In this document: one piece after another, positions 1 through 60,742 of the stretch
Layout of the letters: every line of letters begins with the position of its first letter
How positions within the stretch are numbered: position 1 is the stretch's first letter
NCBI GenBank assembly: GCA_964535025.1
Contig: CAZHRW010000176.1
Span: 1 to 60,742 of the forward strand
Source: an uncultured Planctomycetales bacterium
Lineage (GTDB): Bacteria > Planctomycetota > Phycisphaerae > SM23-33 > FEN-1343
Length of the DNA stretch: 60,742 nt
Direction: 5' to 3'
Notes under the pieces: generated by a model
Told to the model about the DNA's origin: nothing
Databases searched by the model: none
What the model saw: the letters and a program-made list of their open reading frames with translations, nothing else
Translations under genes and position numbers: made by a program

Positions 1-1
1 C

Positions 2-556
2 CTCTTTACGCCCATCCAGCGACGGCACGGCGTGCCCATCGGCAACCTGACCAGCCAATGGTTCGCCAACTGGTACCTGACCGGCCTGGACCACTTCGTG
101 ACCAGCGGCCTGGGGCTGGGCGGCTACGTGCGCTACTGCGACGATTTCGTGATCTTCGACGATGACAGGGAGCGCCTGCGGGCGACGGCGGCGGCCGTGG
201 GCGAGTATCTTGCGGGCGTGCGCCTGCGCCTTCACGAAGGCAAGTTGCACACGCGCCCGACGCGGCAGGGATTGACCTTCGTCGGCTATCGGATGTGGAG
301 CACGCATCGGCTGGTGAGGAAGTCGAACGTGCGGCAATTCCGCCGGCGCGTGCGGTGGATGCGGGAGGCGTACGGGGCCGGGCGGATCGACTTCGACGAG
401 ATTAAGGCGCGCCTGGACAGTTGGATGGGCCATGCCCGCCAGGCCGATAGCGAGAGGTTGCTCAGGCGTCTGAGCAGCGAGTGGTCTTTTGTGAGGGACA
501 GCGCCGTTCAGCTACCGCGTGATCCGCGGCGGCAGTTGGAACAACAACGCACGTAA
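2..556 (+). CDS. DGR-type reverse transcriptase, C-terminal part (5' truncated by window edge)
   Basis: GVPIGNLTSQWFAN (the SQ variant typical of DGR RTs), YVRYCDDFVIF catalytic motif, GLTFVGY; directly followed by an AAC-rich template repeat. Confidence 0.93.
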   Translation, partial: LFTPIQRRHGVPIGNLTSQWFANWYLTGLDHFVTSGLGLGGYVRYCDDFVIFDDDRERLRATAAAVGEYLAGVRLRLHEGKLHTRPTRQGLTFVGYRMWSTHRLVRKSNVRQFRRRVRWMREAYGAGRIDFDEIKARLDSWMGHARQADSERLLRRLSSEWSFVRDSAVQLPRDPRRQLEQQRT

Positions 557-632
557 CTGCCGTTCGGCGAACCGCAACAGGAACAACCCCGACAACACGA
601 ACAACAACAACGGGTTTCGGGTCGTGGTTGCT
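495..632 (+). repeat. DGR template repeat (TR) for a CLec/FGE-sulfatase-type target
   Basis: Reads RVIRGGSWNNNARNCRSANRNRNNPDNTNNNNGFRVV with 13 AAC codons; RGGSW...GFR are the conserved VR flanks; boundaries approximate. Confidence 0.9.
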
Positions 633-830
633 CCGGGCGGCCTGCACTTGCGCCAAGGCCACGGCGACGCGTTCGTCCGGAATTCCGGCGTCCACGGATG
701 CCGGAAGCGTGACCGAAACGCAAGTCCTGGCGCTGTTCCCGGACCGTCCCCGACGGGACCGCCGAATCTTCGCCGCACGGCCGGCCGAGGCTGGTACCCA
801 TCGGGGAACGTGTCGGCCGGCCTTCTTTTC
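633..830 (+). ncRNA. Putative DGR spacer RNA downstream of the TR, ending in a terminator-like stem
   Basis: Hairpin TTCCGGCGTC-CACG-GATGCCGGAA (683-706); stem GGCCGGCCGA/TCGGCCGGCC (779-788/813-822) followed by TTCTTTTC. Confidence 0.55.
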
Positions 831-1139
831 TCATGCATCGAGGGCACCTCAGGACAGCCGTGCAAGGTGTTTCTGTCCCCCTACCCCAGCATCAACTCCG
901 CCTTATTCCGTCCCTTTGGTGCACTGTATGGCGCACTGAAAAGTATTCCCGGCCGGATAGAACGACGGACTTGAGGCTTGAGACCTGAGACCTGAGGTAC
1001 GGCGAACGGCCACGCCAAACGGCAACGGCACGACGCCGGGTCGGCGTGGGGGTGGTCGAGGGGTGCGGCGATCTCGCGGCACGGGCGAACGTGTCGCGTT
1101 GTGTCGCGATCTGTCGCGGCGTGACGGGTCACGTCGCAT

Positions 1140-1203
1140 TGCCGGAGGAGGGACTCGAACCCTCACTCTGTTGCCAGGACGGGATTTTGAATCCCGCGCA
1201 TCT
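1140..1203 (-). pseudogene. tRNA-Leu(CAA) 3' fragment (att-like)
   Basis: CGGGA-TTCAAAA-TCCCG anticodon arm, long variable arm, GGTTCGAGTCC T-arm, CTCCGGCA acceptor 3' strand; no matching 5' acceptor strand or D-arm upstream. Confidence 0.8.
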
Positions 1204-1447
1204 GGGCAGGGCTCGCCGCCGCGTCGAGAGGCATCAGCCCCGGCGACACGCCCGCGTCAACGCGGACCCGTACGCATAAAATCCACCAAGTGCATATAGA
1301 GGCACTACTTGCGGCGGACACGGCCCCGAGCGATAAACGCGCGCCGTCAAAGCTGCCCACGAAAGCCGCGGACGCCCGAGCCTGAATCTCGCCGCCAAGG
1401 CCTTGGCGCCGGCGGAGTTCAAATCACATCGCTTTCGTTCCCACGCC

Positions 1448-1938
1448 CTAACGCGAACACCCTTCGCCCTCCGACGCCGCGCCCAGCTTCGCCAGGAGCA
1501 AACCCCCCAGCCGCACCTGCCCCTTGTGCAGCTTCCGCCTGGCGGCGCGGGCGTCGAACCACGCGGCACGATCGACCTCCCGGAGCGGCGGCGTTTGCCG
1601 GAGCCGGGGGGCCATTGGATCTCGAAGGTGTTGGAACGGAGGTCGCGGCAGTCGACGTCGCCCCGGGCCGTCCGGGCGTGGACGATCTTGCCGTCCAGCT
1701 GGGTGAGCTCGGCGAGGAAGGCCGGGGCGTCGGGGGCGTCGAAGCCGGTTTCCTCGGTGAACTCACGCACCGCCGCGTCGAGCGGGTCGGCGGTGGCGGG
1801 GTCGAACTCGCCCTTGGGGATCGACCACGCGGCGTCGTCCTTCTTCGCCCAGAACGGCCCGCCGGGGTGAACGAGAAGGACCTCCACCACCCCGTCGGTG
1901 ACCCGGTACAGCAGGATGCCCGCGCTGTGTCTGCCCAT
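1448..1938 (-). pseudogene. NUDIX hydrolase, frameshifted near 1580
   Basis: SAGILLY...LLVHPGGPFW...WSIPKG...AAVREFTEETG; the expected C-terminus EVDRAAWFD continues in another frame; ATG to TAG spans 491 nt (1 nt short). Confidence 0.8.
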
Positions 1939-2237
1939 GCCCGCTCCCGCCCCGCCGGGCGGGGCTCGACGACGCCCGGCCGCCCGGGGCCGTTTCCGTA
2001 TCATACGTCGATGCGTCAGCCGTCCCTGCCCGCCAAGGACTCACGCCGGCGCGGTCGTTGATCGTCAGTCCCCTTGGTTGCCCTTGCTCGCATCGACCCA
2101 CGGCGATCATCTCGCCGCCCCTCGTGGCCAGGCACAAGGCCCGCCCCACAACGGCGGCGGGCGTTGACCCGCGGCGACCCGCAGCGGGGGCATTTCACAG
2201 CGTTACGAACTTTTTTTCCGCCGTGAAGCGGTTTTTT

Positions 2238-2540
2238 AACATTGTGAGGCAATTCCGGCATTTTGTTAGGGCAGGTGCGCACTTTCTTGAGGCCGAGGCG
2301 CATTTTGTTAAGCCTGCCCTTCATTTTCTTCAGCGGCTCCGACGGCCTGCCCGCGCCCGGCCCACGCCGGCCCTTGTTCCGTCCCCGGTTGTTTCACTTT
2401 GGCCCGAAATAGGCCCGGAGAATTCGGAGAATTCGGGTTTTATGCCGTTAAGCTGGGCAAGCTGCACAGTCTGCACCGTCCGCCCTGTAACAAAATGAAC
2501 GGATCGCTTCACATTGTTAAGCCGACGCTCAATAAAATGA
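2238..2540. repeat. Two inverted arrays of degenerate 21-bp-period AT-rich motifs
   Basis: CATTTTGTTA-like units at 2238, 2259, 2280, 2301, 2322; reverse-complement TAACAAAATG-like units at 2488, 2509, 2530. Confidence 0.7.
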
Positions 2541-2705
2541 ACGAAACAACCGGGGACGGCATAGGCAAACAGGTTAGCTTACCGTCTCTTGCAGCCGCGG
2601 CATCGTAAGCCCTTGTCAGACCTCAGCCCGAGCCCCGGCAAGACGGCATCCAAGACGGCATCCGGTTTTTCCCTGAAATGAACTTTTCCGATTCCGCCGC
2701 CGAGT

Positions 2706-3395
2706 TTACGCATACGACGCCGCCAGCCGCCGGCGGCCGAAGGGGCACAGCGCCGGCAGGCGGCAGTCCTCGCAGCGCGGGGACCTGGCGCGGCAGACGG
2801 CGCGGCCGTGGGCGATCAGCAGGAGGTGCATCGTGTAGCGGTCGGACGCGTCGATCAGCCCCGGCAGCTCGGCGTGGGCCTGGGCCGCGGTGGCCCCCTC
2901 GGGCAAGACGCCCAGGCGGATGGCGAGGCGGAGGATGTGGGTGTCGACCGGGAAGACGGGCATGGCGAAGCTGAACATCAGGACGCACAGGGCGGTCTTG
3001 ACGCCGACGCCGTCGAAGTCGAGCAGGTAGGCCGTCGCCTCGTCGGGGGTGCGACGGCGGAGGAACTGGAGGTCGATCCTGCCCCGCTCGGCCCGCAGGC
3101 GCCGGAGGATCGCGCGGATTCGCGGAGCCTTCCGCCGGGAGAGCCCCGCCGGGCGGATGCAGGCCTCGATGGGCCCGACGGGGGCGTCGGCGACGTCGTC
3201 CCAGGTGGGGAATCGCTCGCGGAGCCGCCGGTAGGCCGTCCGCGTGTTGGTGCCGCTGGTGCTCTGGGAGAGGATCGTCCCGACCAGAACGTCGACCGCC
3301 GGCCCGCCGGACCGCCACGGCCGCGGGCCGTATTGGTCGAGGAGACGACGGTGCACCCGCCGAAGGAGGCGCCGGGATGCTTCGGCGGCGGGCAA
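2706..3395 (-). CDS. HhH-GPD DNA glycosylase (endonuclease III family)
   Basis: TILSQ, LLDFDGVGVKTA HhH motif, PVDTH, C-x6-C-x2-C-x5-C FeS motif. Confidence 0.9.
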   Translation of the reverse strand: MPAAEASRRLLRRVHRRLLDQYGPRPWRSGGPAVDVLVGTILSQSTSGTNTRTAYRRLRERFPTWDDVADAPVGPIEACIRPAGLSRRKAPRIRAILRRLRAERGRIDLQFLRRRTPDEATAYLLDFDGVGVKTALCVLMFSFAMPVFPVDTHILRLAIRLGVLPEGATAAQAHAELPGLIDASDRYTMHLLLIAHGRAVCRARSPRCEDCRLPALCPFGRRRLAASYA

Positions 3396-3405
3396 AGCGA
3401 ACGGC

Positions 3406-4926
3406 CTACTCGTCTTCGACCCGCTGCGCCGCCGCGGGCGCGGCGATGTCGCGGCGGCGGTCGGCGAGGCGCGCCTGGAAGCTCAGCAGGCTCACGTAGT
3501 AGAACCCCACGCCGAAAATCGCCAGGAACGGGGCGCCCAAAAGCGTTTGGGCGTGAATCGCCGCAAACACGGTGCAGACGGTCAGGTAGATCGCGCAGGC
3601 CAACTCGATCCACGGCAGCAGGCCCAGCTTGCGGCGCTTGGTGCGGACCGGCCGGACGGTCGAATCGCCGAACTTGGGGGTGCGGACGAATTCGCTCTGG
3701 CGGCCCAGCAGCGCTTCGAGGACCGCTTTGGCGTTGGAGATGCACATGCCGGCGCCGAGGGCCATCAGGAACGGCAGGTACTTGAGCGTCCGCCGCCACG
3801 ACCCGAACAACGCCTGCTGGCTGGCCAGGTAGAACGTGCTGGCCGACAGCGTCGCCAGCCAGAACACCCCCAGGTCGAACATCAGCCGCCAGGGCGTGCC
3901 CCCGCCGGCGGGCACCGACTGCAGGAACATCGCCGGGAAGGTCATCAGCACCAGCAGGACCATGTACAGGTGGATGCTGAAGCTGGTCAGGTGGAAGGTC
4001 GCCTCGATCTTCGCCTTGCGGGGCGCGTGCGACAGCCAGATGCGGTGCAGCAGTTTCAGGGCGGTCTGCGTGCCGCCCTTGGTCCAGCGGTGCTGCTGGG
4101 CCTTGAAGGCGTTGATATCGGGCGGCAGCTCGGCCGGGGCCGTCAGGTCGGGCAGGAAGACGAACCGCCAGCCGCGCAGTTGGGCGCGGTAGCTGAGGTC
4201 CATGTCCTCGGTGAGCGTATCGTGCTGCCAGCCGCCGGCGTCGGTGATGGCCTCGCGGCGCCAGGTGCCGGCGGTGCCGTTGAAGCTCATGAACCGCCCG
4301 CTGCGGTTGCGGGCGACGTGTTCGATGACGAAGTGGCCGTCCAGCAGCACCGCCTGGCTGCGGGTCAGCAGGCTGGCGTTGCGGTTGAGGTGCTCCCACC
4401 GCGTCTGCACCACGCAGACCCGCGGATCGGTGAAGTAGTGGATGCTCCGTTTGAGGATATCCGGCGACGGCACGAAATCGGCGTCGAAGATGGTGATGAA
4501 CGTGCCCGTGGCGGTCTTCATCCCGTGGGCCAGGGCGCCGGCCTTGTAGCCGGTGCGGTCGTCGCGGTGGATGTACTCGATGTTGAACCCCGCGGCCCGG
4601 GCCCGCTCGACGGCCTGACGGGCGATCCGGCAGGTGTCGTCGGTGCTGTCGTCGAGGACCTGGATCTGCAGCTTGTCGCGGGGATACTCGATGCGGCAGG
4701 CCTGCTCGATGACGCGCCGCGCGACGACCTGCTCATTGTACATGGGCAGTTGGACCGTCACGGGCGGCAGCTCGTCGAACAGGGCCGTCGGGGCCGTCCG
4801 GCGGTCGCGATAGCGGTAGTACAGCAGCACGAGCGCCCAGCGGTGGAACCCGTAAATCGAGACCATCACCAGGACGAAGGTGTAGACGGTCATGAACAAC
4901 GTGTTGAACAGCGCTTCGATGCTCAT
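3406..4926 (-). CDS. Membrane glycosyltransferase family 2 (cellulose-synthase/CslA-like)
   Basis: VTVQLPMYNE, DDSTD, GYKAGAL, FDADF, TED, QQHRW motifs plus TM helices; start placed at MSIEAL. Confidence 0.9.
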   Translation of the reverse strand: MSIEALFNTLFMTVYTFVLVMVSIYGFHRWALVLLYYRYRDRRTAPTALFDELPPVTVQLPMYNEQVVARRVIEQACRIEYPRDKLQIQVLDDSTDDTCRIARQAVERARAAGFNIEYIHRDDRTGYKAGALAHGMKTATGTFITIFDADFVPSPDILKRSIHYFTDPRVCVVQTRWEHLNRNASLLTRSQAVLLDGHFVIEHVARNRSGRFMSFNGTAGTWRREAITDAGGWQHDTLTEDMDLSYRAQLRGWRFVFLPDLTAPAELPPDINAFKAQQHRWTKGGTQTALKLLHRIWLSHAPRKAKIEATFHLTSFSIHLYMVLLVLMTFPAMFLQSVPAGGGTPWRLMFDLGVFWLATLSASTFYLASQQALFGSWRRTLKYLPFLMALGAGMCISNAKAVLEALLGRQSEFVRTPKFGDSTVRPVRTKRRKLGLLPWIELACAIYLTVCTVFAAIHAQTLLGAPFLAIFGVGFYYVSLLSFQARLADRRRDIAAPAAAQRVEDE

Positions 4927-5075
4927 GGTTGCCGCACAGGCCGCCCTCAGCCGGCCCCACCCCGCCCGCACCGGTACGACCGGCACGGGGGGCAAGCCCG
5001 TAACCCTACTCTCCGACACGGCTAACCGATTGTAGGCCCACCTGCACGGCCGGTCAAGAGGATCTCTCGCCGCGG

Positions 5076-5507
5076 TCAGCTCTCCAGCGCCGAGCGAACG
5101 GCCTCGCGGATCTGCTCGATCTCGCCTTCGGCGTACTGGCCGGCCGGCCAGTTGAACTTGAAGGTATCGTTCTTGTATCGCGGGATGATGTGGAAATGGA
5201 CGTGCATGACTTCCTGGTGGGCGATGCGGCCGTTGTTCTGGAGCAGGTTGTAGCCCTGGCACCCGGTCGCCTGACGGACCGCCTTGGCCAGGGCGGGCAG
5301 GTGCCGCAGCACGGCGCCGGCCTGCGAGGCGTTCAGTTCGTCCAGCCTGACAGCATGGCGCTTCGGGATCAGCAGCACGTGTCCCCGCGCCAGGGGGTTG
5401 ATGTCCAGAAAGGCCAGTGCTTCGTCCGTCTCCAGAACCGAGGCACAGGGAATCTGGCCGGCGACTATCTTGCAGAACACGCAGTTCGGATCGGCGTTCG
5501 CTTCCAT
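5076..5507 (-). CDS. HIT family protein
   Basis: CVFCKI, DINP, HVHFHIIPR; AGGAGAGG RBS before MEANAD. Confidence 0.93.
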   Translation of the reverse strand: MEANADPNCVFCKIVAGQIPCASVLETDEALAFLDINPLARGHVLLIPKRHAVRLDELNASQAGAVLRHLPALAKAVRQATGCQGYNLLQNNGRIAHQEVMHVHFHIIPRYKNDTFKFNWPAGQYAEGEIEQIREAVRSALES

Positions 5508-5623
5508 CGCACCTCTCCTGGTTCTCCCCGGGGGACCGACACCGGGCGCCCCCGCGCTCGCCCAAAGAACAAGCCCGGCGATGAAACCGGGCTTGCGAGG
5601 ATACTCCAACGATCGGCCGGCCG

Positions 5624-6241
5624 CTAGTCTTCTTTTTTGCCCTCGGGGGCGTCGTCCGTCTCGCCCTGAGCTTCGGGCGCCTCGGCGGTCGCCTCGGCCT
5701 CGGGCGCTTCGGCAGGGGCCTCGGCCGCCTCGTCCTCGGCGGCGCCGACGGCGGCGACCGCCTCATGCCGCGCCGCGGCCCGGCGCTTGCGGCGGGAGCT
5801 GCGCGACCCGCCCTGGCCGCCTCCGGCGCCGGTCTCTTCGACCAGTTGGAGGATCACCTGGCGGCCGGCGTCGCCGAGGCGTCGTTCGGCCAGGCGGATG
5901 ATGCGGGTGTACCCGCCGGGACGATCGGCGTAGCGCGGGGCGATGTCGTCGAACAGCACGTCCAGGACGCCCTTGCTCTGGGGGTTGCCCTCCTTGTCCA
6001 TCAACACGCCGCGCTCGCCGCGGCGGTTGCCCAGCTCGGCGCTGACGAGCCGCCGCGCGTGGACGGTGCCTTTTCGCGCGTGGGTGATCAGCCGTTCCAC
6101 GAAGGGCTTGAGATCCTTGGCCTTCGCCTCGGTGGTTCGGATCGCCCCGTGCTGGAACAGCGCGATGGCCAGGTTCCGCCGCATCGCCCTGCGATGGGCC
6201 GACGTACGATTCAGTGTTCTTCCGGATACGCGGTGCCGCAT
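5624..6241 (-). CDS. rplQ: 50S ribosomal protein L17 with acidic C-terminal extension
   Basis: MRHR...TTEAKAK...RPGGYTRI; follows rpoA. Confidence 0.97.
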   Translation of the reverse strand: MRHRVSGRTLNRTSAHRRAMRRNLAIALFQHGAIRTTEAKAKDLKPFVERLITHARKGTVHARRLVSAELGNRRGERGVLMDKEGNPQSKGVLDVLFDDIAPRYADRPGGYTRIIRLAERRLGDAGRQVILQLVEETGAGGGQGGSRSSRRKRRAAARHEAVAAVGAAEDEAAEAPAEAPEAEATAEAPEAQGETDDAPEGKKED

Positions 6242-6284
6242 GATGCCAACCTTCAACGTTGCGCCGCCTTGGAGCGCGGCGAGA

Positions 6285-7334
6285 TCAGTCTTCCTCGTCT
6301 TCGGTCCCGATCTCGTCTTCGCCGAACGCAACCGGCGCCGGCGATTCGGAGAGATTCACATTCAGTCCCAACGTCAAGCCGATGTCGGCCAGCTTCCGCT
6401 TGATTTCGCGGAGGCTGGTCTTGCCGAAGCTTCGCACCTTCAGCAGGTCCGCCTCGGTCATCTTGACCAGGTCGCCCACGGTTTCCACGTCGGCCGACTG
6501 GAGGCAGTTGCTGGCCCGCACGCTCAGGTCCAGTTCGGCGATGGGCATGCTGAGCTTCTGGTTGAGTTCCTGGTCGGCCTGGGAGGTTTGCTCGGCCGGC
6601 GGGCCGGAGGGCAGTTCGGCGCCCAGGTCGAAATACTGCACGAACGGATTGAGGTGCTTGCGCAGGATCTTCCCGGCCTCGACCATGGCCATCTCGGGCG
6701 TCAGGGTCCCGTTGGTCCAGACCTCGAGGATCAGCCGGTCGTAGTTGGTCTTCTGGCCGACGCGTGTCGCTTCGGTCTGGTAGCGGACGCGCGTCACCGG
6801 CGAGAAGGAGGCATCGACGTGGATGACGCCGATCTCCTGTTCCTCCTCGGGCGGCATCAGTTCGGCGGCGGGGACGTATCCCCGCCCGCTGTCGACGGTC
6901 ATTTCCATCTCGAAGTCCATGGCCTCCGACAGCGTCGCCAGCACCAGGTCCCGGTTGATCACCTCGATGGCCGGATCGGCTTCGATCATATCGGCCGTGA
7001 CCGGGCCCTTGGCGGTGCTGCGCACCACCATGCGCTTGGCGCCGGGGGTGTGCATCTTGACGATCAGGCTCTTGACGTTCAGGATGATGTCGGTGACATC
7101 CTCCATCACCCCGGGCAGCGACTGAAACTCATGGGCCGCGTTGCCGATCTTGACGCTGGTGACCGCCGCGCCTTCGATGCTGCTCAGCAGCACCCGGCGC
7201 AACGAGTTCCCGATCGTGGTGCCCAGCCCCCGTTCGAAGGGCTCGACCATGAACCGGCTGTAGGTCGGGGTCGACACATCCTGATCGCTGACCACGCGTG
7301 TCGGCAGTTCCAGGCCACGCCACCTAATTCGCAT
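6285..7334 (-). CDS. rpoA: RNA polymerase alpha subunit
   Basis: EPFERGLGTTIGNSLRRVLLSS; CTD LSVRASNCL. Confidence 0.98.
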   Translation of the reverse strand: MRIRWRGLELPTRVVSDQDVSTPTYSRFMVEPFERGLGTTIGNSLRRVLLSSIEGAAVTSVKIGNAAHEFQSLPGVMEDVTDIILNVKSLIVKMHTPGAKRMVVRSTAKGPVTADMIEADPAIEVINRDLVLATLSEAMDFEMEMTVDSGRGYVPAAELMPPEEEQEIGVIHVDASFSPVTRVRYQTEATRVGQKTNYDRLILEVWTNGTLTPEMAMVEAGKILRKHLNPFVQYFDLGAELPSGPPAEQTSQADQELNQKLSMPIAELDLSVRASNCLQSADVETVGDLVKMTEADLLKVRSFGKTSLREIKRKLADIGLTLGLNVNLSESPAPVAFGEDEIGTEDEED

Positions 7335-7433
7335 TGGCTTGTGCCTCCGTATCGATCAGCCCGTCGTCTCTCGGCCCCCCGCAAAGGCCGCCCGACGAGC
7401 CGGGTTGCTGTTCCGCTTCGGGGATCCGGCACC

Positions 7434-8066
7434 CTACTGGCTGCAGAACTCCACGATAAGGTGCTCTTCCACGGGGATCTGCACATCCTCCCGCGTGGGC
7501 ATGGCCGTCACTGTGCCTTCCAGCTTGGTCATATCCAGACTGAGCCAGTTCTGCAGAACCGGCGCGCCCAGCTCTTCGATGTTTTGCCGGATGAGTTGCT
7601 GGCTGCGAGGGTTGTCCTTCACGGTCAACACGTCGCCCACGTCCACCAGGTAGCCGGGGCGATCGCACTTGCGGCCGTTGACGCGGATGTGTCCGTGGGC
7701 GACCAACTGGCGTGCGGCGGGGCGGCTGGGGGCGAAGCCCAGCTTGTGCACCGCGTTGTCCAGGCGGCGTTCCAGCAGGACGAGAATCGCCACGCCGGTG
7801 TTGCCCTTGGCGCGCTCGGCCATGCGGTAGTAGCGCATGAACTGCTTGTCATACACGCCGTAATACCGCTTGACCTTCTGCTTCTCCCGCAGGCGGACCC
7901 CGTACTCGCTGCCGCGACTGCGCCGCCACCCGTGCATGCCCGGGGCGTTATCGTGACCCTGCCGCTCCAGCGGATGCTTGGCGGTGCGGGAACGAATGCC
8001 CTTGAGCATCAGGTTGACGCCCTCACGGCGGTCCAGTCGAAACTTTGGTCCTGTGTACCGTCCCAT
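7434..8066 (-). CDS. rpsD: 30S ribosomal protein S4
   Basis: MGRYTGPK, LREKQK, LERRLDN, ARQLVAHGH. Confidence 0.97.
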   Translation of the reverse strand: MGRYTGPKFRLDRREGVNLMLKGIRSRTAKHPLERQGHDNAPGMHGWRRSRGSEYGVRLREKQKVKRYYGVYDKQFMRYYRMAERAKGNTGVAILVLLERRLDNAVHKLGFAPSRPAARQLVAHGHIRVNGRKCDRPGYLVDVGDVLTVKDNPRSQQLIRQNIEELGAPVLQNWLSLDMTKLEGTVTAMPTREDVQIPVEEHLIVEFCSQ

Positions 8067-8154
8067 CGTATTGATTGCTCCTATCGCCCGGCGTCCGGCT
8101 TGCACGCCGGCGGGTCATCACGTCCTCAGGCAACGTGCCGGTCGGCTGCGCCGC

Positions 8155-8532
8155 CTACACGCGCCGCTTCTTCCTCGGGCGGCAGCCGTTGTGGGGCAGC
8201 GGGGTGACGTCCTCGATCGAGACGATCCTCAGCCCGGCGGCCTGCAGCGCCGTCACGGCGCCCTCGCGCCCGGACCCGGGCCCGTTGACGCGGACTTCCA
8301 CCTCGGTCAGGCCCATCTTGCGGACCTTCTGAGCGCACTGCTCGGCGGCGCGCTGCGCCGCGAACGGGGTGCTCTTGCGCGAGCCCTTGAACCCGACGGT
8401 CCCGGCCGAATCGGAGGCCAGGGCCTCGCCGTTGAGATCGGTGATCGTCACCAGTGTGTTGTTGAACGACGCCTTGACGTGGGCGATGCCCTTGGCGACG
8501 TTCCGTCGGACTTTCTTGCGTGTCTTGGCCAT
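8155..8532 (-). CDS. rpsK: 30S ribosomal protein S11
   Basis: [20 protein letters not shown]. Confidence 0.98.
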
Positions 8533-8587
8533 CGCTTCTCCGCGTTGCGGTGCGCTGCTGTCGTCGGCCGGCGGCGCCGGCGGACGG

Positions 8588-8971
8588 TTACCTCATTTCC
8601 TTGACGCTCTTCTTGCCCGCGACGGTCTTGCGCGGTCCCTTGCGGGTCCGGGCGTTGGTCTTGGTCCGCTGGCCCCGGACGGGCAGCCCGCGGCGGTGCC
8701 GCAGGCCCCGGTAGCACGTGATGTCCCGCAGGCGGGCGATGTTCTGCGCCACCTGCCGGCGAAGCTGACCTTCGACCATGTACTCGCCGTCGAGGATGCT
8801 CGCGATCTTGCTGAGCTGACCTTCGGTGAGGTCCTTGGCCCGGACCATCGGCTCGACCTCGGCCTTCTTGCAGATCTCCGCGGCGAGGGTCGGGCCGATC
8901 CCGTAGATGTACCGCAGCGCGATCACCGTGGGCTTGTCGTTGGGAATGTCTACACCAATCAGACGTGGCAT
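8588..8971 (-). CDS. rpsM: 30S ribosomal protein S13
   Basis: [24 protein letters not shown]. Confidence 0.98.
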
Positions 8972-8989
8972 ATGCCGACTCCTTGCTCG

Positions 8990-9103
8990 CTAGCCTTGCC
9001 GCTGCTTGTGCCGGGGATTCGTGCAGATCACCCGCACCACGCCCTTGCGGCGGATGATCCTGCAGTTCTCGCACATTCGCTTGACCGAACTCTTCACTTT
9101 CAT
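8990..9103 (-). CDS. rpmJ: 50S ribosomal protein L36 (not in ORF track)
   Basis: Manual translation [37 protein letters not shown]. Confidence 0.96.
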
Positions 9104-9143
9104 CGCTCTTCCTGCCCGGCGGCCCACCGGCCGCACCTTCCGG

Positions 9144-9917
9144 CTATCGTCCATCCGTCAGCACGTCGACGCCGTCGGAGGTGATCGCCAGCATGTGTTC
9201 AAAATGCGCCGACGGCTTGCCGTCGGCCGTCACGACCGTCCATCCGTCCTCCAGGACCTTCACCTGCTCGGTCCCGGCGTTCACCATCGGTTCCACGGCC
9301 ACCACCAGCCCTTCGGTCAACACGATGTCGTGAGCCTTCAACGCACGGCTCACGTAGTTGGGCACCTTCGGATCCTCGTGCATCTCGGTCCCGATCCCGT
9401 GCCCGACGAACTGGCGCACGACACCGAAGTTCTCCTGGTCGGCCACGCGGACCATCTCCGCGGCAATCGCGCTCCAGCGCCGACCGGGCTGGGCCATCTC
9501 GATGGCCACCTCGAGCATCCGGCGGGTGGCGTCCACCAGCCGCCGGCGGGTCGGGTCGACCTCGCCGACGATCACCGTCGTCGCCGAGTCCCCGCAGTAG
9601 CCGTGCAGGCGAACACCGAAATCGATGCTCACCAGGTCGCCCGCGGCGATCCGCCGCTCGGACGGAATGCCGTGCACCACCTGCTCGTTGATCGAGCAGC
9701 AGATGGCGCCCGGGAACGGACCTTTCGGCCCCGGCACGCCCTTGAACAGGCACTCGGCCCCCGCCTCGGCGCAGATCCGTTCGGCTTCGGCGTTCAGCGC
9801 GGCGGTCGTCACACCGGGGGCGGCCACGGTCGCCAGGTGGTCGAGCACCTGACGCACGAGACGGCCGGCCCCACGCATCAACTCGATTTCTCGCGGGCTT
9901 TTCAGTTTGTACGCCAA
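9144..9917 (-). CDS. map: Methionine aminopeptidase type I
   Basis: [31 protein letters not shown]. Confidence 0.96.
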
Positions 9918-9941
9918 CGGACCTTCCTGCGTTCCGCTCGT

Positions 9942-10598
9942 CTAGGCCTTCAGCGCGGCGACCATGTCCTCGGTCACCTCGTCGGGCCGCTTGTTGCCGT
10001 CAAACTCGATGACCTTGTCGGGAGCGGTTCTCTTGTAATAGTCGATCAACGGGGCCGTCTGGGCCCGGTAGGCCTCCAGCCGCTGGCGGACCACCTCTTC
10101 GGTGTCGTCGGCGCGCTGCACGAATTCGCCCTTGTAGCCGCACTTGTCGCAGACGCCCTCGACGGCCGGCGGCATGAACGTCATGTGGTAGATCGCCCCG
10201 CATCTGGGGCAACTGCGCCGCCCGCAGATCCGCTCGATCACGGCGTCGGTCGACACGTCGATCACGGCCACCGTGTCCAGCGGCGCGCCCAGCTCGACCA
10301 GTTGGGCGTCCAGGGCCTCGGCCTGCGGCTCGGTGCGGGGGAACCCGTCCAGCAGCAGCCCCTTGGCGGCGGTGGGATCGCTGATGGCCTTGGCCATCAC
10401 GTCGACGACGACCTCATCGGGCACCAGCTCGCCGGCGTCCATGTACCGCGCGAGCGTCCGGCCCAGGTCGCTGCCGGAGGCCTTTTCGGCGCGGAGGATG
10501 TCGCCGGAGGACAGGTGGAGCATGTCGAATGTCTCCGCCAGCCGCTTGGCCTGGGTGCCCTTGCCCGCCCCGGGGGCGCCGAGAAGAACGATTCTCAT
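9942..10598 (-). CDS. adk: Adenylate kinase (Zn-lid type)
   Basis: GAPGAGKGTQ, LDGFPR, CPRC/CDKC lid. Confidence 0.97.
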   Translation of the reverse strand: MRIVLLGAPGAGKGTQAKRLAETFDMLHLSSGDILRAEKASGSDLGRTLARYMDAGELVPDEVVVDVMAKAISDPTAAKGLLLDGFPRTEPQAEALDAQLVELGAPLDTVAVIDVSTDAVIERICGRRSCPRCGAIYHMTFMPPAVEGVCDKCGYKGEFVQRADDTEEVVRQRLEAYRAQTAPLIDYYKRTAPDKVIEFDGNKRPDEVTEDMVAALKA

Positions 10599-12157
10599 CA
10601 GCGGGCTCCTTTGATCTTGATGTTATCGCCGAGGAAGCCGCCGTAATTCCTCATGACCAACTGGGCTTCGATCCGCTGGACCACGTCCAGCGCCACCGAC
10701 ACGGTGATCAGCAGGCCCGTCCCGCCCAGGAAGGCCGCGATCGAGTAGGGGATCTCCATCCACAACGTGATGAGGGTCGGAATCACCGCAATCAGGGCCA
10801 GGAACGCGGCCCCGCAGTAGGTAATCCGCTCCATGACCCGCTCGAGGTATTCGGCCGTTCGCCGCCCCGGTCGCAGGCCCGGGATGAAGCTGCCGGAATC
10901 CCGCAGTTGGTCGGCCATCTCCTTGGGCTTGAACTGGACGGTGGTCCAGAAGTAGGCGAAGAAGAAGATCAGGCCGATGTAGCACAGCCAGTACAGGTAG
11001 CTGTCCTGTGCGAAGCTCCGCATGAGAAAGCCAAGAATCCTCGAATCCCCCCAGAACCGGCCCAACCAGCCGAGGATGGCCCCGGGGAAGATCATCAGCG
11101 CGCTGGTGAAGATAATGGGCATGACGCCGCCGTGATTGACGCGCAGGGGCAGGTAGTGCCGCTGCCCGCCGTACACCCGTCGTCCGCGGGTCATCTTGGC
11201 CTGCTGGATGGGGATCCGCCGCTGGCCCTGGGTGATCAGGATCGCCCCGGCGATCACGGCGACGAACATGGCGGCCAATCCGACGAGCTTCAACGGCCCG
11301 ATCTTGCCGGTCTCGCCGGCGAAGGTCCAGGTCGCGCTGCTGAAGAGCATCACGAACGCCTGGGGCATGCGGGCGACGATGCCGGCCATGATCAGCAGGC
11401 TGATGCCGTTGCCGATCCCGTACTCGTCGATCTGTTCGCCCAGCCACATCAGGAACACGGTGCCGGTGGTCATGGCCAGGACGCCCATGATGGTCGTCAG
11501 CGGGCCGCCCCACCCGGGGTAGAACTCCGAGGAGAAATTCACCCAGAACGACGCCTGGATCAGGCACAGGGCGACGGTCGCGTAGCGGGTGTACTCCTGG
11601 ATCTTCCGGCGGCCGGCCTCGCCCTCGCGTTGGAGCCGTTCGATGGACGGCACGACGGTGCCCAGCAGTTGGAAGATAATCGACGCGGTGATGTACGGCA
11701 TGATGCCCAAGCCGAAGATGGTGGACATCTGCAGGTTCCCGCCGGTGTAGAGGGCCACGGTCTGGAGGATGGTGCCGAGCGCCTCGCCTTCGGCGGCCTG
11801 GGCCTGGGCGGTCATGGCCTCCTGGTTGAGCCCGGGGATCGGGATCCAGTAGCCGATCCGGTAGATCGCCAGCAGGCCGACGGTGAAGCCGAGTTTCCGG
11901 ACGAGTTCCGGGATGGAGAAGATATTCTCCATGATGCGGCGCAGGCGGGTGCGGGCGATCACGGTGAGGTAAAAGCCGCCCAGCAGCGCCACGGCCAGCA
12001 CCAGCATGCCGATGGGCCAGCCCAGGCGAGCGGCATCGACGGACTCGGCCTGGAGGACCTCCATAATGCGCAGGAGGCCTTCCCGAATGCCCAGCCATGC
12101 CGCGATGGCAACCACGACGGCGCCGCTGACCAGCCTGAAGATGCTAAACGCTTTCAT
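10598..12157 (-). CDS. secY: Preprotein translocase SecY, possibly with an N-terminal hydrophobic extension
   Basis: GIMPYITASII, WLGEQI..GIGNG, FIPGLRPG; start uncertain. Confidence 0.95.
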   Translation of the reverse strand: MKAFSIFRLVSGAVVVAIAAWLGIREGLLRIMEVLQAESVDAARLGWPIGMLVLAVALLGGFYLTVIARTRLRRIMENIFSIPELVRKLGFTVGLLAIYRIGYWIPIPGLNQEAMTAQAQAAEGEALGTILQTVALYTGGNLQMSTIFGLGIMPYITASIIFQLLGTVVPSIERLQREGEAGRRKIQEYTRYATVALCLIQASFWVNFSSEFYPGWGGPLTTIMGVLAMTTGTVFLMWLGEQIDEYGIGNGISLLIMAGIVARMPQAFVMLFSSATWTFAGETGKIGPLKLVGLAAMFVAVIAGAILITQGQRRIPIQQAKMTRGRRVYGGQRHYLPLRVNHGGVMPIIFTSALMIFPGAILGWLGRFWGDSRILGFLMRSFAQDSYLYWLCYIGLIFFFAYFWTTVQFKPKEMADQLRDSGSFIPGLRPGRRTAEYLERVMERITYCGAAFLALIAVIPTLITLWMEIPYSIAAFLGGTGLLITVSVALDVVQRIEAQLVMRNYGGFLGDNIKIKGAR

Positions 12158-12180
12158 CCGTCACTCTCACCCGTCTGGGC

Positions 12181-12633
12181 CTACGCCTCGGTGCACTCCA
12201 GCGAGCCGCCGGCGGCGGCCACCTTTTCGGCGGCGCCGGCGGAGGCGCGGGTCACCCGAACCGTAAGCTTGTGTGTCAATTCACCATCGCCGAGCAGCTT
12301 CACGACGGCGTCGGCCCGCTCGATCAGTCCCTTGGCGGCCAGGGCCTCGGCGTCGACGGTCTGGCCGTCGGCGAAGGCGCGCTGGAGGTCCCGCACGTTG
12401 ACAGTCTCGACGCCCTTGGCGAAGGCGGCATTGTTGAACCCGCGTTTGGGCACCCGTCGGATCTGCGGGTTCGTGCCGCCCTCGAAGCCCAACAGGGCGC
12501 CGGCGCCGCTGCGCTGCCCGTAGCCCTTGTGCCCGCGTCCGGCGGTCTTGCCCCGCCCGCTGCCGCGGCCGCGGCCGACGCGCCGACGGCGTTTGCGCCG
12601 CCCGGCCGCCGAGAGAATCTCGTCTAACCTCAT
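12181..12633 (-). CDS. rplO: 50S ribosomal protein L15
   Basis: RVGRGRGSGRGKTAGRGHKG, FEGG, PKRGF. Confidence 0.96.
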   Translation of the reverse strand: MRLDEILSAAGRRKRRRRVGRGRGSGRGKTAGRGHKGYGQRSGAGALLGFEGGTNPQIRRVPKRGFNNAAFAKGVETVNVRDLQRAFADGQTVDAEALAAKGLIERADAVVKLLGDGELTHKLTVRVTRASAGAAEKVAAAGGSLECTEA

Positions 12634-13148
12634 TGCTCGATCTCCACGCCTCGGATCTCGGCGACCTGCTCGGCCGTCCGCAGCCGCGCCAGCGCATCCA
12701 TGGTGGCCTTGACCAGGTTCTTGGGGCTGGTGGATCCGTAGGCCTTGGTCAGCACGTCCTTGACGCCGGCCAGTTCCAGCATCGGCCGGATGTTCTTGCC
12801 CGCGATGACGCCCGTCCCTTCGCGGGCGGGCACCATCACGATGCGGGAGGCCCCGAAGCGGCCGATGATCTTGTGGGGGATCGTGTTGCCCTTCAGCGCG
12901 ATATCGACGAGGTTCTTGCGGGCCTCCTTGATGCCCTTGTCCACCGACATCGGCACTTCCTTGGCCTTGCCGTATCCGATGCCGATCTTCCCGTTGCGGT
13001 CGCCCACCACGACCAGCGCGGCGAAGCTGAACCGCCGCCCGCCCTTGACGACGCAGGCGCAACGGTAGATCTTCACCACGTGGTCTTCGAACGCGTCATC
13101 GCTTTCGCGAACGGGCTCGCGTCCTCGCGGTCTTCGATTCAGAGCCAA
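12630..13148 (-). CDS. rpsE: 30S ribosomal protein S5
   Basis: VVKGGRRFSFAALVVVGD; TTG start with GGAG RBS inferred. Confidence 0.94.
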   Translation of the reverse strand: MALNRRPRGREPVRESDDAFEDHVVKIYRCACVVKGGRRFSFAALVVVGDRNGKIGIGYGKAKEVPMSVDKGIKEARKNLVDIALKGNTIPHKIIGRFGASRIVMVPAREGTGVIAGKNIRPMLELAGVKDVLTKAYGSTSPKNLVKATMDALARLRTAEQVAEIRGVEIEQ

Positions 13149-13257
13149 GATAATGCTCCCGTAGCTAAACTTTGCGTCGGCGGGGGGTCTTGCCCCGGGC
13201 CCGTGGGGACACTCGTCTTCCCGCACCGGCCGCTGCCGCCGCCGCCGTCGTTGTGTC

Positions 13258-13623
13258 CTAGAATGCCAACCCGCCTTCGCGCGCCGACTCGGCCAGGGCC
13301 TTGACCCGCCCGTGATAGCGGTAGCCGTTGCGGTCGAAGACGATCGTCTTGATGCCGGCCTGCGTGGCCTTGGCGGCCAGGGCCTGGCCCACGCGGGCGG
13401 CCGCACCGACGTTGCCGCCGTAGCCGGCGCCGTCGGCGTCCTTGTCCCGCGTCGACGCGGCGACGAGGGTCACGCCCCGGTCGTCGTCGATGATCTGGGC
13501 ATAGATGTTCTTATGGGAACGGAACACCGTCAGGCGAGGCCGTTCGGCCGTCCCGCTCACCTTGCCGCGCACGCGGCGTTTACGCCGCTGCCGCTGATGG
13601 ATTTTCTTGTTGATCGCCTTCAT
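13258..13623 (-). CDS. rplR: 50S ribosomal protein L18
   Basis: [21 protein letters not shown]. Confidence 0.97.
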
Positions 13624-13676
13624 TGGACTGCATCCTCTCCGGCCCGCGGGCCGGCCACGGGTCCGTCATGCCGTCA

Positions 13677-14255
13677 TCAGCCGCCGGCGCCGGCAAAGGC
13701 CTTGCCGACCTTGCGGACAATGTGCTCGCCGGCGTAGCGGATCCCCTTGCCCTTGTAGGGCTCGGGCTTGCGAGCGCGTTTGCACCGGGCGGCGAATTCG
13801 CCGACGGCCTGCTTGTCGATGCCGGTGATGGCGAACCGCGCCGGGTCGTTGTCGCCGCGAGCCGCCGGCGTCGTCACCTCCACGGTCACGCCGTCGGGGA
13901 TCTTCAGTTGGATCGGATGGGCGTACCCGCACGTCAGCGCGAGCGTCTGGCCCTGAACGTTCACGGAGAAGCCCACGCCGTACAGTTCCATATCCTCGCG
14001 GAAGCCGGCGCTGACGCCTTCGACCATATTGGCGATCAGCGACCGTGTCAGTCCGTGCAGGCTGCGGCTGAACCGCTCGTCATCGGACCGCTCGACGATC
14101 ACGGCCTTGGTGTCGTCGTCGAGGCGAACGGAGATCCGTTCGTGGTGCGTCCACGCCAGTTTGCCCTTGGGCCCTTCGACGCTGATTTCCCGTCCGTTCA
14201 GCTTGACGCTGACGTGGTCGGGCAGCGGGATCGGTTTCTTGCCTATGCGAGACAT
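13677..14255 (-). CDS. rplF: 50S ribosomal protein L6
   Basis: MSRIGK, PEPYKGKGIRY. Confidence 0.97.
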   Translation of the reverse strand: MSRIGKKPIPLPDHVSVKLNGREISVEGPKGKLAWTHHERISVRLDDDTKAVIVERSDDERFSRSLHGLTRSLIANMVEGVSAGFREDMELYGVGFSVNVQGQTLALTCGYAHPIQLKIPDGVTVEVTTPAARGDNDPARFAITGIDKQAVGEFAARCKRARKPEPYKGKGIRYAGEHIVRKVGKAFAGAGG

Positions 14256-14264
14256 CAGACACCT

Positions 14265-14663
14265 CTAGTACACGGTGCACAGCACTTCGCCGCCGACGTT
14301 GGCCTGGCGCGCCTGGCGGTCGCTCATGACGCCCCGGCTGGTGGAGACGATCGCCACGCCCAGCCCGTCCAGCGGCCGGGGAATCTCGGCCGCGCCGCTG
14401 TAGACGCGACAACCCGGGCGGCTGACGCGCTGGAGGTCGCTGACGATCTGCTCGCCGCCGGGACCGTACCGCAGATACACGCGGAGCAGGCCCTGCTTGC
14501 CGTCCTCGATGCGCTTGTAGTCCTCGATGTACCCTTCGCTCTTGAGGACCTCGCAGATGCCGGCACACACCTTCGACGCGCGCACGTTCACGTGCTTGCG
14601 GCGGACGCGGGCGGCGTTGCGGATCCGCGTGAGCATGTCAGCAATCGGGTCGCTAAGACTCAT
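14265..14663 (-). CDS. rpsH: 30S ribosomal protein S8
   Basis: DPIADMLTRIRNA, STSRGV. Confidence 0.97.
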   Translation of the reverse strand: MSLSDPIADMLTRIRNAARVRRKHVNVRASKVCAGICEVLKSEGYIEDYKRIEDGKQGLLRVYLRYGPGGEQIVSDLQRVSRPGCRVYSGAAEIPRPLDGLGVAIVSTSRGVMSDRQARQANVGGEVLCTVY

Positions 14664-14675
14664 GATCAGGATCCT

Positions 14676-14861
14676 CTACCAGCTGGCCTTCTTGAGGCCG
14701 GGAATCTTTCCTTCGTTGGCCAATGTCCGCAGGCAGATGCGACAGATGCGGAACTTGCGATACACCGCCCGCGGGCGGCCGCACAACTCGCACCGGCGCT
14801 GCGTGCGACTGGCGAACTTGGGTTGACCGGCGGCCTGTAATCTCTGGGCTTTCGTTGCCAT
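14676..14861 (-). CDS. rpsN: 30S ribosomal protein S14 (Zn-binding type Z)
   Basis: RCELCGR..ICRIC..KASW. Confidence 0.96.
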
Positions 14862-14878
14862 CGATGGTGTTGTCCTCT

Positions 14879-15427
14879 TTATTCCACGGGCCTGAACGGC
14901 ATGCCCAACAGACTCAGCAGCCGCCGTGCTTCCTCGTCGCTGGCCGCCGTGGTCGAAAAGGCGATGTTCATGCCTTGGGTAAACTGCACCTTGTCGGGGT
15001 TGATCTCGGGGAACAGGGTCTGCTCGGTCAGCCCCATGTTGTAGTTGCCGCGCCCGTCGAAGGCGTTGGGGTTGAGCCCGCGGAAGTCCTTGACCCGCGG
15101 GATGGCCACCATCACCAGGCGGTCGAGGAACTCGTACATCCGGTCCCGCCGCAGCGTGACCTTCAGGCCGACGTCCATGCCCTCGCGCAGCCGGAAATTG
15201 CTGACCGACTGGCGCGCCTTGGTCACGACGGGCCGCTGGCCGGTGATCGCCGCCAGTTCCTTCAGGGCGGCCTCGAGGCGGTTGGCCTCGCGGGCGGTCT
15301 GGCCCATGCCCATGCTCACGGTGATCTTGACCAGCCGCGCCACGCTCATCGGGTTGTCGTGGCCGAACTCGCTGGCCAGGGCCGGGGCGATCTCGTTTTT
15401 GTAGCGTTCTTCCAAGCGTGCAACCAT
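14879..15427 (-). CDS. rplE: 50S ribosomal protein L5
   Basis: ITGQRP, DFRGL, FDGRGNY. Confidence 0.97.
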
Positions 15428-15438
15428 CGCGGAGGTTC

Positions 15439-15780
15439 CTACGATTTCTTCGCCTTGCTCACCGTGCCCAGCGACTCGCCGGACACCTTGGCGTAGCGTT
15501 CCTTGACCCCGTCGTCGGTGAAGCGGAACCCGACGCGGGTGGGCCGGTCGGTCTTGGGGTCGACCACCATCACGTTGGAGAGTGCCAGGGGCATCTCCTT
15601 CTGGATGCGTCCGCCCTGCGGGTGCTCCCGCGAGGGGCGCATGTGCTTATAGACGCGGTTGACGCCCTGCACCAGGACCTTGCCGCGCTGCGGCTCGACC
15701 CGGAGCACTTCGCCGCGCTTGCCGAGGTCCTTGCCGGCAATCACTTCAACGGTATCGCCTTTTCGAATCTTGCTTGCCAT
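15439..15780 (-). CDS. rplX: 50S ribosomal protein L24
   Basis: KOW motif [16 protein letters not shown]. Confidence 0.96.
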
Positions 15781-15793
15781 GGTTCTGATCCGT

Positions 15794-16180
15794 TCACACC
15801 ACGTCGCTGGCCAGCGACACGATCTTCATGTAGTTTTTCTCGCGAAGCTCGCGGGCGACGGCGCCGAAGATACGGGTGCCGCGCGGGTCGCCCCGCTCGT
15901 CGACGATCACCGCCGCGTTGGAATCGAACCGCACGTAGCTGCCGTCCATCCGTCGGACGGGTTTGCGGGTCCGGACGATCACGCAGCGGACGACGTCGCC
16001 TTTCTTGACGTCCCCGCCGGGGATCGCCTTCTTGACGCTGCACAGGATGACATCGCCGACGCTCGCGGCCTTGCGCGTCTTGCGTCCGCGGGCGGTCGAC
16101 CCGCCCAGCACCTTGATGCACTGGGCGATGGTCGCGCCGCTGTTGTCGGCGATTCGTAGTCTGCTTTCTGCCTGAATCAC
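15794..16180 (-). CDS. rplN: 50S ribosomal protein L14
   Basis: [18 protein letters not shown]. Confidence 0.97.
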
Positions 16181-16247
16181 TGGTCCTACCTCACGAACGC
16201 CCGCGGCCGGCGGCCGCGACGTCCCGTCTGCCGCCCGCGCTGTTCGC

Positions 16248-16526
16248 TTACCTCAGTTTGGCCCGTGCCACCACCCGGTTCAGCCGCCAGTGCTTCCGCT
16301 TGCTGACCGGACGGCACGGGACGATATCCACCGTGTCGCCCACGTCGGCGTCATTGTTCGGGTCGTGAACCGCCTGCTTGGACCACTGCTTGATGTACTT
16401 GCCGTACAGCGGATGCTTCACCAGCCGGCTGATCCGGACGGTGCACGTCTTGTTCCCGCCGGCCGAGACGACCACGCCGGTCTGGTGCTCATAACGTTTC
16501 TGCGTGCTTTCGGTCGATGCTGTCAT
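16248..16526 (-). CDS. rpsQ: 30S ribosomal protein S17
   Basis: [15 protein letters not shown]. Confidence 0.96.
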
Positions 16527-16535
16527 GGCTGTTGG

Positions 16536-16748
16536 CTATTTCTCTTGGGCGGCCGCTCTGGCCCGCTCGTTTTGCACCGTCAGGCAACGGGCGATGTCCC
16601 GTTTGGCCTGCTTGATCAGCGTCGGCGATTCGAGCTTCTCGGTCACCGACTGCGCCCGCAGGTCGTACACATGACGCCGAAGCCGGCGGATCTCGTCGGC
16701 CAGTTGGGCGTCCGACATGTCACGAATCTCTTGGACCTTCATCGTCAC
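16536..16748 (-). CDS. rpmC: 50S ribosomal protein L29
   Basis: Size, position between rplP and rpsQ, KRDIARCLT. Confidence 0.94.
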   Translation of the reverse strand: MTMKVQEIRDMSDAQLADEIRRLRRHVYDLRAQSVTEKLESPTLIKQAKRDIARCLTVQNERARAAAQEK

Positions 16749-16754
16749 CCTCCT

Positions 16755-17174
16755 TTACAGCCCGTGACGACGTGCCGTGAAGCGGCATCGTACCGGCATC
16801 TTGTGGGCGACCCGCAACAGGGCCTGCTTGGCGGTCATCTCGTCGACGCCGCCGATCTCGTAGAGGATATTGCCCGGCTTGATCGGCGCGACCCAGTGGT
16901 CCGGCTCGCCCTTGCCCTTGCCCATCCGGGTCTCCAGCGGCTTGGAGGTGACGGGCTTGTCGGGGAAGATCCGGATGTACACCTTGCCTTCGCGGTGAAG
17001 GAAGTGCGTCGCGGCGACACGCCCGGCTTCCAGGGTACGGGCGGTGATCCAGCCCGGCTCGAGCGTCTGCAGCCCGTACTCCCCGAAGGCGACCGTGTTG
17101 CCGCGCGTGGCCATGCCACGGACGCGCCCGCGGTGCATCTTGCGGTGCTTGATTCGTTTCGGCATTAACGCCAT
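16755..17174 (-). CDS. rplP: 50S ribosomal protein L16
   Basis: [15 protein letters not shown]. Confidence 0.97.
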
Positions 17175-17259
17175 GGTATCACCTGCCGTTTATCGTTCAC
17201 TTCCGCCCGGGGTGCGTCGCATGCGGCACCCGGGCCTACTGACTGCCGTCGCACTGTCG

Positions 17260-18105
17260 TCACTGGCTGGGGGCGTCCGGCGGCGCCGCCTGGGCCGGGG
17301 TCTCGCCCGGCTGGGGGGTACTCGACGACGCCGGCGAGGTCGAGCCGCCGGTGCGGCGCGGGCCGCCGCGCCCGGGGCCGCTCCGTCCGGGGCCGCTCCG
17401 TCCGGGGGTGCGACGTCGTCCCCGCTGGAACCCGCCGCCGGGCCCGGTCGTTTCATCGCTGGTCGCCGTTGCGTACGGCCCGCGGTAGATCCACACCTTC
17501 ACGCCCAGGGTGCCGTACTTCGTCTTGGCGTGCACCATGCCGTAGTCGACGAAGGCATCCAGCGTCTGCAGCGGGATCGACCCGGCCGTCTGGGTTTCGG
17601 TGCGGCTCATTTCCGCGCCGCCGAGGCGGCCGGACAACTGGATCTTGATGCCCTTGGCGCCGGCGTTCATCGACTGCTCCAGTCGCATTTTCAGCGTCCG
17701 GCGGAAGCTGGTGCGCCGCTTGAGCTGTTCGGCGATGCCCGAGGCGACCAGTTGGGCGTTCAGGTCGGGGTTCTTGATCTCGACGATGTTCACATTCACC
17801 CGGCGGTCGGTCAGATCCTCCAGCTCGGCCTTGAGGCGGTCGACCTCGGCGCCCTTGGGGCCGATGACCAGGCCCGGGCGGGCGGTGCGCAGGATGACCT
17901 TGACCTCTTCGCGGGTCCGCTCGATGTGCACCGCCGACACCGCCGCGTACGGCGGGGACTGATTGAGGCGCTGATCGACGAACCGACGGATCTTCTCGTC
18001 CTCGACCAGGAACTCGCCGTAGTTGCTCTTCGGGGCGAACCAGAGACTCTTCCATCCCTGCGTGATGCCCGTTCGGAACCCGATTGGATTGACTTTCTGA
18101 CCCAT
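17260..18105 (-). CDS. rpsC: 30S ribosomal protein S3 with low-complexity tail
   Basis: MGQKVNPIGFR, ARPGLVIG, SGRLGGAEM. Confidence 0.97.
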   Translation of the reverse strand: MGQKVNPIGFRTGITQGWKSLWFAPKSNYGEFLVEDEKIRRFVDQRLNQSPPYAAVSAVHIERTREEVKVILRTARPGLVIGPKGAEVDRLKAELEDLTDRRVNVNIVEIKNPDLNAQLVASGIAEQLKRRTSFRRTLKMRLEQSMNAGAKGIKIQLSGRLGGAEMSRTETQTAGSIPLQTLDAFVDYGMVHAKTKYGTLGVKVWIYRGPYATATSDETTGPGGGFQRGRRRTPGRSGPGRSGPGRGGPRRTGGSTSPASSSTPQPGETPAQAAPPDAPSQ

Positions 18106-18115
18106 ACGTTTCGTC

Positions 18116-18445
18116 CTAGTCCTCTTCCACGACCACCGTGATATGGCTCGTGCGTTTCCTGATCGGGTGGGCCCGACCCCGGTCCTTGGGGCGGAACCGC
18201 GGGATCGTGGGGCCTTCGTCGACAAAAGCCTTCTGCACGTAAAGGCGCGTCACATCGGCCTCGTCATTATCGGCGTTGGCGACCGCGCTGCGCAGGACCT
18301 TGTCGAGCATGTTCGCCGCCCGGTTGGGGGTGAACTTCAGGATGTTCAGCGCCTCGTCAACGTCGGCGTCGCGGATCATATCCGCGACCAGCCGCACCTT
18401 ACGGGCACTGATGCGGGCGAACCGATGTTTCGATACCCATGCCAT
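18116..18445 (-). CDS. rplV: 50S ribosomal protein L22
   Basis: [19 protein letters not shown]. Confidence 0.97.
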
Positions 18446-18470
18446 CTTCCACTACTCCGTTCGACAAACG

Positions 18471-18734
18471 TTATCTGCGGCCGCTATGCCCACGGAACGT
18501 CCGGGTCGGGCTGAATTCGCCGAGTTTGTGACCGACCATGTCCTCGGTGACAAACACGCGGTTGAACACCTTGCCGTTGTGGACCAGGAAGGTGTGCCCG
18601 ACGAACTCCGGCACGATCGTGCAGGCGCGCCACCATGTCTTGATGGGTTCGCGCCGGCCGGTCTCTTCCATCTGCGTGACCTTGCGGTAGAGTCGCTCCA
18701 CCACGAAGGGGCCTTTTTTCAAGCTACGCGCCAT
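18471..18734 (-). CDS. rpsS: 30S ribosomal protein S19
   Basis: [18 protein letters not shown]. Confidence 0.97.
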
Positions 18735-18780
18735 AGATCGTTCCTTCGCCGGCGGGTCGTCGCCTCGCCGGCCGTCACGT

Positions 18781-19632
18781 TTACAACGTCAACTGCCCGG
18801 CCCGGACATTCCGCCGGCGCCGGATGATCATCTTGTTCGAGGGCTTGCGGCGTTTGCGCGTCTTGCCGCCCTTGGCGGGCTTGCCCGTCGGGCTGCAGGG
18901 ATGACGCCCGCCCCCTGACCGGCCTTCGCCGCCGCCGAGGGGGTGGGACACCGGGTTCATCGCCACGCCGCGCACATGCGGGCGGCGGCCCAGGTGGCGC
19001 CGGCGCCCGGCCTTGCCGAGGCGGACGTTACCGTGATCGAGGTTGCCCAGTTGCCCGATCGTGGCGCGGCAGCGGATGTCGACCATGCGCATCTCGCCCG
19101 ACGGCAGGATCAGGACGGCCTTGTTGCCTTCCTTGGCCGCCAGCCGCGCCACCCCGCCGGCCGAGCGGACCATCTTGCCGCCCTGGCCGGGGTTCAACTC
19201 GATGTTGTGGATCTCCAGGCCCGCGGGGATCGACGCCAGGGGCATGCAGTTGCCCACGCGGGGTTCGACCCGTTCGCCGCTGACGATCGCCTGGCCCACC
19301 TTCAGCCCCAGCGGGGCGAGGATGTAGCGTTTCTCGCCGTCGGTGTAGTGGATCAGGGCGATGTTGCAACTGCGGTTGGGGTCGTATTCGATCCCGGCGA
19401 CCTTGCCGTCGACGCCGTCCTTGTTGCGACGGAAGTCGATCAGGCGGTACATCCGCTTGTTCCCGCCGCCGCGGAACCGCGACGTCGTCTTGCCGCTGTG
19501 GTTGCGTCCGCCGGTCTTGTTGAGCTTGCGGAGCAGCGATTTCTCCGGGGTGGTCTTGGTGACTTCCTCGTACGTATTGACGCTCGAGAACCGCCGCCCC
19601 GGCGATGTCTTCTTGTATACCTTTACGCCCAT
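18781..19632 (-). CDS. rplB: 50S ribosomal protein L2
   Basis: [24 protein letters not shown]. Confidence 0.98.
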
Positions 19633-19659
19633 GTGCGTCTCGCTTGCTCGTTGGAGCCG

Positions 19660-19938
19660 TTAGAACAGATCAATATGGTCATCCGGGTGCAGCACCACCA
19701 CGGCCTTCTTCCACGCGGCGGTCTTGCCCCACCGCCTGCCGAACCGGCGGGGTTTGCCCTTGCGGCTGGCGGTCCGGACGTCCCGCACCCTGACCTCGTA
19801 CAACTGCTCGACCGCCTGGCGGATCTGAGCCTTATTCGCATCGCGGTGAACCTGGAACGGATACGCGTTGAGCGCCTTGCTCTGGAACGTGCCCTTCTCG
19901 GTGACCAGCGGTCGGATGATGATGTTGTGGATTTCCAT
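19660..19938 (-). CDS. rplW: 50S ribosomal protein L23
   Basis: PLVTEK, WKKAVV. Confidence 0.96.
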   Translation of the reverse strand: MEIHNIIIRPLVTEKGTFQSKALNAYPFQVHRDANKAQIRQAVEQLYEVRVRDVRTASRKGKPRRFGRRWGKTAAWKKAVVVLHPDDHIDLF

Positions 19939-19940
19939 GG

Positions 19941-20564
19941 CTATTTCGCACCTTCCAGCAGCGCGTCCATCGCCTGGCGGGAGACGATCATCTTCTGCCG
20001 CCTGGCGACGTCCCAGGCGTTCAACTCCTCCACGGTCCGCACGTCGGTCTTGGGGATGTTTCGCGCCGAACGGTAGATCACCTCGTCGCGCTGGGCCAGC
20101 GCCAGCAGGCAACTGCGATGGACCTGCAGCTTGTCCAGCAGGGCCGCGATGGTTTTGGTCTTGGGAGCGTCGAGCGTGAGGTCTTGAACGACGAGGAGGT
20201 CTTCACCGAGGAGCTTGGCCAGGATCGCCGACTGCAGCGCCCTGCGCCGCATTTTCTTGGTCAGCGTGTGGCGGACCGGACAGGGGCGCTTGGCGAAGGC
20301 CACGCCCCCGCCCCGCAGCAGGTTTGTGGTGCGGCTGCCGCGGCGGGCGTTGCCGGTGCCCTTCTGGCGGAACAGCTTGCGGGTCGAACCGGACACGTCC
20401 CCGCGGCTGCGGTTGTTGGCCGAGCCCTGGTGACTGTTGGTGTGGTAGGCCACCACCGCCTGCTTGAGCAGGGCCGCGTTCACTTCGCCGCCGAAGGCGG
20501 CCGGGTCAACCTCGAGCGTTTCCACCGGGTTGCCCTGCATGTCGTATACCGGAACTTCCAACAT
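19941..20564 (-). CDS. rplD: 50S ribosomal protein L4
   Basis: RQKGTGNARRG, RGGGVAF. Confidence 0.97.
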   Translation of the reverse strand: MLEVPVYDMQGNPVETLEVDPAAFGGEVNAALLKQAVVAYHTNSHQGSANNRSRGDVSGSTRKLFRQKGTGNARRGSRTTNLLRGGGVAFAKRPCPVRHTLTKKMRRRALQSAILAKLLGEDLLVVQDLTLDAPKTKTIAALLDKLQVHRSCLLALAQRDEVIYRSARNIPKTDVRTVEELNAWDVARRQKMIVSRQAMDALLEGAK

Positions 20565-20587
20565 GGCGCCTATCCTTACACGCGGCC

Positions 20588-21250
20588 TTACGTGGCCGCC
20601 GCTTGCTTGGTCTTGCTGGTCTTGACGAAGACGAGCCCGCCTTGGGGACCGGGGACCGCCCCCTTGATGAGGAGCAGATGGTTTTCCGCATCGATCGCGA
20701 CCAGCCGGTGGTTGCGGCTCGTGCAACGAACGTTGCCCATCTGCCCGGCCATGCGCTTGCCCTTCTTGAGGCCGCCGCTGCTGCCGAGCTGGTTGCCGTG
20801 CGACGCGATGGACCCCGGCGAGCGGTGCTTGCGCTCGACGCCGTGGCTGGCACCCAGGCCGCGAAAGTTGTGGCGCTTCATCACGCCGGCGAACCCCTTG
20901 CCCTTGCTCGTGGCGGTCACATCGACCCACTGGACGCCGTCGAACGCCTCGACGGTGAGGGTCTGGCCCGGTTCGACATCCCCGGCCGGCTCGGTCAGGC
21001 GGACCTCGCGGTAGACCCGCGAAGGCTTTACGCCGGCGCGGCCGGCGTGGCCGATGAGCGGCTGGGTGGCGCGGTGGGGCCGGAGGGGCTCAAACCCGAT
21101 CTGGACAGCGTCGTAGCCGTCGCGTTCGACGTCCTTGATCTGGGTGACGGTGCACGGCCCGGCCTGCACGACGGTCACCGGGCAAAGCGCACCGGCCTCG
21201 TCGTACACCTGAGTCATGCCGAGTTTTCGTCCCAACAACGCTGCCTGCAT
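20588..21250 (-). CDS. rplC: 50S ribosomal protein L3
   Basis: GRKLGMTQ, SKGKGFAGVMKRH. Confidence 0.97.
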   Translation of the reverse strand: MQAALLGRKLGMTQVYDEAGALCPVTVVQAGPCTVTQIKDVERDGYDAVQIGFEPLRPHRATQPLIGHAGRAGVKPSRVYREVRLTEPAGDVEPGQTLTVEAFDGVQWVDVTATSKGKGFAGVMKRHNFRGLGASHGVERKHRSPGSIASHGNQLGSSGGLKKGKRMAGQMGNVRCTSRNHRLVAIDAENHLLLIKGAVPGPQGGLVFVKTSKTKQAAAT

Positions 21251-21360
21251 CGTTCAATCCTTTTCGCGTTGCTTCGCTTCACCCGATCCGCCGCAGCCGA
21301 CGCGGCCGCGACCAACTTCCGACCGATGGTGGCATTAAGCTTCCGCTCCCCCCGACCGTC

Positions 21361-21669
21361 TTAAGCCTTGATTTTCACAAAGACACCCGCCGGCACGACC
21401 AGGCGGTTGAGCGCCTCGATCGTCCGGACGGTCGGTTCATAGATGTCGATGACCCGCTTGTGGGTCCGCATCTCGAACTGTTCGCGACTCTTCTTGTCCA
21501 CGTGGGGGCCTCGCAGCACGGTGTACCGCTCCGTCCGCGTGGGCAGCGGGATGGGGCCGCGAACGCGGGCGCCGGTCCGCTCGGCGTGATCGACGATCTC
21601 GCGCGCCGAGGTATCCAGCGACCGATGGTCGTAGGCTTCCATCCGAATGCGAATCTTGTCTTGCAACAT
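21361..21669 (-). CDS. rpsJ: 30S ribosomal protein S10
   Basis: [19 protein letters not shown]. Confidence 0.97.
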
Positions 21670-21758
21670 CGCTGCGTCTCTCCGTCACCGCCACCGGAAG
21701 TTCCTGCCCGTGAGGGCGCTTACGTGCGGTGCCCTGGTCAGTTTTGCAGAGTCGATCC

Positions 21759-21786
21759 AGCTTACTGATATCCATCCGCTTGTCAA
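21759..21786 (-). promoter_or_regulatory. Putative sigma70 promoter for the S10 operon
   Basis: TTGACA-16 nt-TAAGCT upstream of rpsJ. Confidence 0.55.
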
Positions 21787-21825
21787 CGCGTCACCGGGCA
21801 CTTTTGTGACTTTTTTCGCGCCCAC

Positions 21826-23901
21826 CTACACAAATTTCAACAACCCGTCGGCAATATTGCGGGGCACCACGGCATAGTGGCTGGGTTCCATGGTGCTGGT
21901 GGCCCGGCCCTGGCTGGCGCTCCGCAGCGAGGTCGAATACCCGAACAGCTCCGCCAACGGCGCCTTGGCCGTGATCACCCGCATCGAATGCCGCACCGTC
22001 ATATTGACGATCTCTCCACGGCGGGCGTTCAGATCGCCCGTCACGGCACCCAGGAATTCCTCCGGGCAGGCGACCTGGAGACTCATGATCGGTTCCATAA
22101 AGCTCGGTGACGCCTGGCCTACCGCCTCCTCCAACGCCGCCGCCGCCGCCTGGGCGAAGGCCATCTCACTGCTGTCGACCGGGTGGGACTGGCCGGAGAG
22201 GATCGTCACGCGGATGTTCTCCAGTGGATAGCCCGCCAGGTGGCCGCTCTGGGCGGTATCCGTGACAGCCTCCTCGATGGCCTTGTGGAACTCCTTGGGG
22301 ATCTCCTCGCCCTTGACCTCGTTGACGACCTTGACCGGCGGTTCGCCGGTCTCGGGGGCGAACGGCTCCACCCGCAGGCGGACCACGCCAAAATGTCCCC
22401 GGCCGCCGATCTGACGGACAAACCGGCCCTCGCCCTCACCCACGCCGGTGACGGTCTCCTTGTACGCCACGCGGGGCTTGCCCACCTTCACGTCAACGCC
22501 GATATCGCGACGAAGCTTGTGATGGAGGATCTCCAGGTGCAGTTCGCCCATGCCGCTGATGAGCGTCTGGCCCGTCTCGACGTCCTGGTGGTACTCGAAC
22601 GTCGGATCCTCCCGCCGCAACGTTTCGAGGGCCTCGGCGAGCTTGTTCTTGTCGGCCGAGCTGCGCGGCTCGATCGACATGCTGATGACCGCCTTGGGGA
22701 ACTCCATGCGTTCCAGGACGATCGGCTTCTTGGCATCGCACAGCGTGTCGCCCGTCAGGCTGTGTTTGCAGCCGACCAGGGCGACGATATCGCCGGCGTG
22801 CACCTGATCGCGACGGATCCGCTGCTTGGCGTACATCTCCCAGATGCGTGATACGATTTCCTTCTTGTCGCGCACCGGGTTGTACACCCGCGTACCGGCC
22901 TTGAGCGTTCCGCTGTAAATCCGCGTGAAGTACAGGTCCCCGTGGGGGTCGGAGGTGATCTTGAACACCAGGCCGCAGAAGGGCTCATCGTCCGCCGCCT
23001 TGCGCGTCAACTCCTTGTCGCTGTCGAGGCTCTCGTGCCCGACCACCGGCGGCACATCCACGGGACTGGGCAGATACCACACAATGGCGTCCAACAGCGG
23101 TCGTACCCCCATATGTTTGAGCGCCGACCCGCAGAGCACCACCTGCAAGGCATTGGCGCACGTGGCACGGCGGATGGCGGCGCGGAGGTCGTCGGGGCTG
23201 ATCGGCTCGTCGTTGATGAACCTGGCCATCAACTCATCGTCGACCTCGGCGACCCGCTCGATCATCTCGTGGCGAGCCGTCTCGGCCAGATCGACCATAT
23301 CCTCCGGAATCGGCTCGATATGCATGTCGGTGGCCACGTCCGCCGGCGTGTACAGATAGGCCTTCTGCTCGATCAGATCGATCTGGCCGCGGAAGTCGGC
23401 GCCGGCGCCGATGGGCAGTTGGATCGCCACGGGGTTGCTGGAGAGGCGTTCGCCGATCTCCTCGACGACCCGGTCGAACTCCGCCCCGAGCCGGTCCATC
23501 TTGTTGACGAAGCACAGGCGCGGCACACGATAGCGGGCGGCCTGCCGCCAGACGGTTTCGCTCTGGGCCTCGACGCCGCCGACGCCGCAGAACACGGCCA
23601 CCGCTCCGTCGAGCACGCGCAGGGCGCGTTCGACCTCGACGGTGAAGTCCACGTGGCCGGGGGTGTCGATCAGGTTGATCGTCTGGTCCCGCCATGGGCA
23701 CGTCGTCGCCGCCGAGGTGATGGTGATCCCGCGCTGCTGCTCCTCGACGAGGTAGTCCATGACCGCGGTCCCGTCGTGGACCTCGCCGATCTTGTAGGTC
23801 TTGCCCGTGAAGTAGAGCACCCGCTCGGTCACGGTCGTCTTGCCGGCATCGATGTGGGCCATGATGCCGATGTTTCGTATTGTGCTCAACAAGCGAGCCA
23901 C
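21826..23901 (-). CDS. fusA: Elongation factor G
   Basis: [34 protein letters not shown]. Confidence 0.97.
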
Positions 23902-24280
23902 ACCTAGTCCTTACTCATGACGCGCGCACACAGCCTGTGCGCGTGCTTGTCACACCGTCAAACCGGCGCACCGTTCGGAGGTCTCCGGCGGAGGTCTCCG
24001 CAGCGTGCAGCCCTTATCCCATGCTGATAGATCAGGGTTGTTTCGTGTCCGTCGCGAGTGCGACGGAACGCCGGCTTTGTGGCAAGCCGGTCCGGTTGTC
24101 GGTATCTCAAGCGGTCCAACCGCGGCCGACACGACCGCGGCGCCTTTTCTGAGCCCCGGCGTACACCTGCCCGACCTCGGCCGGGCCAGACACCGGGGTC
24201 GCCCGCGCGGACGCACCCGCGAGCGATTCACTTCATACCGTCTAAGCCCATGCGGGCTTTCGGCATACGTCAACAACAGC

Positions 24281-24303
24281 AAGGCCCGCCGGAAGCGGGC
24301 CTT
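24281..24303 (-). terminator. Hairpin immediately after rpsG
   Basis: AAGGCCCGC-CGGAA-GCGGGCCTT; weak U tail. Confidence 0.4.
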
Positions 24304-24308
24304 GATCG

Positions 24309-24785
24309 TTACCACGCGAAGTGCGCGAACGCCTTGTTGGCGTCGGCCATGCGGTGCACGTTGGTGCGCGTCTGCATGGCGGTCCCTTCGCGTTTGTAAG
24401 CGGCCATCAGTTCAGCGGCCAGGCGCTGGCTCGTCGGCGAGCCGGATCCGCCCCGGACGGCCTGCAGGATCCAGCGGACGGCCAGCGACTGCTGCCGCTT
24501 GCGATTGACCTGCATGGGCACCTGGTAGTTCTGGCCGCCAATTCGCTTGGAACGCACCTCGATGGCGGGCTTGACGTTGTTCAACGCCGTCTCGAACACC
24601 TCGAGGGGTTCGGCGTCGCTGATCTTGGAGGCAATGATGTCCATCGCATCGTAAAAGACCCGCTGAGCCACGGACTTCTTCCCGTCGAACATCAGGCAGT
24701 TGATGAACTTACTGACAGTCTTGCTGCCGTACCGAGGGTCCGGTTTGAGCTGCTCGGCCGACTGGGTGTACGATTTGCCTGGCAT
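24309..24785 (-). CDS. rpsG: 30S ribosomal protein S7
   Basis: [17 protein letters not shown]. Confidence 0.97.
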
Positions 24786-24920
24786 GGGTGTCTTTCCTCG
24801 TGTGTCACGCCCGTCCCAACCTCGATCGGTTCAGCGGCCCCGCGGGGCATCCGCGCTTACTGCGACCCGATCCGCTCGGGTCGTCGTCGAGGCGTTCTTC
24901 GATTCTAAGCTCCAGCGCTC

Positions 24921-25310
24921 TCACTTGGGGCGCTTGGTGCCGTACTTGCTGCGTCCCTGGCGCCGGGGGCCCCAGTTTTCCTGCTCGGCCAGTCCCGCGC
25001 AGTCCAGCGAGCCGCGGACGACGTGATAGCGCACGCCCGGCAGGTCGCGAACGCGGCCGCCGCGGACCAGCACGATGCTGTGCTCCTGCAGGTTATGCCC
25101 GCAGCCGGGGATGTACGCCGTCACTTCGCGCCCGTTGCTCAGGCGGACGCGGGCCACCTTCCGAAGCGCCGAGTTGGGCTTCTTGGGGGTCTGGGTCTTG
25201 ACCAGCAGACACACCCCGCGCCGCTGGGGGCAGTGCTCCAGGGAGACGTTCTTCTTCTTGGTCACCTGCTTCTTGCGACCGTTCCGGACCAGTTGGTTGA
25301 TCGTAGGCAT
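24921..25310 (-). CDS. rpsL: 30S ribosomal protein S12
   Basis: [25 protein letters not shown]. Confidence 0.98.
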
Positions 25311-25389
25311 TCCAGATTCCGTCAGTTGCTGCGGCCGCGCCCGGGCGTCTGGGGCCGGGGCGCCGGCTGCATGGAGTCTTTCCGGTTCG

Positions 25390-29703
<4,314 letters not shown>

Positions 29704-29764
29704 AGTCGTTCGCTCCTGTGTGGAACGCCCTCGTCTATTGTCGATCATTGCCGGCGCGGGCCGG

Positions 29765-32700
29765 TCAGATGAGTCGCTTCTTTTCCAGTTGGATGTTCAG
29801 GCCCAGCCCGCGGATCTCGTTGCACAGCACGTCGAAGCTCACCGGCGTGCCGGCCTCGAGGGTATTGGTGCCCTTGACCATCGACTCGTAGATCTTGGTG
29901 CGGCCCTCGACGTCGTCGCTCTTGACGGTGAGCAGTTCCTGGAGGGTGTAGCTGGCGCCGTAGGCTTCCAGACCCCATACTTCCATCTCGCCGAAGCGCT
30001 GGCCGCCGGTCCGCGCCTTGCCGCCCAGCGGCTGCTGGGTAATCAGCGAGTACGGCCCGGTCGACCGGGCATGGATCTTGTCGTCGACGAGGTGGTGGAG
30101 CTTGTTCATGTAGATGTACCCGACGGTCACCTTCTGCTCCAGCGGCTCGCCGGTCCGCCCGTCGTAGACGACGATCTTCCCGTCGAGGGGCATCTCGGCA
30201 AGTAGTTCGCCGGTCCGACCGGCGTCCTGGATCACCGCGACATCCTCGCGGCGCTGCCGGACGTACCCGTTGGCCTCGTCGATGGCGGTGAAGATCTCCT
30301 CTTCGCCGGCGCCGTCGAACACCGGGGTGACCGCCTGGAAGCCCAGCACGGCGGCGGCCCACCCGAGGTGGGTTTCGAGGATCTGCCCGACATTCATGCG
30401 ACTCGGCACGCCCAGCGGGTTGAGGCAGATGTCCAGGGGCGTCCCATCCTCGAGGAAGGGCATGTCTTCCACCGGCAGGATGCGGGCGATCACACCCTTG
30501 TTGCCGTGACGGCCGGCCATCTTGTCGCCGACGCTCAGCGTCCGCTTGGTCGCCACGTAGACCTTGACCATCTCAAGCACGCCGTTGGGCAGCTCATCGC
30601 CCCGCTTCATGTGGGCCAGGCGGCGTTCCCGTTCGTGGATGATGCCCTGGATCTGCGGCCAGTACCGTTCGTAGACCCGCGCGGCCTGTTCCTTGGCGGC
30701 GGCCTTGGAGGTCTTGGCCCAGTCCAGCGAGAAGGTCTCGATCTGTTCCATCAGCACCGCTTCCAGATCGCTCTGGCCCACCCGCTGGCGGGTCGCCGGG
30801 TCGACCATCTCCGAACCGAGCACTTCATTCATCTCCGCGCACATGGCGCGGAAGAGATTCAGCAGCCTGCGGTTCATCTGGGCGGTATAGGCGTCCATGT
30901 CCGCCTTCAGCTCGGCCTTCTGCTCGTCGGTCATGTGCACCCGACGGCTGAACCGCTGGGTGGCGATGACGACGCCCTCCTCCCCGGCCGGCAGTGTGAG
31001 CGAGTCGTTCTTGACGTCCTCGCCGGCGCGGCCGAAGATCGCGTGGAGCAGCTTCTCCTCCGGGGACAGCTCGCTCTTGCTCTTGGGGGCCACCTTGCCC
31101 ACCAGGATGTCCCCGGGCTGGATGTGCGTGCCGACCCGGACGACGCCGTTGATGTCGAGGTTCGCCAGGGCCCGCTCCGAGACGTTCGGGATGTCGCGGG
31201 TGAACTCCTCGCGCCCGAGCTTGGTCTCGCGGATCTCCGCGTCGTAGTCCTCGATGTGGATCGAGGTGAACGTGTCGTCCTTGACGAGCTTCTCGGAGAT
31301 GAGGATGGCGTCCTCGAAGTTGTACCCGTCGAACGTCATGAACCCTACCAGCAGGTTCTTGCCCAGCGCCAGTTGGCCGTCGGCACAGGCCGGGCCGTCG
31401 GCGATGATCTCCCCGGCCTTGACCCGCTGGCCCTCGGTGACGACGGGCTTCTGGTTCAGGCAGGTCCGCTCGTTGAGGCGGGCGAACTTGCGCAGCTCGT
31501 AGGTCTCGGCGTTATCCAGGACGATCCGCTCGGCGTCGACGTACGTGACGGTGCCGGCCTTGCGGGCCCGGATCACCATGCCGCTGTTGGCCGCGACGAT
31601 CTTTTCCATGCCGGTCGACACGACCGGCGCCTCGGTGCGGACGAGCGGCACGGCCTGGCGCTGCATGTTCGAGCCCATCAGCGCCCGGTTGGCGTCGTCG
31701 TGCTCGAGGAACGGAATCAGGGCCCCCGACACGCCGACGGTCTGCTTGGGCGAGATGTCGACGTAGGCGATCTGCTCGCCCTCGACGAGGGTCACCTCGC
31801 CGCGGTCCCGGGCGAGTTGCGACCCGTCGGGGATCGACGTACGGACCTTGCCGCCGTCCTCGCCCCGGATGACCTCCGGCGGCGCCAGGGCCAGCTTCAT
31901 CTCCTCGTCGGCGCGGAGATACTCGACATCCTCGGTGATCTTCCCCTTGGTCACCTTGCGGTAGGGCGTCACCAGGAACCCGTAGGCGTCGACCTCGGAA
32001 TAGATGCTCAGCGAGCTGATCAGGCCGATGTTGTTGCCCTCGGGCGTTTCGATCGGGCAGATGCGCCCGTAGTGGCTGATGTGCACATCGCGCACCTCGA
32101 ACCCGGCCCGCTTGCGGTTCAGGCCGCCGGGGCCCAGCGCCGAGAGGCGCCGCTCGTGGGTCAACTGGCTCAGCGGGTTGGTCTGGTCGACCACCTGGCT
32201 CAGTTCGCTGCGGCCGAAGAAGAAGTCGATGCTCGACGAGACGCTCTTGGAGTTGACCAGTTCGGCGATCTTGGTGATGCTCTCCTGGTCCTTCATGCTC
32301 ATGCGTTCCTGGACCGTCCGCCGCAGCTTGAGGAACCCCTTGCGCAGCTCGTCGGTGGCCAGTTCGTCGATGGTCCGCAGCCGGCGGTTGCCGAGGTGGT
32401 CGATGTCGTCGACCACGCCCTCGCCGCTGCGGAGGGCGAAGATGTACTTGAGGCAGTGGATGAAGTCCGCCGGCCGCAGGACCAGGTCGTTCTCGTCGAT
32501 GTCCAGGTCGAACTTGCGGTTGATGCGGAACCGCCCCACCTGCCCGAGCCGGTAGCGGTTGTCGTCGTAGAACTTCTCCTCGAACAGCGTCTTGGCCTTG
32601 TCCAACTGCGGCGGGTTGCCCGGGCGCAGGCGGCTGTACAGCCGCAGCAGCGCCGTGTCGTGGCTGTCGGCGGCATCCTCGGACAGGGTGTTGAGGATCA

Positions 32701-33535
32701 GCGGGTCGGCAACCTTCTTGACCACCGCGACCTTCTTGATCGACGACGCCTGCACGCGGGTGAGCGCCTCGCCGATCTGGTTGCCCGCCTCCACCAGCAG
32801 TTCGCCGCTCTCGGGATCCACGATCGCCTCGACGGCGTACATCTGCGGCTTGAGCTGGGTGACGGTCACGTCGCTGACCGGGTAGAACTCCCGGATGATC
32901 GCCTCGCTCGTGCCGTACTTCTCATCCATCGCCCGCAGAAACGTCGTGGCCGGGATCTTGCTCGACTGATCGATCCGGATCGCCAGCGAGTCCTTCTTCG
33001 TGACGGCCAGCTCGATCCAACTGCCCCGCTCGGGGATGATCCGCGCGCCGTGCAGCGGCCGGTCCGATTCGGCCATCTCCACCGTGAAGTCCACGCCCGG
33101 CGACCGGTGCAACTGGCTGACGATCACCCGCTCGGCGCCGTTGATGATGAACTCCCCGCCGCCGATCATGATCGGCATCTCGCCGACGTAGATCGCTTCC
33201 TCCAGCACGTCCTCCCGCTCGCTCATGCGCAGGCGGCAGGTGATCCGGAACGGCTTGCCGTACGTCAGCCGCAACTGGCGACACTCGTCCGGCGTGTAGC
33301 GGGGCTCACCCAGATCGTAGTCGACGTACTCCAACACCATCGACTCGTCGTAACTCGTGATGGGGAAGATCTCTTTGAGCAGCCCTTCCAGGCCCTCGCT
33401 CTTCCGTTTCGCCGCCGCCACGTCCTCCTGCAGGAAGCGCGCGTAGCTGGCCGTCTGAATCTTGATCAGATCCGGAATGGGGACCGCGTCGCCGATCTTG
33501 GAAAAATCCCTGACTCGTTCCATGCGAAACATCAT
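29765..33535 (-). CDS. rpoB: RNA polymerase beta subunit
   Basis: [22 protein letters not shown]; exact start (33535/33532/33523) uncertain. Confidence 0.98.
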
Positions 33536-33733
33536 CTTGACCCTCGATCTGGATCACCCAGCGCTGCACGCCGGCTGGCGATCTCGTCGAAACGACCGCC
33601 AGCCGCATGATGTATGGTCAACGCCCTCGGGGGCGATTCGGTGAATACGAAACAGCGCACAGAGATCGCCTGCTCTCCCGGCATCCAACCGAGCGAAGTA
33701 GGCGACCTCCGGCGCGATTTAACGATATACTCT

Positions 33734-33761
33734 ATTGTAGCGCCCCATCAGCGTCAGGCAA
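33734..33761 (-). promoter_or_regulatory. Putative promoter upstream of rpoB
   Basis: TTGCCT-16 nt-TACAAT just after the rplL stop. Confidence 0.45.
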
Positions 33762-33767
33762 CTACCA

Positions 33768-34187
33768 CTACTTCAGTTCGACCGTCCCGCCGGCTTCTTC
33801 CAGGGCCTTCTTGGCCTCTTCGGCCTCGTCCTTGCTGACGCCTTCCTTGACCGGCTTGGGCGCCCCGTCGACCAGCTCCTTGGCTTCCTTGAGGCCCAGG
33901 TTCGTCAGGGCGCGGACGGCCTTGATCACCTGGATCTTCTTGTCGCCGGCATCCTTGAGGACCACGTCGAAGCTGGTCTGCTCTTCCGCCTCGGCGGCGC
34001 CGCCTTCGCCACCGGCGGCCGGCCCAGCCATCATTACGGCTCCGCCGGCGGCCGGTTCGATCTCGTAGGTATCTTTCAGGTACGCCGCCAGGTCCACCGC
34101 CTGCTTGAGCGTCAGTTCCGCCAGCTTGTCGCCCAGTTCCTTGATCTGGGGGGCGACCTCTTTGGTCTCAACAGCTTCGTCCGCCAT
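33768..34187 (-). CDS. rplL: 50S ribosomal protein L7/L12
   Basis: [17 protein letters not shown]. Confidence 0.97.
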
Positions 34188-34305
34188 GTCCAACTCCAGT
34201 CTATGTCAACGTCAACGCGACCTGATAGGTGAGGCTCCCATAGCCTCATTTAACCCAGCCGGGCCAATCCGCAGTCGCTGATGCTCTTGTTACCGGCCCA
34301 CCGCC

Positions 34306-34836
34306 TCACGCCTCGGCCGTCTCGCCGCGCTCTTGGAGCGCCTTGAGGATCCCGCCGATCATGCCGCCGGGGCCGAGCAGGGCGCCGACCAGCCGGCCGC
34401 CGGGCCCGAGGGCCGCCCCGGCCAGCGTGCCCAGGGCTTCGCCGCGGGTGGGCAGCTTGCTGAGCTGCTCGACCCGCTCGGGGCCGGCGTAGACCTCCCC
34501 GTCCATGTAAGCGCCCTTGACGCTCAGGGTGGGGATCTTCTTGGCCCGACCGAGGATCTCCCGGACCACGTCCACGACGCTCTCGGCGCCGAACGCCACC
34601 GCGCTGGGGCCGTCGAGCAGCTCGGCGGCCGCTTCGAGGCCCAGGTCGTCGAAGGCCTGGCGGGCCATGGCGTTCTTGACAACCATCACGTGGATGTCTT
34701 TCTCGAGCAGTTCGCGGCGGAGACGGTTATTGGTGTTGCCGTCGATGCCGATGACGCTCACGACCGCCATGTCGCTGACGCCTTCCAGGCGCCGGTGGAT
34801 CTCTTTACGAATGAGGTTCTTGACTGGTTTGCTCAT
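34306..34836 (-). CDS. rplJ: 50S ribosomal protein L10
   Basis: VVKNAM, LSKLPT; position. Confidence 0.95.
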   Translation of the reverse strand: MSKPVKNLIRKEIHRRLEGVSDMAVVSVIGIDGNTNNRLRRELLEKDIHVMVVKNAMARQAFDDLGLEAAAELLDGPSAVAFGAESVVDVVREILGRAKKIPTLSVKGAYMDGEVYAGPERVEQLSKLPTRGEALGTLAGAALGPGGRLVGALLGPGGMIGGILKALQERGETAEA

Positions 34837-34850
34837 TGCCGTACCGCCTG

Positions 34851-35531
34851 TCAGACCTCGACGGGGACCGCGGGGGTCATCGTCGCGGTGATGAAAACTT
34901 TCTTGAAATACGTACCCTTGGCCGCCGCGGGCCGGCGCCGTCGGATGTGCTCGATGAAGAACTCGGCGTTCTCGGTGAGCGTTTGGGGCTCGAAGCTCAT
35001 CTTGCCGATCGGCACCTGGATGTTCCCGCCTGGGTCGTTGCGATACTCCAGCCTGCCGGCGCTGAATTCGGAGACGGCCTGGGCGACCTCCGTCGTGACG
35101 GTCCCGCTCTTGGGGCTGGGCATCTTACCCTGCGGGCCCAGGACGCGTCCCAGACGGCTGACCAGGCGCATCATCGGCGGGGTGGCGACGGCGACGTCGA
35201 AGTCCATCCACCCATCCTGCACCTTCTTGACCAGCTCTTCCCCGCCGGCGTCCACCGCCCCGGCCGCCTTGGCCGCCTCCACATCGGGGCCTTCGCAGAA
35301 GGCGACCACCTTCTTGCTGGCGCCGACGCCGTGCGGCAGCGACACCGACCCGCGGAGGGCCTGGTCGGCCTGACGGGGGTCGATCCCGAGGCTCATCACC
35401 ATTTCGACGGTCTGGTCGAACTTGGTTTTCTGGAAGCCCAGCAGGCACTGGACGGCCTGCGGGACGGGCACCGGCGCGGGCGGGACCTTTTCCAGGTCCG
35501 TCCGCCAGCGTTTGCCATGCTTGTTCGCCAT
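34851..35531 (-). CDS. rplA: 50S ribosomal protein L1
   Basis: KFDQTVE, LPHGVG, LGPQGKMPSPKSGT. Confidence 0.97.
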   Translation of the reverse strand: MANKHGKRWRTDLEKVPPAPVPVPQAVQCLLGFQKTKFDQTVEMVMSLGIDPRQADQALRGSVSLPHGVGASKKVVAFCEGPDVEAAKAAGAVDAGGEELVKKVQDGWMDFDVAVATPPMMRLVSRLGRVLGPQGKMPSPKSGTVTTEVAQAVSEFSAGRLEYRNDPGGNIQVPIGKMSFEPQTLTENAEFFIEHIRRRRPAAAKGTYFKKVFITATMTPAVPVEV

Positions 35532-35635
35532 GGACAACTCCTTTCGCCGCCGCGGCGGCTCCCACTGGATTGGGGGTCCGTGGTCCGACCCTCAAAGGTT
35601 GCGCCGTCCGCACCGCGGCGCGGCGCACGATGGTT

Positions 35636-36061
35636 TCAGTCCGTCACCTCCAACCCCATGGACCGCGCCGTGCCCATCACCTGCCGGCACGCCGCGTCGA
35701 GGTCGAAGGCGTTCAGATCGGCCTTTTTCGTCTCGGCGATGGTCCGCACCTGGTCCATGGTGACGCTGCCGACCTTCTCGGTATGCGGGACGCCGGAGCC
35801 CTTGGCGATGCCGGCGGCCTGCTTGAGCAGCACCGCCGCCGGCGGGCTCTTGACCTCGAAGGTGAACGTCCGATCGCCGTAGACGCTGATCACGACGGGG
35901 ATCGGCATCCCGTTGGCCTCGCGGGTTCGCTCGTTGAACTGCGAGACGAACTGTCCGATATTGACCCCGTGCTGGCCCAGGGCCGGCCCGATGGGCGGGG
36001 CGGGGGTGGCCTGTCCGCCGGGGGCCTGCAACTTGATGATCGCTGCAACTTCTTTCGCCAT
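35636..36061 (-). CDS. rplK: 50S ribosomal protein L11
   Basis: [19 protein letters not shown]. Confidence 0.97.
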
Positions 36062-36201
36062 GGTCTTGACTCTTCTGTTGGGTCCGCCGCCCCTGCCGGG
36101 GCCGCCGGTCGTCAGGTCTCTCGGGTCGTCCCGCCGCACCCCTGACGGCAGGCATCGAGCCCGTCACTTTTCGTCTCAAGGTCCCCCGTTCCCGCTGGCG
36201 G

Positions 36202-36756
36202 TCAGGCCTTTTCCACCTGCCAGTATTCCAACTCCACGGGGGTGGCGCGGCCGAAGATGGTGACGATGACGCGGACCAGGCCCTTGTCGGCCAGGACCTC
36301 GTCGACGGTGCCCTCGAAGTTCTCGAAAGCGCCTTCCTTGATCTTCACCGCGTCGCCCTTTTCGAACTCCACCTGCATCGTCGCCGCCTCCTCGGGGCGG
36401 TCGACCTGCATGAGCATCTTGTCCACGTCGGCGGCATCCATCGGGGTCGGCTTGCCGGCCGAGCCGATGAAATCGCCGACGCCCATCGTTTCCTTGATCA
36501 GGAACCAGGCGTCCTCGCCGATCGAGCCGTCCTCGCCCAGTTCCATCTCGATGAAGACGTAGCCGGGATACATCTTCCGCTCGACGAACTTCTTATCGCC
36601 GGGCTTGCGCTGGGGCTTGGGCCGTCGTTCGGTCGGGACGATGATCCGTCCGACGATGTCCTCGAGCCCTTCGATTTTGACTTTCCGTTCCAGCGCGTCG
36701 CGCACCGACATTTCCTTGTTGGACGCAACTCGCAGAACGTACCATTGCTTAGCCAT
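36202..36756 (-). CDS. nusG: Transcription factor NusG
   Basis: WYVL, YPGYVF, IFGRATPVEL. Confidence 0.97.
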   Translation of the reverse strand: MAKQWYVLRVASNKEMSVRDALERKVKIEGLEDIVGRIIVPTERRPKPQRKPGDKKFVERKMYPGYVFIEMELGEDGSIGEDAWFLIKETMGVGDFIGSAGKPTPMDAADVDKMLMQVDRPEEAATMQVEFEKGDAVKIKEGAFENFEGTVDEVLADKGLVRVIVTIFGRATPVELEYWQVEKA

Positions 36757-36793
36757 CTGCAGCCATTCCCACCGGCGGCGCGGGCGACGTCGG

Positions 36794-37189
36794 CTACTGC
36801 GCCGACCGCAGGACGCCGACCGCGAAGAAGAACCTCTGAAAGACGATATCCACGACGTACAGCATCGCCGCGAGGATGAACGTCGCGAACACCACCACCT
36901 TGGTCGAGCCGATCACTTCCTTGCGGCTCGACCAGGCCACCTTCTTCATCTCGCCCTCGGTGGCGATCAGGAAATCGGCCCGGGGGCTTCGATAAACGAC
37001 GGTGAACACCACGTACGTCACCGCCACGCCGAGCACCACCGGCAGCAGGAACTCGATGACCACCTGAGTGTGGGCCAGCATGCCCTTCAGCCACCACATC
37101 CCGGCCACCACGAGGATCAGCGCGCCGGCGAACGTGCCGCGGCGGGTGTACTTGCCCTGGTTGGGCTTATAGATGTCAAACGCTCCCAC
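36794..37189 (-). CDS. secE: Preprotein translocase SecE (3 TM)
   Basis: YKPNQG, FLIATEGEMKKVAWS. Confidence 0.93.
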   Translation of the reverse strand: MGAFDIYKPNQGKYTRRGTFAGALILVVAGMWWLKGMLAHTQVVIEFLLPVVLGVAVTYVVFTVVYRSPRADFLIATEGEMKKVAWSSRKEVIGSTKVVVFATFILAAMLYVVDIVFQRFFFAVGVLRSAQ

Positions 37190-37256
37190 GTTCGGGCACC
37201 TCGCAAAACAGGGGGCGACGGCGTGGTCGCCGCGTCGCCCCGGACCTCGACATCAC

Positions 37257-37329
37257 CACGGCAGGGAGGACTTGAACCCCCAACCTGCGGTTTTGGAAAC
37301 CGCTGCTCTGCCAATTGAGCTACTGCCGT
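37257..37329 (-). tRNA. tRNA-Trp(CCA)
   Basis: Cloverleaf, acceptor ACGGCAG/CTGCCGT, anticodon loop TTCCAAA. Confidence 0.96.
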
Positions 37330-37434
37330 ATCCGATCAGCGACGCGGCGCGTCTCCGTCGGACGGAGACGCGCCACGCACCGATCCTGGTTGTCAGGACG
37401 TCCCGCGCCGCCTCACGGGGCGGGCGGGATTCGA

Positions 37435-37602
37435 CTATTTCTTCTTGGTCTTGTGCAGGGTATGGGTTCGCTCGCGGGGGCAGAACTTCTTCAGTTCCAG
37501 CTTGCCGCCCCCGCCCTGGGTGCGGACCTGGGTCCGGTAGTTCAGCTCGCCGCACTCGCTGCATTGCAGCCACACGTATTCCCGCGGAGAGGCCTTGGCC
37601 AT
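37435..37602 (-). CDS. rpmG: 50S ribosomal protein L33
   Basis: CSECGELNY, LELKKFCP. Confidence 0.95.
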   Translation of the reverse strand: MAKASPREYVWLQCSECGELNYRTQVRTQGGGGKLELKKFCPRERTHTLHKTKKK

Positions 37603-37677
37603 CGCTCTGCTCCAAGTCTTTGTTCGCCGCACCGCCGCGGCCCCGCGCAGGGCAGGGCGGCGGCGGGTGGCGGCGCG

Positions 37678-38886
37678 TTACTCGAGGATCTTGGTCACCA
37701 CGCCGGCGCCGACGGTCCGGCCGCCCTCGCGGATGGCGAACCGCAGGCCCTCTTCCATGGCGATCTCGGTGTTGAGCAGCTCGACTTCCATGGTGACGTT
37801 GTCGCCGGGCATGCACATCTCGGCGCCGCCGAGCAGATTGATCGTGCCGGTCACGTCGGTGGTGCGGAAGTAGAACTGCGGGCGGTACCCGCTGAAGAAG
37901 GGGCTGTGCCGGCCGCCCTCTTCCTTGGTCAGCACGTAGACCTCGCCCTCGAACTTCCGGTGCGGGGTGATCGAGCCGGGCTTGGCCAGCACCTGCCCGC
38001 GCTCCAGCTCGTTCTTTTCGATGCCCCGCAGCAGGCAGCCGACATTGTCGCCGGCCTGGCCCTGCTCCAGCAGCTTGTTGAACATCTCGACGCCCGTGAC
38101 GGTCGTCGTGCGGGTCTCGCCGAGGCCGACGATCTCGACCTGGTCGCCGACCTTGATGATGCCGCGCTCGATACGCCCGGTGCCCACGGTGCCGCGACCC
38201 TTGATGGAGAAGACGTCCTCGATGGGCATCAGGAAGGGCTTGTCGACCTCGCGCAACGGCTCGGGGATGTAGCTGTCCAGGGCGTCCATGAGCTCCTGGA
38301 TGCACTGGGTCTTCTCGGGATCCTCGGGATGCTCGATGGCTTGGGACGCCGAGCCCTTGATGACGGGGGCGTTATCGCCGTCGAACTCGTACTTGCTGAG
38401 CAGTTCGCGGACTTCCAGCTCGACCAGCTCGAGCAGTTCCTCGTCGTCGACCAGGTCGACCTTGTTGAGGAACACCACCAGCGCCGGCACGTTCACCTGG
38501 CGGCTGAGCAGCACGTGCTCGCGGGTCTGGGGCATGGGCCCGTCGGCGGCCGAGACGACGAGGATCGCCCCGTCCATCTGCGCGGCGCCGGTGATCATGT
38601 TCTTGACGTAATCGGCGTGCCCGGGGCAGTCCACGTGGGCGTAGTGCCGGGTCTCCGTTTCGTACTCCTGGTGGCTGGTGGCGATCGTCAGAATCTTCGT
38701 CGCATCACGGCGGCCCTGGCTCTCGGAGGCCTTGGCCACTTCGTCATACGAGACGCTCTTGGCCAGCCCCTTGGCAGCTTGGACCATCGTGATCGCGGCG
38801 GTCAGGGTCGTCTTGCCGTGGTCCACGTGACCGATCGTGCCGACGTTCACGTGGGGCTTCGTACGTTCAAAGACCTCCTTGGCCAT
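37678..38886 (-). CDS. tuf: Elongation factor Tu
   Basis: [21 protein letters not shown]; [10 protein letters not shown] effector variant. Confidence 0.98.
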
Positions 38887-38997
38887 GGTCGTTGCTCCTG
38901 CTTCGTTGCGTTTCCACGGGCCCAAGCCTTCGCCGGGCCCCAATCCTGTTGAATTTCGTCTATCCAGTCGTCGCGGCCGGGCCCTGGTGCCCGCCGA

Positions 38998-39069
<72 letters not shown>

Positions 39070-39126
39070 ACATCTGCCGAAAAACCCAAGGTATACCGCT
39101 CGCGCAGTCTACAAGGTGAACGGAGC

Positions 39127-39154
39127 ATTATGACGCATTCACGGGGGGTGTCAA
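39127..39154 (-). promoter_or_regulatory. Putative promoter for tRNA-Thr-tuf
   Basis: TTGACA-16 nt-CATAAT. Confidence 0.65.
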
Positions 39155-39303
39155 ACCAAAAATCACCCGCCGAAAGCAGAAAATGCTCCGCCAGGACTTG
39201 GCCGGCACCCGCCTGCGGGCGCCGCCACGGGCCTAACCGCCGATCGCCGCCCGCCGAACCCGAACCGCCGGGCGTCGACCGACCGCCTGCCGGCGACGTC
39301 AAC

Positions 39304-39376
39304 AGCGGGCGACCGGGGTCGAACCGGCGACATCCAGCTTGGAAGGCTGGTGCTCTACCCATTGAGCTACGCCCGC
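39304..39376 (-). tRNA. tRNA-Gly(TCC)
   Basis: Cloverleaf, CCAGC-CTTCCAA-GCTGG. Confidence 0.96.
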
Positions 39377-39459
39377 ATGCGACCAGCATCAGCATGCCGG
39401 ACGGCCGCATCGGCCCCGAACGCGACATCCGCGTCGCCGAAGCCGGCATCATCTATATA

Positions 39460-39541
39460 TGGGAGCGGGTGGATTCGAACCACCGTAGGCTGAGCCGTCA
39501 GATTTACAGTCTGATCCCTTTGTCCACTCGGGCACACTCCC
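39460..39541 (-). tRNA. tRNA-Tyr(GTA)
   Basis: Cloverleaf with long variable arm, TCAGA-CTGTAAA-TCTGA. Confidence 0.96.
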
Positions 39542-39573
39542 GCACGTCGCCTCTAATCAGTGGCGAGTATCGT

Positions 39574-39603
39574 ATTAAAAGCCCCCCCCGCCCGCCTTGT
39601 CAA
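39574..39603 (-). promoter_or_regulatory. Putative promoter for tRNA-Tyr
   Basis: TTGACA-18 nt-TTTAAT. Confidence 0.45.
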
Positions 39604-39727
39604 TGCCCAAAGCGGGATTGACACGCTTTTGTCGTCGACGATCCGGTCGCCTCGCCGCAACACACTGCAACGGAAGTACTTGAATTGCCTGCCGCGGGCT
39701 TGCGCGCGGCGGAGCGTGCCGTATAGA

Positions 39728-39877
39728 ATGACGAGTAGCTTGATAGGAATGCGCATCGACGCCGACGGGGGCGAACTGGTCATCCATGTGCCCAATGACG
39801 AGCCCGCAACGCTGGGGCTGCTGGCTGTCGGGGGACTGGTCACGGGGCGCCGAAGGCGCCGCAACGCATTCGCCTGA
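39728..39877 (+). CDS. Tiny PEP-CTERM-like peptide or gene remnant
   Basis: VPNDEPATLGLLAVGGLVTGRRRRR = PEP-like motif + TM + Arg cluster. Confidence 0.45.
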   Translation: MTSSLIGMRIDADGGELVIHVPNDEPATLGLLAVGGLVTGRRRRRNAFA

Positions 39878-39954
39878 AAGTGGATGCGCGTGGGACGGCC
39901 CCCGCCGGCCCAATGTCCGGCGCGGGGCCGTCCCTTCATTCGGGGCTGCTCACG

Positions 39955-40191
39955 TCAGCCCGCCGGGTGCGCCCCGCCACGCTCGTGCGTGTGCGCCATA
40001 TAGGGCGTCCTGAACGCGGCATAGATCGCCGAGATGGCGACCAGCAGGTAGATGATCCTCGACAGCACGGACAGCTCGCCGAAGATCGCCGCCACCACGT
40101 TGAACTCGAACAGAGCCCACATCCCCCAGTTCAATCCGCCAATGATCAACAACACCAACGCCGCGATATCCAGTCCCTTCAGCCGGTTCAT
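39955..40191 (-). CDS. DUF378-family small membrane protein
   Basis: LDIAALVLLIIGGLNWG...FNVVAAIFG...SRIIYLLV. Confidence 0.88.
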   Translation of the reverse strand: MNRLKGLDIAALVLLIIGGLNWGMWALFEFNVVAAIFGELSVLSRIIYLLVAISAIYAAFRTPYMAHTHERGGAHPAG

Positions 40192-40468
40192 CGCTTGCTC
40201 CTCCCAGAATCTTCCGCAACGGATCGTTTCGAACCTCTAACCAACAGTATTCTACGTCGTCCGGCGCAACGGGACGACCGGTTTGCTCGCGGGCTTTATT
40301 CGCCCCCCGCCGCGGCGTCCGGCAGGGTCGGCCGGACAACCGCTGCAGGGGGCATAGTCGGCCCGGCCGGCACAAAGCCCCTCCGAAATCATGGCCGTTC
40401 TGTACCCCGCCGCCCGGTGGTCCGATACGACGACTGCGTGCCGGAAGGGGGCGCAAAGGGGGGGAACC

Positions 40469-40621
40469 ATGCACATCACAACGGACCGGTCGGGTCTGTT
40501 GACAATCGAATGGGCCGTCCTGGCGGCGATGGTCAACGCCGTCGCCATGACGGCGCTGACGGCCCTGGGCCTGTGGGCCGCCGGGCAGTTCGCCGACGGG
40601 CACCTCCTGTTGCGGCTGTAG
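40469..40621 (+). CDS. Flp/type IVb pilin-like small protein
   Basis: DRSG/LLTIEWAVL: G-x4-E-aromatic followed by a hydrophobic helix; 50 aa. Confidence 0.55.
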   Translation: MHITTDRSGLLTIEWAVLAAMVNAVAMTALTALGLWAAGQFADGHLLLRL

Positions 40622-40642
40622 CGCCCGCCGGCGGCCGACACC

Positions 40643-40807
40643 ATGGGCTCCACCCGACGGGTCGCATTCGATCGGCGCGACGCGAAGGTCCTCCAGTGGG
40701 CGGTGATCATCGGACTGGTCGTCTCCGCCACGGTGACCGCCATCGCCCTGTTCGGCGCCTGGCTGTGCGGGCCCTTCGCGGCCCTGCGGACGCCGGGTCA
40801 CCCGTGA
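40643..40807 (+). CDS. Degenerate Flp pilin-like small protein (not in ORF track)
   Basis: MGSTRRVAFDRRDAKVLQWAVIIGLVVSATVTAIALFGAWLCGPF...; aligns with the upstream peptide. Confidence 0.45.
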   Translation: MGSTRRVAFDRRDAKVLQWAVIIGLVVSATVTAIALFGAWLCGPFAALRTPGHP

Positions 40808-40835
40808 CCGGTCCGCCGAGACGCGATAGGGGCCG

Positions 40836-43800
40836 CTACCATGGGGCGATCTGTCCGGCCGGCTCGGTGAACGCCTCGGTCAGCTCGCCGCCGGTCTCGA
40901 CGACGCCCTTGAAGAACTTCACCGTCGCCTTGCCCAGGTCCTTCAGCGGCTCCTTTTCGACCCGCAGGGACTCGGGACGATCCCACGCGCCCGTCACGTG
41001 CACCTGGGTCACGCGGCTGGCGACCGGCACGATGAGGTCCAGGATCGGGAAGTCCAGGTACGCGGCGATATCGGCGAGGGCCGCCGCGACCACGTGCACG
41101 TCGACGCGGCCGGTGGCCAGGTCGACCGTCCCGCCCGGTTGCGGGCTGAGGGCCACCAGCGGCGTGGCCAGCCGTCCGTCGGTCAGCGTGACCGCCGCGC
41201 CGGCGTGGGTGAATGCCAGCCACACGTCCGTGTCCGCCGCGGAGGCCCGCCGGACGCCCAGCGCATCGAAGATTACCGTCAGCACGGGCACCCCCAGCAG
41301 GCGGCTGTCGCGAATCGTCAGCCCCCCGGCGCCCCGGACGGTCGCGAGGTCGACGGCCTCGGCGGCGAAGCGGTAGGCGAACTCGGCGCGGCCGGCGATG
41401 TCGGCGTCGGGGTTGCCCAGCGCCGCGGTCAGACGTTCCAGCGCCAGGTCGGTGACCGTCATCGACCCCTGCGTGCGCACCGGCCGCCCGGGGGCAAGGT
41501 CCACGCGGAAGGCGCCGAAGGCCTCCCCGCCCAGGAGGCGGCCGTGAATGCCGCCGATGTCGACGCTGCGGCCGAACGCCCGGGCGTTGACGTTGAACGA
41601 CTCGGCGACGGGCACCGAGCCGGTCGAGACGGTCCACTCGCTCAGCCGCCCCGTCCCGTGCACCTCGAGCGGCCCGGCGGCGCCCAGGCCGTCCACGCGG
41701 CAGTCCAGCGCAACGCGGCCGGCGGCGTCGTAGCCCGCCAGCACGGCCGCCCGCCCGGCCACGGTGGCCTGCCCGCGGAGGGCGATCGTCTCGAGGCCGA
41801 GCCCGGAGACGGCGAGGTGGCCGTCGATGGCGGTCCAGTCGAGCCACGGCGCCGCGACCAGGCCCTCGGGCAGTCGGGCCAGGTCGATGCCCTCGACGCC
41901 GATCTGGCCCTCGTAGGCGTCGCCCTCGGCCGCCGGCCACAGATCGACCAGCAGGCGGCCGCCCGCCGCCTCGGCGCCGGCGCGGGCCCAGGGCCGTCGT
42001 CCGCCGGCGGCGTGAATCGCCCCATCCAGCGCCGTGACCACCGCCTGCCCGTCGTAGTCAAGATGCCCGCCGGCCATCTCGGCGACGACGGTCAGCCGTT
42101 CGAGCAGGCTTGCGGCGGGCTCATCCCGCAGGCCTGCGTCGAGCGAAAGCCCGGCCGCCGCCCGCAGCCGTCGCTGCGGCCAGTCGACGTCCGCGCGGCC
42201 GTCGAGCCGTGCGGTCAACTCGCTGAGGCCCTCGGCGTCGACGGCGCCGTCGAGGTTCACGACCACCGCGGGGCCGTCGGGCCCGTCGAGGCCCAGCAGG
42301 GTCGCGACGTCGACGTCGCGACAGGTCAGCTCCCAGCGGTGCTTGCGCCGGCCGGTCAGGTCCAGGCGACCCTGCCCCTCGATCGTCCCGCCGGCGGCGG
42401 TCATCAGGATCTCGCCGCCGACGCGCCGGCCGTCGCCGGTCCACAGGGCGGCCCGCCGGAGGTGGGCGAGCTGCCCGCCGCCGCGGCCCCACACCCAGTC
42501 GGTCAGCGCGGCCCGCCCGTCGAGCGCCCCCCGGCCCGCGCGCGACACCGCCAGCTCCCACCCCCCTGCCAGCCGATCGCCGGCCGTGCGGGCCGACGCG
42601 GTCCCGCCGGCGTTCAGGCGGAGGGTCTCGCCGAGCGAGCCGCTCAACTCCGCCCGCAGGCCTAGGGTGAGCTCGCCTCCGCCGCCGGCGCCGAGAGCCG
42701 CCGCCAGCCGGTCGCCGCGAACGTCCGTGGCCGTCAGATCGAGCTCGAACGTCGCGGCCGCCTCGGCCTGCGGCCCGCCGAACGCCAGCGCGCCCGTCGC
42801 GGCGATTGTGCCGTCCGCCACGTCGGCCTCCGCCTGCCGGAGCGTCAGCCGCCGGCCGTCGAGGTCCGCCAGCACGTCGATCCAGGCCGCCTCGCCATCG
42901 GCGATCGCCACCTGCCAGTTGTCCAGGGCGATCTCCCCGCGGCCCCGCCACGCGTCGGGCCCCGTCGTGGGGATCTCGACGGCCAGGGCGACCGAGCCGC
43001 CGACCGCTTCGATCGGCCCGGCGTCCGTCGTCGCCAGAAGCGATCCGCGGCCGTGCACCTCCATCGCCCGGTCGGCGGTGGGCTCGACGTGGATCGCGCC
43101 GTCGAACGCGGCCCGGCGGATCACGCCGTCGCCGCCGGGGTGGACCAGTGGCACCAGGTCCATGCCCCGGGCGGCGACGTCGGCGCGGACCGCGACGCCG
43201 GGGCCGACCAGGCCGATCCGGGCCCGGCCGTCCAGGCGGCCGCCCAGCATCCGGCACGACACCTCCGCCAGCTCCACCTGCCCGTCGGCGATCCGCCAGT
43301 CGACGTCCAACCCTTCCACCCGCACCCGCTCGGCCACCACCGCCGAGCCGCCGAGCAGCTCGCCGGTCGCCCGCACCTCGAACGAGGCGGCCTCGCCCGC
43401 GTCGCCGGCGGCCGCGACCTCGCCGACGAACCGGCCCTGCGCCTCCTTGACGACCGCCCCACCGGGGATCCACGCGGCCAGCAGGGCCGCCTCGTGGGGT
43501 TCGATCCGCCGATCGATCCGCCCGTCGAGCTCGACGCGGCGGCCGGCGACATCCCACGACGCCCGCACGTCCAGCACGCCCTGGTGCGGCGGCAGACTGT
43601 CGGCCCACAGGTCGAACCGCTCGCCGTGGCGGACCACGGCGACGGCGAGCGGCTCGAGCGCCGCCCAGCCGCCCGGCCCGTCGGCCGTCACCGACAGGGC
43701 GCGGATGTGCACGCTCTCGGGCGCGACGGCGTCCAGCGCGACCGGTTCGCCCGACTCGGGCGGGCGCCGGACCGGCGGGCCGCCGTGCACCTGCACCCGC

Positions 43801-44132
43801 AGGGCCTCCACGTCGACAGCCCCCAACGCCGGCGACGCGCCCGGCCAGTTCCGCAACCGCAGCCGCACGCCCTCGGCCTCCAGCCACGGACGGCCCTGCT
43901 CGTCGGTCAGCCGCACCGCCGCCAGGCGGACCACGCCCCGGTAGGAAAACTCGACCCCCCGCACCGTCACCGCGCCGTCCCACACCTCCCCCACGCGGTC
44001 GCTCACCACTTGGCGGATGTACGCCGGAATGACCCACCGCCCGGCCGCCCACGTCAGCGCCGCGCCCGCCGCCGCCACGATCAGCAGCGCCACGAGGCCC
44101 CGTCGGATCCATCGGCGCAGTCGCTCGTTCAT
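40836..44132 (-). CDS. Large AsmA-like beta-rich envelope protein
   Basis: N-terminal TM anchor, repetitive beta segments (xxGGxxxG), C-terminal G.VDL...VTG.W..P pattern. Confidence 0.7.
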   Translation of the reverse strand: MNERLRRWIRRGLVALLIVAAAGAALTWAAGRWVIPAYIRQVVSDRVGEVWDGAVTVRGVEFSYRGVVRLAAVRLTDEQGRPWLEAEGVRLRLRNWPGASPALGAVDVEALRVQVHGGPPVRRPPESGEPVALDAVAPESVHIRALSVTADGPGGWAALEPLAVAVVRHGERFDLWADSLPPHQGVLDVRASWDVAGRRVELDGRIDRRIEPHEAALLAAWIPGGAVVKEAQGRFVGEVAAAGDAGEAASFEVRATGELLGGSAVVAERVRVEGLDVDWRIADGQVELAEVSCRMLGGRLDGRARIGLVGPGVAVRADVAARGMDLVPLVHPGGDGVIRRAAFDGAIHVEPTADRAMEVHGRGSLLATTDAGPIEAVGGSVALAVEIPTTGPDAWRGRGEIALDNWQVAIADGEAAWIDVLADLDGRRLTLRQAEADVADGTIAATGALAFGGPQAEAAATFELDLTATDVRGDRLAAALGAGGGGELTLGLRAELSGSLGETLRLNAGGTASARTAGDRLAGGWELAVSRAGRGALDGRAALTDWVWGRGGGQLAHLRRAALWTGDGRRVGGEILMTAAGGTIEGQGRLDLTGRRKHRWELTCRDVDVATLLGLDGPDGPAVVVNLDGAVDAEGLSELTARLDGRADVDWPQRRLRAAAGLSLDAGLRDEPAASLLERLTVVAEMAGGHLDYDGQAVVTALDGAIHAAGGRRPWARAGAEAAGGRLLVDLWPAAEGDAYEGQIGVEGIDLARLPEGLVAAPWLDWTAIDGHLAVSGLGLETIALRGQATVAGRAAVLAGYDAAGRVALDCRVDGLGAAGPLEVHGTGRLSEWTVSTGSVPVAESFNVNARAFGRSVDIGGIHGRLLGGEAFGAFRVDLAPGRPVRTQGSMTVTDLALERLTAALGNPDADIAGRAEFAYRFAAEAVDLATVRGAGGLTIRDSRLLGVPVLTVIFDALGVRRASAADTDVWLAFTHAGAAVTLTDGRLATPLVALSPQPGGTVDLATGRVDVHVVAAALADIAAYLDFPILDLIVPVASRVTQVHVTGAWDRPESLRVEKEPLKDLGKATVKFFKGVVETGGELTEAFTEPAGQIAPW

Positions 44133-44136
44133 GGGC

Positions 44137-44865
44137 TCATTCCGGCTGGACGGCCTGCTCGGCCGGCGCCTCGGGCGTCCGCTTCACCGAGGCGGTGTTG
44201 GCCGGCGTCTTGGCCGGGGCGATGTTCTCCTGCGTGCCGGGCCCGGCGCCGAGGATCCACCGGCTCTTGTGATCGCTGAACCCGAACGCCGGGCCGGAGG
44301 CGTGGAAGAGTCGTCCGTCGGCCTGGGCATACGCCACGAACGCCACGCGGCAGACGCCGGCCTGGGCGATGGACTTGTAGACGGGCACCTCCGGCGTCGC
44401 GATCGGCGCGCCGACCCACGGGATCTGCCCGGCGGGGATGCCCAGGACGTAATCGTTGCGGTTGGTCCCCACGGCCCCGGCCCGCAGCTCGAGGATGTAC
44501 TGGGCGTCGTCCGGGCGTCGCACGAGGATCACACCCGCCCGCAGCGCCGCCGCCCGCACCTCGGCGATGATGTACGACCGGTCCGTCAGGATGCCCAGCG
44601 CCTCGCTGCTCAGCGGCGCCTGATCGGCCCCCACGTCCCGGCCCGGCCGCGGGTACACCAGCGCATCGTCGATGTAGACCCTGCGGTCGGCCAGGAACGC
44701 GAAGTCCAGTTGCGACACCGCCTGGCTGACCGCCGCCGCCACCAGCAACTGCTCGGTCGCCGTCCGCGGCGTATCGGTAATCCGCCGCATCCCGCACCCG
44801 CCGGCCAGCGTCGCGGCCGCCGCGGCCGCCGCGAGGGCGTACGTTCCCACTAATCGTCCGGTCAT
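44137..44865 (-). CDS. Lipoprotein, DUF6655-like
   Basis: Lipobox LAGGC then TDTPRTATEQLL; RAGAVGT. Confidence 0.7.
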   Translation of the reverse strand: MTGRLVGTYALAAAAAAATLAGGCGMRRITDTPRTATEQLLVAAAVSQAVSQLDFAFLADRRVYIDDALVYPRPGRDVGADQAPLSSEALGILTDRSYIIAEVRAAALRAGVILVRRPDDAQYILELRAGAVGTNRNDYVLGIPAGQIPWVGAPIATPEVPVYKSIAQAGVCRVAFVAYAQADGRLFHASGPAFGFSDHKSRWILGAGPGTQENIAPAKTPANTASVKRTPEAPAEQAVQPE

Positions 44866-45089
44866 CGGCAAGATCCTTCTTCCCAGGACGCTCCGGCCGC
44901 CCCCACGGCGAGCGAAGGGTCGCTGCGCGGAGCACTTCCCCGTCCGGCGCCTCCCGCCGTCACCCCATTCTATGCCCCCGCACCGCCCGCCGCCCGGCTT
45001 GCCGGCGTGCCCTTGGGGCGTGACCCCCGGGCCGGGCCGAGGGTGAGCTATTGCAAAGCCGGGCCGTTCCCGCTAAGGTACCACACTCC

Positions 45090-46415
45090 ATGACCAAAGC
45101 CCACGGCGAGCCCGCCTACGACTGGCGTTCCATGTTTCGTGCCCTGCGGCACCGCAACTATAGACTTTTTTTCGCCGGCCAGAGCGTTTCCGTGATCGGC
45201 ACCTGGATGGGCCGGGTGGCGATCGGCTGGCTGGTCTACCGGCTGACGGGGTCGGCGGCGATGCTGGGCGTGGTCGCGTTCATCGGGGCGATTCCGGCGT
45301 TCACGCTGGCGCCGTTCGGCGGGTCGGTGGTTGACTGGTCCGACCGCTACCGCGTGCTGCTGGCCTCGCAGGCGGGGCTGGGCCTGGTGGCCCTGGCCCT
45401 GGGGGCGCTGGTGCTCACCGGCAGCGAGGCGATCGGGCCGGTGATGGTCCTGGCGATGCTGATGGGGGTGGTCCGGGCGTTCGACATCCCCGCCCGGCAG
45501 GCCATGGTCGTCGACCTGGTCGACGACCGCGACGACCTGGGCAACGCGATCGCCTTGAACTCGACGATGATCAACGGCGCCAAGCTGATCGGCCCGATGG
45601 TGGGCGGCCTGGTCATCGCCGCCGTCGGCGAAGGCATCCTGTTCCTCGCCGACGGCATCAGCTATGGGTTCGTGATCGCCGCGCTGCTGGCCATGCGGCT
45701 GCCCGCACGGCATCGCCCCAAGCGCAACAGCGCCTTTGCGGCCCACTTCGTCGAGGGCTGGCGCTACGCCCGCACGTCGGTGCCGATCCGCAACCTGCTG
45801 GGGCTGATGGCGATGGTCAGCCTGCTGGCCGTGCCGTATATCGTGCTGCTGCCGATCTTCGCCGACAAGGTGATCGGCGGCGGCGCCAAGACCCTGGGCT
45901 TCCTCACCGCCGCCGGCGGCGCCGGCGCGATGGTCGGCGGCATGTACCTGGCATCGCGGCGCAGCATCGTCGGCCTCGAGCGGGTGATCGGCCTGGGCGC
46001 CGCCCTGTTCGGCGCGGCCCTGATCGCCTTTTCCCTGGTCGACCGGCTGTGGCCGGCGATGCTCCTGCTGCCGCTGGCCGGGTTCGGCATGATGACCGTC
46101 ATGTCCGGCGCCAACACGGCCCTGCAGACGCTGGTCGACGACGACAAGCGCGGCCGCATCATGGCGCTGTTCACCATGGCCTTCATGGGCGCCGCCCCGA
46201 TCGGCAACCTCATCGCCGGGTTCGTCGCCGAACACCTGGGTGCCCAGCGAACCGTCGCCGTCGGCGGCGGCGCCTGCCTCCTCGCGGCCGGCTGGTTCGC
46301 CCTGACCTTGCCGGCCATCCGCGCCGCGACCAGGCCCATCCTCATCGAGCGCGGCCTGCTCGCCGACGACGCCCTCCCCGACGTCGCCGACAGCAAACTG
46401 ACCGGCGGCGAATAA
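45090..46415 (+). CDS. MFS transporter
   Basis: FRALRHRNYRLFFAGQ, FDIPARQA, RGRIMALF; about 12 TM. Confidence 0.92.
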   Translation: MTKAHGEPAYDWRSMFRALRHRNYRLFFAGQSVSVIGTWMGRVAIGWLVYRLTGSAAMLGVVAFIGAIPAFTLAPFGGSVVDWSDRYRVLLASQAGLGLVALALGALVLTGSEAIGPVMVLAMLMGVVRAFDIPARQAMVVDLVDDRDDLGNAIALNSTMINGAKLIGPMVGGLVIAAVGEGILFLADGISYGFVIAALLAMRLPARHRPKRNSAFAAHFVEGWRYARTSVPIRNLLGLMAMVSLLAVPYIVLLPIFADKVIGGGAKTLGFLTAAGGAGAMVGGMYLASRRSIVGLERVIGLGAALFGAALIAFSLVDRLWPAMLLLPLAGFGMMTVMSGANTALQTLVDDDKRGRIMALFTMAFMGAAPIGNLIAGFVAEHLGAQRTVAVGGGACLLAAGWFALTLPAIRAATRPILIERGLLADDALPDVADSKLTGGE

Positions 46416-46808
46416 CGCCGACGGCGGTCGCCCGGAACGATCCTCCGATGCCCGCGCGTGGTCCGTGTCGCGAACGTGACGTGGTCGAACGACGCGTTCG
46501 CGGGGTCCGGCGCCATCGAACGCATCCCCATGCTCATGCATGGGGCTTCCTTCCGTCGCGCCCCGTGCCTCCCGCGGCGCTCGGGCCGCACCCGAGCAAG
46601 CCGGGACAGCGCCTCCCCGCTGAACGGGGCCGTTCGGGCCGCCGTCGCCGTCAGTCTCGTCACCGTTGCGGCCACCGGGGACCTCACCGGGGAAAAATCG
46701 TCACGAAACACCGGCGGATGGACGATAAACCCTCAGCTTGGCACAGGTAACGCACCGGCGCGCGGGGCGGTCGGCGCCGTCGACGCGAGCGGGCCAGAGG
46801 AGACGAGC

Positions 46809-47450
46809 ATGGGTGGTGAGTTAAGATTCGGCGAGATCGTTTCGTTTGCTTTCAAAACGGGCATCAAAAATCTGCCTTCCCTGCTGGGATGCGTGGTGTT
46901 GTGGGTGCTGACCATCTGGATTCCTTATGTCAATGTGGGCACGACGATCGCGATTCTGACGCTGCCGGCCTGCCTGAGCAGGGGCGAGGTCATCTCCCCG
47001 TTACGGATCTTCGACAGATCGTATCGCAAGTACATGGGCGAGTTCTTCCTGGCCATGGGCCTGAAGAACCTCATGGTCTCGCCGGGGTTCCTCTTCATGA
47101 TCCTCCCGGGGGTGGTCCTTTCGATCGCCTACAGCCTGACCACGCTGCTGATCGTGGATAAAGGCCGCAGCGCCCCCGAGGCACTGAAACTCAGCCTTGA
47201 CGCCACCGATGGGCACAAGATGGCGATGTTCCTGTGGTACCTGTTCTTCGGCATCGTGGTGGTGTTGATCCCGTGGTGGATTTTCGATGCGATCTGGTCG
47301 CCGCTGGCCTTCCTGTGGCTGCTGGTGTCGAGCGTCGCCGGGATTGCCGCCAAGGGCTATATCTACGGGCAGTTGACCGCGGAGATCCAGGCCTCCAGCC
47401 GCGACGACGGCCAGGCCGAGCCGAGAGGATTCGCCGTCATCGCCGAGTAG
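46809..47450 (+). CDS. Hypothetical multi-pass membrane protein
   Basis: GGAG RBS, several hydrophobic segments, coding-like codon usage. Confidence 0.75.
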   Translation: MGGELRFGEIVSFAFKTGIKNLPSLLGCVVLWVLTIWIPYVNVGTTIAILTLPACLSRGEVISPLRIFDRSYRKYMGEFFLAMGLKNLMVSPGFLFMILPGVVLSIAYSLTTLLIVDKGRSAPEALKLSLDATDGHKMAMFLWYLFFGIVVVLIPWWIFDAIWSPLAFLWLLVSSVAGIAAKGYIYGQLTAEIQASSRDDGQAEPRGFAVIAE

Positions 47451-50400
47451 GGCGCTTTGCGATACCCGGCATCGCACCAGGCAGGGCCGCAGACAGCATC
47501 TCAAGAACATTGATCTCCAGCGCGCGTGGGTCTGATGCAAGGCGCGAAGCCCTCCGGCGCCGGAGTCGTCGTTGCGGGCCCACGTGGACCGATTTCAGTT
47601 CCATCGCGGGTGTGCCGGTGCGTTCCTGTCGTCCGGGCCCAAGGGTGTCCTTCATCCACACGGCCGCTTCCGGGTCGGGCCTGGCCGCGATCATCAAGGC
47701 AAGCGAGTCGACGGGTGCGGCACGGGTGCCGAAGTTCTGCTTGAGGATCCCGAAGTCGTCCAGGTCGACGGCGCCGTTGGCGTCGAAGTCGCCCTGCGGC
47801 CATCGCGCGTCGGCGCGGCCGAAATTCTGCTTGAGCGCGAGGAAGTCGTCGAGGTCCACATCGCCGTCGCCATCGGCGTCCCCGCTTTTGCCCGGGCCGA
47901 AGTTCTGCTTGATGCTCATGAAGTCGTCCAGGTCCACCGTGCCGTTTCCGTCGAAGTCGCCCTGCGCCCACGTCGCACCGGTGCGGCCGAAGTTCAGTTT
48001 GACGACGACGAAATCGTCGAGGTCCACGTCGCCGTCACAGTCGGCGTCGCCCGGTCTGGACGTCAACGCCGGCGCGATGGTAATCGACACGACAGCGGGA
48101 TCGCTGGTCAGCGCATCGACGCCGATGGGGTCCCCGCGGTCGAGGACCGTGTAGCTGAAGCTGTCGGCGCCTTCGTACCCGGCGTCGGGCGTGTAGGTGG
48201 CCACGTGGTCGGCAAGCGACACCTGCCCGTGTTGCGGGGCGACGACGATCTCGAAGAACAGGCCCGCCATCGCCGTCTCGACGTCGCTGCCATTCAGCGC
48301 GATCGTTCCGGGCTCGCCGGCCGCGACATCGGCGGCGATCGCGTCAGCGGCGGGCCTGTCATTGAGGGCCGCGACCGTCACGGTCACGGTGGCGGCGTCT
48401 TCCCGGCCGCTCGAATCGACAACGGTGTAGGTAAACGCATCGGTTCCATTGAAATCGGCGGCGGGCGTATAGGTGAACGCCCCGGCGCCGTTGTACGCGA
48501 CGGCCCCGTGACCGCCCTGCGTGTAGTCGATCACGGTCAGGTCGGCACCGGCGTCGACGTCATTGGCCAGCAAGTCGCCGGAGATGACCGCCGTGTCCTC
48601 GGCGGTTGCGAAGGCATCATCCTGCGTGAGCCGGGGCGTGAGCGCCAGGGCGACGAGACCGCCGGCGCTCGAGCCGTCCGGGTCGAGGTAGGACGTCGAC
48701 GCGGTCGGATCGCTGAACCCGCCATTGAAGATGGACTGGACGGCGAGCGTGCCGCCGAGCTCGGCGACCGCGGCAATCTTCGACGCCGCCCACCCGCCGC
48801 GGGTCAACACGCGCGGCGGCGACCAGGGACTGGCGCGGTCGATCCGGTAGACGTTGAACTGCATCCCCTCCATGCCGGTGTAAAGCACGCAGACCCGCCC
48901 GTCCTCGTCGACCGTGACGGACGGTTCCCCGATGAACGTCCAGTCGGCCAGCACGACGTCGACCGCCGACCACTGCGTGCCGTCGTAGCGGCTGGTGCAC
49001 AGGCTGTAGCGACGGCCGTCAAAGCTCACCCAGAACGCCTCGACGGCGCCGTCGGGCGTGCGGACGAGCTTGACGTACTGGTTGCTCGCCTGCCCGTCGG
49101 CGACCAGGGTCGCCGCGTCCCATTGCTCGGTCGCGACGTTCCAGGCGGCGGCATGCACCGACGTCGAGGGGGACGCATCCCGATTGACCGTTCGGTCTTC
49201 GTCCTCGTCGCCCAGCCAGACGACCACGGGGCGGTTATCGCCCGTATACGCCACCTGGGCGCCCCACTCGGCGTAGCCGTTGTCGGTCAGGGCCGCGACG
49301 GGCGCCCATGCGGCGCCGTCGGACGACCGGTAGACGATCTCCTGGCCGGCCACGTCGATCAGATCGGCATCGGCCGCGGCCCGCTCCCACACGGCGACCC
49401 CGTCGGCCGAGCCGGGCGCGAAGGCGATGGCGGGCGCCCCGTGGTTGTAGGCGTCGTCCGTCAGCGCTTCGATCTGCCAGCTCTCGCGCTGGGCGTCGTA
49501 GCGCGCGATCCGGAGGTCCTGCTCGGCCGCGAGCTGCTCGTAGGTCATCGTGTCGAGGTCCGCCGCGTCCGTCCGGCCCTGCACCCAGACGACGTAGGGC
49601 ACGCCCGCGGCGTCGTAGGCCACCGCCGGCGACGACTCGACGGCCGACGACGCGGTCAGCGGCTCGGTGGGGCCCCAGATGTCGCCCAGGGCGGTGCGGG
49701 ATCGCACCCGCAGGTCGTGGCGATGGCCCGAGGGGTCGGTCGGGTCGTCGTACACGGAGACCGCCAGCGCGTTGCCGTGCCCGTCGGAGGCCATGACGAC
49801 GTCAAGCACGTGGGGCCCCCCGGTCAGCGGGTCGTCCTCCGTCATCACGACGTCGTCGCCGTCATTGGCGAAGAAGTCCCATTGGGCCACGCGCCACGTC
49901 CAGCTCTTGGACCAGTGGAACAGGTCCAGCAGCAGCCCGCCGCTGATCTCGAACCCCAAATCCAGCGCCCCCGGCGCCGCGATGTCGAAGCCCAGCTCGC
50001 CGTCCCATTCGAAGCTGATCTCCTGGGTCAACGCGCCGAACAGCGAACTGTGCACCTGGCCCAGCAGGCCGCACAGGGCCTCGACGCCGACAAAGACCTT
50101 CGGCGCGATCGTCGCGCTGGTGAAAATGCCGATGTCGGTCATCTTCAGGACCGATTCGCTGTCCAACTGCGCCACCAACGACGCGCCGAGGCTGAGACTG
50201 ATGGTCATGCCCCCGCCGACCACCGCATCCAGCAGGCCGGGGACGCTCGTGTAGATCGGGTAGCGCATCGTGAAGAACGTGAAGTCGCGGCTGTAGTCCA
50301 TCGCCAACGTGATTCGCCCGGCGGCCCCTTCCCAGTCGAGGTCATCGCTGAAACTGAAGATCAACTCACCGGTCAGGCTCCCGTTGAAGGAGCCGTCGGA

Positions 50401-52797
50401 GGCCTCGGCATCGTCGCTGGAGGTGTCGGCGTCGCCATAGCCGTCCTCGTCTTCATCGCTGAACGACTTGCTCCTGGACAGCTCGATGAACCGGTCGTAG
50501 ACGGTCCAGCTCAGCACCTCCACGTGCAGGCCGTACGAGATCGGCCCGGGCGTGACGTTGCCCTCGATGTCCGAGATGATCTGGAATCGCGAGCCCGCCC
50601 AGAACCCGGTCCACTTGTGCGCGAAGTCGATCAACTCGAACCCGAACACCGGATCGCTGAAGGTCCAACTGTCGGGCGTGAAGAACCCGTAGTTGACGTC
50701 GCGGACCTCCAGATCGAAAACGTAGCCGACCTCCTCCTGGAACCGGGCGGCGTAACTGATCTCGTCCTTCTGGAACCATTCCGGCAACATCAGCAGGTCC
50801 ACGTCGAAGCTGTACGCCTGCGACACCCCGTCGGCGACGACGACGAGCGGACCCGGCGCCGCCAACTGGGACATGTTGATCTCGGCGGTGAACCCGTCGG
50901 CGGGCTCGTCGTCCACCACCGTCACGCCGCCGACAGAGAACGAGACGGTCTCGGCGGCGCCGTCGAGCTCGGCGGTGAAGGTGGTGAGGACCTCGGGGAC
51001 CTCCGGCCCGGCGATGTAGCGCATCGGGTCCTGGAACTGCGGGTCGTCAGGATCGCGGCTGGAGGTGACCGAGGTGATCACCGGCACCGTGTAGCCGGCG
51101 GGGATGACGACCACGCCGGCCGAGGCGCTCAGCGCGGTGTTGTTGAACTCGCCGGCGCCTTCGGGCACCACGTCGTCGGCGTCGACGATCGCCATCAGGT
51201 AATAGCTGCCCCGGGCGGCGTCCGGGGGGAGGGTCGCCGATTCCATCACGGTACGACCGGCGCCGGGACCGAGCGGATCGGTTTCGATCCATTGGCCCAC
51301 GAGGATGTCGTCGGCGTTGCCCCGGGTTTCATCCAGCGAGAGCACCAGCTGGATCGCGAATCCGCCGGGCGCCGAGCCGTCGCCGAGGTTGGTGAGGACC
51401 AGCGCCGGCGTCAGCGAATCGCCCGGATGGTAGTAGCCCTGGGGGTAAGCCTGGAGGTCCACCGTCAGGTCGGCGGTCCCGCCGGGGCCGGCGGCGGCGG
51501 CGACGAACACGTCGACGGTCGCGTTGGCGTCCCCGTCGACCAGGTTGTCGGCCCACGACTCGAACGCGACGAACCCGCCGTCGGCCGAGATCGCCGGGGC
51601 GGCGCTGTCGTCCTCGGCCTCGACGCCGCCGGGCCCGTCGCTCAGACGGCTGACGGTGCCCTGGTGCCGGTCGACCAGGAACACATCCGCCTGCCCGTTG
51701 GTGTCGGCGGCCACGAGGTTGCCCGCCGTCGAGATGAACGCCACGAACCGCCCGTCGCCGCTGAGCGACGGCGTCATGCATTCGCCGTCAGCGGCGCCCG
51801 CGGCGGCGGTGCTGATCCGCTCGGTCGTGCCCGCGACGGTGTCGCGCAGGTAAATATCGATGCCGAAGTCCGCCGGCGCCGCCACCAGGTCGGTCGACGA
51901 CGAGACGAACGCCACGTACCGCCCGTCGCCGCTGATGTCGGGATAGGCGCCGGCGCCCCGGTCGGCCTGGTGGCCGCCGTCGCCGAGGCTCACCCGTTCG
52001 GCCGTCCCCGCCTGCATGTCGCGGACGAACACATCGGGCGCGCCGTTGGTGTCGTTCGGCGCCACGTTGGCGGCCGCCGAGACGAACGCCACGCGCTGGC
52101 CGTCGTCGCTGATGGCCGGCTGATAGCTCGGCCCGCTCAGGGGCGTGCCGTCATAGCCGATCGCGACGACCGGCTCCATGCTCAGGTCGGCCAGGTCGAT
52201 CCGCCAGATCCCCATCGACCCGAGGTAGGGCCCGGACATCGGCATGTACTCGACGGCGACGAAGGCCCCGTCGCCGCTGAGGGCCGGTCGCCCGCTGAGG
52301 ATCCCCATGGTGCCGGCGATCGGATGCGTCACGCGCTGAAGCTCGCCCGTGGTGGTGTCGTAGACGAACACGTCGGGGATGCCGTTCCCGTCGTCGTCGG
52401 TGAGCTTTTCGTTGTAGGACAGGAAGGCCACGTACCGGCCGTCGTCACTGATCGTGGGGGCCGTGCTGGGCCCGCTGATCCGGATCGGGGACGGCAGACC
52501 GGTGTACCCCTCCGCGCTGCAGCAGGTCAGTTGGCCGGTGAGGCGGTCGACCACGAACACGTCCGACGCCGCGTTCTCGTCGCCCTCGACGAGATTCTCC
52601 GCCTCCGAGGCGAACGCGACGAACCGCCCATCGGCACTGATGGCGGCGGCGGTGCTCGGCCCGTTGCCGGGCAGGCCCGTCTCCGTCAGGCTCACGAGCT
52701 GCGGCGGACCCGAGCCGTCCAGCAGAATGCGGGATTCGAGAACTTCGAAGGCGGGTGTCCGCGAATCCGGCTCAAGCGATCGATCAGGCATACCCAT
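47437..52797 (-). CDS. Large extracellular multidomain protein (LEPR-like motif, PD40/TolB propeller, CARDB, Ig-like/tandem-95, dockerin-like repeats)
   Basis: FEVLESRILL; repeated ISADGRFVAF; ADLTV..YYLMAIVD; YTPAADFNGTDAFTY; 4x GDxDxDGxVDLDDF...NFG. Confidence 0.88.
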   Translation of the reverse strand: MGMPDRSLEPDSRTPAFEVLESRILLDGSGPPQLVSLTETGLPGNGPSTAAAISADGRFVAFASEAENLVEGDENAASDVFVVDRLTGQLTCCSAEGYTGLPSPIRISGPSTAPTISDDGRYVAFLSYNEKLTDDDGNGIPDVFVYDTTTGELQRVTHPIAGTMGILSGRPALSGDGAFVAVEYMPMSGPYLGSMGIWRIDLADLSMEPVVAIGYDGTPLSGPSYQPAISDDGQRVAFVSAAANVAPNDTNGAPDVFVRDMQAGTAERVSLGDGGHQADRGAGAYPDISGDGRYVAFVSSSTDLVAAPADFGIDIYLRDTVAGTTERISTAAAGAADGECMTPSLSGDGRFVAFISTAGNLVAADTNGQADVFLVDRHQGTVSRLSDGPGGVEAEDDSAAPAISADGGFVAFESWADNLVDGDANATVDVFVAAAAGPGGTADLTVDLQAYPQGYYHPGDSLTPALVLTNLGDGSAPGGFAIQLVLSLDETRGNADDILVGQWIETDPLGPGAGRTVMESATLPPDAARGSYYLMAIVDADDVVPEGAGEFNNTALSASAGVVVIPAGYTVPVITSVTSSRDPDDPQFQDPMRYIAGPEVPEVLTTFTAELDGAAETVSFSVGGVTVVDDEPADGFTAEINMSQLAAPGPLVVVADGVSQAYSFDVDLLMLPEWFQKDEISYAARFQEEVGYVFDLEVRDVNYGFFTPDSWTFSDPVFGFELIDFAHKWTGFWAGSRFQIISDIEGNVTPGPISYGLHVEVLSWTVYDRFIELSRSKSFSDEDEDGYGDADTSSDDAEASDGSFNGSLTGELIFSFSDDLDWEGAAGRITLAMDYSRDFTFFTMRYPIYTSVPGLLDAVVGGGMTISLSLGASLVAQLDSESVLKMTDIGIFTSATIAPKVFVGVEALCGLLGQVHSSLFGALTQEISFEWDGELGFDIAAPGALDLGFEISGGLLLDLFHWSKSWTWRVAQWDFFANDGDDVVMTEDDPLTGGPHVLDVVMASDGHGNALAVSVYDDPTDPSGHRHDLRVRSRTALGDIWGPTEPLTASSAVESSPAVAYDAAGVPYVVWVQGRTDAADLDTMTYEQLAAEQDLRIARYDAQRESWQIEALTDDAYNHGAPAIAFAPGSADGVAVWERAAADADLIDVAGQEIVYRSSDGAAWAPVAALTDNGYAEWGAQVAYTGDNRPVVVWLGDEDEDRTVNRDASPSTSVHAAAWNVATEQWDAATLVADGQASNQYVKLVRTPDGAVEAFWVSFDGRRYSLCTSRYDGTQWSAVDVVLADWTFIGEPSVTVDEDGRVCVLYTGMEGMQFNVYRIDRASPWSPPRVLTRGGWAASKIAAVAELGGTLAVQSIFNGGFSDPTASTSYLDPDGSSAGGLVALALTPRLTQDDAFATAEDTAVISGDLLANDVDAGADLTVIDYTQGGHGAVAYNGAGAFTYTPAADFNGTDAFTYTVVDSSGREDAATVTVTVAALNDRPAADAIAADVAAGEPGTIALNGSDVETAMAGLFFEIVVAPQHGQVSLADHVATYTPDAGYEGADSFSYTVLDRGDPIGVDALTSDPAVVSITIAPALTSRPGDADCDGDVDLDDFVVVKLNFGRTGATWAQGDFDGNGTVDLDDFMSIKQNFGPGKSGDADGDGDVDLDDFLALKQNFGRADARWPQGDFDANGAVDLDDFGILKQNFGTRAAPVDSLALMIAARPDPEAAVWMKDTLGPGRQERTGTPAMELKSVHVGPQRRLRRRRASRLASDPRALEINVLEMLSAALPGAMPGIAKRPTRR

Positions 52798-53307
52798 GCT
52801 CCTCCACCGACTCGAAGTCTGTCCGCACCCGTCCGGCGCCCGGAGCCGGCCGCCGGTCCGGGCACGCACATCAACAGACTCGCCATAGAGGTGAACGCAA
52901 AGAGCCCTCCCCAAGGCCAACGCGGGGCCTTCCTTGCGCCGCTTCGCGGCATGACGATATCGTCGCCATTATACCACGCATTCGCGTTTTGTCGAGTTCC
53001 GGATGCGGGTTGCGGGGCAGAAAGGAGGAACAACGTTCGGCGCCCGTATCGGCTATGTCACGCAGCGACGACCGTCACACCACGGTGCGGACCTCCCCCG
53101 AGGAAAGCCCACGCAATGCTTGCGTCGGTCGAGGCGCCAATGCGTGCGTGAGCCGGCCTCTGCCAAAATCACCCTCGACGATCTCGCCCAGACGGTGGGG
53201 TTGTCGTGATTGTGCTGTTGCTGTGGCCGCACCTCTAGTCTCAGGCCTCTGGCCTCTGGCCTGCCGTTCTGAGGAAGCCGGCCCTCAGCGCAGCCGAAGT
53301 CGAAGAT

Positions 53308-53423
53308 CCTGAGCTTGTCGAAGGGGGGGGGGGATCTGCCGGGGGGGGGGGGGGAGAAACGCGAGCAGTGGCGTTGAGCCGTGTCGCCTGTTCTCCTGGC
53401 CAGCCCTGAGCCTGTCGAAGGGC
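53308..53423. repeat. Two REP-like CCTGAGC-n2-GTCGAAGGG elements flanking poly-G runs
   Basis: 53308-53325 CCTGAGCTTGTCGAAGGG; 53403-53423 GCCCTGAGCCTGTCGAAGGGC. Confidence 0.7.
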
Positions 53424-53464
53424 TCTCGTGCCGCTTCGCGGCACGCGGGAGGTGGGGGTAGATG

Positions 53465-53524
53465 AGCCGCCGGTCAACGGCCGCTCCCCGTTCCTGTCGC
53501 CGCCGCGCCACCACTCCACGCTAC
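53465..53524 (+). repeat. Group II intron 3'-end (domain VI) remnant A
   Basis: AGCCGCCGGTCAACGGCCGCTCCCCGTTCCTGTCGCCGCCGCGCCAC...CTAC matches the 3' end of the intron at 60434+. Confidence 0.8.
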
Positions 53525-53562
53525 CGGAATTATGACGACGTCCCCCGAAGTACGATGCAGCC

Positions 53563-54372
53563 TTACGCCAGGTTCTCCATCACCGCTTCGGCCAGTTCGT
53601 TCCCGGTGGAAAGGTAGCCATTGTTTGCCTGCACATACTCGATGATGGCTTGGAGGGCCTTCAGGCGCGAGTCAAGTATTTCCATCTTGGGGTGCATCGA
53701 CAGGCTCATGTATCCGCCCTGTTCCTTGACCGCATCCACTTCCTCTAAGACCAGCGCTTTGAACTGGCCGGCCGACCGCCTGTTTACTTCATAATGAGGA
53801 TAATCATCGAGGTACGTGCTCACCGGCAATTCGACCACAGCCCCCCGGTCCGGCTCATGGACAAGGATGTACGGCGCATTCGAGTCCATCATGCTGCTGT
53901 CGTGTTTGAAACCAAACTCCGAGATCAGCGTCACTGTCCCCTCATTCATCCGCCAGTACGGCGCCCGGAACCCGGCCGGGGGCCCGCCGAAAAAGCTTTT
54001 GCAGAGCGCATCTGACTTTTCGAAGACCCCGCGCTCTTCTTCCGCGGAAAGATGGATCAAATGCTCATGCAGATACCCATGGCATCCGATCTCATGGCCC
54101 TGGTCGGCGATCCGGGTGATGAGTCCCGGATGCTGTTCGATCAACCACGTGCAGATGTAAAAGGTCGTCTTGACACCACACGCATTCATGATGTCAAGCA
54201 GCCGACCAATCGCCCCCAGTCCCGCTCGACCCCGCGTCAGCGAAACATAATCGCGCGGCTTCTCCCTGACCTCCGGGGCATCGGCCTCGAAATCAAACGA
54301 AAGGAAAAACGCGAACGACCTGCCCTCCGGCCACGTCCATTCTATTGTCCGCTCCTGACCTGACTGATTCAT
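53563..54372 (-). CDS. Polysaccharide deacetylase (CE4/PuuE-like)
   Basis: SFDFE, GHEIGCHGYLH, GFRAP, DSS, MHP motifs. Confidence 0.9.
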   Translation of the reverse strand: MNQSGQERTIEWTWPEGRSFAFFLSFDFEADAPEVREKPRDYVSLTRGRAGLGAIGRLLDIMNACGVKTTFYICTWLIEQHPGLITRIADQGHEIGCHGYLHEHLIHLSAEEERGVFEKSDALCKSFFGGPPAGFRAPYWRMNEGTVTLISEFGFKHDSSMMDSNAPYILVHEPDRGAVVELPVSTYLDDYPHYEVNRRSAGQFKALVLEEVDAVKEQGGYMSLSMHPKMEILDSRLKALQAIIEYVQANNGYLSTGNELAEAVMENLA

Positions 54373-54559
54373 CTGACATTTCCCATTTGAACTCGGCCCG
54401 GCGACGCCACCGGGCGTTGGATGGCCATTTGTACCCCCTGAGCCGGTCGCGCCCAAGCGATTCTTCGTCTTTCCAGCCGGGTATCGAGCAGATCGTCGAG
54501 GAGCTGTGGTCTCCGTTCGACGCCGAGGAGAACGGGGGCCGCCACGACGACTTGTCTCG

Positions 54560-54600
54560 CCCCCCGCTCCCGTCGCCACAGCGCCACATCTCGACGCTAC
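54560..54600 (+). repeat. Group II intron 3'-end remnant B
   Basis: CCCCGCTCCCGTCGCCACAGCGCCACATCTCGACGCTAC followed by CCGA. Confidence 0.8.
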
Positions 54601-54649
54601 CCGATCAGGAGAATGCGTTTGCCCTCGTGGACCACCTCAGTTCGCAACA

Positions 54650-54940
54650 TTATTCGTCGCCCATGAAGGGTAGTATCTCCATACTCTCTGGTATAGTCTC
54701 CAGAACCCGTTCGACTGCTTCTCGCATTTCCTCAGTTAGCCCATCACGTGTCTGTTTCTCAGCTGGCAGCATCATCCAGCATACATTGACTACTCCGCGA
54801 AGCATCCTGTTAAGGCCAAGCGGCCCAATTCGTCTTCGAAGCTCGTCCAACTGCTTCTTGAGCTCCTCAGGGTCTTCGCCATTTGCATTCAAAAACAGCA
54901 TACCATCATCTCCCGCTTCTTCAATTCCGGGGACGCGCAC
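54650..54940 (-). CDS. Hypothetical acidic helical protein (lower GC)
   Basis: 96-aa ORF with protein-like composition; no recognised motif. Confidence 0.5.
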   Translation of the reverse strand: MRVPGIEEAGDDGMLFLNANGEDPEELKKQLDELRRRIGPLGLNRMLRGVVNVCWMMLPAEKQTRDGLTEEMREAVERVLETIPESMEILPFMGDE

Positions 54941-54975
54941 TTAATACTTCTATCCTATCTCATCCGGCCCGGTTT

Positions 54976-55711
54976 TCATCGCGTTGCCCTTTGACGCTTC
55001 GGTTTGGGACCGCGCTTCTTGGGTGTCAGATCGCGTCCGAGCAGACGGCCCAGCGAGGCCAGGAAGCGGCCGTCCCCGATAGGACGGCCTGCCGTGAGCC
55101 TTGTCGAACGGGCCGGTCGTCTCGCCGCGACGCAGCAGCGGGGCCACTGTTTCGCAGTCATCCCGGGCGAGGTACTCGCCCCACGGGCAGATCCAGCCGG
55201 CAATACGCTCGGCGAGCCAGCCGGTCTCTGCGATGGCGTCCGGACGGCCGCCGACGTGGGCCGCGGCGCTGCTCCAGGACCAGTGCTCGGCCCGCTCGGC
55301 CAAGTGCGCTTTCACCGGGTTGCGCTCGATATACGCCGCGGCATTCAGAAGATACGCCTCGTCCATCACGGCCGACCCGAACCGCCCCTGCCACAGGTAG
55401 CCCCGCCAACGCTCCCGGAAGTTGATCCGCCGCGTGTACCGCACGTGCACCTGGCCCACGGCCGCCGCCAAGGCCTTCTCCTCGCCCGGCACGAGCACCA
55501 GGTGCACATGGTTGGGCATCAGGCAGTAGGCCAGCACCCTCACGCCGCAGCGGCCGCACTCGTCCTTCAGCAGCGACAGGTACGCCCGGTAGTCGTCATC
55601 GCAGAAGAATGTCTGCTGCCGCTGGTTGCCCGTTCGACGCCGCTCACGGCAGGCCCGCTGCGTCACATGGTGCGGCATCTCCTGAACCACGATTCGCCCC
55701 GTTCTGCCCAT
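54976..55711 (-). pseudogene. HUH Y1 transposase (RAYT/IS200-like) interrupted by two mini-insertions
   Basis: PHHVTQR-GN, AYCLMPNHVHL, GYLWQGRF, YIERNPV; 24-bp in-frame insert at 55631-55654 and 25-bp frameshifting insert at 55090-55114. Confidence 0.88.
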
Positions 55712-55718
55712 GCCCAAC

Positions 55719-55747
55719 CCTATAGCACGCGTGGGGAACACCGTCAA
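55719..55747 (-). promoter_or_regulatory. Putative sigma70 promoter of the transposase (likely leaderless mRNA)
   Basis: TTGACG-17 nt-TATAGG, then 7 nt to the ATG. Confidence 0.55.
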
Positions 55748-55757
55748 TATTATTAAG

Positions 55758-56527
55758 ATCGCGGTAGGGACGGGCCTTTCGGCCCGCCCCCCGCACAGAT
55801 CCGTACGTGAGGAACTACCTCATACGGCTCCTACCTTGGGTCGTGCCGTCGGGCGTTCACGTGCAACGCCCGGCGCGAGCGGACCGATCCTCTGCAACGC
55901 TTCCGGCCGGCTCTGTGTCCGACTCACGCGCGATCGGTCAGCCTTGCCCGTGGTCACCGGCCTTCCCTCCCGCCGGTCCGCCGCCGCTGTGGCCGTACGG
56001 GGTCTACGGCCCCAGGCGGAGGGTTCCCAGTCGGGCCCTTTCGGTTGCCCGGTGGGGTCACAGTTCCGCCGTCACCGTCAATCACGCGCGGCCGGGTTTT
56101 GTTCCCGGCGTTCTGCGGTACTACGCTGGTGTCAGACTTCCCGCCGGCGTGCACGTCAGGCGTTCGGCCACAGGCCTTCCCTGACCGACCCGATCGCGGC
56201 CATCGACGCCGCGAGGCGGGTACCGACGGGATCTCCCGGTTCTCGGGCATGGAGCGTCCATGCATGCTCGGGGTCTTCGACTCCGCGGGGCCGATGACGC
56301 GGCTCGCGAGAACGCCACGCATCGTGTTGCCTTCCCTTACGCGCAACGAGGTCGGCACCCCGGAAAGGGTGATTACGGAGCTCAATACCCGGCCTGCATG
56401 GTTCCCCTGTCAACGCTTGCGTCGTGCCCTTGCGGGCGCACCGCCATGACTCGGGGTCGTGGTAGGTCGCTACTGCCTCACGGTATGGCGCTTGCATCCA
56501 CTACGCTCCGTCAGTTACTGGCGCTTC
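55758..56527 (-). mobile_element. ORF-less group II intron (resembles bacterial class E)
   Basis: DV GAGCCGTATGAGG-TAGTT-CCTCACGTACGGATC (55798-55830); DVI ending CCCTACCGCGAT; DI motifs CCCGAGTCATG, GCGTTGACAGGGG, GAGAACCGGGAGATC; no RT ORF; 5' end approximate. Confidence 0.88.
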
Positions 56528-56557
56528 TCCCCGGAACTCCGAACTCGCGAAGAAGTG

Positions 56558-56593
56558 CGTTCTCGTCGCCACTGCGCCACATCTCGACTCTAT
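56558..56593 (+). repeat. Group II intron 3'-end remnant C
   Basis: CGTTCTCGTCGCCACTGCGCCACATCTCGACTCTAT. Confidence 0.8.
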
Positions 56594-56760
56594 CCCAAGT
56601 CCACAGAATCGCCACAAAGCGACTGAGACGACCGCGAGACACTATGGGCAAGCATGCACATCGGATGCCGGAGCAATCGGCCTCTCGGGAGCGCAGCCCA
56701 CCATGAGTAGGCAACTAATCAGAACAAGAATTGCCAGAAGATATCGACAATGGCTTATCA

Positions 56761-57204
56761 TCAGCGAGCTCCAGAGATCTCGACACGGTACCTCTCGGCG
56801 GACCCCTGCAGACTCGAGCAGGAATACGCCTTGGTTTCCTGAGAACGCAACACAACCGTCTCAATCGCCGACTCATCGACTTGGGCCCCATCGGCGGTGA
56901 AAAATTTCGTTTGAACATCAAGACGCTGCATGTGGTCGGTTCGATTGCGCAAGGCAATCTCCACATTCATGAAGCCGGTCGGCGTTGTCGTCTTAACATT
57001 CCGATCGACAGCGATCTTCGACTGTTTCTCCCACGGCAGCCACGCCGTCCAGTTAGTGATCGATCTATCCAGTATGAGCACTGTATTGTATGGAATGGAC
57101 ACATCAGCATTAGAGATGGCAACTGACGGTCCCTCGGTCCTGCATCCGGCGAGGATGGGCACGCTCAACACCGCCGTAACAACGAAGACCCTGAATGAGG
57201 TCAT
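56761..57204 (-). CDS. YcfL/DUF1425-like lipoprotein
   Basis: Lipobox LAGC; LRNRT...QTKFFTADG; adjacent to the LpoB-like gene. Confidence 0.7.
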   Translation of the reverse strand: MTSFRVFVVTAVLSVPILAGCRTEGPSVAISNADVSIPYNTVLILDRSITNWTAWLPWEKQSKIAVDRNVKTTTPTGFMNVEIALRNRTDHMQRLDVQTKFFTADGAQVDESAIETVVLRSQETKAYSCSSLQGSAERYRVEISGAR

Positions 57205-57218
57205 GGCTCTGTCTCCTC

Positions 57219-57848
57219 TTATCGATAGATTGTGGCCGTACTGGCAACCTTTTTGAATTCGTACCGGTCGGACCAGACGATCCGACCTGACCCACGTTCG
57301 ATAAGCTCGAAAGTGATCAGAAAATAAGAACTCCTGGCCCCAGTGGCGGGAACGACTTTTGATATTGAACGGATAGCGCCGCCAAGGCGGTAGTCCCAGC
57401 CCAGTCTCGTGGAGGGCGAGACAACGGCCCCGGCTGTCACGTTGCCACTGGCCTCGGAAGCCCGCTCAGTCTCAATCATGTCGTCATAGTTGCGGCCCAG
57501 CACCTCGAAACGACCGCCGGAGACTTTTTGCAGATCAACGCGAAGGTAATCGGTGAACAAGGCCTTATCGATAATCTGCGTGCTCTCGTTCACGAAGTAC
57601 TGTTCGTCAAGCACGATTCGAGGTGCTCCGTTAGCTCCGACGATCTGCGGCGTGTTCATGATGGATCTCGCCATTCGATCGGCTGCGGCCCGCAGTTCTT
57701 TGGAGTCGATGCCGCAGCCCGGCAGAGGCTGGGACGGCGGGTCGACGAATGTGGAACTGCCTCCAGGGCGATTCTGGATGCGCGCACAGCTGGGCATCAC
57801 AAGCAGGACAAGTGCGACCAGAAGGGTGAAGACGGTTCTTGTTCTCAT
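57219..57848 (-). CDS. LpoB-like lipoprotein
   Basis: Signal + Cys; FVNEST..ID; DYRLGGAI; FELIERGSGRIVWS..FKK. Confidence 0.75.
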   Translation of the reverse strand: MRTRTVFTLLVALVLLVMPSCARIQNRPGGSSTFVDPPSQPLPGCGIDSKELRAAADRMARSIMNTPQIVGANGAPRIVLDEQYFVNESTQIIDKALFTDYLRVDLQKVSGGRFEVLGRNYDDMIETERASEASGNVTAGAVVSPSTRLGWDYRLGGAIRSISKVVPATGARSSYFLITFELIERGSGRIVWSDRYEFKKVASTATIYR

Positions 57849-57881
57849 AGCAGCATCTCCTGACGGGACGAGACGCCCCAC

Positions 57882-59150
57882 CTAGCGCGGGAACCATGCC
57901 AGCGCTATCGTAGGCCTCTCACCCGACGTCGCAGGTATCACAAAGGAACCTTGAGCGATTGCCTTATCGGCAATGTTTCGCAACTCGACCTGCACGGTGT
58001 CCCCAGGCTGCAGAGTGTTGCTGACCCATACATAGAAGTACCCGGGAATAGCCCCGACCTGTCGACTATCCGCATCGATGTCGATCTTTGTACTGCCATC
58101 AATGGCCGCCGCCGCGGCCAGTTGTATGGCCAAGCCTATCGGCCCGCCGACCGCGCCCGCCACGCCAAGCCCCACTGACCCAATCCCCTGAAGGTGCTGC
58201 CGGCTACGTTCGCGAGCGCGGATCATATCGTCGACGTTCCGTCGGCCGCGCGTAACTGCTTGAATATACACGCTGTCAGTCAGCCAAGCTGGGCAGCCCT
58301 CGACGTGCACGCTGGCCACCTTGGATTCTGCCGCCTCGTACATCAGTTGCCCTTGCCCGTACTTGACCGGAGGGGATCCGGCGCAGACGACCACGATGGT
58401 GAGACCCTTTGCGCCTAACCGAGCCAACGATTCGGTGTCCACCCAGCCTGCGTCATCGTATGTATCAGAGTATGTCGCTGCTATCATCTTAATGTGGTCG
58501 TCGGCGCGAACGTCGCTTCCGTAGAGCCGGAACGAGAGCGTCGTGAGTATGTCGGCGGTCAGCCAATTCGAGCGCATCTCGTCCTGCGTGGACATGGCAT
58601 CGGCAAGCGTGGCCTGAAGAAAGCAGCTCTTGGCGTTCTCGGGGTCGTTCTTCGCCAAGTAGACCAAGCCTCGGAAGATGTAGATTGCGGCGGTCTCGTG
58701 TGGTTCTCCCGCAAACGCCTTGGCGCGTTCCGAACCACCAGTGCCACGTACGCGGGATGTCTGGGATTCGTCGGCAGCGATTGCCTCTGACAGTTCCAGC
58801 GCACGATCGAGTGCGCGGGCCGCTATGTCCATTTCATTGGCGTAGCACGCCAGGATGCCGCAATCTGCCGCCCTTATAACCCCATATTGCCATGAGTCCT
58901 CGGCCATTCGGCTCTCCAGAAGGCGCAATGGGGGAGCAAGCTTCGCGACCTTCTGTTCGCTCCCCAGCAGGGCCACATGGAGGGGGTACACGCGCGACCC
59001 GTCGTAGGGGTCGACAAGGCGCAGGTCGCCACTGTTGACAGCTCGGTTGCTGCTGACCCAGAGTCCACAGCCTGAGCAAGCGACCAGGACCGTGCAGCAC
59101 AGCCCCAGAGCCAGCATGAGGCGAGACGCCGATGGAGGCGCGTAGATCAT
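57882..59150 (-). CDS. TPR-like lipoprotein (COG3014-like)
   Basis: Signal/lipobox, FAGEPHE motif, helical repeats, G.PPVK; operon context. Confidence 0.65.
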   Translation of the reverse strand: MIYAPPSASRLMLALGLCCTVLVACSGCGLWVSSNRAVNSGDLRLVDPYDGSRVYPLHVALLGSEQKVAKLAPPLRLLESRMAEDSWQYGVIRAADCGILACYANEMDIAARALDRALELSEAIAADESQTSRVRGTGGSERAKAFAGEPHETAAIYIFRGLVYLAKNDPENAKSCFLQATLADAMSTQDEMRSNWLTADILTTLSFRLYGSDVRADDHIKMIAATYSDTYDDAGWVDTESLARLGAKGLTIVVVCAGSPPVKYGQGQLMYEAAESKVASVHVEGCPAWLTDSVYIQAVTRGRRNVDDMIRARERSRQHLQGIGSVGLGVAGAVGGPIGLAIQLAAAAAIDGSTKIDIDADSRQVGAIPGYFYVWVSNTLQPGDTVQVELRNIADKAIAQGSFVIPATSGERPTIALAWFPR

Positions 59151-59770
59151 TGTGCCTGTGCTACCACATCCGGCATGACTTTAGCCATCAGGTCAGCCAT
59201 TGCCGCCTGGAATATCCTCTCATACTCTGCGGCTGTCCCCACGCCCAACCCTCCTTTGTGGATACCGACATACTCCTTGCTCGCGACCGGAGCGCCATTC
59301 CTGTGAACGATGATGTTTACCTTCAGTGTGCAGACTTGGCCGCCGAAGAACTTCATCTTGGAATAGCATTCACTCAGCGAACCGCTTATGCCTAGCTCAC
59401 AGTCAGGTGGCAGCGCTGTGACCTGAAGGGGCTGGAAACCGTGTTGATGAAGCTCTTTCGTAAGAGCATCGGTAATCCACGGACTCAGGTCCATCGACTT
59501 CGATACGACCGTGGCCGTCCTTATGTTGTAACCGTTGACGACGTCGCCGATCTCCCGGCCTTTGTCGTCGCGCAGCCGGCGATTCTGACAGACGTCCTGG
59601 ATTGGGGCCAGGTAGACTGCAATCCCGTTGCCTTGACTGGAGACCGCTGGCGTCGGGGTATAGCTCAGCGCGACCACGCGGTCACCAAACGCACACCCGA
59701 CGCATGACAACGAAAGCCCGATCAGTGCAATGACGTGAATACTGTGGATCCTCTTCCCTGCAAGAACCAT
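59147..59770 (-). CDS. Lipoprotein (YajG-like)
   Basis: CVGCAF lipobox; 4-nt overlap with the next gene. Confidence 0.6.
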   Translation of the reverse strand: MVLAGKRIHSIHVIALIGLSLSCVGCAFGDRVVALSYTPTPAVSSQGNGIAVYLAPIQDVCQNRRLRDDKGREIGDVVNGYNIRTATVVSKSMDLSPWITDALTKELHQHGFQPLQVTALPPDCELGISGSLSECYSKMKFFGGQVCTLKVNIIVHRNGAPVASKEYVGIHKGGLGVGTAAEYERIFQAAMADLMAKVMPDVVAQAQ

Positions 59771-59904
59771 TCTTCGTCTCCTCGAAGGAAAACCGGTGCA
59801 AGCCGCCTGGTACAGGTCAGTCGGCGCACAAACCGCGAAATGCAACGCCGCCTAGCGGATCCCCGTTGGACCCAATATAATAAGACGAGAAAGACGCAAC
59901 AAGT

Positions 59905-60318
59905 CCGAACCCATTCAGTCCTCCCCAAGACTTTTTTTAGACGGACGTGGCCCTCCATCAACTCGGCGATGACCTCGTCCTTGCGGGCCAGCTTGGCCGC
60001 GAGCTTCTCGACCCGCTCTTTGAGCCGGCGACTCTTGGCGTCGCCGGCCGAACGCCGACTCTCGAAGGCGGCCGGGCCGTTCTCGAAGAACTCCTTCTGC
60101 CAGCGGTAGAAAGCCGTGGGATTGCGGGCGTGCTTGTCGCAGACCTGAGAGACCGCAGCTTTCTCGACCAGATGCTCCTTCAAGATCGCCACCTTCTGCT
60201 GGGCTGTGAACCGCCGTCGAACGCGCTTCTGCGCGTCACCCATGGACATCTCCTTCCCGCTTGGTCGTACTATCTAACCGAAGCGGGCCGGATGTCCAAC
60301 TCCGACTGAACCTTTACA
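59905..60318 (-). mobile_element. IS3-family remnant (left end + orfA; orfB lost)
   Basis: TGTAAAGG terminus, HTH orfA RRRFTAQQKVAILKEHL...FYRWQKEFFENG, coiled coil, A7G slippery run, then unrelated sequence. Confidence 0.82.
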
Positions 60319-60433
60319 CCGTCGCAAACCCCGGACGAAACCCATTGTCGGAAAGGCCTATGTGAATTTACCACGACTGCGGACATGCGTCAAACAGAAA
60401 ACGGGACAATCTGGTTCGTTCTGGTTCGTTCGG

Positions 60434-60742
60434 GTAGAGTCGAGATGTGGCGCGGTGGCGACAGGAACGGGGAGTGGCCGTTGACCGGCGGCTTTCGCCG
60501 TGTGCCGGTGCCTCAGTCCGTTCGATAACTCCGTCTCCACATCCCGCTCATCGAACCGGACGTGCGGTTTTCCCGCATCCGGCTCTCGGACAAGGACTCA
60601 TGCGTTCGCACACGGATAGCGACGCGGAAGCCGCGGCAGACGCACCAGGCCGTATCGCTCGGCCAGGTGACGGTCGGAGTATCGTGAATCCCCGCCACTG
60701 TCCACCTTATGCTTCTCGCACAGCCACCGGCGGAGCCGCGTC
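60434..60742 (-). mobile_element. Group II intron, 3' portion (extends beyond window)
   Basis: DV GAGCCGGATGCGGGAAAACCGCACGTCCGGTTC (60553-60585); extended DVI ending CACATCTCGACTCTAC. Confidence 0.92.
60598..60741 (-). CDS. Group II intron-encoded RT/maturase, C-terminal end (partial)
   Basis: Manual translation TRLRRWLCEKHKVDSGGDSRYSDRHLAERYGLVRLPRLPRRYPCANA*; stops just before DV; no endonuclease domain. Confidence 0.8.
   Translation of the reverse strand, partial: TRLRRWLCEKHKVDSGGDSRYSDRHLAERYGLVRLPRLPRRYPCANA

Follow-up and report, generated by a model that had tools for sequence, protein, structure and literature searches.

Probable 3′ part of a chromosomal diversity-generating retroelement, with a conserved structured RNA around its template repeat, at the start of a contig

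In the diversity-generating retroelement (DGR) of BPP-1, a Spacer (Sp) of 140 nt lies directly 3′ of the template repeat (TR) and supplies the adenosine used for priming, as far as the accessible part of the preprint goes (bioRxiv 10.1101/2023.10.23.563531). According to the same partial text, cDNA synthesis begins at a point fixed by a TR:Sp duplex and is stopped by another duplex, of sequences upstream and downstream of the TR, and Avd is bound by a stem-loop; similar RNA elements were predicted in 207 of 278 DGRs. The order avd-RT-TR, in which the TR follows the reverse transcriptase (RT) gene, is catalogued as architecture B2 in the available portion of Wu et al. 2018 (PMC5758913). For the DGR of Trichodesmium erythraeum, whose TR is also downstream of the RT gene, the available part of the report (PMC4143802) describes an abundant, separate non-coding RNA of 265 nt with its own start site.

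The locus described here lies at the start of contig C176. The window, by which we mean the whole stretch of DNA that was analysed, is C176:1-60742 (60,742 nt), and its base 1 is the first base of the contig. It belongs to an assembly of 299 contigs and 4.28 Mb that is rated 95.7% complete. Our main reading, to which we give a probability of roughly 0.85, is that window 2-851 is the 3′ part of a chromosomal DGR with an avd-RT-TR layout, cut in the middle of the RT gene by the contig start. We take the element to be a genuine piece of a DGR, left incomplete by the assembly, whose architecture and type of target are already known.

The open reading frame at 2-556 on the + strand encodes 184 aa, the C-terminal half of a DGR-type RT. 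It is open to the first base of the contig and ends with a TAA stop codon at 554-556. Since the window starts at base 1 of C176, the assembly cuts the RT gene short. Searched against longer proteins, the window RT gave 368 relatives. The best of them, P0001 (370 aa), is 86% identical over all 184 aa, and as the fragment aligns to its residues 187-370, the window carries only the C-terminal half of the enzyme. P0001 is itself encoded on a contig of 4123 nt. An RT with the motifs GNLTSQ and YCDD had been read from the sequence alone, and both motifs were confirmed on the + strand, the first at 41-58 (GGC AAC CTG ACC AGC CAA) and the catalytic YCDD at 134-145. A motif 4 of the IGxxxSQ type is diagnostic of DGR-lineage RTs. 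When 24 RTs were aligned, IGNLTSQW, which contains the first motif, and YCDD proved invariant, and the window RT retained 47 of the 47 invariant columns, including IGNLTSQW and YCDDF. The Pfam model PF00078 scored 23.5 bits on the half protein. Compared with RTs that lie beside adenine-mismatched TR/VR pairs, the window RT is 57-72% identical. P0001 aligns with BPP-1 brt along 94% of its length at 36% identity (E 2e-44), and with the two group II intron RTs of the assembly itself at 29% (E about 1e-18).

We also asked where else this RT occurs. It was found in none of the six other genomes of its family, among them the only other one from its genus. Of 54 genomes of the order, 3 have a close homologue (66-72% identity) and 7 have any match at E ≤ 1e-20. 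The closest relative in the metagenome collection is 72% identical. Two sequencing runs, labelled aquatic or freshwater-sediment metagenome, contain 0.91 of the sampled words; possibly they are the source, and possibly one and the same data set. A phage origin of the element was considered and rejected, as the top RT match on viral contigs is only 44% identical. The genes downstream of the element, judged from the translations of their open reading frames alone, encode NUDIX-like and endonuclease III-like proteins, a glycosyltransferase and ribosomal protein L17. When four downstream window proteins were compared with about 170 related loci, no match and hence no shared neighbour was found.

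The TR lies at about 511-648 on the + strand. We set these limits from the limits of TR/VR homology in relatives, which begins about 12-14 nt ahead of CGCGGCGGC of RGG and stops at CCTG, after which the TR has C and the VR has G. The TR contains 34 adenines and 13 AAC codons in a reading frame in phase with 513; starting at 519, this frame reads IRGGSWNNNARNCRSANRNRNNPDNTNNNNGFRVVV, and all 13 of its Asn codons are AAC. It aligns column for column with the TRs of 15 relatives. Translated, it matches the last 45 positions of PF03781 (positions 210-254) with 26.6 bits, above the cut-off of 23.3. The final 34 nt before the end motif (611-644) hold no adenine at all, so that any VR written from this TR must carry them. 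The 13 AAC codons that the sequence-only reading had placed between RGGSW and GFR are indeed there, and its estimate of the repertoire encoded by them, 15^13, is arithmetically right (1.95e15). With all adenine-bearing codons of 513-647 counted, the number of possible protein variants becomes about 10^19, and no stop codon can arise.

The same reading had the RT frame run about 60 nt into a TR at 495-632 and stop at 556. The stop codon is inside the TR, as claimed; the overlap, however, amounts to about 46 nt, and the limits of the TR are those given above. The stretch 495-506, which had been counted to the TR, is the 5′ arm of a long-range RNA duplex (see below), and the final ~20 RT codons (495-556) double as this clamp arm and the start of the TR. 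It had further been proposed that the same DNA serves as RT C-terminus and as mutagenesis template. The overlap is real, but its significance was overstated, as 18 of 19 relatives also have an RT frame that extends into the TR. The frame continues past the TR end in 15 of these 19, stops inside the TR in three and 2 nt before it in one, and it reaches the GTCCTGG motif of the RNA tail in 17 of 25 loci. The RT frame running through the TR explains why many database "RTs" of this clade are 414-480 aa long; such proteins are read-throughs of the TR and the RNA tail and not longer enzymes.

The possibility that the RT is genuinely extended as a protein through the TR and the tail was rejected, because indel lengths downstream of the TR lack coding periodicity. 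The spacing between the TR end and GTCCTGG is distributed over the three classes modulo 3 as 28/15/12 (55 distinct loci), and that of the next interval behind the TR as 22/18/11 (51 loci). Anchors within the TR keep a spacing of one class in 45 of 51 loci, as the TR DNA mirrors a coding VR. All anchors were located by regular expressions, and one anchor, in the window itself, was misplaced. The spread behind the TR indicates that the tail is conserved as RNA and not as protein, and that the overlap is incidental. The RT/TR overlap occurs clade-wide and looks incidental, a consequence of having the TR and its 5′ clamp directly at the end of the RT gene.

A conserved structured RNA was found directly 3′ of the TR, at 638-851 on the + strand, in the place of the BPP-1 Spacer, of which it appears to be the counterpart. 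To describe it, we built a covariance model, R1, from 14 relatives, leaving the window out. R1 matched the window over its full length at 638-851 with 102.3 bits (E 7e-29), and this was its sole match in the window; the next two places in the assembly, with 13.8 and 12.3 bits (E 0.33 and 0.94), are not significant. Among loci of the RT clade, R1 matches 50 of 80 from metagenomes and 49 of 80 from genomes, the latter including the 14 sequences on which it was trained. Close relatives score roughly 90-190 bits, and the window, with 102 bits, is under most of them. In the alignment of the window with the 14 relatives, 91.4% of cells in the helices of the 3′ RNA are paired, compared with 32-47% in slid controls, and 102 cells show double changes, compared with 18-32. 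None of 500 shuffles reached the observed values.

The TR is enclosed by a long-range duplex of 12 bp, all on the + strand, between a 5′ arm at 495-506 (GGGACAGCGCCG), which lies inside the RT reading frame, and a 3′ arm at 728-739 (TGGCGCTGTTCC). In this duplex, 95.3% of cells are paired, and the 30 double-change cells stand against 2-4 in slid controls, a value that none of 500 shuffles equalled. The 3′ end of the TR, ACTTGCG at 646-652, pairs with CGCAAGT at 719-725, the Sp strand, which is followed by a near-invariant CCTGG. This helix 1 is a candidate template:primer duplex; 98.1% of its cells are paired, and five of its seven pairs show double changes. Between its strands lies a long hairpin at 675-713 (helix 3, 675-692 with 697-713, loop of 4 nt), a candidate Avd-binding stem-loop with 95.2% of cells paired and double changes in 10 of 14 pairs. 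Further downstream follow a hairpin at 740-764 (helix 4, 740-748 with 757-764; 87.5% of cells paired) and a terminal hairpin at 779-822, in which 779-789 pairs with 812-822 and, inside it, 797-799 with 803-805 (helices 5 and 6). A pyrimidine/U-rich tract at 823-832 is a possible 3′ end of the DGR RNA and may act as a terminator. All these features are on the + strand.

A hairpin-rich spacer had been noted from the letters of the window. Its structure is well supported by covariation among relatives, but the fold of the single sequence is not significantly more stable than that of shuffled ones (640-850 folded alone, z = -1.49; 12 of 200 shuffles as stable). Simple scans of 1-1400 returned neither a sigma-70 promoter-like nor a terminator-like site, and a search of the same stretch against Rfam 15 gave no match at E ≤ 1 except for a sub-threshold tRNA. 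Our literature search returned no paper on the RNA of this clade by covariation; the RT-1 to RT-19 motifs (PMC5737381) and Table S3 of the BPP-1 preprint (bioRxiv 10.1101/2023.10.23.563531), two sources accessible in part, may include it.

These observations suggest a further, rather doubtful idea, namely that the RNA surrounding the TR is a family not yet formally described and, in addition, that translation of the RT and use of the RNA as template are mutually exclusive and possibly coupled. The candidate family would consist of a 5′ clamp arm in the RT frame, the TR-end duplex and a tail of ~200 nt, and it is found in about 100 of 160 related loci. As the RT stop codon lies inside or beyond the fold, ribosomes that finish the RT must melt the clamp. 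If the idea were true, an RT just synthesised could capture the very transcript that encodes it as soon as the ribosome has moved off.

To see how complete elements of this clade are arranged, we scanned the DNA around the RT end for TR/VR repeats in 43 of the 80 genome-contig loci listed, chosen by highest RT identity. A TR/VR pair on the same strand was found in 19 of the 43, with 12-23 mismatches at TR adenines and 0-6 elsewhere. Seven loci differ in layout, with the repeat on the other strand, one (L051) has a degenerate pair with 18 non-adenine mismatches, and two have unrelated repeats; the 14 loci with no repeat are mostly on short or cut contigs. Measured from the TR, the start of the closest upstream VR is 1601-1676 nt away in 17 of 18 loci and 2216 nt away in the remaining one. 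Four loci (L022, L047, L049 and L053) have two VRs each. The gene between VR and RT in relatives encodes Avd, as indicated by NF033474 (91.9 bits, cut-off 80) and PF22296, and in seven loci whose VR-RT interval was examined, avd, RT and TR follow each other in full order on one strand. The VR-bearing targets of the relatives are PF03781 proteins (FGE-sulfatase, C-type-lectin fold). Their records are labelled Planctomycetota, Phycisphaerae and similar. The target-site signals at the 3′ end of a VR are the IMH and a hairpin, and a palindrome centred on GCGNAGC follows the VRs of 13 of 14 relatives.

Two predictions made for the missing parts agree with this picture. The target had been expected to have a CLec/FGE-sulfatase fold, which is supported by the PF03781 targets of the relatives and by the match of the translated TR to the same family. 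The target and avd had been expected upstream; relatives do carry VR and avd upstream of the RT, which for this locus would be beyond the contig start. No VR had been seen in the window, and there is none elsewhere in the 4.28-Mb assembly either. The proposed BLASTN check for VR copies with adenine-biased differences yielded no cognate VR, as 480-660 matched only itself and short chance sequences in the assembly. An adenine-tolerant scan of both strands of the assembly gave one other VR-like place, on contig C59. The assembly contains a single copy of the 34-mer 611-644, with 8 mismatches at the best other site. The N-terminal half of the RT is absent from the 4.28 Mb. For a DGR-type avd, the best NF033474 match in the assembly scores 30.2 bits against the cut-off of 80, and tblastn with the Avd proteins of three relatives returned nothing at E ≤ 1e-3. 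Because the TR starts at 511 and the VR of relatives lies ~1.6 kb upstream of it, the cognate VR and, with it, avd should lie upstream, the VR some 1.1 kb ahead of window base 1.

By analogy with the relatives and with BPP-1, the complete element would work as follows. A transcript covering at least 495-832 would be produced, whether as the 3′-terminal part of the RT mRNA or from a promoter of its own. RT and Avd would bind its folded 3′ part, and cDNA synthesis would be primed from within the RNA at the TR-end duplex. The TR would be copied into cDNA with random bases opposite its adenines, and this cDNA would finally replace the VR at the 3′ end of a target gene of FGE-sulfatase type.

Two other explanations accept a DGR but interpret the missing parts differently. 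One of them holds that the element is a decaying or orphaned remnant, whose target, avd or RT N-terminus has been lost in the real genome, so that nothing is diversified. We consider this improbable. It would account for the failure to find a cognate VR, avd or the N-terminal half of the RT in an assembly rated 95.7% complete, a degenerate pair is known among relatives (L051), and the element is patchy, being absent from all six other genomes of its family. In addition, the sole target-type gene, on C59, has drifted at non-adenine sites (see below) and lacks the hairpin that follows nearly all VRs of the relatives. However, every visible part of the element is intact, namely the open RT frame, the invariant residues, the 13 AAC codons and the RNA helices, and the missing parts are exactly those expected beyond the contig end. 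The other explanation, that the gene on C59 (C59:7061-8233) is a remote target still being rewritten, is very improbable. This gene is one of only three FGE-sulfatase genes in the assembly, and no VR-like sequence was seen in the genome other than its 3′ end, at about C59:8097-8224. Its product is 44% identical to the targets of the relatives over 253 aa (E 4e-50), compared with 23-30% for the other two, and it has in common with the window TR an unusual 3′ extension after GFRVVV. Over its last ~134 nt it differs from the window TR at 22 of 33 adenines and at 21 of 101 other bases. This adenine bias is non-specific, since diversification affects the same codons in all VRs of the clade: in a control of 161 pairs of TRs with VRs of other genomes, 58% of adenines and on average 25% (range 14-39%) of other bases differ. 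The 21% of non-adenine mismatches is thus at the level of cross-genome pairs, whereas cognate pairs have 0-6 such mismatches, and any homing event would erase differences of this kind. As a cognate VR, the C59 gene was therefore rejected on its 21 of 101 non-adenine mismatches, the 8 mismatches in the adenine-free 34-mer and the lack of a VR-flanking hairpin, no GCGNAGC hairpin being found after its stop codon. Neither avd nor an RT follows the gene, and the next open frame matches no Pfam family. Judged by its sequence, the C59 gene is not recently rewritten from the window TR and not a current target; it may be a retired or paralogous target of the element. When contigs of runs X1 and X2, which have identical lengths and may be one data set, were compared with C59:6800-9235, the VR-like part was represented by one contig per run with zero differences, bearing in mind that assembled contigs drop rare variants. 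A contig break at L191 1197-1224 sits in a conserved FGE motif common to other organisms, outside the VR-like part.

That the locus is not a DGR at all, but carries the RT of a group II intron or retron, followed by chance by an Asn-rich stretch, has a negligible probability. The best NCBIfam match is indeed a group II RT/maturase model (TIGR04416), and some source annotations label homologues 'retron-type'. Yet this match, with 49 bits for the fragment and 137 bits for P0001, is far below the cut-off of 300, retron St85 (NF038233) reaches 21.9 bits against 235, and all group II, retron and Drt RT models of NCBIfam score far under their cut-offs for the window RT. A phylogeny of the RT, which had been suggested as a check, bore out its assignment: in a tree of 21 rows, which holds no retron RTs, the fragment falls in a group of 19 rows with BPP-1 brt, cellular DGR RTs and RTs from viral contigs, and a branch with 100/100 support parts this group from the two group II intron RTs of the genome. 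Moreover, homologues carry adenine-specific TR/VR pairs and Avd, and the conserved RNA that flanks the TR is present. That the window RT belongs with the DGR-lineage RTs is supported by these sequence comparisons, as judged on its C-terminal half.

The locus adds one more chromosomal DGR, from a clade that is common in MAGs labelled Planctomycetota. Its theoretical repertoire is 2e15 variants if only the AAC codons are counted and about 10^19 if every codon with an adenine is included, and it is not tied to any gene in the assembly. Apart from this single locus, the covariance model of the TR-flanking RNA is of practical use, as it locates the TR end precisely and independently of any VR.

The closest described counterparts are DGRs of MAGs labelled Planctomycetota/Phycisphaerae with the order target-avd-RT-TR (e.g., L022, L024, L027, L029 and L040), whose RTs are 57-72% identical to that of the window. 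They share with it a TR whose start falls at, or slightly ahead of, the RT frame's end, a template RGGSW...GFR in an FGE-sulfatase frame, the end motif CCTGCAC and a structured RNA behind the TR. Unlike them, the window lacks the upstream half, which is beyond the contig end, and shares no neighbouring genes. In the window the RT frame ends 46 nt inside the TR, whereas in 15 of 19 relatives it continues through the whole TR; ahead of the end motif, the window TR is longer by about 18 nt, a feature it shares with L045. Compared with architecture B2, the window shows the order of RT and then TR, the expected position of avd being off the contig.

The DGR of Trichodesmium erythraeum, as described in the part of the report that is accessible, agrees with the window in that the TR comes after the RT gene. 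Its targets, at least 12 in number, are scattered, and its RT is interrupted by a stop codon, whereas the visible RT frame of the window is open. Trichodesmium belongs to the wider RT clade, and a locus labelled Trichodesmium (L068) encodes an RT 48% identical to P0001. The 265-nt RNA of that system, which comprises the TR and a 3′ tail and is known to us from the same partial account, makes a separate transcript of TR plus tail plausible for the window element.

The BPP-1 DGR (mtd-avd-TR-Sp-brt) and the window have a homologous RT and an adenine-rich TR in common. They differ in that the TR and Sp precede the RT gene in BPP-1, whereas the TR and its RNA follow it in the window; in the target, which is Mtd in BPP-1 and presumably of FGE-sulfatase type for the window; and in their setting, a Bordetella phage in one case and a chromosome, beside housekeeping genes, in the other. 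Both have a structured RNA 3′ of the TR, a duplex at the TR 3′ end and a duplex between upstream and downstream sequences, known for BPP-1 from the accessible portion of the preprint and for the window by covariation. The 5′ arm of the RNA lies in the 3′ end of the RT gene in the window, analogous to the 3′ end of avd in BPP-1. We infer that the window helices would map naturally onto the roles of the BPP-1 RNA. The covariation thereby lends independent support, from a distant clade with the opposite gene order, to the duplexes of TR end and spacer and of upstream and downstream sequences that are central in the BPP-1 structure, as far as the available text describes it.

To the 3' side of the DGR RNA, at a distance of about 300 nt, we detected a tRNA-Leu(CAA)-like sequence at positions 1139-1221 (minus strand) of the window, using the Rfam tRNA model and ARAGORN. 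Its Rfam score was 21.4 bits compared to a gathering score of 29, and ARAGORN reported it solely at a lowered threshold. Possible origins of this sequence are a degenerate tRNA and an old site of integration.

Elsewhere in the source assembly, contig C59 carries an FGE-sulfatase gene of the DGR-target type (7061-8233, corresponding to 262-1434 of locus L191), with a diverged VR-like 3' end. No avd or RT was found adjoining this gene, which may be a retired or paralogous DGR target. When contigs from X1 and X2, the two metagenome runs containing the highest share of sampled words, were aligned to L191, each run yielded contigs of 7954 and 1447 nt, at nearly equal depths; the two runs may be a single data set that was filed twice. 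The assembly also contains group II intron RT genes, two full-length and one truncated fragment, at C166:7832-9289, C84:13802-14623 (minus strand), and C103:4199-5350.

Among related loci with homologous RTs, a scan for TR/VR repeats revealed two VRs per single TR in L022, L047, L049, and L053. In these loci, the first VR lies 5' of avd, and the second is located 0.3-3.5 kb 3' of the TR. The pair in L051 (3691-3813 and 2074-2196) showed 17 adenine and 18 non-adenine mismatches, and this locus looks like a decaying DGR. Several RT homologues of the clade, including P0002, P0017, P0026, and P0048, have database lengths of 414-480 aa. The extra length comes from read-through of the TR (example tails RRQLEQQ...PQQ...) and the RNA tail, and is probably an annotation artefact.

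In part of the RT clade, matches to R1, our covariance model of the structured RNA found 3' of the TR, were located upstream of the RT, which starts at 6001 in each case: L037 (5453-5666), L054 (5395-5602), L056 (5440-5647), L058 (5444-5647), L060 (5465-5662), and L062 (5458-5664). A repeat scan identified a repeat partner downstream and on the opposite strand in four of the six (L056, L058, L060, and L062). Next to the order of target (VR), avd, RT, and TR, these loci represent a second cassette layout inside one RT clade.

Follow-up and report, generated by a model that had tools for sequence, protein, structure and literature searches.

Dead-on-arrival copies of LINE-1 elements share a fixed 3′ end but vary at the 5′ end; these elements are subject to 3′ transduction and carry a poly-A tail. 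Group II introns of the IIC class are the terminator- and attC-targeting kind.

In bacteria, fragmented copies of group II introns have been attributed in part to incomplete reverse transcription (PMC2504315, citing Dai and Zimmerly, 2002), and such fragments are said usually to lack the 3′ end rather than the 5′ end (in the passages concerned of PMC5894124 and PMC4181065). RmInt1-type introns, whose IEP has reverse transcriptase (RT) and maturase domains only, home into mobile elements, transpose ectopically and leave intergenic remnants, described in the corresponding passages as 5′ fragments (PMC5894124, PMC4181065). When a lactococcal intron was injected into fly embryos, retrohoming of linear intron RNA, whose 5′ end is unattached, gave precise 3′ junctions, whereas the 5′ junctions varied, with truncated introns, deleted exon sequence and additional bases (White and Lambowitz, 2012; PMC3280974). 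According to its methods text, one intron survey dropped hits under 100 bp (PMC3522654), so that tails of the size described here would be missed.

The tails that we describe belong to a group II intron that we call family A. Like the fragments of Dai and Zimmerly (2002), as portrayed in PMC2504315 and PMC5894124, they are non-functional partial copies in intergenic, mobile-element-rich DNA; unlike those fragments, they are very short (25–180 nt), always keep the 3′ end and outnumber the long copies (12 against two contig-end copies). Precise 3′ and heterogeneous 5′ junctions are shared with the products of linear intron RNA, although here the copies are natural and lie in bacterial genomes, and one of them (C33) keeps the first 7 nt of the intron. 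The relatives of family A share with RmInt1-type introns an IEP limited to RT and maturase domains. Homing into other mobile elements, transposition to ectopic sites and remnants that persist between genes are further points of likeness, but the tails are 3′ ends.

The fixed 3′ end and variable 5′ end recall LINE-1; in contrast, there is no transduced flank, and ribozyme chemistry rather than a poly-A tail defines the 3′ boundary. Short repeats in one orientation between gene blocks also recall an integron, yet the contig has no integrase, the repeats are unequal in length and the genes point the opposite way. Finally, family A is of the D1D4-4 type in its relatives, unlike the attC-targeting IIC introns.

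Layout of the array

Near the right end of the window (the whole stretch of 60,742 nucleotides that was analysed), three tips of family A alternate with gene blocks (Table 1), whose content, as judged with Pfam and Rfam, is that given in the earlier note: a deacetylase; a hypothetical gene, a transposase and an ORF-less intron; a lipoprotein operon and an IS3 element. The region is a foreign-looking, low-GC, mobile-element-rich island. Its GC content across 53.5–60.4 kb is 54–61%, except for the transposase and the ORF-less intron (66–70%), the genome average being 68.8%, and base composition shifts at tip 1 and at tip 3. At the DNA level, the cargo is absent from five relatives and no synteny with the sister genome is seen from about 47 kb onward. 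All of the blocks are single-copy in the genome. The start of the deacetylase gene, judged by eye, is likely to be near 54372.

Table 1. Features of the array and of the resident intron copy
Feature	Position	Strand	Basis and remarks
Tip 1	53465..53524	+	Last ~60 nt of intron A, D6 3′ strand; 3′ exon CGGA
Polysaccharide deacetylase gene, block 1 (Polysacc_deac_1)	53563-54579	-	Pfam PF01522, E = 2.6e-19
Tip 2	54562..54600	+	Last ~39 nt of intron A; 3′ exon CCGA; 5′ boundary ±~10 nt
96-aa ORF	54650..54940	-	No family
IS200-like Y1 transposase (Y1_Tnp)	54950-55747	-	Pfam PF01797, E = 6.9e-12
ORF-less group II intron, family 'O', D1D4-6 type	55758-about 56541	-	RF02005 149 bits, RF00029 42.8 bits; 5′ limit set by comparing copies
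Tip 3	56558..56593	+	Last ~36 nt of intron A, ends CTAT; 3′ exon CCCA; 5′ boundary ±~6 nt
Putative lipoprotein operon, four ORFs	56761-59845	-	Weak DUF1425, LpoB, weak TPR, one without family
IS3-type OrfA-like ORF (HTH_Tnp_1)	59722-60249	-	PF01527, E = 3.7e-10; no apparent OrfB/rve partner toward operon
Resident family A intron copy	60434..60742	-	Rfam, fold, relative L167; runs off contig end
Long D6 of resident intron	60434-60552	-	
D5 of resident intron	about 60553-60587	-	
End of RT/maturase ORF within resident copy	60588-60742	-	

Logan contigs from two runs, which may be the source sample, span tips 1 and 2 (53325–55075) and tip 3 (56508–60458), and a repeat search found no long exact words common to the tips; the layout of the array is therefore not an assembly artefact. 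No contig in these runs joins tip to tip across a block, although contigs cannot show absence. The tyrosine recombinase family PF00589, which includes IntI, has no match on this contig and six genome-wide.

The resident intron and the three tips

The resident copy is cut by the contig end, so that just 309 nt from its 3′ end are present, and is 88% identical to the full-length relative L167. It has the elements of a group II 3′ end, namely D5, D6 with a bulged A and an AY end, and its D5–D6 match at 60434–60587 (−) scores 45.7 bits (RF00029; gathering score 40). D6 folds into an unusually long hairpin of ~117 nt with the bulged A 7 nt from the end (z = −3.85). The last 51 residues of the IEP gave no Pfam match; by eye they resemble the C-terminus of the IEP of a relative. 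The relatives are about 2 kb long and of the Rfam D1D4-4 type (RF02003; 104 bits for L167, 85–102 bits for five public copies), and are predicted to encode an RT–maturase without an endonuclease domain, the 443-residue IEP of the public relative L099 matching RVT_1 and GIIM only (TIGR04416, 341 bits). In this assembly we found no full-length copy of family A, nor any 5′ part or 5′ fragment. A plasmid search with a member of this intron class listed only nine Sinorhizobium records in all, with no Sinorhizobium meliloti among the best 25 rows.

Judging from their sequences, tips 1–3 are fragments of a group II intron. The repeat search and BLAST bore out the claim of three co-oriented copies (60, ~39 and 36 nt), and in BLAST each of them ends at the splice junction, with C(C/G)GA-like bases next to it (CGGA, CCGA and CCCA, respectively, compared with CCGA for the resident copy). 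The inverted matches to 60429–60493 cover 65 nt at 89% identity for tip 1 (53465–53529), 43 nt at 91% for tip 2 (54562–54604) and 41 nt at 88% for tip 3 (56558–56598); tip 1 is 89–90% identical to 60434–60493, and the three tips form one direct-repeat family (79–87% over 38 nt). In the whole-genome BLAST (E = 1e-15, 1e-08 and 9e-07), all three are in register with the last base of the intron. They carry only the 3′ strand of D6 and have no Rfam match. With their unequal lengths and differing 5′ ends, they do not show the conserved architecture of attC-like sites.

The 5′ flank of tip 1 (53290..53464, +) contains poly-G tracts and a repeated hairpin element, as well as 14 nt that match the stop-codon end of an ORF; in the sister genome, this ORF too is found immediately upstream of a tip. 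The flank also contains, as judged by eye, a remnant of the C-terminus of that ORF, which has only a weak ParB-HTH match below cut-off.

Family A 3′ ends in this and other genomes

The genome contains 14 family A 3′ ends, all stopping at the same base. Twelve are short 5′-truncated copies of about 33–183 nt and the other two are the contig-end copies; the contig-internal tails measure about 33, 34, 36, 37, 39, 42, 49, 55, 60, 81, 87 and ~180 nt. The 3′ junction is intact in 12 of 13 internal fragments. Outside the array, tips adjoin gyrB, dnaN/HAD hydrolase, AnmK, sulfatase and PEP-CTERM genes, so the tip pattern is not tied to the array cargo. The earlier note had held that tips scattered at random, with no link to cargo boundaries, would count against its array: most of the other tips do lie beside ordinary genes, but the tips as a whole are far from randomly scattered, since eight pairs fall within 7 kb (0.23 expected) and none of 20,000 permutations reaches eight. 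The note had also named conserved cargo order in genomes without the tips; at the DNA level, the relatives lack the cargo itself.

Some copies have a more complex structure. In C103 a piece of the RT gene is joined to a 49–54-nt tail, in C23 a D5 piece is fused to a fragment of another intron, and the sister genome, G001, has two internal fragments without a 3′ end. The left edge of a 2-kb sulfatase block is occupied by the C171 tip; the sister genome has the same neighbours without the block between them.

A same-genus genome has five 3′ tips, and others occur in two same-order genomes. Public sequences from several phyla supplied 80 loci of this type of intron: 19 full-length copies, 22 limited by contig ends and 39 shorter ones; about 23 of the 80 are short tails (260 nt or less), a few of 20–24 nt being perhaps chance matches. 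On the other hand, the 36 matches in three further genomes with many introns of this type include no short 3′ tips, nor do two other families of intron in the present genome have any, which makes the short-tail effect lineage-specific. The high ratio of tails to full-length copies in this genus stands out, as does the strong local clustering.

Junctions and target bases

Beyond the junction, C occurs at position +1 in 12 of the 14 ends, G at +3 in 13 and A at +4 in all (counted by hand on BLAST output, with C171 shifted by 2 nt). Past these first 4–6 bases, the flanks of 18 tips have no similarity to each other or to that of the resident copy. Together, the ends combine the exact 3′ junction, variable 5′ end and 3′ exon motif expected of a target-primed RT scar.

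At the 5′ side, the target is clearly retained in C33: seven target bases are followed by the first 7 nt of the intron and then by its last 87–91 nt, and over 14 bases in a row C33 matches the 5′ junction of L167 exactly. In our own reading, the C33 break has no shared bases. MAFFT aligned the 5′ flank of a 41-nt tip in the sister genome (G001:C268) to the 5′ exon of L167, where BLAST gave no match, and in C171 and C90+ GTCC(C) directly abuts the junction. For most tips, tips 1–3 included, no clear IBS1 match abuts the tail; the likeness of the D6 3′ strand to the target blurs the tail boundaries, and nine of 17 tails start, by our own reading, within a ~12-nt D6 stretch resembling the last bases of the target. 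A comparison of 17 full-length members with their own 5′ exons gave the position of the EBS1 loop. In L167 this loop and the final 5 nt of the 5′ exon are complementary, and no EBS2 pairing was found there; the EBS of family A in this genome is taken from this 88%-identical relative. No Ku gene was found in this bacterium.

Discussion

With high confidence, we regard the tips as insertion scars and the cassette-like array as incidental; the evidence favours the simpler of the explanations in the earlier note, namely that abortive retrohoming recurred at a hotspot. Each tip is probably the scar of a separate site-specific insertion by family A that left only a 3′ tail, along a route that we infer as follows. 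By analogy with the nearest full-length relative, the RNP would recognise a short target, a 5′ exon whose terminal GTCCC pairs with the EBS1 loop, and then C(C/G)GA. Reverse splicing into this target would fix the exact 3′ junction. DNA copying would begin at the 3′ exon side and stop after a few dozen bases, and the nascent strand would switch, or jump back, to either the 5′ exon or the first bases of the intron, giving a product made of the 5′ exon, a 25–180-nt tail and the 3′ exon. As group II reverse transcriptases are, as a rule, highly processive, a break-off after 25–90 nt would be odd.

The first 7 nt retained in C33 suggest that reverse splicing had been completed there and that an internal jump came afterwards. 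C33 and C103 fit later DNA deletion equally well. The tips would appear to punctuate gene blocks because insertions survive only between genes, and would cluster because the resident copy is 3.8–6.9 kb away and because a low-GC, mobile-element-rich stretch tolerates insertions.

We lean towards truncation at the moment of insertion. The main competitor, possible although the less likely of the two, is that later DNA deletions cut full-length introns from at or near the 5′ splice site into domain VI, so that the tail is a footprint. The first intron bases in C33 and the RT-gene part in C103 would be natural leftovers of such a process, ordinary decay is under way, as the G001 fragments and the C23 fusion indicate, and the window tips, 88–91% identical to the resident copy, could be old; moreover, the target-like D6 stretch could guide short-homology deletion. 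However, random loss should often take the 3′ junction, which is exact in nearly all internal fragments, family A has left no 5′ fragments in the assembly, and the C33 break is without shared bases.

It is very unlikely that the tips are old rearrangement breakpoints, at which recombination between dispersed intron copies left only a tail per junction. The composition shifts at tips 1 and 3 and the lack of synteny from about 47 kb would agree with this, and recombination between intron copies is named as a source of instability in the relevant passage of PMC5894124. Yet recombination keeps full-length or reciprocal parts and would not give 25–90-nt tails that stop exactly at the 3′ junction, next to a target-like 3′ exon; tails inverted with respect to the resident copy would lead to inversion of the intervening DNA, not to its deletion; and the 5′ exon of C33, and by alignment probably that of G001:C268, matches a true homing site.

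Least credible is the first proposal of the earlier note, in which the tail and its downstream DNA move as a unit, through RT-driven capture of the 3′ flank from read-through RNA or through recombination at domain VI, into an integron-like array: the three co-oriented tips that each precede a low-GC block, their clustering, the C171 sulfatase block and the absence of the cargo from five relatives all suit it, but the 3′ flanks are alike for only 4–6 nt, the blocks are single-copy, the tips are unequal in length and 5′ boundary, the contig lacks a tyrosine recombinase, many tips adjoin housekeeping genes without obvious cargo, no contig of the two runs (which cannot show absence) joins tip to tip, and excised intron RNA, by established splicing chemistry, carries no flank.

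There is likewise only a slim chance that the tails are more than debris and that reverse-spliced RNA at replication forks, or tail-seeded recombination, repeatedly makes breakpoints joining foreign gene blocks. If true, an endonuclease-less intron would help to assemble accessory-gene islands in this genus, for example as tail and deacetylase, tail and lipoprotein operon, or tail and sulfatase (C171). In a milder form of this reading, the tails would record frequent reverse splicing without productive reverse transcription, strongly biased to a few kilobases around the donor.

In place of the new gene-collecting mechanism first proposed, the evidence points to ordinary retroelement debris. 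As insertion scars, the tails form a natural record of failed intron insertions, with exact 3′ junctions, retained target bases and clustering near resident copies. Surveys that drop hits under 100 bp may undercount past intron activity, and the tails are relevant to the way in which endonuclease-less introns finish DNA synthesis in cells or leave it unfinished.

Short 3′ tails of family A in the window and the genome

The three plus-strand repeats described in the earlier note were recovered both by a repeat search of the window and by a genome-wide BLAST search, all in register and with a single end point (tips 1–3 in the table). The gene blocks of this stretch are likewise as described there, with a lower GC content (54–61%) than the genome (68.8%). 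The common end point of the tips is the 3′ splice site of a group II intron, here called family A, of which a resident copy cut by the contig end lies on the minus strand. In this copy D5 is canonical; D6 forms a hairpin some 117 nt long, with a bulged A at its base, 7 nt before the end. Tips 1–3 contain no part of family A other than the 3′ strand of D6. Logan contigs from two runs, possibly of the source sample, bridge tips 1 and 2 (over 53325–55075) and tip 3 (over 56508–60458); in the poly-G area upstream of tip 1 they stop at 53323 and restart at 53325.

We searched the 4.28-Mb genome assembly (299 contigs, the window being C176) and found 14 family A 3′ ends, with the same last base in all. 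Two of them, the window copy and the one on contig C90, lie at contig ends and their length is therefore open-ended; the other 12 are contig-internal and shortened on the 5′ side, to about 33, 34, 36, 37, 39, 42, 49, 55, 60, 81, 87 and ~180 nt. One further fragment, on contig C23, has D5 and lacks the 3′ end, and a search of the assembly for the 5′ part of family A found none. Tips are not peculiar to the window array: others adjoin gyrB, a HAD hydrolase gene near dnaN, AnmK, sulfatases and PEP-CTERM genes. No short tails of two other intron families were found in the genome; one of these has at least nine copies, all at contig ends, and the other is the ORF-less type seen at 55758–56541. From the GC skew, both contig-end family A copies are on the G-rich strand, with about 7–8 tips on the C-rich strand and four on the G-rich strand. 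Ku (PF02735) was not found in this 95.7%-complete genome, an observation to which we give no weight.

Target site and 5′ junctions

After the junction, position +1 is a C in 12 of the 14 ends, +3 a G in 13 and +4 an A in all 14 (counted by hand from the BLAST output, with C171 shifted by 2 nt). Among 18 tips from four genomes, no flank similarity was found past +6 or upstream, except for one 14-nt match at tip 1. A full-length relative on a metagenome contig (L167) is 88% identical to the last 335 nt of the window and 91% identical to the reverse transcriptase piece on C103. EBS1 was located by comparing 17 full-length members with their own 5′ exons, the loop being read by eye in place of a column-wise covariation scan of exon against D1, which was dropped as too noisy. 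It was placed in the loop of a hairpin, roughly 215 nt from the intron start; in L167 this loop is complementary to the last 5 nt of the exon. EBS2–IBS2 pairing is visible in several members of the class; none was found for the 5′ exon of L167 itself, and only EBS1 was therefore used.

On the 5′ side, the C33 copy reads target, then the first 7 nt of the intron, then its last 87–91 nt, with 14 bases identical to the 5′ junction of L167. The 5′ flank of a 41-nt tail in the sister genome of the same genus (G001, contig C268) aligns with the 5′ exon of L167 over about 28 nt by MAFFT, a match absent from the BLAST output. In C171 and C90+, GTCC(C) lies immediately 5′ of the tail. In our reading, nine of 17 tails start inside a stretch of about 12 nt in D6 that resembles the target; the D6 3′ strand being itself target-like, the 5′ boundary is blurred at tips 2 and 3.

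Sequence comparison establishes a precise 3′ junction, a target-like 3′ exon and, most clearly in C33, a retained 5′ exon. We infer that an intron particle would reverse-splice into the target, and that DNA synthesis starting at the 3′ exon side would halt after a few dozen bases, the strand then switching over to the 5′ exon (in the case of C33, to the first bases of the intron). The main rival explanation, itself plausible, is later DNA deletion of full-length copies.

Clustering of the tips and the proposed capture of cargo

The array had previously been read as integron-like, built by capture of 3′ flanks, with repeated abortive retrohoming at a hotspot as the simpler alternative. The alternative is favoured, and we regard the integron-like reading as very improbable: every block is single-copy in the genome by DNA and protein search, no 3′ flank common to the tips and the resident copy was found, the tips are unequal in length and in 5′ end, and the window contig carries no tyrosine recombinase, the six matches in the genome all being on other contigs. 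In our reading of the gene map, the three larger gaps between genes here are the ones that hold tips, precisely where surviving insertions would be expected. Logan contigs revealed no tip-to-tip joint across a block, which such contigs are unable to prove absent. Parts of the deacetylase and of the 96-aa ORF are present in a run of very low depth (X3), with none of the lipoprotein operon; this carries no weight.

Three points nevertheless count for some link between tips and cargo. Clustering is very strong, with eight pairs within 7 kb compared with 0.23 expected (matched in none of 20 000 permutations); base composition shifts at tips 1 and 3; and a 2-kb sulfatase block, absent between the same neighbours in the sister genome, has the C171 tail at its left edge. 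In synteny comparisons, the window cargo gave no DNA-level match in five relatives. The C171 flank breaks at the tip; on C184 synteny is lost 1.25 kb ahead of the tip, on C103 the neighbour contig ends there, and matches for C272 were dominated by repeats. We claim no enrichment of such breaks at tips, and the C171 case would count only against a background rate. A tail is present 1.4 kb away from the C90 copy, and those of the window are 3.8–6.9 kb from the window copy, all of them inverted. The clustering may come from action near a donor copy, and may equally come from the tolerance of junk-rich DNA to insertion.

Relatives and public loci

The sister genome contains seven matches. The 3′ end is present in five of them (one at a contig end, the others 25 to ~44 nt long), and two are internal. 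Tails of 27, 91 and ~185 nt occur in two genomes of the same order. A scan of public genomes, one per species, used 20 nt of the 3′ strand of D6 as its motif. At least 120 places matched and 80 were examined: 19 proved full-length (1.95–2.06 kb), 22 ran into a contig end and the other 39 were shorter. The shorter loci include about seven ORF-less forms of 720–790 nt and about 23 tails of at most 260 nt, from Proteobacteria, Acidobacteria, Planctomycetota and others; some few of these tails, 20–24 nt long, are possible chance matches. Full-length members match Rfam D1D4-4, and the 443-aa protein of one scanned member has only RVT_1 and GIIM domains; three truncated copies (L003, L004 and L008) gave no Rfam match. 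Among 36 matches in three other copy-rich genomes there were no short 3′ tails, so the high share of tails appears as a trait of the genus and not of the whole intron type.

Surroundings of tip 1 and other elements

Upstream of tip 1 lie the poly-G tracts, a hairpin repeat and the 14-nt match, which is to the stop-codon end of an ORF with only a sub-threshold ParB-HTH match. The matching ORF end in the sister genome precedes a 39-nt tail by 8 nt, and the hairpin repeat is found near intron fragments in both genomes. Tip 1 may therefore lie inside a mobile-element fragment that is a target in its own right. A link between the hairpin repeat and the Y1 transposase is conceivable. The transposase and the ORF-less intron may together form a composite mobile unit.

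Coordinates of the tips and of other elements (G000, this genome; C, contigs; X1 and X2, runs)
Location	Feature	Details
Window 53465–53529 (+)	Tip 1	Pairs with 60429–60493 on the opposite strand; 65 nt, 89%; E = 1e-15
Window 54562–54604 (+)	Tip 2	As tip 1; 43 nt, 91%; E = 1e-08
Window 56558–56598 (+)	Tip 3	As tip 1; 41 nt, 88%; E = 9e-07
Window 60434–60587 (−)	D5–D6 of resident copy	Rfam, 45.7 bits (gathering score 40)
Window 53316–53355	Poly-G tracts	Two, of 11 and 14 bases
Window 53405–53450; G000 C184 ~50680–50720, 51700–51737; G001 C268	Hairpin repeat	Ends in a GC-rich hairpin (8 bp, 4-nt loop)
Window 54950–56541	ORF-less intron and IS200-like Y1 transposase	Intron directly upstream of transposase
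G000 C33 10365–10621	Same pair	Transposase truncated
G000 C241 1–568; C221 1525–1869	Transposase copies	
Window 55086–55113/55628–55655	28-nt inverted repeat (89%)	Inside Y1 transposase ORF; arms 514 nt apart
G000 C23 2212–2320	Fusion	~45 nt of ORF-less intron 5′ end joined to reverse complement of family A D5
Joint 56497/60556	Contig linking opposite strands (X1, X2)	Matches the C23 fusion
L167	39-nt piece of ORF-less intron 5′ end, the same piece	67 nt upstream of full-length intron
L167 2392–2521	3′ exon	Matches short repeat common to many G000 genes; dockerin-like motif encoded (by eye)
C171 18495–18528; C103 4789–4842	Tails near dnaN and gyrB	Genes usually origin-proximal; anecdotal
C166 7391–9365 and eight other contig ends	Third intron family, 486-aa protein	At least nine copies, all breaking contigs; identical 6 bases after splice site in each
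G000 C166 ~6183–6326	~140-nt repeat	Dozens of copies over contigs, many at contig ends
Window 1–700	Partial reverse transcriptase (RVT_1) at contig start, then adenine-rich stretch	N-rich motif by eye, typical of a diversity-generating retroelement template repeat; no variable repeat found within 14 kb
Window 37257–39541 (−)	Four tRNA genes	

Comparison with published systems

Bacterial group II introns in fragments are well known. Reviews emphasize loss of the 3′ end (PMC5894124, PMC4181065), whereas the family A tails keep it. Matches shorter than 100 bp were left out of one survey (PMC3522654), and another paper, citing other work, attributes fragmentation at either end possibly to incomplete reverse transcription (PMC2504315). 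The same junction pattern as here, where it is read from genome sequence, is described for retrohoming of linear intron RNA in fly embryos (PMC3280974). We found no account of abundant intron 3′ tails below 100 nt in the literature searched, of which coverage was incomplete, subscription papers being mostly outside it. We favour the view that the tips are ordinary intron debris in which failed insertions are recorded with unusual clarity.
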